Below are positions 1 to 64,000 of a stretch of 64,000 nucleotides of DNA, piece after piece; the stretch's first letter is position 1; every line of letters starts with the position of its first letter. The notes below the pieces were generated by a model, which saw only the letters and a list, made by a program, of their open reading frames with translations, made no database searches and had not been told where the DNA came from. Where the stretch lies: the NCBI GenBank assembly GCA_965222155.1, contig CBDCTH010000012.1, positions 2,816,001 to 2,880,000 on the forward strand. The letters run 5' to 3'. Source of the DNA: Gammaproteobacteria bacterium (lineage in GTDB: Bacteria > Pseudomonadota > Gammaproteobacteria > Eutrophobiales > Eutrophobiaceae). Made by a program: the position numbers and the translations under genes.

Positions 1-275
1 TTGTGCTTGAGGAACTGAAAAAACTGGACTGTCTCACGCATGACATTCGCTCCGATGGCGCCTTTTATGCGTTTCCGCGCCTGGAAACGAACCAGACTGA
101 CATGGATATTGTCAAACGCCTGATCCGCGAATTCGGGATAGCGGTCATGCCCGGCAGCGCCTTCGGCATGCAGGAGGACTGCTACCTGAGAATTTCTTAC
201 GGCGCCCTGGATCAATCAACAGTAGAGGAAGGGATGCAACGGCTGATTAACGGGCTGAATGCAATTATATGCTGA
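1..275 (+). CDS. PLP-dependent class I/II aminotransferase, C-terminal part (truncated by window start)
   Basis: GAFYAFP, GIAVMPGSAFG and YLRISYG motifs typical of the class I/II aminotransferase C-terminus. Confidence 0.85.
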   Translation, partial: VLEELKKLDCLTHDIRSDGAFYAFPRLETNQTDMDIVKRLIREFGIAVMPGSAFGMQEDCYLRISYGALDQSTVEEGMQRLINGLNAIIC

Positions 276-287
276 ACAACGCGTTCT

Positions 288-1079
288 CTATCGCCTGCCC
301 CGTTTCGACCAGCGCTTATAGGCGTTTTCCAACTGGTCATGCTGTCCGTCCGGCCAGCGGCTCACCCGCCTGGTCAAGCGTTTAGAGCCATGGGCTTTAT
401 GGAACAGCGTGACGTTCCCGGTCTTGAAGAACGGGATCAGCGCCATGCCGGCGACAAAACCGCCTATGTGGGCAAACCAGGCCACGCCGCCGCCTTCCGA
501 CGAAGTGAGCGCGGAGCTGATCAACTGCATGGCAAACCACAGGCCCAGTACCCATAAGGCCGGCAGCCTTACCAGTTGTATGAAGAACCCCAGGGGGATC
601 AACACCAGCACCCTGGCGCGGGGATAAAGTATGAGGTAAGCGCCCAATACCCCTGAGATGGCGCCGCTGGCGCCGATCATGGGTATCTCGGAGTTCGGGT
701 TCTGCAATACCTGGCCGAATACGGCCGCGACCCCGCACAGCAGGTAAAACACGATAAAGCGCCGGTGCCCCATCGCATCTTCCACGTTGTTGCCGAAAAT
801 CCACAGGTACAGCATGTTGCCGGCCAGGTGCATGAAGCCGCCGTGCAGGAACATGGAGGTAAACACGGTTACGGTGGCGGGCACCACCGCTAGTTCCGCC
901 GGCAACGTGACCTTGTTCAACAACACGGCAGGGATGACGCCCAGGGCATAGACGGATGCCTGGTAGCCTTGCGTACCCAGGGAAGCCTGCCACAGGAACA
1001 CCAGGACGCAGGCCGCTATGAAGGCTACGGTCAGTACCGGAAAAATCTTTGTGGGGTTATCGTCGTGAAGAGGGATCAT
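288..1079 (-). CDS. Rhomboid family intramembrane serine protease
   Basis: MIPLHDDNP start, [18 protein letters not shown], catalytic GASG and AHIGG motifs, hydrophobic helices. Confidence 0.93.
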
Positions 1080-1968
1080 CTAATAATCTGGCCCGGGCCT
1101 CTTTGTATTTGGCGGAAGTGTGATTGATAACCTCATCAGGCAATGCCGGGCCCGGAGCTTTTTTGTCCCAGTCCAGGGTTTCAAGATAGTCCCTTACGTA
1201 CTGCTTGTCAAAACTGGGGGGACTGATACCCGTGCGGTAAGAAGCCGCAGGCCAGAAGCGGGACGAATCGGGCGTTACTACCTCATCGATCAGGAACAGC
1301 TCGCCGCTCCGATCAGTGCCGAATTCCAGTTTGGTATCGGCAATGATGATGCCTCGATCCCTTGCATATTTCGCTGCTTGTTGATAGATGGCCAAACTCA
1401 GCCTGCGAACTTTTTCCGCAAGGCCGCTACCCAACAGCGCGACGGCTTGTTCAAAACTGATATTTTCATCATGCTCCCCTGCCTCCGCCTTAGTGGAAGG
1501 CGTAAATATCAGTTCCGGCAACTGTTGCGCCTGTTGCAGACCGACCGGCAATGTTATGCCGCAGACCGCGCCGCTACGCTGGTAGTCTTTCCAGCCTGAG
1601 CCGATGATGTATCCCCGGACGATAGCTTCCACCGGCAGAGGGGTCAGTTTTTTAACAACGATGGCCCGGCCTTCGAGTTGGTTGACCTCGCCCTCCGTAA
1701 GACCGATGGAATCCAGGCTGCGACCGGTCAGGTGGTTGCCGATCAAATGTTCGGTCCGGGCAAACCAGAAATTGGATACCGTGGTCAATACCCTGCCTTT
1801 TCCGGGGATGGGATCGGGCAGCACCACGTCGAAGGCGGAGATACGGTCACTGGTGACGATCAGGAGGTGGCCGGCATCCACATCATAGATGTCCCGGACC
1901 TTGCCCCGATTCACCAGCGGCAAGGTGTCAATGGTTGAGCGGTACAGCGCGGCAGGCAAATCTGTCAT
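1057..1968 (-). CDS. purC: Phosphoribosylaminoimidazole-succinocarboxamide synthase
   Basis: [40 protein letters not shown] motifs. Confidence 0.97.
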
Positions 1969-2086
1969 ACAAGCTCCTCCGTATTACGTTTTTCCACGGC
2001 TACATGTCCGTCAAAGTGATTGATGATTAAATACCCTCCAGTCCCGGATTACAATATCCGCAAACTAATAGATACCTGACATATCC

Positions 2087-2304
2087 CCGTCCGCCATGCC
2101 GGGTTTGACCCCCCGTCGCCATACCGGGCTTGACCCGGTATCCAGTCTGATGTTATATCGCCGGAGCCTGCCCCGGCATGTCGTAAGCCGGGGGCGACTC
2201 ATTGTTTCACTGGATTTCCATCCTTAGGTCCGTAAACGGCACATCCCCCTGCTTACAGCATGCAGGGGCAGGCTATGTGCCACTACTCTGCTTTCGCAGG
2301 AATG
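2087..2304. repeat. Cluster of nested short palindromic repeats (CGTC-type REP-like hairpins plus two copies of a 28-nt AGCCTGCCCC hairpin element)
   Basis: cgtcgccataccgggcttgacccggtatccag at 2114-2145 (near reverse complement of 11247-11278); ctggatt...ctgctttcgcaggaatg arm 2210-2304 interrupted by ggcacatcc|atgtgcc, which is itself interrupted at 2247-2274; a second element copy at 2165-2192. Confidence 0.85.
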
Positions 2305-2322
2305 GTATGGGGCAGCAGCAAC

Positions 2323-3999
2323 TTACTTTTTGCTTATCTTCGCCCAGCTGTCGCGCAGCGTTACAATCCGGTTGAAGACCGGTTTGTCCGGCGACCAGTC
2401 TTCCCGGTCAGCGCAGAAGTATCCCAGACGTTCAAACTGAAAGCGTTGCTCCGGTTCTGCTTGCGCCAGGTCCGGTTCAATGAGACAACGTGTAAGCGTC
2501 TCCAGGGAAGCCGGGTTGATATGGCTCTTCCAGTCCTGCTCACCCCGGTCGGGATTGGCAATGGAAAACAGCCTGTCATAGAGCCTTACCTGCGCGGGAC
2601 GCGCGTGTTTTGCCGAAACCCAGTGGATCGTCCCCTTGACCTTGCGTCCGTCGGGGGCGTTACCGCCCCGTGTGGCCGGATCATAGCTGCAATGCAACTC
2701 AAGCACTGCGTCGGTTTGCTCATCCTTGACAACTTTGTTGCAGGTGATGAAATAAGCATAACGCAGGCGCACTTCCCGGCCGGGCGCCAGACGGAAGAAC
2801 TTCCTTGGTGCATCTTCCATAAAATCATCCTGTTCAATATACAACACCTTGCTGAACGGGACCCGGCGCGCGCCCATAGCCGGGTCCTGGGGATGATTGG
2901 CGGCATCCAGCAACTCCTCTTCTTCATCGGGATAGTTGTCGATCACGACTTTCAACGGGCGTAATACCGCCATGCGGCGCGGCGCGGCGACGCCCAGTTC
3001 GTTCCTGATAACATGTTCCAGCACACCCGCGTCAATATAGGTGTCGCTCTTGGTCAGGCCGATCAGCTCGCAAAAGTCGCGTATGGATTTCGGGGTAAAC
3101 CCGCGCCGCCGCAAGCCGGACAGGGTGGGCATGCGCGGGTCATCCCAGCCGTCCACGCTCCCGTCATCGACCAGTTCGATCAGCCTGCGTTTGCTCAGCA
3201 CCGTATACTCAAGGTTCAGCCGGGCGAATTCATACTGGCGCGGGCGCGCAGGCGTATTCAGGTTGTCGATAAACCAGTCGTACAAAGGACGGTGGTCCTC
3301 AAATTCCAGACTGCACAGTGAGTGGCTGACATGCTCCAGCGCATCCGACAGACACTGGGTAAAATCGTACATGGGATAGATGCACCAGTCATCGCCGGTG
3401 CGGTAATGGCGCGACCTGCGAATCCGGTAAATGACCGGATCGCGCATGTTCAGGTTGGCCGCCTGCATGTCAATTTTCGCCCTGAGCACGTGTTCACCAT
3501 CGGCAAATTCACCAGCTTTCATCTTGTGGAACAATTCCAGGTTTTCAGCAACCGGCCTGTTTCGATGGGGACTGTCAGTTCCCGGTTGCGTCAAAGTACC
3601 GCGATATTCCCTGATCCGGTCCGCGCTCATGCTGTCCACATAGGCTTTTCCCTGCTCAATCAGTTCGATTGCAAAACGGAACAGCCGAGCAAAATAATCC
3701 GAGGCAAAAAACAACCTGTCTTCCCAGTCGAAGCCCAGCCAGCGTACGTCTTCCTGTATGGCCTCAACGTATTTCATGTCCTCTTTTTCCGGGTTGGTAT
3801 CATCAAAGCGCAGGTTGCATTTCCCCCGGTACTGCGCCGCCATGCCGAAGTTCAGGCAGATTGCCTTGGCATGGCCTATATGCAGGAAACCGTTGGGTTC
3901 CGGCGGAAAGCGCGTGTAGACGCCTTCCGGGCAACGGCCCTGTGCCAAATCATCGTCGATGATCTTGCGGATAAAATGTGTCGGCGTTGAATTTTCCAT
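2323..3999 (-). CDS. glnS: Glutaminyl-tRNA synthetase
   Basis: [15 protein letters not shown] (HIGH), LSKR (KMSKS-like), [20 protein letters not shown]. Confidence 0.98.
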
Positions 4000-4013
4000 C
4001 CGGTCGTATGGCC

Positions 4014-6503
4014 TCAGCCATTCTTTACAAAATCAGGTATATCGCCATCCAGGCCAGTGGCCCGGCGCATTGTGAAATTCTTCAGGTCCTGAAATGAATT
4101 ATACAGGCCCAGCCCGGCATTCCTTAACGGGGGAACGGGTAAAGTCTGGTTTTCAAACAGGTATTTTAAACTCTCCAGGGCCATCATGACCATAAAATTT
4201 TCACCTTTGCGCCATCTTTCATACTTTCTCAGCACTGCCGTACTGCCCGGATCGCGTCCTTTTGTCCCGGCTTCCCTGATCACCTGGAACAGACTGGCCA
4301 CGTCGAGCAGACCCAGGTTGGCGCCCAGCCCGGCCAGGGGATGAACACAATGCGCCGCATCGCCGACCAGGGCAATCCTGTCGGAGCAGTAATGGCGCGC
4401 CTGCGCTCTTTGCAGGGGGAAACTCTGCCTGACGCCGGCGTCGGTAACCGCGCCCAGGGAGTGCTCGAACGCCTCGGCCAGCGCCTGTTGAAATGCAGCC
4501 TTATCCATGGCGAGCAGCTCTGCCGCGTGTCCCGGGGCAGTCGACCAGACCACGCCACAGCGATTCGGTTCGGCCAGGGGCAGGAACGCCAGGGGGCCGT
4601 CGGTCATAAACCGCTGGCGGGCGACTTGCCCGTGGCTCATTTCCGTGCGGACGATACTCGCAACGGCCGTTTGCCGGTATTGACGCACGCGATACTCTAT
4701 TCCGGCAAGCTGCCTGATCTTCGAACCTGTTCCGTCCGCGCCGACAAGCAGTTTTGTCGACAGTTCGCGGCCATCACTCAGCGTCACCCTGACAGCCTTG
4801 TGATCGTTAATGAGACCGACCGGTTCCACGCCGGCGCACAGCGTAACACCAGGCAGCCCGGCGCGGACTGTTTCCAACGCATGCACCAATACATTTTGCC
4901 TCACCGTATATGCCAGGGTCGACTGGCCGATATCGGCGCTATCGAAGTGGAGGCTGCCGGCGCCGTTCTCATCCCACACCTGCATGTGTTTGAACAGGCC
5001 GGGCTGCTCCGCCAGTTGCTGCCAGGCCCGGACCACAGACAGAATATTCCGGGACGCCGGGGTCAGGGCCAACACCCGGGCATCCTCAGCCGCGGTCCCG
5101 GTTGCGCCCGGTGTGCTGCGCTCGACCAGGATACATTCCATACCGTTGGCTGCCGCCAATAACGCCATAGCGCCGCCGACCACGCCGCCGCCGACTATCA
5201 GGAGCTCCGTATCCACAGGCCGGGAGACGGAAACGCGGGTCCCGGTCGCTGCGGTTTGCCCTGTAATCCCGGCTATTGCGGGTTGGGCGCGGTTTGCCTC
5301 CCGTTGCATCGATCCCCTGCCGCGCGCCGTCCGGAGTCCTGTCGCCTGCCTGATAAATTCTTTTTTCAGGGGCGGCAGCGTATCGAGGATCAGCATTGCG
5401 CCGGTGCGCAGCGCGGCCTTCAGCGGGTTCGAATCGTTGAACGCCCTTTGCAGTAAATCGGTGAAGCGGATAACCTGCTGCTGATCCGCCTGCCTGGCTG
5501 AACTGTATGCGGCAAGGACCTCTGCGGCCCCCACGTCGCCGCCATTGCGCAGGGTCGCGCCAAGCTGATCGGCCAGTTGCGCCACGTCCCGCAAAACAAG
5601 ATTAAACCCCTGGGCGCCGTTGGGGTGGATAGTATGCGCGGCATTGCCCAGCAGCACGATGCGATCATGGGTCTGTTGTTCCGGCCGGAGTAAAAACAGG
5701 GGGTAGGATTTCCTCGCGCCCGCACCGGATAAGCTCCCCAGACGCTTGCCGAATGCCTGTTGCAGCAGATCGAGATAGGTCTCGTCGTCAAGCTGTAAAT
5801 AACTGTCCGCCTTGTCTGCCGGCGTTACCATGACCGAAACGCAACGGCGGCCCTGCAGCGGCAATAAGGCAACCAGGCCGCCGGGGGTAAATCTCTCGTA
5901 CGCCGTGTTACGGTGGTCCCGGGAAATCGAGACGTTGCTGACGATGGCCGCTTGCCGGTAATCATGGATTCTTGTTTTTATCCCGGCCAGTTCCCTGGTG
6001 TTTGAAAAAGCGCCGTCCGCTATCACGAGAAGTCTGCACTTCAGGACCGAATCCTCCCTGGCCTGCCTGATCCGTACGCTGACCGAGTGGGGGTCGCGCT
6101 CTATTGCGACAGCCGTTGCCGGGCAGAACGTGTCAATATTGGCGTGACCGGCCATCTCCCCGGACAGCGTGCGTCCCAGCTCATGGGCGCGCGCCACAAA
6201 CCCCAAAGCATCGACACCCAGCATATCGGCAGACATCCTGACACAGCCGAAGCGGCCCCGGGTACTGACGTGTATTCTTTCAACGGGACAAACAGACGAC
6301 CCCAGTTTCGACCACAGGCCTATCTCGTCCAGTAACCTCCAGGAAGAAAGGGATAAGGCGATGCCTCTCGCGTCTTCGTCCCGGCCGCTGTCATCCGGCG
6401 CCTGTGTCTGTTCAACCAGGGCAATGCCGGCCTTTTCTCCGGCCAGGGCACAGGCAAGACCGGCGCCGGCTAGGCCGCCGCCGATAACTGCAATATCATA
6501 CAT
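4014..6503 (-). CDS. ubiH-ubiI: Fused UbiH-UbiI FAD-dependent ubiquinone hydroxylases (two complete monooxygenase domains in one 829-aa ORF)
   Basis: Two GxGxxG motifs; [17 protein letters not shown] (UbiH-type) and [18 protein letters not shown] (UbiI/VisC-type); follows pepP as in the pepP-ubiH-ubiI operon; no stop between domains. Confidence 0.9.
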
Positions 6504-6511
6504 CGCACAAA

Positions 6512-7822
6512 CTAACCATTCAGCGACATCAGCGCCTCGATTTCAGCAACGCTTTTGGGCGCTTCCCGGCTCAGCACCTCATGGCCGGCCTTCGTTACCA
6601 GCACATCATCTTCAATACGCACGCCGATGTTCCACCATTTCTTGGCAAGACCCGGTTGCGGCGGGAAATACAGTCCCGGTTCAATGGTCATAACCATACC
6701 CGGCTCCAGCATGCGCCACTCATCGCCTACCTTATATTCGCCGACGTCGTGTACGTCCATACCCAGCCAGTGCCCGGTTTTGTGCATGAAATAACGATTG
6801 TAAACCTTCTCCTTCATCAAGGTCTGCGGTTGTCCCTTGAGAATTCCCAACTCAACCAGGCCTTCGGTCAGCACTTCAACTGCCGCGTCATGGGGTTGCG
6901 CCCAGTGATGCCCCGGCCTCACTGCATCGATTGCAGCCTGCTGCGCGGCCAGGACAAGCTCGTACACCGATTTCTGCCGGCTGTTGAAGCGGCCGTTGAC
7001 CGGGAACGTACGGGTTACGTCACTCGCATAGCATTCATATTCAGCCCCGGCGTCAATCAATAATATGTCACCGTCTTCCAGTTCCCGGGTATTATCTGTG
7101 TAATGCAAAACGCAACTGTTTGCGCCGCTGCCTACAATGGAAGGATAGGCTGTGCTGTGCGCACCCTGGCGCATGAACTCGTGGATCAGTTCAGCCTCAA
7201 TCTGATATTCCGTCATCCCCGGATGACATGCTTTCATGGCGCGTACGTGGGCATTGGCCGAAATGGCAGCCGCCTTGCGTAACATGCTTATTTCATGGCG
7301 GCTTTTATACAAACGCATGTCATGGAGGATATGGTTCATGGAAACGAATTCCTCCGGTGCGTGGATACCGCTGCGCGCCTTGCCGCGCACTTGATTGACC
7401 CAGCCAAGCACACGTTGATCGAACACGGCGTTATTACCCATGGTGTAATAAATTCGCTCCCGGTTCTCCAGCAACCCGGGCAAAATATCGTCCAGGTCGG
7501 TAATCGGGTAGGCATCATCCGCGCCGTAATCATTACAAGCGCCTTCCAGGCCGGCCCTGGCGCCGTGCCAGACTTCCTGTTCCGGGTTACGTTCACGACA
7601 AAACAGGACAAATTCTCCCAGCCCCCGGCCCGGGATCAACGCGATAACGGCTTCCGGTTCGGCAAACCCCGTTAAATAATAAAAATCGCTATCGGGACGA
7701 TAGCGAAATTGCACGTCGCGGTTACGTGTCTTCTCAGGCGCGGCGGGCAGGATCGCAATACTGCCATCGCCCAGCATATCCATGAGTTTCTTGCGGCGCT
7801 TGTGAAATTCACTGTGTTTCAT
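6512..7822 (-). CDS. pepP: Xaa-Pro aminopeptidase
   Basis: [52 protein letters not shown]. Confidence 0.97.
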
Positions 7823-7888
7823 CCGGCATGCTCATATATTTCCAGGAGCTTCTACCGTACCGTGATACATTCCCAAAAGCAATGGGAG

Positions 7889-7932
7889 TTATGGGGACAA
7901 CAGGGGACGGATATTTAAATCCGTCCCCTGTT
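7889..7932. repeat. GGGGAC-family repeat: partial ttatggggaca plus hairpin aacaggggacggat-N6-atccgtcccctgtt
   Basis: 14-bp perfect inverted repeat 7899-7912/7919-7932; related to ggggacagatttcaaatctgtccc at 13809-13832. Confidence 0.8.
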
Positions 7933-7940
7933 ACCGCTTC

Positions 7941-9650
7941 CTACCACGGGATAGTCGTGCGCAGCATCAACCCGTGTTCCGGTCGGGCAAGGGCCGTCTC
8001 ATGACGCTCACCGGCCAGGCTCAGGCTTAACGATTGACCCAACTCAAAGCGCCAGCCCAGGCGCGTGGTACGGCTGCCGCCGCCGGCCAGCTCAACGCTG
8101 CCGTACGGCGTCAGCAGCCCATGGGTCCACGGCACGTCCAGCCCATAGCCCCACTCCGCCTTGATGCGGCCCCGCGGGGTCGTCAGCCCCGGCCCGCGCG
8201 CCAGCCCCGCCGTGTCCTGCCGCTGCCATAACGCATCCGCACCGCTGTCCGCCCGGCACACCTCGATGCGGAAGCCCTGCAGCTTCGAGAGGTTCAGCGA
8301 CTGGTCGGAGTTGAAGGCGTTGTACGGCCGCACCCAGATCACCTCCGCGCGGCTGCTGTCGGTGGCCGCCACCCTGAGGTTCTGCGGCGCGGTCGGGATC
8401 TGGGTGATCTCCAGCGACGGCAGGCCCGTGACCAATGCCGCATTCCCCCGTCCGTGCGCGTTCACCGCGCGCACCTCGAAGGTGTACTCCGTGCCGTTGG
8501 CGAGCTCCTCCACAGTGTGCGTCGTCGCCAGGGCGACGTCCGTCCAGCTGCCGAACGACGTCGCGTCCGATTCCTTCCAGCGCACCTCGTAGCTGGTCAC
8601 CGGGCCGTCGTCGTCCTGTACCGTCAGCACGGTGCGGGCGGGGTCGCCCTCGGTCACACGCTCCGGGCGCGTGCCGAAGGTCAGGGTCAGGGTTTCGTCG
8701 GACTCCTTGTCGAGCAGACCGACGGCGCCGGGTTGCCGACGAATAGAGCAATTGAACCGTTCGAGACCGACGCCAGAGAGATCGTGACCGCGCCGTCCTC
8801 CGCCTCGTTTTCCGAATCGACGTCGGTGGCCACCGTGAAGTCTCCCGACGCCTGGCAGGCGACCATGTCCACGCCGCCCGAGGCCGCGTCCAGATACCCG
8901 CCCGGATCCGACGCCGACCAGTTCAGGCCGGCGGGGAAAGTCGCCACGCAATCGGCGTTGCCGGAGTCGTCCAGCCGTGCCAGGCGGAACTCGGCGTTCT
9001 CGCCCTCCTCGATCGAGGGCGGCTCCGTATTCGCCAGCAAGCCGCGCGGCGTCAGTTCGAACCAGTAGCGGACCGGGGTGACGGATGACCGCGACTCAGG
9101 GCCTTCGCCCCCCGCGGCGTTCTTCGCCCCCCGCGCGAACTCGTAGCCCGCCGGCAGGTTCTCCGCGCGATCCTTATGCACGTATGTCGTGATCGGCAGA
9201 CCGGTCGCGGGCCACTGCCGCCGGCCTCCCGACCACGGGTTCAGATCGTTGCTGGCGATGTCGATAGTAAAGGTCTTGACGTCGAGAGCGCTGCCGTCCA
9301 CCTCGTCGTTGTACCCGACAAACTGGTTGATGCCCAAATCCCGAACCGTGACGTTTCCCGTCCAGATCGGGTCCGTCATGGCGTCGGTGCTGCAGGCAAT
9401 CACCGAGCCGCTGGTCTCCATAACGACCGTGGACGCCGTCCCCGTCCCGATACTGTTGATGGCCGAGACCCGGTAGTGCCGCGTGCTTCCCGCCGTGAGC
9501 ATCGTGTGGCTGTAGGCCGTGTCCGTCGACATCGTGTCGGCAACCAGGTCGGTTCAGGTGACGCCGCTGTCCGTAGAGACCTCGATCTTGTAACCGGTCA
9601 CGTCCGCGCCGCCACTCGTAGACGGCTCCCCCCCAGGACAGGCAGTCATG
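7941..9650 (-). pseudogene. Fragmented, internally deleted large surface protein (fibronectin type III repeats plus autotransporter-like beta-barrel C-terminus)
   Basis: FN3 signatures GGADVTGYKIEVS, RHYRVSAINSIGTG and LANGTEYTFEVRAVN in different frames; C-terminal amphipathic strands ending in W; visibly higher GC than flanks. Confidence 0.75.
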
Positions 9651-9815
9651 GGCTCGGCTCGGCTCTTAATGAGCTTGTGCCCGGCGTCGGCCCGTGTCAA
9701 GCCGGTTTTTTCATGCTCCGGGGGGAACGGAACCTGCGTTTCACTCAGTATCGTTGCCGGTAACGTCATGCTGCGTATCTCTCCGAATAAACAGGTTTTT
9801 CTTAACCGCGACGAT

Positions 9816-9876
9816 GAATTATGGGGACACGGAATTATGGGGACACAATACTTAATTCGCGGTGTCCCCATAATTC
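9816..9876. repeat. TTATGGGGACACAATACTTAATT repeat family: partial, full (+) and inverted partial copies
   Basis: gaattatggggacac 9816-9830, gaattatggggacacaatacttaatt 9832-9857, gtgtccccataattc 9862-9876. Confidence 0.85.
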
Positions 9877-9967
9877 GCGAATTTTTAATTGTAGTTACAG
9901 CGTAGTCTTGACCGTAGACACGGAAACGTTCATACTGTAGTCAATTAGAACCACCAAGAGGTTTTTC

Positions 9968-10222
9968 ATGGAATTTGCACTACGTCAGGCAAAAGCGCGC
10001 CTTTCCGAACTTGTCGCTGCTGCCCAAGGTGGTGAGCGCGTTGTTATCACGAAACATGGAGAGCCAGCGGTCGAACTCGTTCGCTTTCGCAAGCGTGGCG
10101 GAATCGACTTCGACAAACTGGATGAGGCGCGTCACCGCTTTGGGATTGTGAACGACGATACAGAGTGGCCCGAGGAATTTGATGACCCGGCATTCAGTCG
10201 CAAGGTTCTTGGGATTAACTAG
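9968..10222 (+). CDS. Type II antitoxin, Phd/YefM family
   Basis: QAKARLSELVAAAQGGERVVITKHGEPAVELV; directly upstream of a PIN toxin. Confidence 0.9.
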   Translation: MEFALRQAKARLSELVAAAQGGERVVITKHGEPAVELVRFRKRGGIDFDKLDEARHRFGIVNDDTEWPEEFDDPAFSRKVLGIN

Positions 10223-10237
10223 GCCATACCCGGTCTC

Positions 10238-10633
10238 ATGCGGATTCTGCTCGATACTTCATATATCTATCGATTGATGATGCAACCCGCGCGTTTATCT
10301 GACGCTGAGCGGTTGATCCTCACGAATCAGGCAATACAACTCTATGTGAGCGCCGTGTCGATCTGGGAGATGAGACTGAAATTCCAAAGCCGGGACTCGT
10401 CGGGTAGACGAAAGAGTTTTTTCGACCCGAATGTTGTGATCAAAATGCTTGAAGATCAGGATGTCATCTTCCTGCCAATAACCCCGAGCCACGCGGCCAG
10501 GTCGCTGGAGACTCCCATCGCCCATAAAGATCCATTTGATGAAATCCTGCTCGTTCAGGCTCAGGAAGAGGGGCTCAAGCTCCTTACCATCGACCGCCAA
10601 CTAATCGAACATCCACTGGCAGTCAGGGCATAG
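10238..10633 (+). CDS. vapC: Type II toxin, VapC/PIN domain
   Basis: ILLDT, VSAVSIWE, HKDPFD and LLTID acidic PIN motifs. Confidence 0.92.
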   Translation: MRILLDTSYIYRLMMQPARLSDAERLILTNQAIQLYVSAVSIWEMRLKFQSRDSSGRRKSFFDPNVVIKMLEDQDVIFLPITPSHAARSLETPIAHKDPFDEILLVQAQEEGLKLLTIDRQLIEHPLAVRA

Positions 10634-10644
10634 GGGTTATGGGG

Positions 10645-10664
10645 AATTAAGTATTGTGTCCCCA
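10645..10664 (-). repeat. Inverted copy of the GGGGACACAATACTTAATT repeat
   Basis: aattaagtattgtgtcccca, reverse complement of 9838-9857. Confidence 0.85.
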
Positions 10665-10769
10665 AAATTTTTAAAAGCATATGAAAAATATGCTGCACCA
10701 AAAGAATGCTTGATCGACTTAACCCCAGATAATGATTCTCTGCTTAATGCAACTCATTTGGAGAGCTAC

Positions 10770-11189
10770 ATTTCTTAGCTGGCAGCACGTTACTCACGGC
10801 CTGCACTACCCACGGAGTTCAACAACAGAATATCTGCCGTTGACCCAAAAGAGAAACTAAGAAAAAAAGCTAAAGGGGCTAATGAACAGCTATTAGGCAT
10901 CTATGTGGAGATAATTCCCGATGCAGAGATACCCAGAGAAAATGCCTATAGGGTTAACTTGTTAGGGCTAGTGTCCGCAGGCTTCGAAGGCGACTTGGCT
11001 GAAGCTGAACTCGCCCTGAACGAATATGCTGAAATTATGAGGCTGGCAAATGTGGACGTTGCCGCAGTGCTTCGACAAGAAAACGAAGTGTCCATTGCAG
11101 AGATAAAAAGATTCAAACGATTCTATTACGACGATTTGTCTTTCAAGGGAGGCACTCCACTTCCTGCAGAAGTGGAAACAATATTGTAG
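10770..11189 (+). pseudogene. 5'-truncated/frameshifted hypothetical protein
   Basis: The 10905-11189 frame extends upstream as AARYSRPALPTEFNNRI... to an in-frame stop with no start codon; AT-rich; sits between repeat copies. Confidence 0.5.
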
Positions 11190-11202
11190 TCGTTCATTGG
11201 CG

Positions 11203-11307
11203 TTATGGGGACACAATACTTAATTGCCTGGCGGCTCCTTGTTTCACTGGATGCCGGGTCAAGCCCGGCATGACGACGGGGAGCGGGGAATTAAGTATTG
11301 TGTCCCC
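11203..11307. repeat. Composite repeat: inverted GGGGACACAATACTTAATT pair enclosing a CGTC-type REP hairpin
   Basis: ttatggggacacaatacttaatt 11203-11225; ctggatgccgggtcaagcccggcatgacgacg 11247-11278; aattaagtattgtgtcccc 11289-11307. Confidence 0.88.
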
Positions 11308-11412
11308 TTAATTGAATTGCCCGGAGGTCACCTTGACCGGCTTTCAACTGCGTTCTATATTGATAGGGTACGCTTGCGTTATGAGGGGAAACCAACCGCG
11401 GAAATTTTAACT

Positions 11413-11637
11413 ATGTCTGAGAAAAAATTAGAAAATGTAGATTTGGGGGTGCTTGAAACACGGGTTGATGATCTTATCCGAACGGTTGATGCGCTGAAAA
11501 ACGAGAATTCCGCTTTGCGTCACCAGCAAAAAAACCTGATAAGTGAACGGGCCTTGCTCATTGAAAAAACCGAGCAGGCAAGGTTTCGCATTGAATCCAT
11601 GATTGCCCGGCTGCGGGCTATGGAAACACACCCATGA
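11413..11637 (+). CDS. TIGR02449-family coiled-coil protein (ZapB-like)
   Basis: LETRVDDLI...ERALLIEKTEQARFRIESMIARLRAME; overlaps zapA start; start moved to ATG 11413. Confidence 0.85.
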   Translation: MSEKKLENVDLGVLETRVDDLIRTVDALKNENSALRHQQKNLISERALLIEKTEQARFRIESMIARLRAMETHP

Positions 11638-11933
11638 CACGAGTCAAACCGGTTCCCGTATCAATTCTTGACAAGGAATACCTGATATCCTGTCCGGAAG
11701 ATGAGCGGGAACAGTTATATGCCGTGGTGGAATTTGTCAATGAAAAACTGCTTGAGGTGAAAAGCAGCGGTAACGTGATCGGCACGGAGCGCATCGTGAT
11801 CATGGCCGCCCTGAATATTGCCAATGAACTGATTGCATACAAACGGCGGAATAAGGACTATACTGAATCTGTAGGCTCTGTGGTTCAGCGCCTGCAGACA
11901 AAAATTGACGGCATTCTGACCAAGGATGAATAG
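11634..11933 (+). CDS. zapA: Cell division protein ZapA
   Basis: VSILDKEYLISCP, ERIVIMAALNIANEL; followed by 6S RNA. Confidence 0.92.
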   Translation: MTRVKPVPVSILDKEYLISCPEDEREQLYAVVEFVNEKLLEVKSSGNVIGTERIVIMAALNIANELIAYKRRNKDYTESVGSVVQRLQTKIDGILTKDE

Positions 11934-11947
11934 AAGTTTTGCAGTTT

Positions 11948-12136
11948 TGGGTATCTTCTGTCGCGTGCGTGAGCAGGCCGACAGAAACTTGAGCTTATTT
12001 CCTGTTATGAAGGGGACTGACCGCGTTATTGTGTGCAAGCCCACTTGAGGTGGGAAGCCTGATGTAGCGCTCGCTGTTCCCACTTGAACCTCTGGTTCAA
12101 GTTTAACGCCTGTAACGGCGCGGCGGTTGATACCCA
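11948..12136 (+). ncRNA. ssrS: 6S RNA
   Basis: Immediately downstream of zapA; closing stem tgggtatc/gataccca; conserved cttgaac...ggttcaag hairpin; about 189 nt. Confidence 0.85.
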
Positions 12137-12165
12137 CCTATAATTGGCATATTTTATATTTGGGG

Positions 12166-13686
12166 TCAGCTCAGGAACATCTTGTATACGGGGTTGTTGG
12201 TCTCTTCCGAATAGTCAATTCCCAGGCTGTCCAGGAATAGCTGGAACTCGTCGGCCTGGGGCGGCGGCACCTGTATGCCCATCAGCACCCGGCCGTTGGC
12301 GGCGCCGTGATTGCGGTAATGGAACAGGCTGATATTCCAGCGCTCGCCCATTTGTGTGAGAAAATGCAGCAGCGCCCCGGATCGCTCGGGAAATTCAAAC
12401 CTGTACAACAACTCATCGGTTATTCCGGCTGCATGGCCGCCTATCATGTAACGGATATGCATCTTCGCCACTTCATCATTGCTCAGGTCGATGACCTTGT
12501 AACCCTTGCTCTTCAGGTTTGCCAGCAACTGGTTTTTCTCGCGCACGCCACGACGCAACTGCACGCCAATGAAGATATGCGCTGCATCGGTATCACTGTA
12601 TCGATAATTGAATTCCGTGATCTGGCGGGCGCCCAGGTCATGGCACAGGGTGCGAAAGCTGCCGGGACGCTCGGGAATCGTGGTGCAGATCAATGCTTCG
12701 CGCTGTTCACCCAGAGCCGATAGTTCGGCGATGTGGCGCATACGATCGAAGTTCACGTTGGCGCCGCTGACAATGGCGATTAGTTGCCTGTTTTTTATCT
12801 TTTCCCGCTGCACATACTGTTTTAACCCGGTCAGGGCCAGGGCGCCGGCAGGTTCAGGGACGGAGCGGGTATCTTCAAATATGTCCTTGACTGCCGCGCA
12901 GATCTCATCGACGCTGACAGTCAGGACCTCGTCAACAAGTTCCCGGCAAATCCGGAATGTTTCTTCCCCGGCCTGGCGCACCGCGGCGCCATCGGCAAAA
13001 ATATCGACGTGGTCCAGCACTACCCGTTTCCCGCTTGTCAGCGCCTGGTACATGCTGGCGGCCCCGTCATGCTCTACGCCTATGATCTTTATCCCGGGGT
13101 TGCCTGCTTTCACGTGCAAGGCGACACCGGCGATTAAACCGCCGCCGCCGACCGGCACAAAGATGCAGTCGGGTTGCCGTTCACACTGTTGCAGCAGCTC
13201 CACGGCCACGGTGGCCTGGCCGGCGATAACCAGCGGGTGGTCATAGGGCGGGATGAAGGTCCTGCCCTCGGCAGCGGCAAGCTGTTCGGCAAACAGCCGG
13301 GCTTCATCGTAGGTATTGCCATGCAGCACAACCCTGGCGTTGAGACGCCGAACCGCACTGACCTTGATCTCCGGCGCCGTCTTCGGCATCACGATGGTTG
13401 CGCTGATATCCATTTTGCCGGCAGCCAGGGCAACGCCCTGGGCATGGTTGCCGGCGGACGCGGCGATCACGCCATTTTGCTTCTGCTCATCGCCCAGCGT
13501 GGCGACCAGGTTATAGGCGCCGCGTAATTTATAGGAAAATACCGATTGCTGATCCTCGCGCTTCAGCCAGACATGGTTGCGCAACACGGCCGAGGCCTGA
13601 TCGGCATAATCCAGAGCGGAGCGGCGCGCTACGGCGTATACCCTTGATGCCGCCGCGCTGATTAATGATTGGTATTCTTCAAACAT
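12166..13686 (-). CDS. ilvA: Threonine ammonia-lyase, biosynthetic
   Basis: LKREDQQSVFSYKLRGAYN, ASAGNHAQG, VGGGGL, two ACT domains (FEFPERSGAL, WNISLFHYRNHG). Confidence 0.97.
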   Translation of the reverse strand: MFEEYQSLISAAASRVYAVARRSALDYADQASAVLRNHVWLKREDQQSVFSYKLRGAYNLVATLGDEQKQNGVIAASAGNHAQGVALAAGKMDISATIVMPKTAPEIKVSAVRRLNARVVLHGNTYDEARLFAEQLAAAEGRTFIPPYDHPLVIAGQATVAVELLQQCERQPDCIFVPVGGGGLIAGVALHVKAGNPGIKIIGVEHDGAASMYQALTSGKRVVLDHVDIFADGAAVRQAGEETFRICRELVDEVLTVSVDEICAAVKDIFEDTRSVPEPAGALALTGLKQYVQREKIKNRQLIAIVSGANVNFDRMRHIAELSALGEQREALICTTIPERPGSFRTLCHDLGARQITEFNYRYSDTDAAHIFIGVQLRRGVREKNQLLANLKSKGYKVIDLSNDEVAKMHIRYMIGGHAAGITDELLYRFEFPERSGALLHFLTQMGERWNISLFHYRNHGAANGRVLMGIQVPPPQADEFQLFLDSLGIDYSEETNNPVYKMFLS

Positions 13687-13748
13687 GCGTATAAGATAAC
13701 ATCAGCCCGGATTTACCACAAAAAAGCTTGAGAAATCCGGGCTATAAG

Positions 13749-13832
13749 CGAGTTCTGGGGACACAACGAGTTCTGGGGACACAATACTTAATTCTCAATT
13801 CCACGACCGGGGACAGATTTCAAATCTGTCCC
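13749..13832. repeat. Tandem GGGGACACAA(TACTTAATT) copies plus ggggacagatt/aatctgtccc hairpin
   Basis: cgagttctggggacacaa twice (13749-13784) extended by tacttaatt; hairpin 13809-13832. Confidence 0.85.
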
Positions 13833-13859
13833 TTTTTCTCAAAGGAGACATTGCATTAC

Positions 13860-14513
13860 ATGAGCCAGCAAAATAAACAACGGGTCGCCCGGGCCGCACT
13901 GGAGTTTATCGAAGATGATATGGTCGTGGGCGTCGGCACCGGCAGCACGGTAAACTGCTTTATCGATGAACTGGTCCGGATCAGGCATCGCATCGACGCC
14001 GCGGTGGCCAGTTCGGTCGCAACTGAAGCGCGGTTAAGACAACATAATATCCCCATCATCGACCTGAATGGCGTACGCGAACTCTCTGTTTACGTGGACG
14101 GCGCCGATGAGGCCACGCGCCACCTGCAACTGATAAAAGGCGGCGGCGGCGCCCTGACCCGGGAGAAGATCACCGCAGCCGTCAGTAACCGGTTTATCTG
14201 CATTGTCGATGACACAAAGATGGTGGACGTCCTGGGTTCATTTCCGTTACCGGTTGAGGTCATTCCCATGGCGCGCAGCTACGTCGCCCGGGAAATCGTG
14301 AAGCTGGGTGGCCAACCGGTGTTAAGGGAGAACTTCAGCACCGATAACGGCAACGTTATCCTGGATATCCACAACCTGTCCATCGTCAACCCGGTTGAGA
14401 TGGAGGGGAAAATCGACGATATAGTCGGTGTGGTTACCAACGGCCTGTTTGCCCGGCGGCGCGCCGATTTGCTGCTAATTGCCGATGACCGGCAAGTGGT
14501 AAGGCTAGGTTGA
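13860..14513 (+). CDS. rpiA: Ribose-5-phosphate isomerase A
   Basis: [24 protein letters not shown]; start ATG 13860 after aggag. Confidence 0.97.
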
Positions 14514-14564
14514 TCCTGCATGAACGGCGCGGGGGATGGATTTACAATCCGTACCCTGATCTCC

Positions 14565-14681
14565 CGTCATTCCGGCGTATGCCGGAATCCAGTTGAAAAC
14601 ATTATTCCTTGTATAATGATGAAGGTTAATTACTGGATTCCTGCCCCTGCTCAACAGCATACAGGGGTAAACTTTCGCAGG
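14565..14681. repeat. Paired CGTC-type REP hairpins; right arm interrupted by a 29-nt hairpin element
   Basis: cgtcattccggcgtatgccggaatccag 14565-14592; ctggattcctgc[ccctgctcaacagcatacaggggtaaact]ttcgcagg 14633-14681. Confidence 0.82.
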
Positions 14682-14702
14682 TGCGGGGCGGGTTCGCGGG
14701 TG

Positions 14703-15665
<963 letters not shown>

Positions 15666-15701
15666 CTACACACCTGCTTGATATTTTACCCTGGAAACGA
15701 C

Positions 15702-16298
15702 ATGAGTAATGAAAGACAGGCCTTGCAGAAAAGGTCGACAAAAGAAACGGACATATCCGTCGGGCTGAAGCTGGACGGTACGGGCGCGGCTGATTTGCAC
15801 ATCGGCGTCCCGTTTCTCGAACACATGCTTGACCAGGTTGCCCGGCATGGCATGTTCGACCTGGACATCAAGGCCCGGGGCGACCTGGAAATCGACGCGC
15901 ATCATACCGTTGAGGACGTGGGCATCACCCTGGGGCAGGCCTTCAGGCAGGCGCTGGGGGACAAGCGCGGGATCCGCCGTTACGGACACGCTTATGTGCC
16001 CCTGGATGAAGCCTTATCCCGGGTAGTACTGGATTTCTCCGGCAGGCCCGGCCTGGAATACCAGGTTGACTATCCCCGGGCCCGGGTGGGAGAATTCGAT
16101 ATCGACTTGCTGCGCGAGTTTTTCCAGGGATTTGTCAACCATGCGATGGTCACCCTGCATATAGATAATATGCGCGGCAGGAATTCGCACCATATCGCCG
16201 AAACGATCTTCAAGGCATTTGGCCGGGCCTTGCGTATGGCCGTGGAGCCGGACCCGCGCATGGAGGGCATCCTGCCTTCAACAAAAGGCAGTTTATAA
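15702..16298 (+). CDS. hisB: Imidazoleglycerol-phosphate dehydratase
   Basis: DAHHTVED and NSHHIAE metal-binding motifs. Confidence 0.97.
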
Positions 16299-16314
16299 CC
16301 GGTATACGCCAACA

Positions 16315-16965
16315 ATGGCGCAGCTTAAAACCATCGCTATCCTAGACTATGGTTCCGGCAACCTGCGCTCTGTAGCCAAAGCGCTCGAGTACGTCGCGGG
16401 TAATGATTATGGCGTGCTGGTCAGCAGCGACCACGACGCGGTCATGGACGCCGAACGTATTGTTTTTCCGGGCCAGGGCGCCATCGGCCAATGTATGCAG
16501 ACCCTGATCGGAAAAGGCTTTCCGGAACTGCTCAGGGAGTGCATCTACAGTAAACCGTTTCTGGGTATCTGCCTGGGCTTACAGACTCTGATGGACTTCA
16601 GCGAAGAAGATAACGGAACTGAGGGCCTGGCGGTGCTGCCCGGCAAGGTGCGCCGGTTTCCGGCGGCTGTCCGAGACGAAAACGGCGACCTGTACAAGAT
16701 TCCGCACATGGGTTGGAACGAGGTGAGACAGGCGAAGCCCCATCCCCTGTGGAAAAACATCCGGGACGATGAGCGGTTTTATTTTGTTCACAGTTATTGT
16801 GTGCAGCCGGAGTGTGAGTCCGACTCTGCCGGGACGACGGATTATATTGTTAATTTCACATCCGCCGCGGCGCGGGACAATTTATTCGCAACGCAATTTC
16901 ACCCGGAAAAGAGCCAGCGCGCCGGGCTTACCCTGCTGAGGAATTTCCTGGAATGGCAGCCCTGA
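16315..16965 (+). CDS. hisH: Imidazole glycerol phosphate synthase, glutaminase subunit
   Basis: DYGSGNLRSV, PGQG, GICLG, PHMGWN, FYFVHSY, QFHPEKS. Confidence 0.97.
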   Translation: MAQLKTIAILDYGSGNLRSVAKALEYVAGNDYGVLVSSDHDAVMDAERIVFPGQGAIGQCMQTLIGKGFPELLRECIYSKPFLGICLGLQTLMDFSEEDNGTEGLAVLPGKVRRFPAAVRDENGDLYKIPHMGWNEVRQAKPHPLWKNIRDDERFYFVHSYCVQPECESDSAGTTDYIVNFTSAAARDNLFATQFHPEKSQRAGLTLLRNFLEWQP

Positions 16966-17032
16966 CCTATACAGGCCGCAACGCCGCTGACACGAGCCGG
17001 CACAAGGATACACGTATAGGAAGTTACAAAGA

Positions 17033-17059
17033 CCGGGGGCAGATTTAGCCTGCCCCCGG
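17033..17059. terminator. Probable bidirectional intrinsic terminator between convergent hisH and HU genes
   Basis: ccgggggcag-N7-ctgcccccgg 10-bp stem with T-rich flanks on both strands. Confidence 0.6.
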
Positions 17060-17069
17060 CTTGTGTTTT

Positions 17070-17402
17070 CTACGAAATTGAATCTTTAAGCGCTTTTAAT
17101 GGCGTTGCCCTTACAGCAACGGTTGCCGGTTTTGCCGGGATGGTTATTTTCTCTCCTGTGGCCGGGTTTATACCGGGACGTTCGGAACGGGCAGGTTTTA
17201 TCACCCTGCTCAATTTAACGCCCATCGACGGCACGGTAAATTCCCCGGAAGCTCCATTTTGCAGATGACGCACCGCCAGGCCGGCAATTGAATCCAGCAC
17301 AGCTGCTACCTGTTTTTTGGTCAGTCCCGCATCTTCAGCAACATGTGCCAGAATTTGTGATTTGGTTTGCTTATCAGCAATAGCTTGAGGTTTGTCAGCC
17401 AT
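17070..17402 (-). CDS. HU family DNA-binding protein
   Basis: TKSQILAHVAEDAGLTKKQV...GINPATGEKITIPAKPA. Confidence 0.9.
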   Translation of the reverse strand: MADKPQAIADKQTKSQILAHVAEDAGLTKKQVAAVLDSIAGLAVRHLQNGASGEFTVPSMGVKLSRVIKPARSERPGINPATGEKITIPAKPATVAVRATPLKALKDSIS

Positions 17403-17708
17403 ATCTGCCCCTCATTTTGGATATGTATGGTTAAAGTTTTATAGTTAGTTAAATCCGTCACTTCCTGTTCCGAGTAGTCCCAGACAAAGCAAATCAAAGG
17501 TCCCCGCGTCTGAGGAAAGTTCCCTCCCAGGTTGCGATTATATTATAAAATCAAATGAGTTAAAGTTAAATGAGCATTTTTTTTTCTTATTGTTATGGAA
17601 AGTCGCCGTACTGACTTGATCGCGCCGGTCTGCTACCGCCAAATCGATAAAATTCAGGACAACATCCTGGTTTTTGGCGCTGGTAAATTTGGCGGGGATA
17701 GCTTTGCG

Positions 17709-19016
17709 TTACCGGTACGGCCTCAGGTAGCCGGGCGCTGCTTCCCGCGCTACTGCCCGGTAGCCGATATCGCTGCGGTAAAACAGGGCTTCACAATCTA
17801 TCGCCCGCACTGCTTCGTATGCCTTGTTCCTGGCGCTGGTAACGTCGTCGGCCAGTGCCGTCACGCACAGCACCCGGCCACCGCTGGTGAGGATTTCATC
17901 GGCGTCTTGCCGGGTTCCGGCATGGAAAACCTTTACCGGCCCGGTTATCTTGTCGAGGCCGTTGATCGCCCTGTCCCGGGTGGCGCTGTCCGGATACCCG
18001 GACGAGGCCATTACCACGCCGACCGCCGCGCGCGGGTCCCAGGAAACGGCGGCAGCGTGCAGGCGCCGGGTCAGGGCCATGTCACATAATGCCGCTAAAT
18101 CCCCTTGCAGGCGCATCATGACAGGCTGGGTCTCAGGGTCGCCGAGACGGCAATTAAACTCAAGGACCTGCACATCACCGCTGGCGTCGATCATGAGTCC
18201 GGCATAGAGAAATCCCAGGTAGGGACTGCCATCCGCACGCATTCCCGCCACGGCCGGTTCTATGACCCGGCGCATGATCCTGTCATGCAGGGCTTGATCC
18301 ATTATGGAAGCCGGGGAATATGCGCCCATTCCACCGGTATTAGGACCTGAATCACCATCGTCCCTGGCTTTATGGTCCTGGGAGCTGGCCAGCGGGACGA
18401 CATTCTCACCGTCGCTGATGACGATGAAGCTGGCCTCCTCCCCGGCAATAAAGTGCTCTATCACGACCCGTTGTCCCGCTGCACCGAATTTCCCGCCGGA
18501 CAACATGTCGCTGACGGCGCGCCTGGCGTCGGCCAGGGTCCGGGCAACGATCACCCCCTTGCCCGCGGCCAGGCCGTCTGCCTTGACGACCAGCGGCAGG
18601 CTCCTTGATCGGAGGTAATCCAGGGCGGCCCCGAGGTCGGTAAAGGTCTCATAATCTGCCGTGGGAATCCCGTGGCGGCGCAGAAAGACCTTGCTGAAAC
18701 TCTTCGAGCCTTCCAGCCTGGCAGCATCTTTCGATGGGCCGAAACAGCGCAACCCTGCATCGGTAAACGCATCTGCAATGCCGGAGACCAGGGGCGCTTC
18801 GGGCCCCACGATGGTGAGTGACACGGCCTGGCGCCGGGCAAATGCAATCAGGCCCGGCGTGTCCGCGGGCGCCAGCGGGATATTTTCGACTTTATCCTCC
18901 AGCGCCGTGCCGGCGTTGCCCGGCGCAACGTAGACCTTGTCCACATCGGGCGATTGGGCCGCCTTCCAGGCCAGGGCATGTTCGCGCCCGCCGCCGCCGA
19001 TGATCAGGACGTTCAT
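17709..19016 (-). CDS. purD: Phosphoribosylamine-glycine ligase
   Basis: [44 protein letters not shown]. Confidence 0.98.
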
Positions 19017-19020
19017 ATTC

Positions 19021-20583
19021 TCAATGGCGAAAATGTCTCATTGAGGTGAACACCATTGCCATGCCGTGTTCATCCACCGCCGCGATCACCTCTTTATCGC
19101 GCACCGACCCTCCCGGCTGTATGACAGCCTTGATACCTGACTCCGCAGCGGCATCGATGCCGTCCCTGAATGGAAAAAACGCATCCGACGCCATCACCGC
19201 GCCGGCAACCTGCAAGCCCGCGTCGGCTGCCTTGAGCGCGGCGATACGGGCGCTGTAGATCCGGCTCATCTGGCCGGCGCCGATCCCTATAGTCCGGCGC
19301 CGGCCGGCATAGACAATGGCATTGGACTTGACGTATTTCACCACTTGCCAGGCGAACAACATATCATCCAGTTCCGCGGCATCCGGCATACGGCTGGATA
19401 CCACCTTTAATTGTTCCGGCTTGAGCATTCCCGTATCAGCGTCCTGGACCAATAAGCCGCCACTGACGCGTTTCAGCTCAAGCTGCCCGGGCTGGCGCGC
19501 CCGCGCGCCGGTAACCAGTACGCGTATCCCGGACTTTGTTCCTGTTATCGGCAGGACGCCGTCTTCCAGGTCCGGCGCCAGGATGACTTCCACGAATTGC
19601 CGCTCAATGATGGTTTGCGCGGTCTCCTTATCCAGGCTGTGGTTGAAGGCGATGATGCCGCCGAACGCGGAAACCGGATCGGTGGCGTAGGCCGCGTTAT
19701 AAGCATCGAGCAGCGAACCGCCTGCCGCTACACCACAGGGGTTGGCGTGCTTGACTATGACACAGGCAGGATCGTTAAAACCCAATACACATTCCAGGGC
19801 GGCATCGGCGTCGGCAAGATTGTTGTAGGAAAGCGCCTTGCCCTGCAACTGGCGGGCGCCGGCCAGGGTTCCGGCGGGGGGTTTCGGTTCCGTGTAGAAG
19901 GCCGCGGTTTGATGGGGATTCTCCCCATAGCGCAACTGTTCGGCAAGGTTAAACTGCATTGAGTAGGTGTCGGGGTAATTCCTGGCGCTGCCCTGGTGGT
20001 CCGTTGCGCCCAGGTAATTTGCCACGTTGGCATCGTAGTTCGCGCTATGGGAGAAGGCTTTCTGCGCCAGCCTGAAACAGGTCGGGACACTCAGCCGGTT
20101 GTCGTTTTCCCGTAACTCTTTCAATACACCGGCGTAATCTTCGACGTCAACGAGGACCCCGGTGTATTCATAATTTTTGGCCGCCGCCCTGAGCATGGTC
20201 GGCCCGCCTATATCGATATTCTCTATCGCTTCGGCCAGGCTACAGTCAGGGCGCTTGACGGTCGCTTCAAACGGATACAGGTTGACGATAACGAGATCGA
20301 TCGGCGCAATATCGAGCTGTTCCATGATCGCGTCGTCCCGGCCGCGTCGCCCCAGCAGGCCGCCGTGAATCTTCGGGTGCAGTGTTTTTACCCTGCCGTC
20401 CATTATCTCGGGAAACCCGGTATAGGCCGATACATCCGTCACCGGAATACTATGGGATTGCAGCAGTCTGAAGGTGCCGCCGGTAGAGATGATGACGATG
20501 CCCAGTCGCTCAAGATCGCGACTGAATTCCACGATGCCGGATTTGTCCGAGACGCTGATCAGTGCGCGCCTTACACTCACCAT
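19021..20583 (-). CDS. purH: Bifunctional AICAR transformylase/IMP cyclohydrolase
   Basis: [42 protein letters not shown]. Confidence 0.98.
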
Positions 20584-20584
20584 A

Positions 20585-20857
20585 TCAGCGGACTATACCG
20601 TATTTCTTCAATCGTCCCAGTACCGTACCCCGGTTCAAGCCCAGTGCTTGTGCGGTACGGCTTATGTTGCCGTTGTAGTGATTCAATACAACTTCAAACA
20701 GCGGTTTTTCGGCTTGGGAAATGACGAGTTCATACAGATCGGAGGTATCTTCTCCCTCCAGATCGTTAAAATAATTATGCAAGGCCTGTTCCACGCATCC
20801 ACTCAGGGATTGAGCAGTGGAATTTCGCTTTGTTGAATCCTGTTTGGTCGACGTCAT
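20585..20857 (-). CDS. fis: Fis family nucleoid protein/transcriptional regulator
   Basis: [13 protein letters not shown]...[16 protein letters not shown]...LKKYG; upstream of purH. Confidence 0.88.
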
Positions 20858-20968
20858 TTATATTTTGCTTCGGTATAAGATTTTAATCCTTATCTATACC
20901 TTTTTTCCCCTGATTTTCACAATAGCAACCAATGCGCGTTCATGCAATCCCTTTTGGCGAACAACCTG

Positions 20969-21898
20969 TCAATGAAACTGAAATTCAAAACTTACGGCCT
21001 GTTGTGCGGCGCCGGCCAGTTCCAGGACAAAGTGAATCGGCATGCCGGGAGGCATGCCGGCAGCGGGATTGGCAGCCAGCCCAAGGTAGCCGGCAGGTTT
21101 GAAACGCCCTTGGGAAATCACCTGTCCGTTGGTCGCATAGATAACCAGTTCAATCTGCGGGTAGCGCTGGATATATTCGGCCTGGTTGACCAGGGTAGCG
21201 CGCACCAGCAGGGCATCCCGGAAGCGCGGGTGCAGCCGTACTTCCCGGTTCAACAGCTTGATGGCCGACAGGTCGCGAAAACGGATCACGTCACACTGTA
21301 ACCTTTCACAGAGCCGTTCCGCCCAGAGTGTCAACGCCGGGTACTCGCGCAGCAGGCAGTCCCGGTTGAACCAGGCGACCTGCGCAAGCGCGATCATTGA
21401 CAGGAGAATAATCATGCCGGCCCAGATGAAGCGTGAGGACGAAGCGGTGGTTTTCTCAGCTTCGTAGTCAAGGGCCGGCGACAACTCTGCCGGCAGTTCG
21501 CGGTCTTGCCCGGCATCCGCCGTTTCGGCCTCAGTCGCCTCCTGCTGCGGCTCAGTTGCCTCATCCGCTAATTGAACGCCCGGCGCCGGCGCGTGTTCCG
21601 GTTCAGCGCCTGCAAGGGGGGGTTGATCTTGCTGCGCGGCTGCCGCTTCGGCTTGCGCCTCGTCCTGTTGCTCTACAATTACATCATCAGGCTGTTGAGT
21701 TGGCTTAGCCGGGGCGCTCTTCTGTTCCGTATCGGAGTGTGCCGGCGGCGCTTGTTTTACAGGCGCATCGTGGAGTCGCTCCAGTGCATAAAACGTTTCT
21801 GCACAGTAACCGCATCTTACCCAACCGTCGGCTGCCTTCAGTTGCGCGGCGCGGATACGAAACAGGCGCTCACAGGATGGACAATCTGTAAACATCAC
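20969..21898 (-). CDS. Zinc-ribbon and DUF3426 domain membrane protein
   Basis: N-terminal CPSC...VRCGYC zinc ribbon, acidic linker, TM helix, C-terminal beta domain; conserved position between accC and fis. Confidence 0.85.
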   Translation of the reverse strand: MMFTDCPSCERLFRIRAAQLKAADGWVRCGYCAETFYALERLHDAPVKQAPPAHSDTEQKSAPAKPTQQPDDVIVEQQDEAQAEAAAAQQDQPPLAGAEPEHAPAPGVQLADEATEPQQEATEAETADAGQDRELPAELSPALDYEAEKTTASSSRFIWAGMIILLSMIALAQVAWFNRDCLLREYPALTLWAERLCERLQCDVIRFRDLSAIKLLNREVRLHPRFRDALLVRATLVNQAEYIQRYPQIELVIYATNGQVISQGRFKPAGYLGLAANPAAGMPPGMPIHFVLELAGAAQQAVSFEFQFH

Positions 21899-21912
21899 GC
21901 GTGTGCCGGTCT

Positions 21913-23256
21913 TTATGTGAGACCGAGTTTGTTTTCCAGGTAGTGGATATCGGTGCCCCCGGCAATGAACGCCGCGTCATCCAGCAATCTTTGCAGCACA
22001 GGAATATTGGTGCTGATGCCTTCTATGACCAATTCCGATAGTGCGGTAGACATCCGCGCCAGGGCCAGTTCCCGGGTCTCCCCGTGCGCAATCAACTTTG
22101 CGATCATGGAATCGTAGTGAGGTGGTATGCGATAGCCGTCATAAATATGCGTCTCCATGCGGATCCCCGGTCCACCGGGCTGGTGGAAATGGCTGATCCG
22201 GCCGGGTGACGGCATAAATGTATTCGGATCTTCCGCCTGGATACGGCATTCAAGCGCGTGACCGCGCAACTGGATGTCATCCTGTTGATAACCAAGCGTT
22301 GCGCTGGACGCAATGCGCAGTTGTTCCTTGACGATATCAACGCCGGTCACCATTTCAGTGACGGGGTGTTCCACCTGGATGCGGGTATTCATTTCTATAA
22401 AATAAAATTCTCCGTCCTGATACAGAAATTCCACCGTACCGGCGCCGCGATACCCCATCGCCTTACAGGCAAGGACACAGGTATTGCCGATTTTCTCGCG
22501 CATTTCATCTGTAATTCCAACCGCCGGCGCTTCTTCAATAATCTTCTGGTGACGCCTCTGCATAGAGCAGTCCCGTTCTCCCAGGTGGATGACGTTGCCG
22601 GTTCCATCCGCCAGAATTTGTATCTCGATGTGGCGCGGATGGTCGAGAAATTTTTCCATGTACAAGGTGTCATCGCCAAAGGCGGCAGCCGCCTCCGCGC
22701 GGGTCACCGCCACGGCATTGCGCAGGGTTGCCTCACTACGCACTATCCGCATTCCGCGTCCGCCGCCGCCGGCGGCAGCCTTAATCATGACCGGGTAACC
22801 CAGCTCCCTGGCAGTCCTGCCAATCTCGTCAATATCATCACCGATACTGCCGCTGGAACCGGGGACGCAAGGTATCTTGAATTTTTTCATCTCTTCCCGG
22901 GCCGAGATTTTACTTCCCATCAAACGGATGGTTTCAGCACGGGGCCCGATGAATATAAAACCGCTTTCCTCAACCCGTTCGGCAAAATCAGCATTTTCAG
23001 CCAGGAACCCGTAACCCGGATGAATCGCCACGGCATCGGTGACCTCAGCCGCACTGATTACGGCAGGGATATTCAGGTAACTGCCGGCAGCCGCGGCCGG
23101 ACCGATACATACGGCCTCATCAGCCAACAGCACGTGCTTCTGCTCCCGGTCCACTTCGGAGAAAACCGCTACGGTTTTTATGCCGAGCTCGCGACAGGAA
23201 CGCAGGATGCGCAGGGCAATCTCGCCGCGGTTGGCAATGACCACTTTTCCAAGCAT
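21913..23256 (-). CDS. accC: Acetyl-CoA carboxylase biotin carboxylase
   Basis: [41 protein letters not shown]. Confidence 0.98.
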
Positions 23257-23315
23257 GGTTATTTATCTACAAACTCAGCCACAGGACTCAACAGGCCTGC
23301 CATGGAAACACGGTT

Positions 23316-23786
23316 TTACTGATTACGGATAATGAACAAGGGTTGACCATACTCAACCGGATCGCCATTTGCGACCATGATACGACTGACGACACCGGCT
23401 TTTTCGGATTCAACCTGGTTCATGATCTTCATCGCTTCGATGATACAGAGTACGTCGCCCTTATTTACGGTCTGACCCAGTTCGACAAAAGACGGTTTAT
23501 TCGGCGCCTGGGCCTCGTAGAAGATCCCCACCATGGGCGAACGCACCAGGTTATCCTCGGGCTCGTCCGCTTCAGACGCTTCAGCGCCCGGCGCAGCTTC
23601 CGTTACGGCGGCATTGTGTTGACCCGCGGCCGCTATCTCCCTGGCCGGTACAGTGGCGGTACCCTGCGCAGGCGCGTGCCTGTTGCGGCTGACTCTGACT
23701 GAATCCTTGTCCTCGTGAATCTCGATTTCATCAATAGCGGATTCTTCCAGCATCTCAATCAATTTTTTAACTTTTCTTATATCCAT
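23316..23786 (-). CDS. accB: Biotin carboxyl carrier protein
   Basis: MDIRKVKKLIE start; EAMKIMN biotinylation motif. Confidence 0.97.
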   Translation of the reverse strand: MDIRKVKKLIEMLEESAIDEIEIHEDKDSVRVSRNRHAPAQGTATVPAREIAAAGQHNAAVTEAAPGAEASEADEPEDNLVRSPMVGIFYEAQAPNKPSFVELGQTVNKGDVLCIIEAMKIMNQVESEKAGVVSRIMVANGDPVEYGQPLFIIRNQ

Positions 23787-23791
23787 GCCGG

Positions 23792-24232
23792 TTACCCTGG
23801 TAATTTTTCCGCAGCCACCTGCAACGCCAGATGATAACCTGCCGCGCCGGCGCCACTGAGCACTGCTGTTGCCAGGTCCGACAGGTAGGAATGGCGTCTG
23901 AATTCCTCCCGGGCAAACACATTGGACAGGTGGACTTCAATGAACGGGATGGAGACCCCGGAAAAAGCATCCCGCAAGGCGATGCTGGTATGGGTAAATG
24001 CGCCGGGATTGATAATGATGAACTCGACCCCTTGCTTTTTTGCCTGATGGATTCTGTCAATCAGGTCATGCTCGGCATTGGACTGATAGCAAACCAGGCT
24101 GTGACCCAGTCGTGCGGCGTCCGCAACCAGGTCCTGGTTGATATCTTCCAGGGTCGCCGTCCCGTAAATCTCCGGCTCCCGCTCCCCAAGCAGGTTCAGG
24201 TTGGGCCCATGCAATACCAATAGTTTCGCCAT
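23792..24232 (-). CDS. aroQ: Type II 3-dehydroquinate dehydratase
   Basis: [33 protein letters not shown]. Confidence 0.97.
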
Positions 24233-24354
24233 AACAGTTTTATTTTCAGATGAAATCAGGAATTTTCGCTACATTTTGCCACATAATAGCAGAATATAGC
24301 CGAATTTAAACATAAAAAGGGGTGGCTGTTATTTCAGCCCTTTATCGGAACGCC

Positions 24355-24927
24355 TCAGAGTAGGCGGTTGATGATGGCTTCCGCTTCTTCAGTCGGCAGG
24401 ATACCGGGCTTGACATGGGCCACTTGCCCGTTCCTGTCGATGATCACGGTATACGGCAGGGCGCCGATGTGGTTGCCATAGGCCTCGGCCAGTTTGATTA
24501 CCTCCAGTTCGCCCGCCAGCACCGGGTAGTTCATCCCGTTCTCCGCTACGAAGTCGCGCACCTCTTCCGGCCGCTGCAAGGCGATGCCGATGAATTGCAG
24601 TCCCTGCGCCTGGTACCTGGTTTGCAATACGACAAACTCCGGGACCTCCTTTAAACAGGGTGGACACCAGGTCGCCCAGAAATTCAGCGCGATCACTTTG
24701 CCGTCCCACTCACTGATTGATCGCATCTTTCCGTCCAGGTCCGGCAGCGTGAAATCCGGCCTGTGCCGGCCCAGCACCAGGGAGGCTGTGGTGGATTGTA
24801 CGGCTTTGCCGTTTTGTTCGGGAGATGTGCGGGCAACCTCGTCCTGCTGAAAGTGATACAGGCGCGACCCCAGGTAGGCGGAAACGAAAATCAGCCCTGC
24901 CAATGCCACCCATCCCGGTCTGTTCAT
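24355..24927 (-). CDS. TlpA/ResA family thiol-disulfide oxidoreductase
   Basis: N-terminal TM helix, NFWATWCPPC, ALPYTVIIDR. Confidence 0.92.
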   Translation of the reverse strand: MNRPGWVALAGLIFVSAYLGSRLYHFQQDEVARTSPEQNGKAVQSTTASLVLGRHRPDFTLPDLDGKMRSISEWDGKVIALNFWATWCPPCLKEVPEFVVLQTRYQAQGLQFIGIALQRPEEVRDFVAENGMNYPVLAGELEVIKLAEAYGNHIGALPYTVIIDRNGQVAHVKPGILPTEEAEAIINRLL

Positions 24928-26750
24928 GAGGTCAGTAACTTTGCCAGGTGCTGCAGGAACTGTTCCGGCTTGACGTAACCGATCAGGCGGTATTCCTGCA
25001 GTTCCTGCGCGTCCGTTCCGAAAAACAGGATGGCCGGTGGTCCGAACAGTTGAAAGCGTTCCAGCAGTTGCTGATCTTCGCTATCGTTCCGGGTCACGTT
25101 CGCCTGCACCAGGATGACGTCAGACAGGACCCGTTTTACCTCCGGTTCGGTAAACGTGTCGTGTTCCATCTCGATGCAGGTAACGCACCAGTCCGCATAA
25201 AAATCAAGCATCACGAATTTACCCGTCGTAGCGGCGGCAGTCAGCGTCCGGTCCAGGTCTGCGGCGCTCTTGATACGCTGGAATTCCAGGCTGCTTGAGG
25301 CGGCGGGCTTTCCGGCCAGGTGGGCAAGGGGACGTAACATATCGTCGGAACCCGACAGCGCGCCTGTGATCAAGGCGGCGGCATAGATCAGGCCGGCAAT
25401 GCCGACAGCCCTGAATACCTTGCCGCTGTGCCGGGTCCGGTCCAGCGCGCCCATGAGCAGCGCCGCGAGGATAACCAGCAGCGCCCACAATAACATGGCT
25501 ACGGCGCCCGGTATGACTCGTTCCAGGAACCAGATTGCCACGCCCAGCATAATGATGCCGAAGCCTTGCTTGACCTTCTCCATCCAGGGGCCGACCCGGG
25601 GCAGCAATGACCCGGCGGACGAACCGATGACCAGCAACGGCACGCCGAAGCCCAGACCCATCGAAAACAATGCCGCAGCGCCCAGTAACGCATCTCCGGT
25701 CTGGCTGATATACAGCAAGGCGCCGGCCAGGGGCGGCGCGACACAGGGGCCGACGATAATGGCGGACACCGCGCCCATCAGCGCGCTGGAATACAGGCCG
25801 GACACCTGCCCGGGCTGTGACAGGGAGGACAGCCGGGTCTGTATGGCTGCCGGCATGCGTAATTCATAAACCCCGAACATGGACAGGGCCAGGATGACAA
25901 AAACCAGGCTGAACGCACTGATCGCCCAGACATTCTGGGAAGCAGCCTGCAGGTTCACCTGGAAAGAACCGGCCAGCACCCCCAGCAAGGCGTAGGTCAG
26001 CGCCATGGCGAGGACGTAGGCAAGGGATAACGAAAATCCGCGCCGGGACGTCACGGTACCGGACTGTCCAACGATGATGCCGGACAGGATAGGGATCATC
26101 GGAAATACACAAGGGGTAAGCGACAGTAAGACACCGAAGGCAAAAAACGCGAGGACATTCAGGATGAGGCTGCCCTGTTTCAGCCGCGCGGTAATCCTGT
26201 CCTGGACTGAAAGCTGTGCCTGGCTCACCGGTTGTACGGTGGCGGAAAGGGTTTGGCCCAGGTCAACGGCGATCTCCTTTTGTTGCGGCGGGTAGCAGAC
26301 CGATCCCTCCTTGCAACCCTGATAACCCACCTGGAACAGGGCATCGGGGGTCACCGCCCTGCCGGGGACAAGCGCCACTTCAACAGCGACCAGTCCGGTG
26401 TTGACTTCAATCTCGCCAAAGGACTCATCCTGCTTGACCTGGCCGCGTGGTATCCGGATCGCTGTCTCATCAATCCTCACATCATCTGTCAGGGAGGCGA
26501 ACGAAAACTTGTCCCGGTAGAGGTAATATCCCTCTGCCACTACCCAGGTGAATTGCACGGTATCCGGATTGAGCGGCTCCGCGGTCAGTCGGAAAGCCTG
26601 GTCGGGATCCAGAATCCCATAATGGCTGAAACTGTCGTTATCGGATCCGACCAGGTTTTTCAGGCGTTCTCCGATGGATTGCGCGAATGCGGCAAGGGCA
26701 ACCAGGCACAGTAGCAGCGGGATTATCTGTCGTGGTTCAGGCATCTTCAT
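24924..26750 (-). CDS. dsbD: Protein-disulfide reductase DsbD
   Basis: GYYLYR, QGC...CYPP, LTPCVFPMIP, GPCVAPPL, DFYADWCVTC; start at 26750 or 26744, overlapping the cutA stop. Confidence 0.95.
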   Translation of the reverse strand: MKMPEPRQIIPLLLCLVALAAFAQSIGERLKNLVGSDNDSFSHYGILDPDQAFRLTAEPLNPDTVQFTWVVAEGYYLYRDKFSFASLTDDVRIDETAIRIPRGQVKQDESFGEIEVNTGLVAVEVALVPGRAVTPDALFQVGYQGCKEGSVCYPPQQKEIAVDLGQTLSATVQPVSQAQLSVQDRITARLKQGSLILNVLAFFAFGVLLSLTPCVFPMIPILSGIIVGQSGTVTSRRGFSLSLAYVLAMALTYALLGVLAGSFQVNLQAASQNVWAISAFSLVFVILALSMFGVYELRMPAAIQTRLSSLSQPGQVSGLYSSALMGAVSAIIVGPCVAPPLAGALLYISQTGDALLGAAALFSMGLGFGVPLLVIGSSAGSLLPRVGPWMEKVKQGFGIIMLGVAIWFLERVIPGAVAMLLWALLVILAALLMGALDRTRHSGKVFRAVGIAGLIYAAALITGALSGSDDMLRPLAHLAGKPAASSSLEFQRIKSAADLDRTLTAAATTGKFVMLDFYADWCVTCIEMEHDTFTEPEVKRVLSDVILVQANVTRNDSEDQQLLERFQLFGPPAILFFGTDAQELQEYRLIGYVKPEQFLQHLAKLLTS

Positions 26751-27105
26751 GCGTATTTTCGTCAATCCAGGATAAATATTCAGGCAAACCTCTATTGACA
26801 GGGACTCCGATGATTTCCGGAAGTTCATAAGGATGTAATTCCCTGATGCGCCGTTCCAGCGCCGGGTAGCTTGCCGAAGACGTCTTGATCAGCAGCAGGT
26901 GTTCATCCGTGCAATCCACTTTGCCCGCCCAGTGGAAATAGGATCGCAATCCGGGCAGCACCTGTACGCAGGCAGCCAGCTTGTCCTCTACCAGGTCAGC
27001 CGCGATGCGGCCAGCCGTCTCGGAGTCCGGACAGGTATTCAAGACCACCAGATATTCGGGTAACTCAGCGATGACTGTCTTTCCTGGATTATTGCGCATG
27101 CCCAA
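26737..27105 (-). CDS. cutA: Divalent-cation tolerance protein CutA (start uncertain)
   Basis: LVEDKLAACV, EHLLLIKT, HPYELPEII; upstream of dsbD. Confidence 0.93.
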   Translation of the reverse strand: MGMRNNPGKTVIAELPEYLVVLNTCPDSETAGRIAADLVEDKLAACVQVLPGLRSYFHWAGKVDCTDEHLLLIKTSSASYPALERRIRELHPYELPEIIGVPVNRGLPEYLSWIDENTHEDA

Positions 27106-27190
27106 ACATGCAGGTGAAAAAGGTATATAATAACCTACACTGGGTGGAACCTGCTTGAAAAATCATTTTTCTGCCAATACATTGATAATC

Positions 27191-27619
27191 ATGTTCAAGA
27201 TCCTTTTCCTGCTGTTTCTAACCATCCCCCTCATTGAAATTTATTTTCTCATACAGGTGGGACAGTACATCGGCGCATTGTCGACGATATTACTGTGCAT
27301 CCTGACCGCCGCCCTCGGCGCCATACTGCTGCGTATCCAGGGCCTGCTGACGCTGCTGCGGGCGCGCGAGAAACTGCACCAGGGTGAAATACCGGCTGAT
27401 CATCTACTGGAGGGGTTGATCCTGCTTATCGCCGGCGTCCTGTTACTGACCCCGGGCTTTGTCACCGACGTGATCGGCTTCCTGTGCCTGGTCCCTTCCC
27501 TGCGCTCACGACTGGCCCTGAAAATGCTCCACCAGGCATTTCATTCCGGTATACGGGAAAAAAATATCATCATCGAGGGAGAATTCCGGGAAGAGGACAA
27601 TCACCGGCGGCTGCATTAG
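27191..27619 (+). CDS. fxsA: FxsA family membrane protein
   Basis: PLIEIYFLIQVG, LLLTPGFVTDVIG, IIEGEF; divergent from cutA. Confidence 0.92.
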   Translation: MFKILFLLFLTIPLIEIYFLIQVGQYIGALSTILLCILTAALGAILLRIQGLLTLLRAREKLHQGEIPADHLLEGLILLIAGVLLLTPGFVTDVIGFLCLVPSLRSRLALKMLHQAFHSGIREKNIIIEGEFREEDNHRRLH

Positions 27620-27626
27620 TGCGCAG

Positions 27627-28349
27627 GTGCTGCCCCGGCATGTTGTAACCAGCAGCGTGACAACGGAAAAACAACAAAACATCATCGATTACCTATCCGG
27701 GTTCATTAACGAAGAGCGCCGGGAACGTTTGAGAAATATCCTCCATCAGAGAACCCGTCATATCACCGTCGTGCTGGAAGACATCTACCAGTCACAAAAC
27801 GCCAGTGCGGTCGTGCGTACCTGTGAATGCCTGGGCATACAGGAAATCCACGTCATCGAGAACCGGCATGAATACCGCCTCAATCCCGCCGTGGTGCAAG
27901 GGGCATCGAAATGGATCGACCTGATAAAACACAACCGGGCTGGGCAGGACAATACTCATGCCTGTATCGAACAACTCAAACAACGGGGTTATCGCATCAT
28001 CGCCATGGCGCCGGCGCCGGCCGCCAAGACCGTGGAACAACTGGATATCAGGGACAAACTCGCGCTCTGCTTCGGCTCGGAAGAACCGGGGCTTTCGGCA
28101 AACCTGCAAGCCCTTGCCGATGAAACCGTGAGAATCTCGATTCACGGTTTCACCCAAAGCTACAACCTGTCAGTCAGCGCAGGAATCAGCCTGTACACCC
28201 TGGACAGAAACCTGAGAAACTCCGGCATCAACTGGCAACTTGATGAGCGCGACGCCACAGACCTCTTTATCAAATGGCTGGCACGATCAACGCCTTCCGG
28301 TGAGCAGTTGCTGGAGAATTACCTGAAGCGACTGGAGGATTCGTCGTAG
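27627..28349 (+). CDS. trmH: SPOUT/TrmH family RNA 2'-O-methyltransferase
   Basis: VVLEDIYQSQNASAVVRTC, FGSEEPG, GFTQSYNLSVS. Confidence 0.85.
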   Translation: MLPRHVVTSSVTTEKQQNIIDYLSGFINEERRERLRNILHQRTRHITVVLEDIYQSQNASAVVRTCECLGIQEIHVIENRHEYRLNPAVVQGASKWIDLIKHNRAGQDNTHACIEQLKQRGYRIIAMAPAPAAKTVEQLDIRDKLALCFGSEEPGLSANLQALADETVRISIHGFTQSYNLSVSAGISLYTLDRNLRNSGINWQLDERDATDLFIKWLARSTPSGEQLLENYLKRLEDSS

Positions 28350-28375
28350 CTGGATACTGTGGAGCTACGGCGCAC

Positions 28376-28400
28376 CATTCCTGCGCAGGCAGGAATCCAG
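28376..28400. repeat. CGTC-type REP-like hairpin at the left island border
   Basis: cattcctgcgcaggcaggaatccag, same family as 14565-14592. Confidence 0.78.
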
Positions 28401-28431
28401 TCAAAGTAGTCATTCCTTAAGATAAGTAAGA

Positions 28432-30223
28432 CTAGCATTCCTTGTTTCACAATATGATCGACAAAAAGGTCAAGTTTTCAGGCGGCGATTTTGGCGCATT
28501 GGATGTGCTTCTCTATCATGTTTTCCACCCGTTTGACAGCAGCCACCAAGGGTCGGGACGGACTGAGGTCGGTCGGGTCGAACAACTGTGACAACCCGCC
28601 GCGCAGGAGCTGGCTGTGCATCTTGGTAAAGAACAGACCGATACGCAGCCCCGCACTCGTCACCCGATAGCGCCGGCTCGATGGTATCCGTTCAATCAAC
28701 CCGTGCAGTCGTAAGCGGCGCAGGTCATAGGTCATCTGTCCGCTACGGTACTACTGGGGTGTCTTGCCCAGGAGGTGGGCCACGTGCTCACGTAAGCCGG
28801 CGTGACGGAAGCCCTGCGGCAGCAGGGAGAACAACAGCAGGGCCTGGAGCAGCGCCATCACCCGCGGGGCCCCGAACTTCAGGGCCGCGGCAGTTTGCCC
28901 GGCTACCGTGCGCCGGCCTGTGACCCGGTCAAACACCCGCGCCCCGATGCGGCAGTCCTGGCTCAAGGTGTCGACGTGCAGTAAGCGTCGGTTGGCCGCA
29001 AAGCCGACCTCCCGCAGGGCGGGGAGGTTCACCAGTTTCTTGCCAATGCCAAAGTTGCGGGTATTATTGACCGTGGTTTCCGTGCGCAACGCCCGGTCTT
29101 CCTTGAAGTACTGTTTGATCTTCGAGTCCTGATAGCTGATATGCAGCGCCGGCGTGACGCCGGCCGTCACCACGCGGGTGCGCAACGCGCCCGGCGTGCG
29201 CCGGGTCACCCGTCGGTTGAAGAGCAAACTCACCTGGCTGGGGCGCCCCAGGTCCAGGTTCTCCCGAATCACTTCTTCAAAGAAGCAGCGGCCCGACAAG
29301 GGCCGGTCAAACACCTGGGTCCGGGCAAATTCCGCCTGCAGGATGGATAAGTCATAGTCAAACCCCGCCGCACGGTCCTCGGCCGTGAACGGCGCCGGCA
29401 GCCGTGCCAACCACTTGCGTACCACGCCCGCAATGCGTCGCTCGTCCAAGCCGTCGGCTAACGCCTGTGCCAGGTGGGGTTGCTCACACACAGGACAGCA
29501 AGCCGTTATCCAGTGCCCGACAGCCCACCCCGCGCTTGGCCAACTGTCGCTTGAGATACTCGCGACCGTTCAAACACACCCGCGCCGTGTACGGGAAGTA
29601 GCCAGCGAACTTGATGAACAGCGGGCCAAAGTCAGCCTCCACCAGGTAGACGTAGTACTGGTTGCACCTCACCGTCGTTCGACCCAACCAGGGAAATACC
29701 TGACCGCTCGCCGGGTTGAGTTTCTTCTCGACCCGGAAGCTGGCACACTGCTCCTGCGCCACGCCGATGTAGAGCACCCCTTCGTTCCCCTGAAACGACG
29801 ACAGGTAACCCTGCGTCACGTCATCCTTGCGTACCCCTTTCTCAAACCGTTCAATCACCACGCCCTCGGCCCGGGCAAACTGACGAATATGCTTGACAAA
29901 CGTCCGCGACAGGGGCGCCATCAGCGTCGTCGAGGCCACCTGCGCGCGCCGGTGCTGCTTGAAAAAATACGCCACCCCGGCCCCGGTCTGCAGCCGCGGT
30001 TGATACGCATTCAGGTACAGACGGTCAATGCACTCGATATCCAGTGTCACCTGGTCTTGTAGCAGATTACCTACGGTTTGCGTTATCATAGTCTCCGCTC
30101 CGGTTGCCATGGGGCGTAAGCCCCCCCCCACCGCCTGCGCGGTCATAACCAAAGTCTACCCGACTTCGGAGGTCAGCCGGCGCTCTTTTCATGGCTTGTC
30201 GGTATGAGGCGAAGCTTCGCTAG
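28432..30223 (-). mobile_element. Putative unclassified IS-like element; single ~530-codon gene (30089 to 28478) now broken into three pieces, with a C-terminal winged helix
   Basis: Pieces 29484-30089, 28751-29491 and 28478-28735 form one protein (DRLYLNAY...KIKQYFKEDRALRTETTVNN...MTYDLRRLRLHGLIERIP); CTAG at both inferred ends (28432, 30220); no terminal inverted repeats seen. Confidence 0.6.
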
Positions 30224-30434
30224 ATACTGGTTTCACGTGTCGGTCAGAAAGACAAAAGTCTCCTGATAAAAAAACGCGTTTGCCTGTTCGAAAATACTGC
30301 TCATAAAAAATATAACTTATAATCAAAATATTATGAATCATCATAAAAAAATTATAATTATAAATATGACGGCTTTTCACACGTTTCCGGCATTGGTACC
30401 AAGCTGAGTTTTTCTTCGGAGGTCTTTCACGGCG

Positions 30435-30605
30435 ATGCCCGATAATTCCACCCCTCGTCCCGGGATGCTTGCCACGGTACGCAACCGGCGCGGCGTCATC
30501 GCCGCCGTCAACCCCTTCGACGGCGAGACCGGGCGGCTGCATCTGGTCCACGTCGAATACAATGAACAAAACTATGAAGCGGGACAATCAGATATGTTCG
30601 AGTAA
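30435..30605 (+). pseudogene. N-terminal remnant of a DrmD-like SNF2 helicase (56 aa, not in the ORF track)
   Basis: ggagg RBS then MPDNSTPRPGMLATVRNRRGVIAAVNPFDGETGRLHLVHVEY, resembling the N-terminus of SNF2 helicases found upstream of large DUF1998 helicases; abrupt GC drop after about codon 43. Confidence 0.55.
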
Positions 30606-30675
30606 CTATAGGCGAGGTCAACCAAACTAGTTCTCTGCGTGGTATCATGCCGCAGTTCAGGGCGGGGTAATATCT

Positions 30676-31599
30676 ATGACTATTCATAAACAGCGTACAA
30701 TCTCGTATTTACGAGCTGTTTGGCCGCAACACATTTCTGTACCGATGACGCTGGAAAGTTGCTTGAGAAGTTGCTTACAAACATTTCCATACGCAGATGA
30801 TAGCCGCCTGAGTTTAGCAGATGGATCAGCAGAAATTCGCCATAGGAAAGATAGACCCGGGTTTCTTTGCCTTCACATCGCATCGTGGACCGATGGGGAG
30901 GAAATATCTACTGTTCCTCATCCCCCACCCCCGATGCTGATCTGTCTGCTCAAGCACCTGGAATTGACTGGGACTTTCTCGATGGCGACGGCATGGTGCT
31001 TGTAGCATCTGACCACTGTTTTTTAATGCCTAGCGGTCTACATCCTAAGTCGATTGAGCGCTATCTTCGTTTGCTGATTGTAAATGCAAGAAGCTATGGC
31101 GCACATATTCCTGATGAAATGGATCGCTTTGATCTACTCCCAATCGCCAACGACCGCGCCGTTCAAGAAGTGTTCTCAGGAAGAGGCATCAAAAACATTC
31201 ATCTAAACAGCGAGGCAAAATAATCACGTTAAATCAGAAAACATCGTTCAACGTCTTGGCCGCGAGATACTTTCAACATTAGTACATGCTGATGATGACC
31301 GACGACGAATAGAAGAGGCTGACAACGTGAATGCAAAGTTAATTATCTCTATCAACAGACGTAAGGCAGGCTTGAAACCAGAGGAACTCATACCAATTGC
31401 TCGTCAAGTTGTATCAGAGAGCGAGGATGATATTGAATTTGAGACGGTTGATGGAACACGCGTGAAAGCCGGACAATTAATCCTTAAGAAGACTGTTAAT
31501 GTTCACGCTTTCGCAAAGACCGTACGATACCAACATGCATGGGAAGAGATGGAAGTCTATTTCAGAGAACTCAATAATAATGGAGCGTTAGAACAGTGA
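30676..31599 (+). pseudogene. Frameshifted hypothetical protein (~300 aa in three frames), followed by a truncated membrane-protein start at 31596
   Basis: ORFs 30676-31005, 30867-31223 and 31327-31599 are consecutive with frameshifts near the C-run at ~30925 and near 31210; a GTGA-coupled hydrophobic ORF is cut by the IS5 end. Confidence 0.6.
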
Positions 31600-32433
31600 A
31601 GCGATGGATAGCCTATTCGCGTGTAGCCCTGCTACTTATTGGCATAGTCACAGGTCTAGTTAGTCGACCCTGAAAAACCCTGTTTCAGGTTGGCATTGAG
31701 GGGGCCGGTAGGGGCGGCAGACAGACAGGCTTGTGGCTCAACAGCGTGCTGGCGCCTGACAGACGAACAGACGCTCTGCGGCAGCCAACCCGCGTAGCCA
31801 AGCCAGTATAAGTATCCTTTTTTTGAGACAAAAAAACCTGAGTCGCCGCAGGATCAAGCGCAGGTTGTGGCCGGCACAACTCAACAGCACATTCAACTGG
31901 TCCCCGTCTGTCCCGTTCAGGTGATTGCGCCCCAACAGCCCATCGGCTTTCAAATGACCGATGACCGGTTCAATTGCCTGGCGGCGCTTGAGCGACCGTT
32001 TTAACCGCTGTGTCTTAATACCGCGCTTCTGCCCGGAGATGTACACCGTGGACTCGGTTTCATCATGCCCCCGATAACCCCGGTCTACAAACGCCTCGTC
32101 ACTACTCATCCCGGTCAAGCGCCGTACCTGTGCCAGGGCTTTTTTCAAGGTGTGGCCGTCATACGGGCTGCCCGGCACGGCCATACCCCCCACCACGAAG
32201 TTACTCTTGTTCGTGGTGGCAATGCTCGCCTTCACCCCGAATTCATAACGTTTAGCCACCTTGCCCTTACTGATACATTCCACCGCCGGCGCATGCAGGC
32301 TGTACAGCTTGTGTTTATCCTGCTTCTGCTGGGCCAGCAGTCGCTTGGCTAAGGCCAACTCGTCCGCAAACAGCGCCTGTCGGGCCGGATTGCCAGCGGT
32401 GTTACGCTCACTGTCACGTACTACCCGCCCCAG

Positions 32434-32489
32434 AGCCTGCCCCCCTGCTTACAACCGCAGGGGCAGGCTCTGTATGGAGTTGAGCAGGG
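32434..32489. repeat. Two nested copies of the 27-29 nt AGCCTGCCCC hairpin element inside the transposase gene
   Basis: agcctgccc[ccctgcttacaaccgcaggggcaggct]ctgtatggagttgagcaggg; removal restores the frame RTSLGRVVRD. Confidence 0.85.
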
Positions 32490-32884
32490 GGAGGTGCGTA
32501 ATCGCTTCACTTCGCGCCGCAGTCGCCGATACTGTTTGGCATGACCGTAGCGATTGGCCTGTTGCAGCGCCTTGGGTCCCTGGCGGGCAGTGCTCTGACG
32601 TACTGTGACCCCCTGCTTGCGACATCACCGTACCCGACGCGCTCGTGACCGGTTCAACAGCTTGCTGTCGGTCGCATAACTCACCGCCTGCTCCTGTACC
32701 GTGGTGTCCACCGTCACCCGTTTGAAGTCCGTCGTCTTCACTGCCTTGCTCTGCACCCCCAGCGCCACCGTCACCTGTAAAATCCGCGCACACCCCGCCG
32801 CCCCAATGCGTTGGCGACAGCGCGTCAGGCTGCTCGGGTCGACCGGCGCCTCATGCTGAACGTACACCGCCCCGCAGACAGACT

Positions 32885-34744
32885 GTCGAGTAGACCGGGG
32901 GAGTTTCACCCCCAGCCCCTCACAGAACCGAACGTGAATCTCTCGATTCATCCGACTCTTGTTATCCAACCGTTGCATGACCAAGTCGTTCCCAATGGAC
33001 AAAAAGATACGGGTTTCGCTGGGCCAGGTTGTTCACTCTCCGCCGGCTACGCCCGCGGTGCTCTTTGCGCGACTTATACTTCCTTCGGAGCCAGGCCCCG
33101 AGTCGCTCGTCAACGTACTTGAACAGTGTCCACATCTCTGTGGGGTAGCATCGCCCGTCGTACTGATCCCAGCCCCGTAGAACGGGATTGAGACTACGCG
33201 CACTATCTTCCAGCGGTCATGGCGCAGGCTGCGGCACGCGCCACCTCCGTATTCGGGCCCGCATCCGTTTGAGTGCTTGCGGGCTTACCGCCGGCAGGAA
33301 GTTGGTACAGATCTTCCCCCAACGGTTCTTTGCCCTGCGCAGTCGGAAGCAACAGCCAAGAAAGGTGAACTGGCTGTGGGAATAAGACCCCCGTCGATTG
33401 CTGTCCTGGCAGTAGACCACCTGGGTCTTCTCCGGGTGTAGCGTCAACTGGCAGGTGGCAAATCGCTCCTCCAGCGCCGACTTCAGCTTCTCCGCCTGCC
33501 ACCGCGTGCGGCAGCGGCAAACAGCGTCATCAGCATAGCGCTCGACCGGGACGTTCGGGTATTTCCGTCGCAGCCATTGGTCACACGCATAATGCAGACA
33601 CACATTCGCCAGCAGCGGACTGACCACCCCGCCTTGCAGCGTGCCGGTCAGTCTTTCCTGACTTGACCCCTCGGGTAATTCCACCGGCGCTTTCAGCTAT
33701 CGTTCGATGTCGATCAGCACCCCGTTCTCTTGGGTGTGCCGGCGAACCGCACGCCTCAGCAGCTCATGATCAATCGTGTCATAAAAGCCTTTGATGTCGA
33801 GGTCTACGACCCAGTCATATTCCCAGCCGCGCCTACGCGCCTGCTCCACCGCTTGATGGGCCGATTTGCCCGGTCCGAAGCCGTAGGAATCAGAGTCGAA
33901 CAGTACCTCCCACTCCGGCTCCAGATACTGCTTGACCACCCTCTGTGCAATGCGGTCCGAGACCGTCGGACTACCCAGAGGTCGGACCCCGCCCGCGGCC
34001 TTGGGAATCGCTACACGCCGTACCGGTGGCGGGAAGTAACTGCCCGACGCCAGCCGATTCCACAACTTGTACAGGTTAGTCTCAAGGTCCTGAGCAACGT
34101 CATCGAGACTCTGGCCATCGACGCCCGCCGCTTTTCCCTTCCCTTTCACCCACTTATAGGCCTCCCAGACCCTGCGCTTGGTGACCGGTAACGGTTTGTC
34201 TGAACCCCTCACACTCCTCCCGGTCGGCCCGGTTGATGTGACGGCCCAGACTGGATAACGCAACCCCTTCGCTCCAGCGCCATTACCGCCCCTTCTGCAC
34301 TACTACGGGTTGCTCCGACCCTGTCATGGGTATCGGTATTCTCCCTCGTGGTGTGAGCCACTTGTGGCTTTCCCTTAACACCCCATGCCAGGTGCCCACG
34401 TCCCGTGTTGAAGCCTGTGATGAGATCATGTCGCCTAATCACCGGGTGGCGCGCGGACCGTAAGCAGGCACCGTCCACACTTATCCGGGTGCTACTGACC
34501 GGCACCCGTTTTGACCGCGTCTTGAACCCATTTCGATGCGTCATCAGCGGTTCGCTCGCGCTCATCTTCTCATCACTCACCTGACGGCTTTATTGCCGCC
34601 TTTTCCTCATCGCTCACCACCACGTCTCTTACACGCAGCAGCAGGCGGTGGTTTGGAGCCTGCCCCTGCAGGCCGACTCCGGGAGGCCACACTCCCATCT
34701 TCAACACAGCTCCATCAGCGTCCCCGCTGATGTTCGTGGCACAC
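32885..34744 (-). mobile_element. Group II intron, bacterial class D-like (1860 nt)
   Basis: 5' GTGTGCC at 34744; domain V gagtcggatgaatcgagagattcacgttcggttc and domain VI ending ...ctactcgAC at 32885; excision restores the host transposase frame. Confidence 0.92.
32962..34212 (-). pseudogene. ltrA: Group II intron reverse transcriptase/maturase, inactivated
   Basis: AAGVDG, NLYKLWNRLASGSYFPPPVR, DLDIKGFYD, QGGVVSPLLAN, RYADD; internal stops at 33697 and 33217; no endonuclease domain evident. Confidence 0.9.
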
Positions 34745-35152
34745 GCCAGTACGGATTCTCCACCCAGCCCGACACCACCGCCTCATCGGATAACCCATAA
34801 CAATGCGTCAGATAGTGCAACCCCACCATTAACCGGGTCGGTTTCCCCGGACAGCCGTTATCCGGGCAGTACCGCGCACCGAATGCCTTATCAAACACCG
34901 ACCAGTCCACCCGGTCGGCCAGGCGATATAAAGCATGGCGTTGATTGAGCATAGTGTCCAGGCGTTCGCGGAACAGGTCGGTTGAGGCGCCGGTAGCGGC
35001 GTCAGGTTGTCTGGGCGTCATTTTTATCTCCGATATTGCAAGAAAATGAAGGTCCATGATACCAAAACCGGCAATATCAGTCCAGAAAAAATACAACTTA
35101 CATCAATATGATCAATGAATTAGAATGATTTATCGGGTTTTTCAGGGGCGAC

Positions 35153-35615
35153 TAATTAATTCCATGCGACTTCCCTTCGGACCAAAAGGATCAATCATTA
35201 CGAATGACGGGGCAAGCTTTTTTTTCTGTTCTTCAAGATAATTAAGGATTGCTGTCATATTATTATCGAATTCACCGACAAGAACTTTCCAGGTAACGTC
35301 CGGAATGGAGTCAAACTTCTGCAAGACTCGTTCAAGGTGGTTCGCATGGCTGGTATCCGATTCCATGAAAAGGCAGACAATTTCCGCATTTTTTAATTTG
35401 CCCCCGCGCTTTTGCTGTTTTACACATTCCAACGCAATCACCGGTGACCCTGGTTCACCACCTGAGTACTCACCCGGCCCGGCGAAACCGTCGATATACA
35501 GGATTCGAGTATGGGAGCTGCCCAAGATTGGAAACCAGCCATCCAGGTAATACTTCAAAATCAGATGCTTACCTTCCGTATGCTCCCCTTTTGTCCAAAG
35601 CTGTTGTGAAGACAT
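35153..35615 (-). pseudogene. tcmP: Three-Cys-motif partner protein (TcmP family), C-terminally truncated by IS5
   Basis: HTEGKHLILKYYL, YIDGFAGPGEY, GSPVIAL, FVMIDPFG; ORF runs into the IS inverted repeat. Confidence 0.8.
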
Positions 35616-35769
35616 TAAAAGTAAGTTTCTTGCGTATGAGCGGATAAAGAACTGGTATCACGGATCTTATTTGTTTCGACGAAGAATTGTTTCAGAGTCA
35701 TATCACGGTCGGTGGCGATAATCATAGCCTGTCGAATATTGGGTCAGGAAGTTCGATTGACGTTTCCAT
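35615..35769 (-). pseudogene. Frameshifted ribbon-helix-helix antitoxin-like remnant
   Basis: METSIELPDPIFDR followed in another frame by AMIIATDRDMTLKQFFVE; resembles small RHH antitoxins. Confidence 0.4.
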
Positions 35770-35830
35770 ACTGTCTGTCCCTCGTTAACGCTGAGCCTTC
35801 CTTGTGGGTATTTCGCTTAACGGCTGTCAA

Positions 35831-36136
35831 TCAAGCTGGTTCGTAACGACGAACGTTGACCTCGCTTGCGCGGGCGCGCATCTGCGAGGCGTCCCACCAA
35901 GCCTGCATTCGCAATAGCATATCCATACTGACGTTAAAGGCTTTCTCGATACGTAAAGCCATCTCCGGCGATAACGAGGCATGTCCGTTCAGCAGGGCCG
36001 AAAGTGTCGCCCGGCGTACCCCCAGGATCTCCGCCGCCCTTGTCAAGCTTAGACCCAATTCCTCGATGACCTCTGTGCGGATGAAATCGCCTGGATGCGA
36101 AGGGGTCATGTTCACTTTGACATTATTGATAGCCAT
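35831..36136 (-). CDS. higA: HigA family antitoxin (HTH)
   Basis: PSHPGDFIR, AAEILGVRRATLSALLNG, LSPEMALRIEKAF, LRMQ. Confidence 0.93.
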   Translation of the reverse strand: MAINNVKVNMTPSHPGDFIRTEVIEELGLSLTRAAEILGVRRATLSALLNGHASLSPEMALRIEKAFNVSMDMLLRMQAWWDASQMRARASEVNVRRYEPA

Positions 36137-36426
36137 CAGTGGTAATCCTCCAAGTTCAGGTGGTCGATATAACCATCCTCTTCTTCAAACGTGATTCGCC
36201 AATTGCCTGATACAGAAACGCTCCATTTATTCTGCCGGTCACCTGAGAGTCGGTGGACGCGCCAGCCGGACGGAGCGTCAGCAATAAACTCGCCGATGTC
36301 CCCGGCCAGGATCAGTACCGTCAAGATCTTGCGCACCCGGTTGACAAGGGTCTGCCGCAGGAACCGGGAGTTATCGTCCTCGATCAATCGGCGCAAGCCC
36401 CGGTGCCGGACAGAGCGAACAATCAT
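36136..36426 (-). CDS. higB: HigB/RelE family toxin
   Basis: RHRGLRRL, HRLSGDR, WSVSVSGNWRITF, LEDYH; toxin upstream of antitoxin. Confidence 0.93.
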   Translation of the reverse strand: MIVRSVRHRGLRRLIEDDNSRFLRQTLVNRVRKILTVLILAGDIGEFIADAPSGWRVHRLSGDRQNKWSVSVSGNWRITFEEEDGYIDHLNLEDYH

Positions 36427-36620
36427 GCTGTGAGTGTACGGTAATACCGTTCACTATGCAAGCCTTTTTCCTGGGTTTATTAGGAATAAATGAACAATGT
36501 TTGTCACTATCGCCATTTCCGTTGATAATACCGCTTTTCACGCACTGCTCAGGTGAGAGCCAGACATTGATCGAAGAATTGAAAGACCTGTTGCGTCAAT
36601 AGCGAGCCGATTGATCGACC

Positions 36621-39600
36621 ATGGCCCTGAACCCCGTCGTCTATACCGAAAAGATACTCAAGAGTTTCCTTCGCTATCAACTTACCGCGTATCCGTTTGC
36701 CGACCCCGGCCTGCACGCGCAGATGCGCGACTTGCTTTCCCTTGACGAGACGCGCCAATCTCCATTGCTCAAAGGGCCTTACGTCAGCTTGTCACGTCCT
36801 TTTCGCGCAGGCGCCCCAATAGAAAAACTGGTCAGCGAGGGACTGCTGCACCCGCACCTACATGAGCGCATTCCATCCGAACTTACGCACCTCTACAGCC
36901 ACCAGAAGCAGGCGTTTCGCGCCATTTATGACGGCAGGACAACGCTTATTTCGACCGGGACCGGTTCCGGCAAGACCGAATGTTTCCTCTATCCCATCGT
37001 CAGCCGCTGTCTGTCCATGCGGGACGAGGGCGCGCCGCCGGGCATCAGTGCGGTGATCATCTATCCCATGAACGCGCTGGCAGAAGATCAGCTCATGCGG
37101 TTACGCTCACTGCTGGCGGGCACGGGTATTCCGTTCGGCATGTACGTGGGCAAGACACCGGAACTGGAAACGGAGGTGGCCGGCATCAGACTGCCTGCGG
37201 GGTCATCGCGCGCGGATTATACAGATCGACTCGACCGCACGCGGCGCGAAGGCAGCGGCGAAACGGTCTATCCGGCTGAGGAAGTCTGTTCCCGCAAAAT
37301 GATGCGTACGGAGGGGCGACAACCCCGGGTCCTGCTCACCAATGTCAAACAACTCGAACTGTTGCTGACACGCGCACAGGACGTGGAACTTTTTAACGCG
37401 GCGCGGCTTGACTACCTGATCTTCGATGAAGCCCACACGTTCACAGGGGCGCTCGGGGCAGAAACCGCCTGCCTGGTGCGCAGGCTACGTACCTTCTGTG
37501 GGCACGGGGCGGAAAATACGGTGTACGTGGCTACTTCTGCAACTATTGTTGACCAAAAAGAACCCGATTCGGCGCGCAGTTTTGCTGCCCGCTTTTTCGG
37601 GGTAGCCGCAGATTCCGTGGTCACGATAGACGAAGGCTATGAAGAGGAGGCCTGGCCGGACACGCGCACACTGCCGCCCGCGCCTGATGGCGAGACGGCG
37701 ATGGTCCTGGATCGATGTGTGCGGGCCGTTGAAGAAGATGAATCAAACGATACCAAAGTGCGCGACGCGTACCGTTCACTCTCGGGGCGTGATCTGGAAC
37801 CGGGTAATTGGGCGGAAGCGCTGTATACGGCCCTGTCCAGAAATGAACTCGTATATCAATTAAACCGGGAATTAGTAACGCCCAAGCCCCTGGACGAACT
37901 GCCGGAAACACTGCAAAAACACGTCTCGCGTCCGGTAACCGAAGCGGAAATTCTTGCGTGGTTGACCTTGGGCGCGGCAGCGCGGCGGGAGGGACGCCCG
38001 TTATTAAGACCCGTCGTACATGGATTCATTCGCGGCATCAGCGGAGCCGTGGTGACGTTTCCCGAGGTAGGGCAGGGCCCGAGGCTATGGCTGGCCGCCG
38101 AGGACGAAATCGGGGAACAAACAGACAGAGGGAATCACGCACATTTTCCAGTGACCACCTGCACAACCTGCGGACAGCACTACTATATCGCTTTCCTGAA
38201 GGACTTCGAATTCACCGGAAAAACGCCTGGCGGGGGGGAAGCAGGGCCGGAGGGATCATATTGGCCGCCCCTGGAGAAAACACATGGCGGAAAACGCGCC
38301 GTATTTGTAGATAAGCTTATTGGCAATAGCGATGATGAAACAGGACCTAACGAGCGCACCACGCACCTGTATTTCTGCCGCGGTTGTGGCGCCGCGCATC
38401 CCGATCCTGTCCGGTGTTGCCGTTCCTGTGGTAGCGCGGGTGGACCCATCGGATTGTTTGCCATTCGCGAGAAGAAGAACCACCCGGGACACCTGAGTAG
38501 TTGCCTTTCCTGTGGCAGCGTCGGACGTAACTTCAGCGACCAATATCGCGAACCCGCACGACCGGTGCGAGCAACCAACGTTGCCGACGTTCACGTGCTG
38601 GCTCAGGATATGGTGCATCATTCGGAACGCCCCAGACTGTTGGTATTCTGCGATAACCGACAGGATGCCGCGTTTCAGGCAGGCTGGATGAAAGACCATG
38701 CGCGTCGTTATCGCCTGCGCGCCCTGATGGCGGAGGGTATCAGGGAAACACCGCGTTCCATCGGCGATTTAACCGCTGTCCTTGAAGACAGGATAGAGCA
38801 GGACCAGGCACTGTCACGTGCATTGATTCCCGAGGTCTGGCAGGTGGCGCGACGTGAGGGTAGTGGTGGACAGCATGAACGGGAACGTCGAAAATTTCTA
38901 CGTTTCCAGGTGTTACGCGAAATTGCGCTTTCTTCCCGTCAAGCCCTGGGCCTTGAAGCCTGGGGGCGGATGAAGGTGGAATACCAGGGACTTGACGCTT
39001 CGCTGCCCTGGATACAGTCTCAGGCTCACAGGCTGGCACTGCCCGCTGAAGTATTTCGTGAAGGCATTTCAGGTATCCTTGATTATCTACGGCGTAAACG
39101 TGTATTACACGATCCTGAGCACGAAATTTTTACCAAGTACTGGATGGAGGGCGACCGGGAAATACAGCAGGGCTACCTGCCTGACTTTCTCAGGCCCAAC
39201 GCCACCAAACTACGCCGGGGAGTTGGTGAAAAACAGGAATTAGTCACGCAGTGGCTCAGTAACGGTGGTAATACCACAATATGGCAGATTGCAAAAAAAT
39301 GGGGGGCCGCGTCGGAGCATGTTCCTGAACTGCTGGAAAGTCTGTTCGAGTTCCTGGTTGAACGGAAGTTGCTAACCCCGGTGCGGCTCAAAGGCGCACG
39401 AGGCCGTGCGCTTCCCAACGTCAGCGAAGTCTACCAGGTAAACGCCGATCTCCTCCGCTTAAATCCCAACCGGGGTGTCTGGCGTTGCAGGAGTTGTCGG
39501 CGCACTACGACTCGGCGCCTTCCCCAAGACTGTTGTCCCGCGTGGCGTTGTAGCGGGATTCTGGAATTCGTCCCAGAACCCCCCGACAACTACGACCTGC

Positions 39601-42035
39601 AACTCCTTGACCAAGCATATTCAATGCTGCGACCGGAGGAACATACGGCAATGGTGCCGGTGGAAGAACGCGAACGCCTGGAGAATTTGTTCAAGGGCGA
39701 GTCTGAGGCAGTGAACTGTTTTGTATGTACACCCACTTTGGAACTGGGTATCGACATTGGCCGGCTTGACGCCGTATTAATGCGTAACGTGCCGCCTCTG
39801 CCTGCCAATTACTGGCAACGGGCTGGGCGAGCCGGACGACGTCATCGCATGGCGGTGGATATCACCTACTGCCGTCCGGTCTCCCACGACCGCGCTTACT
39901 TTACGGAACCTACCAAACTGCTTGCCGGGCGCATTGACCCGCCCGCTTTTAACCTGCGTAACAATGTGATGGTTGCCAAACACGTACACGCGACGATTAT
40001 CACCCGGTTACATGAATATGCCCGAGACACAACGCGAACCGAGAATGAACGCGACGTCATCCGGGAGGTACTGAGCGCCTGCCTGCCTGGACGGGTCAGC
40101 TCTTACCTGTTCGAGGATGGGAACTTGCGCCATGATGAATTCGACCTTACGCCTCTGCGAGAGCTGATTGAGCAAAATAGCCTTGATATCGTCAGGCACG
40201 TGCAGCAGGTTTTTTGTCAAGGCTGGCCCGAAACGGACACGGAGGTAGTTGCTCCCGGGGCGTTGCAGGCACACTGCGAAATGTTTGTTGATGACCTGGA
40301 TGCTGCGATTGCACGCTTGCGACGACGCCTGCGTTGGGCGCTGGAACAGATCAAACGTCTCAATATCCGACGCGAGCAAACAGGCACCTTGGAAGCCCTG
40401 GACGAAACCCTGTTCCGTCGCTGTGACAGCCTGGTCAAGCGGTTCAAGGGAACTTACCGACGAACACGACGTGACGCGGAGAGACACGACGACTTCACTA
40501 CCTTCAACGTGCTGGCGGCTGAGGGATTTCTGCCGGGTTACGGCCTCGAAACCGGGGCGGTGATCGGTTGGGCCGAAATCCCATTCTGGCGCACCGGGGC
40601 GATGGACTTTGTACTGCCGCGCCCGGCCGCTAATGCATTACGCGAATACGTACCCGGCAACCTGATTTATGCCAACGGTCATCGATTCGTCGCGCGGCGA
40701 TTTCACCGTGACATTAACGAGGAACGAGCCGAGACGCCGTTGTATGAAATCTCGGTCGAACATCAGGCGGTGAAGCCGCTCAATACCGGCGTGGATTCCT
40801 TGCTGAGCGCGCAAACTATTCAGACCATGGCAGTCTGCGATACGGATCTCATCCATTCATCCCATATATCGGACGAAGAGGTGTTGCGTTTCCAGCTAGG
40901 CGTTGCTATCTACGGGATTGAGCTTGACCAACACGATGGCGGCCAGACGTTTCGCTGGGGGCCACAACGCCTACAGCTTCGACGCGGTGTGCGTATGCGG
41001 CTTGTCAACGTGGGTGCATCGAGCGCCATTCAACGCGACGGTTTGTTCGGCTATCCTGTATGCATGGTATGCGGCCACAGTGTCTCTCCACTCTCCTCGG
41101 AACGGCAGCGCAACCAGTTCAGGAAATCGCACGCTGAGCGGTGTCATCGTGAACCGAAGTCAATCGGGTTCTATGCCGACATAACCGCTGACGTCCTGTC
41201 GCTGCCTGCCTGCGAGGATGCGACAACCGCTTATAGCTTGGTGGAGGCACTGCGCTTTGCCGCCACTCGCGTTCTCGACATGCACACGGAGGACTTGCAG
41301 GTGCTTGTAATCGGTCACGTAAACCGGGATGATGTGGACGCGCTCCTGTGGGACCCAATGCCTGGGGGTTCGGGATTACTGGACCGATTATGTGAACGTT
41401 TTGAAACTGTCGTCCAGGTTGCGCTGGAGATAGTTGAAAACTGTCCCAGCGCCTGCGAGGCCTCCTGTGTTGATTGTCTTCAGACGTTTCGTAATGCCTA
41501 CTATCATCAATCACTGAATCGACGTCTGGCGCGCGAACGATTTCACGATTGGGGGCGACGTTTATCAGTTGACCATGATATTCCACCTAAGTACCCGACC
41601 GAGACGCCAGAAGAAAATGCCGTTCCCGTAAATGACGCGGAAGTGAAATTACGTCATTTGCTGATCGCAGCCGGATTCAGTGGAGGTGTCCGGAACAAGC
41701 AGATCCGGCTTGACCACGTGTTGGGTACGACGACGCCGGATGTTATGTATCGTGCGGAGCATCATGAACAAAATGAAGGGATTTGTATCTACCTCGACGG
41801 CTTAAGCAGACACCTGCACGGGAATCCTGAAACGGCCGAACGGGATCGCAACATACGCAGTTGGCTGCGTAATCATGGCTATGAAGTCATTGAGATCAGC
41901 GTCAACGAACTTGACGATGAAGATGCTATGGTGAGACATTTCCGACGACTGGCAAACTACCTCGGGATGTTGGACGTACGAGAACGAATCCGAAATGATC
42001 GGTCCTGGTTCCACACTCCGGCAGACGTCGTATGA
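36621..42035 (+). CDS. Large SF2 DEAD/DEAH helicase with zinc fingers, DUF1998 and a C-terminal Vsr/DUF559-like nuclease domain (DruE/DrmAB-like defence protein)
   Basis: TGTGSGKT, YPMNALAEDQ, DEAH, several CxxC pairs, CTPTLELGIDIG, QRAGRAGR, CPSACEASCVDCL, TPD...IYLDG...H...RDRNIRSWLRNHGYEVIEI. Confidence 0.88.
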   Translation: MALNPVVYTEKILKSFLRYQLTAYPFADPGLHAQMRDLLSLDETRQSPLLKGPYVSLSRPFRAGAPIEKLVSEGLLHPHLHERIPSELTHLYSHQKQAFRAIYDGRTTLISTGTGSGKTECFLYPIVSRCLSMRDEGAPPGISAVIIYPMNALAEDQLMRLRSLLAGTGIPFGMYVGKTPELETEVAGIRLPAGSSRADYTDRLDRTRREGSGETVYPAEEVCSRKMMRTEGRQPRVLLTNVKQLELLLTRAQDVELFNAARLDYLIFDEAHTFTGALGAETACLVRRLRTFCGHGAENTVYVATSATIVDQKEPDSARSFAARFFGVAADSVVTIDEGYEEEAWPDTRTLPPAPDGETAMVLDRCVRAVEEDESNDTKVRDAYRSLSGRDLEPGNWAEALYTALSRNELVYQLNRELVTPKPLDELPETLQKHVSRPVTEAEILAWLTLGAAARREGRPLLRPVVHGFIRGISGAVVTFPEVGQGPRLWLAAEDEIGEQTDRGNHAHFPVTTCTTCGQHYYIAFLKDFEFTGKTPGGGEAGPEGSYWPPLEKTHGGKRAVFVDKLIGNSDDETGPNERTTHLYFCRGCGAAHPDPVRCCRSCGSAGGPIGLFAIREKKNHPGHLSSCLSCGSVGRNFSDQYREPARPVRATNVADVHVLAQDMVHHSERPRLLVFCDNRQDAAFQAGWMKDHARRYRLRALMAEGIRETPRSIGDLTAVLEDRIEQDQALSRALIPEVWQVARREGSGGQHERERRKFLRFQVLREIALSSRQALGLEAWGRMKVEYQGLDASLPWIQSQAHRLALPAEVFREGISGILDYLRRKRVLHDPEHEIFTKYWMEGDREIQQGYLPDFLRPNATKLRRGVGEKQELVTQWLSNGGNTTIWQIAKKWGAASEHVPELLESLFEFLVERKLLTPVRLKGARGRALPNVSEVYQVNADLLRLNPNRGVWRCRSCRRTTTRRLPQDCCPAWRCSGILEFVPEPPDNYDLQLLDQAYSMLRPEEHTAMVPVEERERLENLFKGESEAVNCFVCTPTLELGIDIGRLDAVLMRNVPPLPANYWQRAGRAGRRHRMAVDITYCRPVSHDRAYFTEPTKLLAGRIDPPAFNLRNNVMVAKHVHATIITRLHEYARDTTRTENERDVIREVLSACLPGRVSSYLFEDGNLRHDEFDLTPLRELIEQNSLDIVRHVQQVFCQGWPETDTEVVAPGALQAHCEMFVDDLDAAIARLRRRLRWALEQIKRLNIRREQTGTLEALDETLFRRCDSLVKRFKGTYRRTRRDAERHDDFTTFNVLAAEGFLPGYGLETGAVIGWAEIPFWRTGAMDFVLPRPAANALREYVPGNLIYANGHRFVARRFHRDINEERAETPLYEISVEHQAVKPLNTGVDSLLSAQTIQTMAVCDTDLIHSSHISDEEVLRFQLGVAIYGIELDQHDGGQTFRWGPQRLQLRRGVRMRLVNVGASSAIQRDGLFGYPVCMVCGHSVSPLSSERQRNQFRKSHAERCHREPKSIGFYADITADVLSLPACEDATTAYSLVEALRFAATRVLDMHTEDLQVLVIGHVNRDDVDALLWDPMPGGSGLLDRLCERFETVVQVALEIVENCPSACEASCVDCLQTFRNAYYHQSLNRRLARERFHDWGRRLSVDHDIPPKYPTETPEENAVPVNDAEVKLRHLLIAAGFSGGVRNKQIRLDHVLGTTTPDVMYRAEHHEQNEGICIYLDGLSRHLHGNPETAERDRNIRSWLRNHGYEVIEISVNELDDEDAMVRHFRRLANYLGMLDVRERIRNDRSWFHTPADVV

Positions 42036-42508
42036 ATTTGAGCCATGCGTTGTTATCACTGAAGAAGACCGAATACGAGACTGATCTATTGCGTAGACTT
42101 AGACTCATGAATAATACTGCACTCTCGTATACTGAATGGACACAATCCAGTGATCCGAATTTCAAGAGTCCGACAAAGGCAAAAGCTTATTCATTGGCCC
42201 GTACCGTGAACTTAAATCCACTTCCAAAACCTCCACCCTTCAGAGAACACCCGGTTTGGGTAATAAATTCAAACAAGGGATTACGTTCCCTGAAAAAGCC
42301 TGTTGTACTTCAGGTAAAAATCGAAGGAGACACTTATTTTGCGGAAAATAATTTCCTGGAAATCTGCGGATATGGAGATAGCCCCTTTAAGGCCTTGGAT
42401 GATGCAATAAAAGAACTCGCTTATTGCTATGAGTATTATGGAAACCTTAATGAAAATGAAGTTGTCGGACACGGTGTTACAGTCAGAAATCGATTTCTGG
42501 ATCTGTAA
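42032..42508 (+). CDS. HicB-like antitoxin (partial RNase H fold)
   Basis: IEGDTYFAEN...ICGYGDSPFKALDDAIKEL resembles the HicB core; upstream of a HicA-like gene. Confidence 0.6.
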   Translation: MNLSHALLSLKKTEYETDLLRRLRLMNNTALSYTEWTQSSDPNFKSPTKAKAYSLARTVNLNPLPKPPPFREHPVWVINSNKGLRSLKKPVVLQVKIEGDTYFAENNFLEICGYGDSPFKALDDAIKELAYCYEYYGNLNENEVVGHGVTVRNRFLDL

Positions 42509-42525
42509 TTTACCAGGAGTGTCCC

Positions 42526-42815
42526 ATGGAAAGAGAGAAAATCGCGTCCTCATTAAGGAAAAAAGGATTTGTCGAGGATATTAAGGGCCGTGACCACCGA
42601 TACTACCATCATCAGGTCAACGGAAAAAGAACAGGAGTACGGACCAAGCTTTCCATGGGCAGTAAATATAAACGTCTCGGAACTCCACTGCTTGCAAAAA
42701 TAAAAAACAATTGAAATTAGACTCTTCCAAAGATCTCGCTGATTTAGTGAATTGCCCTATGACGGAAGATGACTATATCGAAATTCTTAAAGTCAAAGAT
42801 ATACTGAAATTGTAG
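42526..42815 (+). pseudogene. HicA-like toxin, frameshifted in an A-run
   Basis: LRKKGF...GRDHRYY...RTKLSMG; continues in another frame as KQLKLDSSKDLADLVNCPMTEDDYIEIL after the A-run near 42702-42707. Confidence 0.65.
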
Positions 42816-43217
42816 AAGTCATGGCTTGAACGACCTTGCCGTGTTGCATTTCGAATGTCACTACAAACTTCAACATATCTGGAATTATTTGTATTATTCC
42901 AACACGACGATCAGCAAATCATCAGTCGGATAAATCGTAGTCAATAGCTTTCACTTCTCACCAAGTGATACGATGATAAATCGCCAAAACAGACGATTTG
43001 CACGGCGTAAACCGCCCGTAGGGTTACTTCCATAGATGGACGCGATGACAAATCGTTGGGATAAACGATCTGTACAACTCCAGGGGCAAGCTTTGTATGT
43101 TGTAAACAGAGCGCACATTAAGCGAAATCCGCAATAACGAGATAGTGAGCAGAATGCCAAAACCCCTTGACAGAAAACACATGTCCGATAGCAACAAATT
43201 ACGGTGAAATAGCTGGG

Positions 43218-44636
43218 CTAGAAAAACACCTGGGTGCGAAATGACAGGTACTCGGGGTCGCCATCGCCGATTCCCCAGTCACAGGTGTCTGCGCCGCCAT
43301 TGTCACAGAATGTTTTGACGTAATTCAGCTTGAACATCATGTTATTGTTGACATACCAGTTCAGCGCGGCGGTGAGTACGTCACCGGAATCAGCGCCGAT
43401 ACCGGCGCCAAGGTCGGTAGAACTGTAGCGCAGGCCCACTTCCCAGCTGCCCCAGCCGCCTCCGCCCAACGGGTCCTTGACCTTGACGCTGGTGAACGCG
43501 CCCCTGTTATAGCGCCGATTCTCCCCGGTGAGAAAATAACTGCCCTGGACGTAATAGCCTTCCATGTCGGTATCTCCGGCAATATCGATACCGTCAAAAT
43601 CACCGTAATAGTATTCCGCGCTGGCCGCAAACGGGCCCCAGACGCCGGCAGCCTCCAGGTTCATTCCCCAGAAATTATCTGCTGCAATGGCGCTGTCAGA
43701 ATCCACAATCCGATCGCCCTCGGATACGCCGGGCCTGACGCGGAACCGGTTCACCGTCCTGTTGGCATAGTGCTTATAGCCGAACGCTGCGCCGGTATGG
43801 ATCAAGCGGTTGCCTGACTGGTTAACCGGTAACCAGGTCACTCGCCCGGTAACCCCCCAACCGTCGTCGAGTTTACGTTCACTGATGGAGTCGGTAGCGC
43901 CGGCGCGTTGGCGCATCAGGTAGAGGCCGCCAGCCAGCGTATGTTTGTCTCCGGCATTCTCCAGGGTAATGCCGGGCGTGCGCCCGCCGATACCGATGGC
44001 CTCCGAGGTAAACAGGTCGGTCGGCACCGCGCGTTCGATAAAGGTAATGTATTTTGAGCTGGTCAGCGCGCTGAGAGAGAACGGCGCCTTGCGCTGGCCG
44101 ACAGTGACATCTGCCGGGTCCCAGGCCTTGTACTTGATGAACGCATCTTCAATGGACATGCTGTTGTCATCGGCGTCCTCCAAGTCGAACTGGAATTTCC
44201 AGTCCCAGTGTTCCCAGGCCGTGCCGGACAGGTAGATACGCGCCCGGCGGAATTGCTGCTCGCTGCTGCCTGCGTTGCCGTCGCTGTCGTTGCCGACCAG
44301 GGTGACATCATGCTGAGCGCGCGCGCCGATGCGAAATTTATGTTCATCAGTCTTGAACTCCAGTTTTCCCGCCGTTGTTATCCGGGGGGAAGGTTTGGCA
44401 GCCGCAACCACTTCAGGCTCCGGCTTGGACGCTGTTTGCGCGGTCTTTTTTTGCCCCTCAGCCAGGGCGGTCTGTCTCAACAGTTCGTATTCCTGCCCGC
44501 TGATACTCCCCTTGTCTCTGAGGATTTTCAACAGTTCCAGCATCGTGCTGTCGGCTGCATGGCTCGGTGCGTTCATCACGACCAGGCCGATTGTAAGTAG
44601 CGCGGCACATAGAAACCTGAAGGTTGCTTTATACAT
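43218..44636 (-). CDS. Phosphate-selective porin OprO/OprP family
   Basis: Signal peptide, FRRARIYLSG, LTSSKYITFIERA, GYYVQGSYFLTGE, WEVGLRYS, ALNWY, terminal F. Confidence 0.9.
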   Translation of the reverse strand: MYKATFRFLCAALLTIGLVVMNAPSHAADSTMLELLKILRDKGSISGQEYELLRQTALAEGQKKTAQTASKPEPEVVAAAKPSPRITTAGKLEFKTDEHKFRIGARAQHDVTLVGNDSDGNAGSSEQQFRRARIYLSGTAWEHWDWKFQFDLEDADDNSMSIEDAFIKYKAWDPADVTVGQRKAPFSLSALTSSKYITFIERAVPTDLFTSEAIGIGGRTPGITLENAGDKHTLAGGLYLMRQRAGATDSISERKLDDGWGVTGRVTWLPVNQSGNRLIHTGAAFGYKHYANRTVNRFRVRPGVSEGDRIVDSDSAIAADNFWGMNLEAAGVWGPFAASAEYYYGDFDGIDIAGDTDMEGYYVQGSYFLTGENRRYNRGAFTSVKVKDPLGGGGWGSWEVGLRYSSTDLGAGIGADSGDVLTAALNWYVNNNMMFKLNYVKTFCDNGGADTCDWGIGDGDPEYLSFRTQVFF

Positions 44637-44713
44637 ATTTGTTCTCCTTGGAACTATAGGAATTTATGCTTGTAGGCAGGTGCGACATCTCCTGAATAGA
44701 GTGCGCGAAATAA

Positions 44714-44753
44714 GTTACATTATTGTTAATTCTGGGTGATCATTCTGTTACAA
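44714..44753 (-). promoter_or_regulatory. Putative tandem Pho boxes upstream of the porin
   Basis: Minus-strand heptamers TTGTAAC, TGATCAC, AATTAAC, ATGTAAC at exact 11-bp spacing (plus-strand starts 44747, 44736, 44725, 44714); PhoB consensus is CTGTCAT-N4 repeats. Confidence 0.6.
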
Positions 44754-44793
44754 CACGCAAGGACAGCGGTACTTGCCATAACCCCGGGCAGGT

Positions 44794-45612
44794 TCAGAAC
44801 CCCCGGTGTTCCTTGATGCATTCGTAGGCCTGGCGGATCTCGTGTGTCTTCTGGGTGGCTATTTTCATCATTTCCTCGGGCAGTCCTTTCGACACCAGTT
44901 TGTCCGGGTGGTGCTGGCTGATCAGGCGGCGGTAGGCTTTTTTTACTTCGGCATCGCCGGCGTTTTCCTGTATGTCCAATACTGCATAGGCGTCATCCAG
45001 CGTGATGCGGCCATCGCCCTGGCGGCGGCGGTGCAGCTCGGCGGTAACCGATGCCAGGATGGATTCCAGCTCATACCCGGAGAAACCTATTTCATCACAA
45101 ACCAGGTGCAGCACGCGGTTTTCCGCGGGGTGCAGGGCCCCGTCGGCGTAGGCGGCATAACAGAGTATTTCAACGAACATCCGCTGCAGGGTAGTGCGCC
45201 GGCCGATTTCCCGTTGGAACTGGGAGAGGACGGCGTAGATGTCGAAACTCTCTTCCTTGCCTTCATTGAATAAGGCTTTGGCCGCGGCGCGCTGTTGCAG
45301 CGAAAGGTCCATATCCTCCATGACGCGGGCGGCCAGGCGGATTTCGTCTTTAGTGACTTTGCCGTCCGCCTTGCTGATGTGGCCCATCACGGAGAAGATG
45401 GCGGTAAAAAAGGCTGCTTGCACGCGGTACTGGTGGCCGCGCGGGAGGTCGCCGGACTGTCTGCTGCTACGGCGCCTGCCACCCGGTTGTTCGAAGTTGC
45501 CGGTTACGCCCCTGTCGAAATTACGCCCGACTGCCGCGCCCAGCACCGCGCCGAGCGGCCCACCCAGCATAAAGCCGAATGCGCCGCCGGCAAGGGTTCC
45601 CCACCATGACAT
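44794..45612 (-). CDS. djlA: Co-chaperone DjlA
   Basis: N-terminal Gly-rich TM, TerB-like SKADGKV, J-domain HHPDKL...GLPEEM. Confidence 0.95.
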   Translation of the reverse strand: MSWWGTLAGGAFGFMLGGPLGAVLGAAVGRNFDRGVTGNFEQPGGRRRSSRQSGDLPRGHQYRVQAAFFTAIFSVMGHISKADGKVTKDEIRLAARVMEDMDLSLQQRAAAKALFNEGKEESFDIYAVLSQFQREIGRRTTLQRMFVEILCYAAYADGALHPAENRVLHLVCDEIGFSGYELESILASVTAELHRRRQGDGRITLDDAYAVLDIQENAGDAEVKKAYRRLISQHHPDKLVSKGLPEEMMKIATQKTHEIRQAYECIKEHRGF

Positions 45613-45679
45613 TAGCTGGCTACCTTTTTCATGTTCATTTAATATTAAAGCAATATAATCTTAACGATTGTTTCTATTC

Positions 45680-46207
45680 TCATACGTTATGATGCGCTAT
45701 TATTTCTCCTGGTCGCGCCAGGTGCAGCAGTTCGCCTGCTGCGGCTGTGCTCATGGACCCTGCGTCGGCAAACCCGAGCACCGCAAGCGCCGCGGTGGTC
45801 ATCAGTTTACCCGTCTCCGTCAAGGGCGGTTGAGTCCTGCATAGGAAATATAATAATTCATCCATACCCGGATTATGTCCCGTAATCATGAGATTAGCGC
45901 AACCTTGGCTGTATTGTTCAATCAGGCCAAGCAACGCGCCCAGCGACGCGCCATAAATGCCATCTTCATATACAATGCTCCCGACACCCAGTTCGTTATT
46001 GACCGCTGCCAGGGTTTCCCGGGTACGCAACGCCGGTGAACACAGGATGAGGTCCGGGATGATGGCGTTTTTTTTCATCCATTCGCCCATGCGGGGCGCA
46101 TCCTTACGGCCCCGTGGAGCCAGGGGCCGCTCAAAATCACCCCGTGCGCCACTGTCCCAGTCGGACTTGGCGTGTCGCAGCAGGATTAAACGGGCTTCTT
46201 TCAGCAT
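45680..46207 (-). CDS. sixA: Phosphohistidine phosphatase SixA-like
   Basis: LILLRHAKSDW, DFERPL, CSPALRTRET, GHNPG; start set at ATG 46207. Confidence 0.88.
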   Translation of the reverse strand: MLKEARLILLRHAKSDWDSGARGDFERPLAPRGRKDAPRMGEWMKKNAIIPDLILCSPALRTRETLAAVNNELGVGSIVYEDGIYGASLGALLGLIEQYSQGCANLMITGHNPGMDELLYFLCRTQPPLTETGKLMTTAALAVLGFADAGSMSTAAAGELLHLARPGEIIAHHNV

Positions 46208-46252
46208 CAACCTACGTGAGAAATACCGGACAGGTGACTGGGATTGTACAAC

Positions 46253-47746
46253 ATGAGTTCCCCGATGAGTGAAACTTTTGCAGCCGTTGACCTGGGGTCC
46301 AACAGTTTTCACATGGTGGTGGCAAAATTCGAGGATGGCCAGGTGCGTATTATCGACCGGCTCAAGGATATGGTGCGCATAGCTTCCGGACTGGACAGCA
46401 ACAACAACCTGACGGAAGAGGCAATGGAGCGGGCGTTACTGTCCCTGCGCCAGTTTGGTCAACGTATCAGGGAAATCCCCAGGACCAACGTGAAAGCAGT
46501 GGGCACCAATACCTTGCGCCAGGCGCGCAATGGCAAGGATTTCCTCCGGCAGGCGCGTTTGGCGCTGGGCCATAATATTGACATCATATCCGGCCAGGAA
46601 GAGGCCAGGCTGGTATTTATCGGTGTGGCGCACACGTTTTATAACGATGACGGCGCCAGCCTGGTGATTGATATCGGTGGCGGCAGCACCGAGATCATAA
46701 TCGGCAAAGGGTTCCAGCCCAAAGTAGCCGAAAGCCTGTATATGGGTTGTGTCAACGTCAGCCGGCGCTTCTTCGCCGACGGCAGCATCAGCGACCGGCG
46801 CATGCGCGAGGCCGTGTTATTTGCCCGCACCGAACTCGAAACCATCGAAGCCCGGTATCGGCGCATCGGCTGGGATACCGTCCTGGGTTCATCGGGCACG
46901 ACCTGGGCCGTTGCCGATATTGCCGTGGCTCAGGGCTGGAGTGAGGGAGGCATCACCCGGGACGCGGTGGAACAGCTGCGCAACCGGCTTATCGGCGCGG
47001 GCCATTATGACAGGCTCTACCTGGAAGGGTTGTCGGAACGCAGGAAACCGGTTATTGCCGGCGGCCTCGCCATCCTCAGCGCCATCATTGAGGCGCTCGA
47101 CCTGGACCATATCCAGATCTGCGAAGGCGCACTGCGTGAAGGGATAATTTATGAACTCGTCGGCAGATACCAGAATAAGGATATACGCAACACGACCGTA
47201 GCAGACATCGCGGTCCGTTACGGCGTGGACCGGGAACAAGCCGATAAAGTGGCTAAAACCGCGGCAACATTGTTTGACCAGGCGCGCGAGCACTGGCGCT
47301 TAGACGACTCTGATCGGGACACGCTGCTGTGGTCGGCGCAACTGCATGAAATCGGGCTGGCAATCGCCCATGCTCAATATCACCACCACGGCGCCTACCT
47401 GTTGTCCAACTCCGATATGCCGGGTTTCTCACGCCAGGAACAACAAAACCTGTCCTTGCTGGTACGCGCCCACAGACGGAAATTTCCCGCCCTGGAATTC
47501 GACCAGGCAGACCCGGACAACCGCGAGAAAGTGCTGCGCCTCGCCATCCTGCTCAGGTTATCCTGTGTCATGAACAGGAGCCGCTCTTACACGGCGCCAC
47601 CCAAAATCAAGGCTGTGGCCAATACAAACGGCCTGTCACTGAAGTTCCCTGATGTCTGGCTGGACAACCATGCCCTGACCCGGGCTGACCTGGAAATTGA
47701 AGCGGGATACCTGGAGGTTGTTGATTTTAGGCTAGGATTTGGTTGA
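46253..47746 (+). CDS. ppx: Exopolyphosphatase Ppx/GppA
   Basis: AAVDLGSNSFHM, GTNTLR, ISGQEEARL, DIGGGSTE, GALREG, LHEIG. Confidence 0.96.
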   Translation: MSSPMSETFAAVDLGSNSFHMVVAKFEDGQVRIIDRLKDMVRIASGLDSNNNLTEEAMERALLSLRQFGQRIREIPRTNVKAVGTNTLRQARNGKDFLRQARLALGHNIDIISGQEEARLVFIGVAHTFYNDDGASLVIDIGGGSTEIIIGKGFQPKVAESLYMGCVNVSRRFFADGSISDRRMREAVLFARTELETIEARYRRIGWDTVLGSSGTTWAVADIAVAQGWSEGGITRDAVEQLRNRLIGAGHYDRLYLEGLSERRKPVIAGGLAILSAIIEALDLDHIQICEGALREGIIYELVGRYQNKDIRNTTVADIAVRYGVDREQADKVAKTAATLFDQAREHWRLDDSDRDTLLWSAQLHEIGLAIAHAQYHHHGAYLLSNSDMPGFSRQEQQNLSLLVRAHRRKFPALEFDQADPDNREKVLRLAILLRLSCVMNRSRSYTAPPKIKAVANTNGLSLKFPDVWLDNHALTRADLEIEAGYLEVVDFRLGFG

Positions 47747-47834
47747 AATGGCCCCTTGGCGGGTTCCGAGGGCGAAAATACGGCGCTCAGCAAAAGCTAC
47801 AACTAAATATAAGAATCTTTTGATTATGGAAAAA

Positions 47835-49754
47835 TCACCACTCGCTCAACCCCCATAAATTTGTACCAACTGCGACCAAACGCTCATTCCCATGTATCTG
47901 CATGTTTTCTGCAACTCCCCTTATTTCAGACAAACGTCGCTTCAATTCTTGACTACTTAGAGGTTCACCTGCTTCCTCCAATATCTGAATAAAAGAGTCA
48001 ATCGTTTCGATTCGATCGCCAGCCGTCATTCCAGAATCTGCTCTTGCCCAAACCATACGGTTTAAAAAAGTAATTTTTGAAGAACGTGCAATGCACATAC
48101 GTAACACGTAGTGGTCTAGCTCTTCCAGAACACCAGGGAACTGAGTGGTCAACTGTTCGATGATTTCTTCGGAATGCCACTGCTTATTGATAGGAGCTTG
48201 ATAAAGCATATGCTCTACTACGCGGCAAATACTTTGACGTTTGGAAGCGGGCAACGGGCAATGATCGATCAACCCATAAGTACCCCGATCAAACGGCCAA
48301 ACACTCTCTCTTATAAGAGCATTATGAGCTGTTCGTTCATCTACCTCTTTACCCAATAATTCACTTGCCCTTTTAGCAATTTCAGTAAAATGCAACGGAC
48401 CTTCTGCTTGAGCAAGAACTGCAGTCACCGCTGATTCTGCCGATTTCCCAAAGGCAATTAATAATGCTTGCGAGTCTTCGTCTTCGTATTGTAGAAACTC
48501 ATCGAATATTTCATGCAAAAGAGGAACCAATTCCCGTGAACTGTATTCGGACAAACTAGTTTCTATATATTGTTTGATATCGCTTCGCCCCCACTGCTTT
48601 TCTTCAGCTTTTTGTTTTAATCTAGCGCGAAGCTCACGTACTAAAACATCCCATTCATTTTGGTTGATTCTTGTTACAACATTTCTCCCGGCTGCTGTGA
48701 TAACACAGACTGCATTTTTTGAAAATAACTGTATCGTTTGGGCAAGGTAAACATAGTTGTCCTCAAATCCTTTAAACCACGTATCTTCAATCTCCAACAG
48801 TTCCAAAATAAGTGGTTCTTCTCGGTCCAGTAATAGCTGTCCGATACGGATGCCAATCATATCGTCCCAGTATTCCTGGGCAATAATACGATTAACGTAT
48901 TTTGTTTGGCGTTGTCTTACCCGTTCTCGAGTTACATCAAGTATTTCGCCAATTTCTTCTAATGTTAGAAGTTTTCCTTTATGCCCAAGACGTCCCTGCA
49001 ATACAATTCTGTCCACTTCATCTAACTCATCTAACGTCCTTTCCAGATGTGTTATCAAGGGCAATTGCGCCACATGAGAATTCAAACGAACCAAATAGCT
49101 TTTATCAATTGTGTCTTCTGGCGTTACACCTAAGCCATCTGGCGGCCAGCTTTCCAATTTTGTCCCCAATGACAAGCCGTACGCGGTCAGTGCATCCTTA
49201 ATTTCTTTCAAGGACGTTTTACCCAGATTGGGCATTTTTAATAACTCAACTTCCGTACATTGAACCAGTTCGCCAATATAACGAATGCTGTTTGCTCCCA
49301 TGCAATGTGTGGAACGTACAGACAACTTCAAATCAGCTATCGGACGTAACAAATTTAGGTCAACTTCTGGCTCCGGCTCATCAACTGGATGTAACTGGAC
49401 CAAGTCTACTTCCGGTTCTTCAATCTCATAACCCCACTGATTTAGAGCCAGATAGCAGGGTGTTACTGCCTCATTCAGCTTGATATGTGTAATTACATTT
49501 ACGCTATTTTTGTATACTTCGGGCAGTGCCCATTTCACCGCGCCTGAATACAGCACTTTGCCTGAAGTATTCTCTGGAAGCTCAATGTGATTATTAACTT
49601 GAGGTCTTGTAAAACCGCAGTGGATGATGGCAGTCTTAGCCGCGTCAGACCGTCTATTCCATACTTGTTGCAAACTATCTAATTCACGAACGGTGACAAT
49701 TTCTTCGACCTGATTGTTTTTAACTACAATCAGGTAAAGTTTAAGCGCGGACAT
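47835..49754 (-). CDS. 639-aa protein with RpoA alphaCTD, sigma70 region 4 HTH and HARE-HTH/RNAP-delta-like winged helices; last gene of the dnd-pbe operon
   Basis: [14 protein letters not shown]...[20 protein letters not shown]...[13 protein letters not shown] (49131-49352); [18 protein letters not shown]; [14 protein letters not shown]...RGTYGL; [14 protein letters not shown]...[11 protein letters not shown]. Confidence 0.85.
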
Positions 49755-49756
49755 AA

Positions 49757-50131
49757 CTAATCCAATAACTTATCCCAGGGTAGCTTGCCCATGTTTTTAT
49801 CATAAGCATCATAAAAATCCCGAATACCCTGCTCTCCGAAACGCTCAACTATATGATAAATTGCTTCACCCTGCTTCTGTAAATTTGCTGCATCAACAGC
49901 AAAAAACAATGCCTTATCCGGGTCTAACTCACCCACACGAAATGCATTATCGGTTTTCTCTGATAAAGGCTCAGGTGTTATGCCCTTCTTTACCCCCAAA
50001 GCTACAGCTAGGCGATATAAATCGAATTTGATCAAAGTTTGTCCGCTGGCTTCACTATTCAGAGAATCAAGCATTTCATCAAGGTAAGCATTCGCTTGTT
50101 TGGTTAAACCGATTCGTGGCGGCTCTGCCAT
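49757..50131 (-). CDS. Small protein, PbeD-like by position
   Basis: 124 aa, tightly coupled to the SMC-like ATPase; [11 protein letters not shown] helix; fourth gene of a helicase/small/ATPase/small module after dndE. Confidence 0.55.
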
Positions 50132-52117
50132 TTACATCACCCTATCAATACGAGATTGCGTCGCGGAAACACGTTTGATTTCATAGCGCGCACCAATGCG
50201 CGAGGCAAAAACTTCCGTATCTTGCTTTGCATGAAGCTCACCTTCGTGTACTAACAATACAACCTGTTCAGACATATCAGGCAGGTACTGCAGAATATTT
50301 TTGCGGTGTTTGGGGTCTAATCGCCCTAAAGGGGTATCCATAACAATTGGTGCCTTCGTACCTGAAGTTTTATTAAGACCATCAATTAACGACAGCGCCA
50401 CGACCTGCTCTGCACCGGCACTGCGTTCATTTAGTATTCGCCCCCCTTGGTCCAAAATAGACAAACCATAACTTGGGTTAATTTTCAGATCCGAATAAGT
50501 TTTTTCCGTGGTTATTTGTTTAAAAGCTTTTGTGGCATGAGCTTGGACATCATCTTTTAATTTAAGACGTAGTTGATCGATGCCTTTAGCAAAGATCGTC
50601 TCTAATTGTTGCAATCTGTCTACACGCTGATTACTAACAGAACTTTGAACTCCCCCAAGCTTGGCTATTAATTGAGATATTTTTGCTTGCGTTTCAATAT
50701 TTTTTTCCCTTTTTTTATCCGCTTCTTCAATCCCAACCTCAACTTTAGCTAATAACTTCGACCAGCTTTCGCGTTTTTCTCGTTTCCGCATGATTTCCTC
50801 TGTATCAAAACCCTTTATTTCTTCTTCGATATCATTTCGCTTATTTTCAATAGCCATCAAATTTACTTTTTTCTGTGTGACCTTCCCCATATTAGCAATT
50901 ATTCGAGTGACCTCATTTTCTGAGCGTATACCTTCAAGATTATCAATAGTTTTATTGATTTCCGTTAGCTTATTAAAATCTACACTTTTGCCTGACTCCT
51001 TAGCCAGCAATTTGTTTAATTTTTGCTGTAATGGCAGCCTGATACTGTCGGGTATATCCTGCCCACAGGTATTACAAACTTCTTTATCTTCAAGAGACTT
51101 CTTCAATCCATCTATCTCGCCCTGCAGACTGATAGACTCACGCATAATCTGTTGATGCTTTTCGCGGTTTTCTTTCAAGTCGTTAACTATGGCTTGAACA
51201 CTATTAGCTAATACATCCTTCCAAACTGTTTGTAATAATTTATGGGTGTCATCATTGGCTTGTTTAATTTCGTCTTCAAAATTCTTTTGTTGAGCAGCTA
51301 ACCTGATAAGCTCCATTTTTTTATTTTGTACTACTTCTGTGTTTTTCAAAAAGTCGTCGAGATTATCAATTTTTTCCTGAAAATCTTCTTTTTGAGAATT
51401 TAAGTCTCTAAGGTCATTCTCTATGCTTTCCAGTTTGATCTCGTGATTTTGTTGATCTTGCGCGAACTTACGCAGGTCTTCATATTTTTGAGCATCTTTA
51501 CGTTGGGCAGTACGTGCGTACTTCAACAATTCCCGTAATTCATCTCTCGCATGCACTAATGCTGGAACACCCAATACAGATTCGATATGTTCCTTAATTT
51601 TCTTGCCTTGTTCACTTTCTTCGATTAAAAGGTTTTCATATTCCTGTAATAACTCGCCATCAAATAAAAAAAAGCGTGATACTTCTCTTGGCATTATCTG
51701 GTTAATTTCATTATTGATTGCATCACCTATTATGGGAGTTCCGTCGATTCTTAGGCCAATGACCTCCCTAAAATCGGCATTGTTCCTAGCTTTTGATGTG
51801 TTTTCAAGCTTCTCAATCTTGCGCTCTAGCTGATAGCTTCTTCCATCGTGATTAAAATATAAGGAAACAGACATTGTCCAATCTCCCTCATCTGTGGCAT
51901 CACGATTGACCAGATTTAACCTGGGAATTTCACGTAGGTGACGACCTAGAGCAACCCCGTAAAACCCCCAGCGGATTGCATTTAAGAAACTTGTTTTTCC
52001 CCGCATATTATCGCCAAAGAGCAACATCACATTTTGTGTTTCATGCTGGGGAAACTCGATTTCCTGTTTGCCCTTGAAGGGCATAAAATTATGGAAAATT
52101 ACTTTTTTTACTTTCAT
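50132..52117 (-). CDS. SMC/Rad50-like ABC ATPase, PbeC-like
   Basis: GDNMRGKT, FFLFDGE, coiled coils with CNTC hook, RSAGAEQ signature, IVMDTPLGRLD, LLVHEGE. Confidence 0.85.
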   Translation of the reverse strand: MKVKKVIFHNFMPFKGKQEIEFPQHETQNVMLLFGDNMRGKTSFLNAIRWGFYGVALGRHLREIPRLNLVNRDATDEGDWTMSVSLYFNHDGRSYQLERKIEKLENTSKARNNADFREVIGLRIDGTPIIGDAINNEINQIMPREVSRFFLFDGELLQEYENLLIEESEQGKKIKEHIESVLGVPALVHARDELRELLKYARTAQRKDAQKYEDLRKFAQDQQNHEIKLESIENDLRDLNSQKEDFQEKIDNLDDFLKNTEVVQNKKMELIRLAAQQKNFEDEIKQANDDTHKLLQTVWKDVLANSVQAIVNDLKENREKHQQIMRESISLQGEIDGLKKSLEDKEVCNTCGQDIPDSIRLPLQQKLNKLLAKESGKSVDFNKLTEINKTIDNLEGIRSENEVTRIIANMGKVTQKKVNLMAIENKRNDIEEEIKGFDTEEIMRKREKRESWSKLLAKVEVGIEEADKKREKNIETQAKISQLIAKLGGVQSSVSNQRVDRLQQLETIFAKGIDQLRLKLKDDVQAHATKAFKQITTEKTYSDLKINPSYGLSILDQGGRILNERSAGAEQVVALSLIDGLNKTSGTKAPIVMDTPLGRLDPKHRKNILQYLPDMSEQVVLLVHEGELHAKQDTEVFASRIGARYEIKRVSATQSRIDRVM

Positions 52118-52122
52118 AACAA

Positions 52123-52320
52123 CTACCGGCCGTCATTTTTATTAAGACTGGCCTCAACTAGTTCTCGCATTCTTTCGACTGTATTACGACTTGGATCAAA
52201 CTGGTGTTTTTTTTGTAGTTCATAACATTGCTTTATAAGTTGATCATCAACATCTAATCCCTCACGTCCTTTAATATTCAGCAAAAGGGCAATGATATTG
52301 CTTGACTCAGACATCGCCAT
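52123..52320 (-). CDS. Small protein, PbeB-like by position
   Basis: ~63-65 aa, overlaps the helicase stop and ends 5 bp before the ATPase start. Confidence 0.6.
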   Translation of the reverse strand: MAMSESSNIIALLLNIKGREGLDVDDQLIKQCYELQKKHQFDPSRNTVERMRELVEASLNKNDGR

Positions 52321-54430
52321 TCTCTTCCTCCTCTATGCCGTCGCTATCCATTAACCCTACTGGATCAATATCTAATTCTATAGCCAAATTAGCCAATTCA
52401 ATTGCCGCACTACTGTTTAACGCAGTTTTAGCAAACTGGATACCCCTCTGGAACTCACTCTTTAGCAAAGAAAATTGTTCTGGCTCAGACTCCAAACTTA
52501 CCGGCACTACAATGGCATCGAAAAGAACTGCCTTGTATTTATCCTTGCATGTTCTTAAAACACGTCCTCGCCTTTGAATAAATTGCCTTGGATTCTGGGA
52601 AGAAGCCAAAATAATTGCGTGCGAAATTTTAGGTATATTGACTCCCTGATCCAAACATTTGATAGAACAGAGTATACCCCCGAAATTCTCAAAATATTCA
52701 AGGGTTGCTGTAGTATCACTCTCCATATTCGTATGGTATTCCAACGGAGAAAATCCTTCACGCTTTAAAGAATCCATAACTTGTCTTAATTGAAACTGAT
52801 CCTCACAATAAATGAGCCAGCTCTCGCCCTCATGATACTGTTTCTTTAAGATATCTACAGTGAGAGGAGTTTTTGCTTTAGCCTTCTTCGCTATCCTCGA
52901 GCGTTGGATGATTAAGTTTTGTAAGTATGGCGAAATATGTACATTTCCATCCCTATCTCGTTTGGAACGTGCAAACTCCTTTGAAATCTTATCGGTTTCT
53001 TTCGCCCACTGCTCTGACTCTTCCGCATTAAGCCGAACAGTCACAGGAAAATACTCATAGGGCACAAGACGCCTATCGTTTATCGCATCTACTAATGTAT
53101 ACGGAGGTTGAACAATTACACCAAAATAATTCAGTATTTTGGATGTGCCCTCAGGGTCACCATATCTTTTGGGTGTCGCGCTCAATCCGAGCCTTGGCCC
53201 TGAATCGATAGTTAGTGCTTTAGAGTTCTCTCTACTCCCAACTTCATGTACCTCATCGGCAATTAGCATGATATGTTTACCTTGATTAAGAGAAGCTAGA
53301 AAAGCATCTGTACGCGCTGTCTGCATCGTCACTAATACAACTCTTTTTCCTAAGCCCTGTAACGGTGATGTAAAATCAAACAGTCGCCTGTCTTTTTTCC
53401 ATCTGTTGTGTCCATCACCTGCCTTTAATAGATGCACTCCTTCAATTTCTTCAATAAGTTCTACAGCCCATTGACGATGTAACAGCTTATCTGGAACTAA
53501 AATAATAGCTACGCCTTGAGGCTCCAAGTGTTCTTTGAGGGCGGTGATGGTAGTGAACGTTTTACCGCTACCAGTTGCGTGTTCTAAAATTCCTTTTTTG
53601 TCCTGTTTTTTCCACTCAGCAATAGCTTTTAACTGATGCTTTAGAGGTTTGCGTATTTCATGTGAAGGAGACTCTTCTTTGATTTTATGTTCTGCCAGTT
53701 GATGACCAAGACTGAAAAAATCAATGATATCTCCAGAGTTAATATCATCCAAAGAACTTTTCGCTACCGTTTTGAGCTTTTCTATTCCCACTTCAGGAAA
53801 CGGTATTACTTCCAGATCCCGTACCTGACTATTCCATAGCTTTTCAAAATATTCCTGGTCGCGCCCTACTTGTCTCTCATCTCTACCTTCACGCCAACTA
53901 CAGAATACATCCAGCGTTTCATGATTTCCTCTTTCACACCAACCAGTCCAAGTTTCATTAATTGATCCTTTGAAACTAACGGCATTGTTAAGCTCATCAT
54001 AGAAAATACCCAATTTCGCGTGATAATCACCTTGAGCCTCAGGTAAAAAAGCGAGTTTTACCTCCATTACACCCAGTGAAATTAATGTGGCCAATGCTTC
54101 TGTATTTTTTGCAACCGGCTGATTGGCTAACAAAAAGTCTATATCCCTACTAAGGGCGCTATATGCACCGTCAAATTTGTTTTTATAACCCGTATCAATG
54201 GCTTCAATGTCGTCTTCTGTCAGGTATGGAGAGCTTACCAAGCGTATTTTTCCGCCTCGTTTCACAAAGTTGATGATATCGGGACCAATTAGGATAAAAA
54301 CTGAAGAGCGAAAATAGCCTACAGACCGATTGTATCCGACAGCCTCGGAAAGACATGGACGATAAAAGGCTTCAACCAAATCTGTATCACCGGTAAAATA
54401 TTCCTCTTGTAGATGAATATCTTTTAACAA
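52307..54430 (-). CDS. PLD-nuclease/SF2 helicase fusion, PbeA-like (phosphorothioation-associated defence)
   Basis: VGYFRSS, HAKLGIFYD...GSINET (HKD), ATGSGKT, DEVH, GLSATP, QRRGRVLR; directly downstream of dndE. Confidence 0.85.
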   Translation of the reverse strand: MLKDIHLQEEYFTGDTDLVEAFYRPCLSEAVGYNRSVGYFRSSVFILIGPDIINFVKRGGKIRLVSSPYLTEDDIEAIDTGYKNKFDGAYSALSRDIDFLLANQPVAKNTEALATLISLGVMEVKLAFLPEAQGDYHAKLGIFYDELNNAVSFKGSINETWTGWCERGNHETLDVFCSWREGRDERQVGRDQEYFEKLWNSQVRDLEVIPFPEVGIEKLKTVAKSSLDDINSGDIIDFFSLGHQLAEHKIKEESPSHEIRKPLKHQLKAIAEWKKQDKKGILEHATGSGKTFTTITALKEHLEPQGVAIILVPDKLLHRQWAVELIEEIEGVHLLKAGDGHNRWKKDRRLFDFTSPLQGLGKRVVLVTMQTARTDAFLASLNQGKHIMLIADEVHEVGSRENSKALTIDSGPRLGLSATPKRYGDPEGTSKILNYFGVIVQPPYTLVDAINDRRLVPYEYFPVTVRLNAEESEQWAKETDKISKEFARSKRDRDGNVHISPYLQNLIIQRSRIAKKAKAKTPLTVDILKKQYHEGESWLIYCEDQFQLRQVMDSLKREGFSPLEYHTNMESDTTATLEYFENFGGILCSIKCLDQGVNIPKISHAIILASSQNPRQFIQRRGRVLRTCKDKYKAVLFDAIVVPVSLESEPEQFSLLKSEFQRGIQFAKTALNSSAAIELANLAIELDIDPVGLMDSDGIEEEENGDV

Positions 54431-54481
54431 CAGAAAAACCCCTGATAAGGCCTACGAAACTTCTATTCGGTTCATCATGCC

Positions 54482-54886
54482 TTAATTACTCTGTTTATCT
54501 TTATGTTGCCTCGTGAGAGAAAGCAAATCGGACAAACATCTGACCTTTCCCGATGTCCCTAAGTAGCCGATACCACGGTGGAGATGTAATTTAAACTGCT
54601 GCGCCAACGTTGTATCGTCAGTTGGTAACTTGTCACGAAGACAACGCGTTTTCAACACAGCGATCAGTAATTCTTCATTACCAGGGCCTGTAAAAGTCCG
54701 CCAGGACATCTCTACGTTGCTATCAGTAACAATATCCATTTTGGGGGGTATACTTTTTTCCGCCAAAGAAAGGCAAAATGCCCACCTGCAGAGAATATTC
54801 CATTGAGATATACCAGTTTTGCGCTTCAAATTAGACAAACGGTCTTTTGCTTCACTGGACAGCCGGATGTTTCCTAGGCCAGTCAT
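54482..54886 (-). CDS. dndE: DNA sulfur modification protein DndE
   Basis: IRLSSEAKDRLSNLKRKTGISQWNILCRWAFCLSL, VEMSWRTF, LHLHRGIGYL. Confidence 0.95.
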   Translation of the reverse strand: MTGLGNIRLSSEAKDRLSNLKRKTGISQWNILCRWAFCLSLAEKSIPPKMDIVTDSNVEMSWRTFTGPGNEELLIAVLKTRCLRDKLPTDDTTLAQQFKLHLHRGIGYLGTSGKVRCLSDLLSLTRQHKDKQSN

Positions 54887-56871
54887 ACACTCTCCAGAAA
54901 TCCGTTAGAAACAGTGGTTGCACCCGTTGCGTCATCATAGTCTAAGTGGTAACTCTTTCCGACCCATGGGCGCAATCGATATAGATAATCGCCAGCAATT
55001 TCTTCATCTGTGGTAAACAGCAATGTTTGATGGCTCGCGTTGGGGAGATATCGCTCGACCAGACGGTCCCGGTGAGTTGAATCGAGACGTCCCATTGGCG
55101 TGTCAATGGCAACAGGCAGTAATTTACCTGACGCTTTTGCCATTCCCCATAGCAGGGCGACAGCCAGTAACTGTCGCTCGCCGGCTGATAACTGCTCGGA
55201 GGAAATGGGGGTTTGTTCCATGTCGCGCAGAAGAACAGCAAAGGTCTCCGGATGGATCCGTAATGTAGAAATCAACCTGTCTTTACGTAGTAAGGATTGA
55301 TAACTTTCCAGTGCCAGACGTTCCACGCTCCCGATATGACGGTGCAAAACGGCGGAACCGAACTCCGCCAGTGTCTGTCTCGCTAATTGTGAGTGTTGCA
55401 TAAAACGTTCGTCGTCCCTGTGTGATAACTTAGATTCGGCATTCTTTTCCCATAAGGTATTGATCTGGGATTCGAGACGATCACTCTCCCTGCGTATTTT
55501 TTCAAGTTCACTGTCTATACTTGTGATTTCATTTTCCAGTCTTATGATTTTGGTAACCAGTAAATCACGTTTTTTGACAATCTCATCAATAGAATCTTCT
55601 GGAGGAATTCCCGCTTTTTCTAACAGCGCCGCTTTCATTTCATCCCCTAGCTTGTGCTGCTTCACGAGTATATCCCTGACACTTTTTTCCAAACGAGACA
55701 GTTTGCTTTGCAGAAACGTATTCAGTCGCGTGACATTAGCATCACTTATGTTTAGCGGGGTTTTACCGGCTGCCAGTTCCTCCTGTTTTTCTAAATCGTC
55801 CTTGCAGAATTCTTCCAAAGCTTCCACCACGGCAGATGTATTCGACAGGGTTTGTACCAAACGAAGCATTCTAGTATCGCGCTCGCGCAGGTTTTCCACC
55901 ATGGCACGAGCCTGTGCAATCTTCTGTCCCTTTGTTGCATAACAGGCTACATCGTGCAATAGATCCTCGATCAAGAGCAATGGCAATTCGCTATTTGCGA
56001 GTTCCGCCATTTGGATATTACAAGCATCAAGGTTAGCTTCTACTTTGTTTACGCGGCGTTGTATTTCCTCGCGCCGGTCACGTAGTTCGCCCCCCAACAT
56101 TCGATACTCCTCCATCACGCAAGCTAGATCATCTCTGACCATGTCCAGTTCCTGTGTTTGTAGAACGGCTCTTTTTTCCACCTTCCGTTCGATTTGTTTA
56201 CGGAGAGACCTTGACTCCTTTTCTTTTTGGCGGATGATTTCGTTGTCTACGGCAGGCATTGTCGTACCCTGCCGCCGTCGTTCCAGAACTCGCAGATCCT
56301 TTTGCAGGCGTTCTACCACGTCTATACCAAACAGGTTGCGTACTCCGTTTGCGATCAGTTGACGGGCGCCATCTGGTGACGCGTAGGCGGCAATTTTTTC
56401 CCCATCAAAGAAGAACAGATGAGCAATATTCACCGGGATGATGTCATTGACATATTGGCCCCAGTTTTCCGTGAGAGATTTGTCAATACATTGATCTCGG
56501 GTAACCTCCAGTTTTTCCTTGACGCTATTGTTGGCACCTTCACTTTGCCAAGCACGAGTCACGTGGTAACAGGTTTCCACACTGTCTACAGTGCATCGAA
56601 AAACAACGGAAATGGAAGCCTGTCTCCTCGGTGAATGTTTATGGATTTTACTGGCGAGGAAGTCTTTATAACCACTACCATTGCGCCCTGCACACGTAGC
56701 TGCGGGGCCGAACAGGCACAGCTGTAGAGCGTCCATCAGTGTTGTTTTGCCAGCGCCGTTCAGTCCGCCAAACAACACAATCGGCTTATCCGAGGACGGC
56801 GGAGTCAAATCAATTTCCTGCACGCCAGCATACACCCCGAAGTCGTGCAATGTGATTTGATCAAGAATCAT
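54883..56871 (-). CDS. dndD: DNA sulfur modification protein DndD
   Basis: GGLNGAGKTT, FFFDGEKI, LSAGERQLLA, IDTPMGRLDS, ASHQ; between dndC and dndE. Confidence 0.95.
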   Translation of the reverse strand: MILDQITLHDFGVYAGVQEIDLTPPSSDKPIVLFGGLNGAGKTTLMDALQLCLFGPAATCAGRNGSGYKDFLASKIHKHSPRRQASISVVFRCTVDSVETCYHVTRAWQSEGANNSVKEKLEVTRDQCIDKSLTENWGQYVNDIIPVNIAHLFFFDGEKIAAYASPDGARQLIANGVRNLFGIDVVERLQKDLRVLERRRQGTTMPAVDNEIIRQKEKESRSLRKQIERKVEKRAVLQTQELDMVRDDLACVMEEYRMLGGELRDRREEIQRRVNKVEANLDACNIQMAELANSELPLLLIEDLLHDVACYATKGQKIAQARAMVENLRERDTRMLRLVQTLSNTSAVVEALEEFCKDDLEKQEELAAGKTPLNISDANVTRLNTFLQSKLSRLEKSVRDILVKQHKLGDEMKAALLEKAGIPPEDSIDEIVKKRDLLVTKIIRLENEITSIDSELEKIRRESDRLESQINTLWEKNAESKLSHRDDERFMQHSQLARQTLAEFGSAVLHRHIGSVERLALESYQSLLRKDRLISTLRIHPETFAVLLRDMEQTPISSEQLSAGERQLLAVALLWGMAKASGKLLPVAIDTPMGRLDSTHRDRLVERYLPNASHQTLLFTTDEEIAGDYLYRLRPWVGKSYHLDYDDATGATTVSNGFLESV

Positions 56872-58375
56872 CTGTATGTGTGTCTATTTCCTGTTTTTCA
56901 GCCACCGCGGTGAGTATCTGCTGACGTTGCCGGGCACGACCGACGGCATCTTCTTCATCACTATAATAGTTGCGCTCAATTGCGCTTTGCAGAGATTGAA
57001 ACACACCGGTACGGCGTATTGCCGGTTTATGGCGGCTTCCTATGGCAAGCAGCTCTCGTACCATTTCGTATTGATTCTGATTTTCGCCGCACAATTCACG
57101 TAGTAGTTGCATTTCCTGAGCACTGAAAACCGCACTATTATTAAGCTTACGCCCAGGATATTCTTCGCCGGTGGCGTCCTGATAAATACGTGGGAGATTA
57201 TCTTCCATCTCATGTTTTTCCACGACCCAGATGCGGCGAATCTCCTCCATTTCTTCCAGCTGAATCAGAGACAGGTTGCGGACGTATTCCGGTCCAATAC
57301 GGCGCACGATTGCTTGCGTTTCCAGCAGACGATGCAGTAGATGTTCGCGAAATTCTTGCTTATAGGGGCCAGGAATAGTTCGTCCATGAAAAAGCTGAAC
57401 TTGGCCATTCATGCGCCGGTAGTCTCGTAAAGGGCGGTCACCACCTTCTGGCATTGCGCGAAAATCAATCTCAGCCCGAATCTCCAAAAGCGGCATCATC
57501 CATTGCTTTTCCTCGTCGTTATGAATCATAGCCTGCATAGATTTGTCTTTTTCCACCAGCGTGCAAACCCAGCAACCGAAACGACTGTCACCACAACTTG
57601 GCGTCCCACTGGACACCACCAGCGGACACTCACCACCTTCCGTTGCACCTTTATACATGCTGAACAGATCCATGTTATCATGCCCCCACGGATTAGACTT
57701 TTCCAGTAGAAAAAGCCAAACATCATCATTTGCCCAATCCTCAATCGGCGTGTAAATGAACGAGTTGGAAAGATTGGCGTTCGGACTGATTTTTGCTCGT
57801 ACTCGCCCTTCTTCATGTCGGTCCATTGTTCGCGCGCGAGCTACACTTTCCGCCTTGCGGGAACCGAGAACTAAAAGTGTTTCACCATGTTTGTCAACTA
57901 CGGACGAAATGAAACGATGCGCCGGACGGATTTTTAATCGCTCAGTACACCAACGAAATTTTTGGCGTGGCGCTGCGTACCCTCGTCCAATCAGATTGAC
58001 CCAAAAACTATCAGCCAACTCTGGCGTTAAGCGATGCGAGGTGATGGGTAACCCTTGTGCCTCGGCGGCGTTTTGCATCTTGCTCAACGAATTACCCACC
58101 CAGGCGGCGACAATCGGGTTTTCTACCAATGTGTCTGTGCTGATGACATGAACGGGCTTATGTGCCCGTTTCGTTCCAATGCTTTGCAATGCAAACCAAA
58201 CCAATTGCAGGGTTGCCGTCGAGTCCTTGCCGCCACTGTATCCGACCGTCCAGGGAATATCATCGGCAAGATACACTTCCACCAATTCCTGCACGATAAC
58301 AGCAACACCCTCCTCAAAATCACCGCACGCATCAAAATATGAACAAGGTATGTTACCGTTTTGTTTCGCAGTCAT
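56861..58375 (-). CDS. dndC: DNA phosphorothioation sulfurtransferase DndC
   Basis: YSGGKDS, DTLVENP, IGRGY, FRWCTERLKI, ECPLV...SCGDSRFGCWVC. Confidence 0.96.
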   Translation of the reverse strand: MTAKQNGNIPCSYFDACGDFEEGVAVIVQELVEVYLADDIPWTVGYSGGKDSTATLQLVWFALQSIGTKRAHKPVHVISTDTLVENPIVAAWVGNSLSKMQNAAEAQGLPITSHRLTPELADSFWVNLIGRGYAAPRQKFRWCTERLKIRPAHRFISSVVDKHGETLLVLGSRKAESVARARTMDRHEEGRVRAKISPNANLSNSFIYTPIEDWANDDVWLFLLEKSNPWGHDNMDLFSMYKGATEGGECPLVVSSGTPSCGDSRFGCWVCTLVEKDKSMQAMIHNDEEKQWMMPLLEIRAEIDFRAMPEGGDRPLRDYRRMNGQVQLFHGRTIPGPYKQEFREHLLHRLLETQAIVRRIGPEYVRNLSLIQLEEMEEIRRIWVVEKHEMEDNLPRIYQDATGEEYPGRKLNNSAVFSAQEMQLLRELCGENQNQYEMVRELLAIGSRHKPAIRRTGVFQSLQSAIERNYYSDEEDAVGRARQRQQILTAVAEKQEIDTHTDDS

Positions 58376-58601
58376 CTTTATCCTAGTTCAATACTTATGA
58401 GACAAACTAAGCAGTCTGTGTGAATTGTTGATAATACGCCATTGGTAGTCGTTAAGCCAATTCCGTCATGGTAACGACAGGTGTTTTTACATGGTTGATA
58501 CTCTGACTGTTTTTGGTTAATGGCAGTCACCAACAGCCTGTCACTGAAATTCGCCCAGCGACGGTTGGACAACTATGCCCTGACCCGGGCCAACCAGCTA
58601 G

Positions 58602-60686
58602 CCCAAGTTTAACACCAACCCCCCGAATTTTGGTTGATTTTGGCTGATTTTCACCTGCAACTGCCGGTAAGTGATTGATTTTTCATGGTGAGGTGGGGGA
58701 GTTTAGCAAATGTAGTGCCATAATATTATATTTGTCTCTTGACGTGCCTTCCCCCGTCCGCTATCCTACCCCCCCTGTTCATCCGTCGCACCCGTACCCG
58801 TCATACCGACACCGGCCAGAAGTATTTCACCTACCGCCTGGTGCGCACCGAACGCATAGGGGAGAAAGTCCGCCAACGCACCCTGCTCAACCTCGGCAGT
58901 CACTACGATATCGACCGGGCCCACTGGCCGATGCTCTGTGCCCGCATCGAGCACTGGCTGGCCGGCCAGGCCGATTTGCTTGATCCGGATTGTCCGGCGG
59001 CGGTGGAAACCGAAGCGCAACGCAGCGCCGCCCAACTGCTGGCCCGCGCCCCGGCGCCCCCCGGCGCGGCGTCCCCCGAGGAGGTGCTGCACCGGGTGGC
59101 CGTCGATTCCCTGGCCCTGCTGCGGCCACGCTCGGTGGGGGTGGAAGCGGTAGGCCTGTGGGCCTTGCAGCAACTGGGCGTGCCGGCCTTGCTGGCACGA
59201 CTGGGGTTGACCGGGCCGCAACAGGCCGCCGCACTGGGGTCAATCATCGGGCGCCTGGCGGCACCGGGGTCGGAACGGGCCACCCATGCCTGGCTGGGTC
59301 AGCGCAGCGCCCTGGGCGAGTTGCTGGGGGTAGACTTTGAAGCCATGAGCGCCCTGCAACTGTATCGTGCCTCGGACGCCTTGCTGGCACACCGGAACGA
59401 CATCGAACGCCACCTGTTCCGGCAAGTGACTGATTTGTTCGGCTTAGCCCCCACCGTGACCCTGTATGACTTGACCAACACCTGCTTCGAGGGGGAGGCC
59501 GGGGCACAGCCGAAGGCGCGCCGCGGCCACTCGAAGGAGACACGCAGTGACTGTCCGTTGCTGACCTTGGGGCTGGTGCTGGACGGCAGTGGCTTTGTAC
59601 GACGCTCCCAGGTATTTGCCGGTACTGTCCGGGAAGACCGTACCCTGGCGGCCATGCTGACGGCGTTAGCAGCGCCGACGGGGGCCTTGGTGGTCATGGA
59701 CCGGGGGATTGCCACTGAGGCCAACATCACCTGGTTGCGTGAGCAGGGCTACCGTTACCTGGTGGTGAGCCGTGCCCGACACCGCCAATTTGACCTGGAG
59801 CAGGCCGTGACGATTGACACCGCCGCCGGGCAGCCGTTGCAACTGCATCGGGAACAGGGCGAGGACGAGACCCGCTTGTACTGTTATTCGGCCGCACGGG
59901 CCGAGAAGGAGAACGCCATGGCGGCCCGCTTCCAACAACGTTTCGAGGCCGGCCTGCAACGCCTGGCCGACGGGCTGGCGCGGCCGCGTACCCGCAAGGG
60001 CTTGAACAGCATCCACCAACGCCTCGGTCGGTTGCGTGAGACGAGTCGGGGGATGGCACCGCATTACGACATTACGGTAACGCCCGACTCCCGCGGCAAG
60101 CAGACCGCGTCCATCACCTGGCAGCGGCGGCCCCATGACGGTTCCCTGCTGACGCATCCCGGGGTGTATTGCCTGCGTAGCAACCTGACTGACTGGGATG
60201 CGGAGACGCTCTGGCGTACCTATACCCTGCTGACCGACCTGGAGGCCGTGTTCCGCGCACTGAAATCGGAGTTGGGTCTGCGTCCGGTGTGTCACCAGAC
60301 GCCGCCACGCGCCGAGGGGCACCTGTTCATCACCGTGTTGGCCTATCAGGCGGTGCAAACTATCCGCCGGCGGCTGCGGGCGCACGGGGAAACGGCCAGT
60401 TGGTCTACCTTGCGCCGTCTGCTGGGGGGACAGCAGCGGGTGACCGCCACCTTCCGGTGTGCCGACCGGCGTACCCTGCATGTACGCAAGGCCACGCGCC
60501 CGGAAGCCGAGCAGCAGGCCCTCTACAGGCTATTGGGCATCGAGGAGAACCCTGGCGGTACGCAAAAGACGGTGGTGTGATACGTTAACTGACCGGCAAA
60601 GGGCACTTTGTAGTGCCAGAAGCCAAATTTATAAATTCTAATTGATTGAATAATAAGAACTTATAAATAGGGGTGTTAAACTTGGG
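58602..60686 (+). mobile_element. IS1634-family insertion sequence with CTAG target duplication
   Basis: Inverted repeats cccaagtttaacacc / ggtgttaaacttggg; CTAG on both flanks; removing the element and one CTAG restores colinearity with ppx. Confidence 0.92.
58739..60580 (+). CDS. IS1634-family DDE transposase (start uncertain)
   Basis: FIRRTRT...KVRQRTLLNLG, LYDLTNTCFEG, RGHSKE.RSDCP, VVMDRG, LEAVFRALKSELGLRP, HLFITVLAY. Confidence 0.9.
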   Translation: MTCLPPSAILPPLFIRRTRTRHTDTGQKYFTYRLVRTERIGEKVRQRTLLNLGSHYDIDRAHWPMLCARIEHWLAGQADLLDPDCPAAVETEAQRSAAQLLARAPAPPGAASPEEVLHRVAVDSLALLRPRSVGVEAVGLWALQQLGVPALLARLGLTGPQQAAALGSIIGRLAAPGSERATHAWLGQRSALGELLGVDFEAMSALQLYRASDALLAHRNDIERHLFRQVTDLFGLAPTVTLYDLTNTCFEGEAGAQPKARRGHSKETRSDCPLLTLGLVLDGSGFVRRSQVFAGTVREDRTLAAMLTALAAPTGALVVMDRGIATEANITWLREQGYRYLVVSRARHRQFDLEQAVTIDTAAGQPLQLHREQGEDETRLYCYSAARAEKENAMAARFQQRFEAGLQRLADGLARPRTRKGLNSIHQRLGRLRETSRGMAPHYDITVTPDSRGKQTASITWQRRPHDGSLLTHPGVYCLRSNLTDWDAETLWRTYTLLTDLEAVFRALKSELGLRPVCHQTPPRAEGHLFITVLAYQAVQTIRRRLRAHGETASWSTLRRLLGGQQRVTATFRCADRRTLHVRKATRPEAEQQALYRLLGIEENPGGTQKTVV

Positions 60687-60721
60687 CTAGCTGAAGTGGA
60701 ATAGCTGAAGGTAATCAACTT

Positions 60722-61816
60722 TCAGCTGAAATTTGGCTGCATCGGTCTCTCTGCAGAGTCCGTCATTTTCACTGCATCCTCTAACACCTTCTCGGCGGCT
60801 TTCAGATTTTCAACCGTTTTATCAATGTCCAGCTTGTCACTGGCGTTGAAGGCTAACCAGTCTTTCCATTGGGCGACAGTCATAGTATGTCCCACCCTCA
60901 TCACCTTCGGCCTGTATACGAATTTTTCGCCTGCTTCAGATATCAGTTTGTGCCACCTGTCCTTCATCTCATATCGCTTATCTTTGTCTGCAATGCACAC
61001 CTTGAAACAAAGTTTTGCATCATCATTTTCAAGTTGAAGGTAGAGACCATCTTCCCCTTCCAGTTTGATCCAGTGCCACCAGAATCCCAGAAAGCCCCCC
61101 GATGGATTACTAACATAACCCCAACTCCACCAGACAGATCTCTCTTTCAATGTCAGTGCTTCCTCAAGGCACCGATAGAATCCTTGCCAAGAACCCCATG
61201 ACCAACTTTTTCTTTCTGCTTTTTTCCAATATTTGAAGCTGTCGGTGTCATTCTCCATTTCTTGCAGATATGCTTTGAAGTCAGTAAGTATCGGGTTGGA
61301 ACCATGGTAGTCATTCAGCACCGACAAAAAATCTGAGCGCTGAAAGACTTTGTACTTGTTCTTTGCACCTTCTATTTCTATTCGTTCTATACGTTGGACA
61401 TCGGCAAGAGGCTGATTGCCTGTCTTGAGATAAATCGGGTAGATATCATCTTTATCAACGACACCAAGTGTCGTCTTCTTATCTCGAACTGCCTCGTAGT
61501 ACCTTTGCAATTGTCTGTCGTGGTCGTCTGTTTGCGTTTTGTCCTCAATTAAAAGCACATGCTTGCCATTGATGCGGGCAAGTACATCAATGCTCTGATC
61601 TTGTTGTTTGATTTCAGCACATTCGATTTCCTCGTACAGGGCGGTCTTATGTTTGCCAAGTAACGCCTGTACAAACCCACGACCACAAGCGTGCAATGCT
61701 TCATCCTTCTGGATATTCTTCTTTTTCGACCAGTCAATCAGCCAACAGATCATTGCGTCTTGCGACAACTCTTTGGTCGCATACTTAAATATATTGGGTC
61801 TGCTTGTGCTTGCCAT
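60722..61816 (-). CDS. PD-(D/E)xK nuclease family protein
   Basis: PNIFKYATKELSQDA, IDVL...LLIEDKT, QLQRY; start set at ATG 61816. Confidence 0.8.
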   Translation of the reverse strand: MASTSRPNIFKYATKELSQDAMICWLIDWSKKKNIQKDEALHACGRGFVQALLGKHKTALYEEIECAEIKQQDQSIDVLARINGKHVLLIEDKTQTDDHDRQLQRYYEAVRDKKTTLGVVDKDDIYPIYLKTGNQPLADVQRIERIEIEGAKNKYKVFQRSDFLSVLNDYHGSNPILTDFKAYLQEMENDTDSFKYWKKAERKSWSWGSWQGFYRCLEEALTLKERSVWWSWGYVSNPSGGFLGFWWHWIKLEGEDGLYLQLENDDAKLCFKVCIADKDKRYEMKDRWHKLISEAGEKFVYRPKVMRVGHTMTVAQWKDWLAFNASDKLDIDKTVENLKAAEKVLEDAVKMTDSAERPMQPNFS

Positions 61817-61871
61817 AGTATTGATCTTCTTTCGTACATTATAAAGAAAGCGTTCATACCGAATTGAGTCA

Positions 61872-62117
61872 TCAAAATTCTCTGTACTCATATTCGAAGC
61901 AACTGACCTTGTCCACAAAGTCATTATTAGACTGTATGGCCTTTTTATTTTCTCCCCGCCATTGCTCAACTTTGCTCCACGCCAGTTTTTCCCACAACAC
62001 CTGCTCCAACGTTGCCGATAAGTTGATGTTCAGCGCCCTGGACTTATTTAGTAACTCACTGTTTAAAATAAGGTATATGGTTTTCTTTGGGGCCTGGTAG
62101 TCATACAATGGTTCCAT
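61872..62117 (-). CDS. ccdA: CcdA family antitoxin (orphan)
   Basis: APKK...LNSELLNKSRALNINLSATLEQ...WRGENKKAI...YREF; followed only by a TGATG-coupled MTQF stub resembling a ccdB start. Confidence 0.8.
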   Translation of the reverse strand: MEPLYDYQAPKKTIYLILNSELLNKSRALNINLSATLEQVLWEKLAWSKVEQWRGENKKAIQSNNDFVDKVSCFEYEYREF

Positions 62118-62275
62118 GCTACGTCCTCACTGGTTAGAGCAGTTCATTATACGCATTGAAATAAGCATTCGTTTATTGGAATATAAGACCTTCTGGCATC
62201 AAATAATTCGTTTCTAACACTGACATTTGCTTTTGTCGCCTCGCCGAATTAGGCTACGAGTAAGGAGAAAATGCC

Positions 62276-62548
62276 ATGACTGTCAAGATAAAGCATGAAA
62301 TTATGAGGCTTGATGCCAAAAATTCCGAAACGTTGCTCAAAACATTGGCCGCGCCTGTGTACTTTAACAGCAAGCTGACAGCCGCCTTTAAGGAACATGC
62401 TCAACGTATAACTAGTAAATGATTTCTATACCTGATTGTTGAACACTTCGATCACATCCATGACAGAGTTGATTTCCAGGATGGGGTAGTCTCGCTGGGT
62501 ACTATTAGCAAACAAATTTCAAACCTGTTTAGTCGGGAAGACAAATAA
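62276..62548 (+). pseudogene. Remnant of a DUF1778 antitoxin / GNAT toxin (TacAT-like) module
   Basis: 62276-62422 IMRLDAKNSETLLKTLAAPVYFNSKLTAAFKEH resembles the DUF1778 C-terminus; the following LIVEHFDHIHDRVDFQDG resembles a GNAT toxin N-terminus. Confidence 0.5.
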
Positions 62549-62564
62549 AGAAAACTAATTAGCG

Positions 62565-64000
62565 ATGAATAAACAAAACTCAGATCAAGTCATCAGCGAT
62601 GTAATGCAGATGGAAGAGCGAAACCGTCAAGCGCTGTCATTATTACTGGACCTACAACGAGAGAAGGATGGACATCTTTTTGCACTCAGTACCCGCATGG
62701 GGGAAACCTCATCCTACGTCACTACCGTGTCCTTGGGATGGGTTGTTCAAAATGTTCATTTCGCCGGGGACTTACCAATATTCAAGGGAAAAGTCGACAA
62801 GATAACAAAAAAAGTGCCTGTTGATGAAAATACAATCCGCGACATCCAGCAACGACAACCTGATTGGGAACGGCAACTACCAATGGCTCTTTATCTGGTC
62901 TTACGAAAGAATCACAAATTCCCTCCACTCCTGGTGGTCGGATATCAGGATTGGGTGTATAGCGATAACGCCGAGCAGTGGGGATTGGATAAACGCGCCA
63001 TGCAAAACAGCCTCACGGTAATGCCGCTGGAGCCCAAAGCCATTTACTTCGATTTAGATGTCAAGAACACCAAATACTATGCTTTAGATGGTCAACATCG
63101 CCTGATGGCGATCTTGGGTCTGCATGAGCTTTTGACTAAGGGAAAGTTATTCTCGCTAGATGTCAATGGGAAACCTAAACCAAACCGCTTAATCACTCGT
63201 GAGGCTATTATTAAACAAATACAAAAGGAAAACGGAGAAGACGAAGGAATGATCCACAATCGGTTAGAGAGATTGATGTCCGAACGCATTGGTATTGAGA
63301 TTATCCCCGCTGTCGCCAATGGGGAAACATATAAAGAAGCACTTTTTCGGTTGCGTGGCATTTTTATCGACGTCAATGAAAATGCAAAAAGGCTGAAGGA
63401 GGGCGAACTCATCCTGCTGGACGAAAATGTAGGATTCCGGATAGTTGTCCGAAATATTATGGTATCGCATGACTTGCTCAAAGGTAAAATTGATCAAAAC
63501 AAAACGCATCTTCCCGAGTCATCCGAGTGTTATACAACTTTGAAGACACTCGTGGAAATAGCGAGAAATTATCTTGGTGCCAAAACAGAGTTTTCTCCCT
63601 GGAAAAATCCTATGTTTGGAAATAAAAATTTTGGATTTATGCGGCCTCATGAATACGAACTCTCTGAAGGTACAATCGCACTGAACAGTTATTTTGATGC
63701 CTTGAAGCAGTTGCCGTCACATGCGCAGTTCATCCAAGGGAAGCCAGCTGGTGATATTAGGAAGAAAAATGGGGAAGACAATATACTCTTTCGTCCAGTG
63801 GCCCAAATGGCTCTTGCTGAGGCAGTAGCAGCTCTTGAGCGTGAAAATGAGATGTCTCTGGAAAGTATCATCAGTGAACTAGCCCGCCAAGAAGAGGCTG
63901 GTCAACTGAAACTTCGGGAGCGCACGGCGCCATGGTTTGGAGTACTGTGTAATCCCCTTGATCAGAAAATGCGCACTAAGAAAGAGTATCAAATCCTTTG
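62565..64000 (+). CDS. DGQHR-domain (DndB-like) protein, runs off the window end
   Basis: Open frame from ATG 62565 (MNKQNSDQ...) with QQRQPDWERQ, NHKFPPLLVV, YALDGQHRLMAI, IFIDVNENAK; absent from the ORF track because no stop falls inside the window. Confidence 0.85.
   Translation, partial: MNKQNSDQVISDVMQMEERNRQALSLLLDLQREKDGHLFALSTRMGETSSYVTTVSLGWVVQNVHFAGDLPIFKGKVDKITKKVPVDENTIRDIQQRQPDWERQLPMALYLVLRKNHKFPPLLVVGYQDWVYSDNAEQWGLDKRAMQNSLTVMPLEPKAIYFDLDVKNTKYYALDGQHRLMAILGLHELLTKGKLFSLDVNGKPKPNRLITREAIIKQIQKENGEDEGMIHNRLERLMSERIGIEIIPAVANGETYKEALFRLRGIFIDVNENAKRLKEGELILLDENVGFRIVVRNIMVSHDLLKGKIDQNKTHLPESSECYTTLKTLVEIARNYLGAKTEFSPWKNPMFGNKNFGFMRPHEYELSEGTIALNSYFDALKQLPSHAQFIQGKPAGDIRKKNGEDNILFRPVAQMALAEAVAALERENEMSLESIISELARQEEAGQLKLRERTAPWFGVLCNPLDQKMRTKKEYQIL

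Follow-up and report, generated by a model that had tools for sequence, protein, structure and literature searches.

The 64,000-nucleotide stretch of DNA analysed here (the window) contains a dndCDE-pbeABCD defence island whose last gene, referred to as X5, encodes a protein that resembles several pieces of RNA polymerase (RNAP) joined in one chain. What is such a protein, and why does it stand behind the pbe genes? A preliminary description had proposed that it is a fifth component of the system, and that it either baits the phage proteins that take over transcription or reads promoter or phosphorothioate DNA. In this study, the gene, its domains, and its relatives were compared with sequence, profile, and structure collections, and these proposals were weighed against other explanations.

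X5 is the closing gene of an AT-rich defence island

The features of the island are listed in Table 1. As previously proposed, X5 (for which we suggest the name PbeE) starts immediately behind the PbeD-like gene; only two bases (TT) separate the TAG of the latter (49757-49759) from the ATG of X5 (49754), and X5 is probably translationally coupled to pbeD. The AT-rich composition that had been ascribed to the pbe module was also evident, with a GC content of 0.38-0.43 across positions 48001-55000 compared with 0.53-0.59 in the flanks.

Table 1. Features of the island and domains of X5, by position in the window
Feature	Coordinates	Strand	Length or residues	Description and basis
X5 (proposed PbeE), whole gene	47835..49754	-	639 aa	final gene of the island; ORF list and translation
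X5 N-terminal domain	49419..49754	-	residues 1-112	family-specific alpha/beta domain; pLDDT 90.9
X5 RNAP alphaCTD	49137..49364	-	residues 131-206	disordered linkers on either side (115-130, 208-219)
X5 sigma-70 region 4 (4.1 + 4.2)	48873..49103	-	residues 218-294	recognition helix R276-E277-R278-V279-R280-Q281
X5 two helical/winged units	48444..48869	-	residues 296-437	conserved EDxWFKGF; model secondary structure
X5 three tandem HARE-HTH-type winged helices	47838..48443	-	residues 438-500, 501-576, 577-639	
PbeD-position gene	49757..50131	-	124 aa	also precedes X5 at related loci, where it is conserved
PbeC	50132..52117	-		coiled-coil ABC ATPase with central CxxC; PADLOC PbeC PDLC02725, E 1e-257
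PbeB	52123..52320	-	65 aa	small protein; homologous small ORFs at the same place in loci L088 and L089
PbeA	52307..54430	-		HKD/PLD nuclease and SF2 helicase fusion; PADLOC PbeA PDLC02707, E 6e-211
dndCDE	54482..58375	-		phosphorothioate modification module; TIGR03183, TIGR03185, and TIGR03184, each above cut-off
dndC	56861-58375	-		part of dndCDE
dndD	54883-56871	-		part of dndCDE
dndE	54482-54886	-		part of dndCDE

The neighbouring pbe genes were assigned in several ways. PbeA also matched TIGR04095, PLD_Helicase, and the Pfam families ResIII and Helicase_C. The central motif of PbeC reads CNTC, CETC, or CPTC in the middle of three orthologues, and PbeB matched the Pfam family Sp-DndD with an E-value (3.6e-5) that fell under the cut-off. 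The protein at the PbeD position found no match in Pfam, NCBIfam, or PADLOC; an alignment of relatives showed that these genes form a conserved family. PbeD is given as the DndE cognate in the text of section 16 of PMC10853773, and when the protein of the window was compared with DndE by hhalign, an E-value of 0.018 and a probability of 2.5% were obtained. A DndB-like gene was noticed 4 kb away, past an IS element, and not adjacent to dndC.

X5 is assembled from RNA polymerase modules and winged helices

All of the motifs to which the preliminary description had pointed (LSVRS, PNLGK, SWPP, VTRERVRQ, DRGTYGL, and NLWGLSEW) were found in the translation of X5. The Pfam model RNA_pol_A_CTD (PF03118) matched residues 133-190 with an E-value of 4.6e-19, and R147 was aligned as the equivalent of R265 in E. 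coli alpha (an offset of +118), which agrees with the earlier view that the domain is a near-canonical alphaCTD. Two DNA-contact positions differ from RpoA, namely N268 (H in X5, and also in 8/78 relatives) and K298 (T in X5). An AF2 model of X5 was obtained with a mean pLDDT of 86.3 and a pTM of 0.58, at which the relative placement of the domains is uncertain. When the alphaCTD of this model was compared with solved alphaCTDs by VIA, 9zum_E was matched with a Z score of 15.8 and an rmsd of 0.8 Å over 77 residues, and 3n4m_B with a Z score of 15.2 and an rmsd of 0.6 Å. The fit to DNA-bound alphaCTDs, at 0.6-0.8 Å, confirmed the domain at the level of predicted structure, a check that had been recommended. 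When the whole model was searched with Foldseek and VIA, the matches listed were all alphaCTD chains, and thus were uninformative on residues 296-639.

Behind the alphaCTD, the sigma region 4.2 helix recognized earlier proved to belong to a full region 4, as the Pfam model Sigma70_r4 (PF04545) matched residues 241-285 with an E-value of 7.5e-10. The best matches among PDB sequences were to region 4 of the group-1 factors SigA/RpoD (E 2e-8), and in the model the region 4 helix continues into a further helical domain. This further part comprises two units (residues 296-437) in which L308, P314, D324, and W326 are invariant; hhalign gave no significant match between these and the other winged units. 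At least two winged helices of the HARE type had been claimed, and hhalign in fact resolved three mutually homologous units at the C-terminal end (U3 with U5, 95% and E 3.6e-8; U3 with U4, 79%; U4 with U5, 81%). The Pfam model HARE-HTH (PF05066) matched residues 444-475 (E 4.4e-5) with 24.2 bits, below its cut-off of 25.9, and the RNAP-delta model TIGR04567 matched weakly, at residues 584-639 only, with 21.1 bits against a cut-off of 42. Resemblance of the C-terminal half to HARE-HTH clusters in the ESM Atlas (0.84-0.87) serves as a lead only, and a profile search with this half against PDB sequences gave 0 matches at E <= 1. The third HARE-type unit, the two units at residues 296-437, and the 112-residue N-terminal domain are additions to the preliminary description.

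Consistent with the earlier report of neither a catalytic motif nor a sigma region 2, Pfam searches of X5 at E <= 0.01 detected neither sigma region 2 nor an alpha N-terminal domain, and matched no enzymatic family. Judged by these domain assignments, X5 is a large non-enzymatic protein assembled from promoter-reading RNA polymerase parts.

Two established identities were also considered for X5. Assignment as an RNAP alpha subunit was rejected, given that the N-terminal dimerisation/assembly domain is missing by Pfam; all rpoA models of NCBIfam scored far below their cut-offs (e.g., 93 vs 302 bits). Assignment as a sigma factor was rejected as well, in that region 2, which serves core binding and -10 recognition, is missing; the sigma models of NCBIfam aligned to region 4 only. 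Since both of these defining domains are missing, X5 is not an RNAP subunit.

Relatives of X5 stand behind pbeD in one branch of Pbe systems

A total of 109 homologues of X5 were found. The loci of 26 relatives were examined, of which 23 were informative and three (L099, L104, and L106) were too short to judge. An X5 relative was located directly behind PbeC-PbeD on the same strand in 20 of the 23 informative loci, accompanied by PbeA too where the contig reaches that far (the 20 include L108, L116, and L125; L100 and L101 have identical statistics). This colinearity with pbeABCD favours the earlier proposal of a fifth component, and the recommended check of co-occurrence with dnd and pbe thus found the relatives linked to defence operons. 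The linkage to pbe persists from 60% down to about 30% identity of X5. Moreover, dndCDE was present in the flanks of 10 loci with X5, and a homologous methyltransferase was present in the flanks of six others, where no dnd genes occurred in the fetched flanks; the X5-pbe linkage is independent of the type of modification module. In the locus L110, a 25%-identical relative adjoins a rearranged PbeA-like/DndD-like cluster. One distant relative was observed next to a caspase/death-domain gene. X5 copies are interrupted by IS3 insertions in two loci (L116 and L125), and loss of X5 is therefore tolerated.

The distribution of X5 among Pbe systems is restricted. When plasmids with full-length PbeA were searched, 16/17 gave no X5 match, and no X5-like gene is listed for the plasmids H31 and H37, both of which have full-length PbeA. 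X5 was fixed behind pbeD only where PbeA was at least about 44% identical to the PbeA of the window. More distant Pbe systems are without X5, which is a trait of one mainly proteobacterial Pbe branch. A tblastn search of X5 against 50,697 phage records returned rpoA or sigma pieces only and no X5. When contigs were scanned with the full-length X5 alignment, the pattern fell on the sigma region-4 motif, such that nearly all matches were ordinary sigma factors and L004 was the only useful one.

The architecture is maintained in the family, whose members have a length of 640-1100 aa and at least seven domains. The alphaCTD and region 4 were both detected in 22/22 relatives, and HARE-HTH in 17/22 at E <= 1e-3 (best 1.6e-9). 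Among 80 proteins, one alphaCTD copy was found in 55, two in 21, three in 3, and none in 1, and the number differs even between otherwise closely similar orthologues (e.g., P0012 vs P0004).

The described dnd-pbe system had been said to have no such component. This agrees with the text of PMC6459918 and PMC10853773, in which X5 is absent from the descriptions of Pbe; X5 may have been mentioned earlier elsewhere. Literature searches on the domain names, PbeABCD, HARE-HTH, and CxC-ABC ATPases gave no description of an X5 protein, and no model of PADLOC 2.0 recognises it. Taken together, the conservation and placement of the gene indicate that X5 is a conserved fifth partner of one Pbe branch, undescribed in the text of these papers.

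The N-terminal domain tracks colinearity with pbe

The N-terminal domain is private to the family. Its HMM matched every pbe-colinear member tested and 0/3 unlinked members (L004, L090, and L110), and among 114 longer clusters that bear the domain, PF03118 was present in 109/114 and PF04545 in 107/114. W32, H45, F48, R50, P51, and G65 are invariant in the family alignment, in which no invariant Asp or Glu was found. The ESM Atlas offered no usable match. The fold is weakly like the palm of class III nucleotidyl cyclases (1ybt_A, Z 7.2, rmsd 3.5 Å, 96 residues); the best 25 matches were all cyclases, and a Z score of 7.2 lies in the range that the tool calls middling. That the domain might be an active cyclase was rejected, as the conserved acidic (metal-binding) residues are absent. 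A predicted complex of PbeD with the N-terminal domain, with a score of 0.01 and a mark of 0.32, speaks neither for nor against binding.

The residues that read DNA are the best conserved

In RNAP, the alphaCTD engages A/T-rich DNA through the minor groove, and the RERxRQ helix of sigma region 4 reads the -35 hexamer. For the latter, the sigma-70 residue numbers of the X5 equivalents were tentatively assigned from the E. coli sequence. According to the text of PMC1874639, residue 265 and its neighbours constitute the DNA-binding determinant of the alphaCTD, and N268, C269, and S299 are located at the surface of the DNA; the residues of sigma-70 that recognise the -35 element are given as R584, E585, R586, R588, and Q589 in the text of PMC12262734. 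In an alignment of 78 sequences, the R265 equivalent was kept in 75/78, N268 in 66/78, N294 in 64/78, G296 in 78/78, and S299 in 69/78, making the DNA-binding determinant the best-kept part of the X5 alphaCTD. In region 4 of the same number of sequences, T264, R276, R278, and Q281 were invariant and T275, E277, and R280 were conserved in at least 90%. X5 has few invariant residues, and several of them lie in the -35 recognition helix. The surfaces by which alphaCTD contacts sigma and activators were not conserved across the 78 relatives. The 261 determinant drifts (G30/N15/R9/K8 at the E261 position and D29/E12/N9/S8 at the D259 position), and V287 is not kept (V13/D10/S9 at that position).

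Likeness to the host polymerase varied among genomes. The X5 alphaCTD of the window is 62% identical to RpoA of its own genome over 86 aa, part of the flexible linker included, and in two other genomes the identity to host RpoA was 29% (52 aa) and 28% (94 aa). A tree of alphaCTDs (109 rows, 72 columns) was poorly resolved; in it, RpoA nests among RpoA-like X5 copies, and both copies of the relative P0070 fall within the RpoA group. These placements hint at recapture from rpoA.

A DNA-reading subunit of the Pbe complex as the proposed role of X5

X5 joins both of the RNAP modules that read the upstream half of a promoter in one chain. Behind these come five winged-helix-like units, of which three belong to the HARE-HTH type. 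We propose, with confidence that is evenly balanced, that in this mainly proteobacterial branch X5 would be a non-catalytic, DNA-reading targeting subunit of the Pbe complex. Docking onto the Pbe core would fall to the N-terminal domain, and the head formed by alphaCTD and region 4 would bring the complex to promoter-like DNA, which is A/T-rich and resembles a -35 element. The HARE-type winged helices might supply further DNA contacts or sense what state the DNA is in. X5 may thereby direct or license PbeA, the nuclease-helicase, as well as the scanning pair of PbeC and PbeD, on DNA that invades the cell. The partner modification (phosphorothioate or methylation) would spare self DNA. Host promoters share the same elements, and therefore the model needs a modification mark by which self DNA is spared. 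Also counting against the model are the altered N268 and K298 positions in X5 of the window, the Pbe systems that exist or function without X5, and the two X5 copies split by IS3. We infer the coupling of X5 to the PLD-helicase/ABC effector from gene order alone. Of the functions suggested earlier, promoter reading fits the conservation of the alphaCTD determinant and of the -35 helix. Phosphorothioate-specific reading is unlikely to be the core job of X5, because X5 also accompanies methyltransferase-linked Pbe modules without dnd in their flanks.

The other earlier suggestion, that X5 serves as bait for phage takeover proteins, was weakened by the conservation data. Phage T4 Alt and ModA target R265 of alpha by ADP-ribosylation, and AsiA binds sigma region 4. 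An integrated decoy or sensor would imitate, with its alphaCTD and region 4, the host RNAP surfaces that phages attack, and modification or binding of the bait would switch on the Pbe effector. The 62% identity to host RpoA in the window, the near-universal R265 equivalent, and a number of alphaCTD copies that varies from 1 to 3, as in arms-race modules, all speak for it; however, an identity of just 28-29% in two other genomes does not, nor does the drift of the 261 determinant and V287 while DNA-contact residues are kept. Furthermore, the best-conserved residues of region 4 are those that read DNA, and a bait has no need of three HARE-type winged helices. We regard the decoy as quite unlikely, and we are just as doubtful that the RpoA likeness and the 1-3 copies in the X5 subclade reflect mimicry renewed by repeated capture of rpoA.

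X5 might also be an ordinary transcription regulator of its own island (dnd and pbe), acting in place of DndB and outside the effector complex. It is rich in HTH modules, no dndB stands beside dndC in the window, and public records label relatives as 'sigma factor-like helix-turn-helix DNA-binding protein'. A regulator of this sort would nevertheless be an odd fit to a protein of such length and domain number, encoded in last place 2 nt after pbeD, with a private N-terminal domain that tracks Pbe colinearity and a position that is constant with either dnd or methyltransferase. A consensus scan of the operon, which is a weak test, also found no excess of promoter-like sites (17 vs 20.4 expected); terminator-like sites were not in excess either (8 vs 9.9 expected). 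We therefore consider autoregulation unlikely. A further explanation is that X5 docks on RNAP, with region 4 on the beta-flap or the head on UP/-35 DNA, and couples Pbe to the transcribing polymerase or halts transcription in infection. The presence of both regions 4.1 and 4.2, with best matches to primary sigma factors, is compatible with docking, as is the arrest of virus propagation by Pbe without DNA cleavage that is reported in the text of PMC6459918. However, the archaeal system in which this arrest was seen has four genes and no X5 as described there, and sigma regions 2 and 3 and the alpha N-terminal domain are all missing from X5, which leaves docking very improbable.

Published accounts of Pbe disagree on whether DNA is cut. 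If X5 is a DNA reader, it predicts the landing site of the complex, an A/T tract together with a -35-like hexamer; the key residues would be R147, R276, E277, R280, and Q281, and the N-terminal domain would be the likely docking part. X5 also shows that both alphaCTD and sigma region 4 were taken into use beyond transcription; defence islands contain them as portable, putatively DNA-reading modules. If the decoy were true instead, X5 would probably rank as an early example, in bacteria, of transcription machinery imitated by an integrated decoy. Defence-finder models for Pbe should add a fifth component for the X5 subclade.

Comparison with known systems

X5 shares the fold and the DNA-binding determinant of the RNAP alphaCTD. 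The alpha subunit, however, has an N-terminal assembly domain that X5 is without, and X5 relatives carry 1-3 tandem CTD copies. With sigma-70 it shares regions 4.1 and 4.2 (RERVRQ in the recognition helix vs RERIRQ), whereas the absence of the regions 1-3 of sigma-70 leaves X5 without region 2 core binding or -10 reading. HARE-type winged helices, matched by PF05066 in 17/22 relatives and just under its cut-off in X5 itself, are a likeness to RNAP delta and to HARE-fused restriction endonucleases; fusions of the latter kind occur in Dnd neighbourhoods and are proposed readers of modified DNA in the text of PMC10853773. Unlike these fusions, X5 has three tandem HARE-type copies without a nuclease.

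Among defence proteins, MzaA of the Mza anti-phage system (NF041931) is, like X5, a large protein of a defence operon with sigma-70 region 4, but only this region aligns (residues 228-287 of X5 vs 638-698 of 726), with 34.2 bits against a cut-off of 800; the PADLOC model of MzaA matched X5 with an E-value of 0.0012. PglW of type 2 BREX, as far as it is described in the text of PMC12839542, likewise has an alphaCTD-like helical domain followed by three winged HTH domains. By that description, PglW is a kinase/nuclease with a STAND-like end, whereas X5 has sigma region 4 and no enzymatic domain.

The nearest system is PbeABCD, or the CxC-ABC systems, of Xiong 2019 (PMC6459918) and Krishnan et al. 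2024 (PMC10853773). For these, section 16 of the latter text names an HKD-SF2 protein, a small protein, an ABC ATPase, a DndE cognate, methylases, and MTaX1 as parts. The window shares with them PbeA, PbeB, PbeC, and the PbeD-position gene, in the published order and next to dndCDE. As set out in the text of these papers, PbeABCD is a four-gene cassette without an alphaCTD/sigma/HARE protein, whereas the window carries a fifth gene, X5, behind pbeD.

Results

X5, for which we propose the name PbeE, is the last gene of an island reading dndC, dndD, dndE (the phosphorothioate modification module), pbeA, pbeB, pbeC, the pbeD-position gene, and X5; gene identities were assigned by Pfam, PADLOC, and NCBIfam searches together with comparison of small ORFs. 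The motifs reported in a preliminary description, a model's note that called X5 a candidate RNA polymerase (RNAP) decoy or sensor, were all recovered in the translation. Its claim that X5 starts 2 bp behind a PbeD-like gene was borne out (the pbeD stop codon TAG, two bases, then the X5 ATG), as was the AT-rich composition common to X5 and the pbe module, with GC of 0.38-0.43 over 48-55 kb versus 0.53-0.59 outside. The island extends only slightly past the X5 stop codon, to the start of a convergent ppx/gppA gene.

Directly upstream of dndC, an ORF encoding a DDE transposase domain in a GC-rich stretch (GC 0.68 at 59-60 kb) separates the dnd/pbe operon from PD-(D/E)XK and DndB-like genes, which share an AT-rich stretch; the GC-rich stretch has the appearance of an IS element that entered the island. 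Given the DndB-family gene, dndB is thus present but apart from dndCDE. Elsewhere in the window, a DEAD/Helicase_C gene is overlapped at its end by a 158-aa ORF, and this pair is possibly a further module for defence or repair.

Coordinates of X5, its island, and other features discussed
Feature	Sequence	Position	Strand	Basis or remark
X5, 639 aa	window	47835-49754	-	ORF, final gene of island
pbeD-position gene, 124 aa	window	49757-50131	-	place after pbeC
pbeC	window	50132-52117	-	Pfam/PADLOC/NCBIfam
pbeB, 65 aa	window	52123-52320	-	small-ORF comparison
pbeA	window	52307-54430	-	Pfam/PADLOC/NCBIfam
dndE	window	54482-54886	-	Pfam/PADLOC/NCBIfam
dndD	window	54883-56871	-	Pfam/PADLOC/NCBIfam
dndC	window	56861-58375	-	Pfam/PADLOC/NCBIfam
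DDE transposase ORF	window	58739-60580	+	
PD-(D/E)XK nuclease	window	60722-61969	-	PADLOC PDC-S26, E 1e-8
DndB-family gene	window	62565-63998	+	PF14072, E 2.6e-11; continues past window end
DEAD/Helicase_C protein, 1804 aa	window	36621-42035	+	MrfA Zn-binding (MZB) domain
158-aa ORF	window	42032-42508	+	no family match
IS3-split X5	L116 (plasmid NZ_CP015441.1)	11998-15518		
IS3-split X5	L125 (G487)	5917-10440		
1280-aa relative and neighbour	L004 (Polyangiaceae MAG)	5989-12193		
X5-like gene and neighbours	L110	3764-15030		
Gene pair downstream of X5	L088 (G336)	8383-10616	-	

X5 is rare, occurring in 3 of the 399 other genomes sampled from its class and in 2 of 400 genomes of the phylum, one of which (G764) was left out of later analyses. 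Linkage was assessed at 26 loci carrying an X5 relative: four from genomes (L088, L089, L090, L125), 20 from metagenomes (L091-L110), L004 from the genome_contigs set, and the plasmid L116. Three contigs were too short to judge, leaving 23 informative loci. PbeC and PbeD lay directly upstream of X5 on the same strand in 20 of these 23, many of which are kin (L100 and L101 look identical), and PbeA and PbeB were also present wherever the contig extended far enough. The pbe-X5 order was kept at X5 identities of about 60%, 40-45%, and 30%. L110 has a PbeA-like/DndD-like cluster that is rearranged and on the opposite strand, and no Pbe genes were found beside the relative in L004 and L090. The flanks contained dndCDE at 10 loci and a homologous DNA methyltransferase at 6 others; because the partner modification genes vary, X5 goes with the Pbe module and not with phosphorothioation.

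By sequence comparison, X5 is restricted to a single branch of Pbe systems. Both genomes of the class sample with a PbeA >50% identical carry X5, and no X5 match was found in the genome with a 32%-identical PbeA. A PbeA-like gene was present on 25 plasmids (full length on 17), of which only the closest (PbeA 47%) carries X5, and the annotation of two more distant plasmid Pbe systems held no X5-type gene.

Relatives were also seen in other settings. The 1280-aa protein of L004, with two alphaCTD matches and sigma region 4 and without the X5 N-terminal domain, follows a gene encoding a caspase and bacterial death-like domain 3; the alphaCTD/region-4 head therefore occurs in a different conflict system. 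The X5-like protein of L110 (25% identical, also without the N-terminal domain) is flanked on one side by a GmrSD_N gene and a Ser/Thr kinase, and on the other by a convergent PbeA-like/159-aa/DndD-like/cysteine desulfurase cluster. Directly downstream of X5 in L088, a 351-aa gene matching PADLOC PDC-M38A/PD-Lambda-5_A and a 393-aa gene without a match are possibly one more pair of defence genes added to the island. Proteins of about 351 aa (P0097-P0099, P0105-P0110), some from Saccharibacteria, have only sigma region 4 and HARE-HTH in precomputed Pfam annotation, and may be a minimal ancestor-like form of the X5 C-terminal part.

Pfam matched X5 to RNA_pol_A_CTD (E 4.6e-19), Sigma70_r4 (E 7.5e-10), and, below threshold, HARE-HTH (E 4.4e-5), and detected no sigma region 2, alpha N-terminal domain, or enzyme family, in agreement with the earlier view that sigma region 2 and catalytic motifs are lacking. 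An AlphaFold2 model built on a 78-sequence alignment had a mean pLDDT of 86.3 and a pTM of 0.58, with disorder limited to residues 115-130 and 208-219. In this model, the alphaCTD (residues 131-206; offset to E. coli alpha, +118) superposes on solved alphaCTDs, DNA-bound ones included (9zum_E, Z 15.8, rmsd 0.8 Å over 77 residues; 3n4m_B, Z 15.2, rmsd 0.6 Å over 74 residues). Residues 218-294 form a complete sigma region 4, matched best among PDB sequences by primary sigma factors; both RNAP modules had been recognized in the preliminary description. The C-terminal half is modelled as five helix-helix-helix-hairpin units in series. Where "at least two" winged helices had been noted, hhalign found the last three units (438-500, 501-576, and 577-639) to be mutually homologous (95%, 79%, and 81% probability), the first being the Pfam HARE-HTH match.

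Residues 1-112, absent from that description, form a separate alpha/beta domain (pLDDT 90.9 when folded alone). Its best 25 matches among 48,161 PDB representatives were all nucleotidyl cyclases; because the top match reached only Z 7.2 (rmsd 3.5 Å, 96 residues) and the alignment contained no invariant acidic residue, it is predicted to be at most an inactive palm-like domain. An HMM of this domain matched all colinear members tested and none of the three unlinked ones (L004, L090, L110). In a large protein collection, it was fused to alphaCTD in 109 of 114 clusters and to region 4 in 107 of 114; of nine short matches, eight had contigs of ≤4.3 kb or none recorded, and P0111 lay on a contig of 59.6 kb.

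Among 78 relatives, the alphaCTD positions R265 (75/78), N268 (66/78), N294 (64/78), G296 (78/78), and S299 (69/78) were kept; those of E261 (G30/N15/R9/K8) and V287 (V13/D10/S9) were not. The alignment has 7 invariant residues in all, those in region 4 including T264, R276, R278, and Q281; T275, E277, and R280 are conserved at 90% or more. One-to-one correspondence of these residues to sigma-70 numbering is presumed from the E. coli sequence. The region 4 helix of X5 reads RERVRQ, and the -35 recognition helix of sigma-70 is R584-E585-R586-I587-R588-Q589 (PMC12262734, in part). On alphaCTD, residue 265 and its neighbours, N268, C269, and S299 lie on the DNA-binding surface, and the 261 and 287 determinants contact sigma region 4 and activators, respectively (PMC1874639, in part).

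The alphaCTD of the window X5 is 62% identical to host RpoA; the values are 29% in G336 and 28% in G037, and strong RpoA likeness is a property of the window gene's own subclade only. Among 80 proteins, 55 have one alphaCTD copy, 21 have two, three have three (P0020, 822 aa, being one with three), and one has none. The closely similar orthologues P0012 (639 aa) and P0004 (725 aa), each 81% identical to the window X5, differ by one whole alphaCTD repeat, which suggests that tandem copies of the domain were gained or lost recently.

Discussion

The simplest account, to which we give about an even chance, is that X5 is a DNA-reading subunit. Beside its observed anatomy, linkage, and conservation, we infer DNA binding, docking, and licensing. 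X5 joins in one chain both RNAP modules for reading the upstream half of a promoter, with a HARE-type winged-helix array added, and docking to the Pbe core is probably the task of its private N-terminal domain. X5 would thereby position or license both PbeA, the nuclease-helicase, and the PbeC/PbeD pair at DNA that is A/T-rich and -35-like, and the partner modification would spare self DNA. Several observations count against this account: the window X5 carries N268->H and K298->T, host promoters also contain these elements, other Pbe branches are without X5, and an IS3-family element cuts X5 in two independent Pbe islands, so that X5 may be costly or dispensable. G487 has another, identical copy of the IS upstream of pbeA.

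The decoy proposal, in which the X5 modules bait phage attack on RNAP, could draw on the R265 equivalent, a residue that a bait would also need and that is indeed kept, and on the RpoA-like, copy-variable subclade, which has the expected look of mimicry. However, DNA-contact residues are kept while the sigma and activator patches are not, and RpoA identity is low in G336 and G037, so we consider a decoy distinctly unlikely. A plain autoregulator, suggested by the HTH content and by the public names of relatives (hypothetical, "sigma factor-like HTH DNA-binding protein", "alphaCTD domain-containing protein"), fits poorly with the gene position, size, private domain, and fixed colinearity, and is improbable. 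That X5 docks on RNAP via region 4 seems very improbable.

As had been stated in the preliminary description, published accounts of Pbe name no such component: none appears in the four-gene cassette as covered in part of PMC6459918, or in the CxC-ABC re-annotation in section 16 of PMC10853773, and mention in figures, supplements, or older HARE-HTH/ABC-ATPase literature is possible. PADLOC 2.0 and NCBIfam hold no model for X5, apart from MzaA, whose overlap is confined to region 4. Precedents in defence proteins, as described in parts of PMC10853773 and PMC12839542, cover single modules: a sigma-like HTH is present in BrxL and a DndH variant (PMC10853773; PMC12839542), HARE-HTH is fused to nucleases (PMC10853773), and PglW has an alphaCTD-like domain and three winged HTH (PMC12839542).
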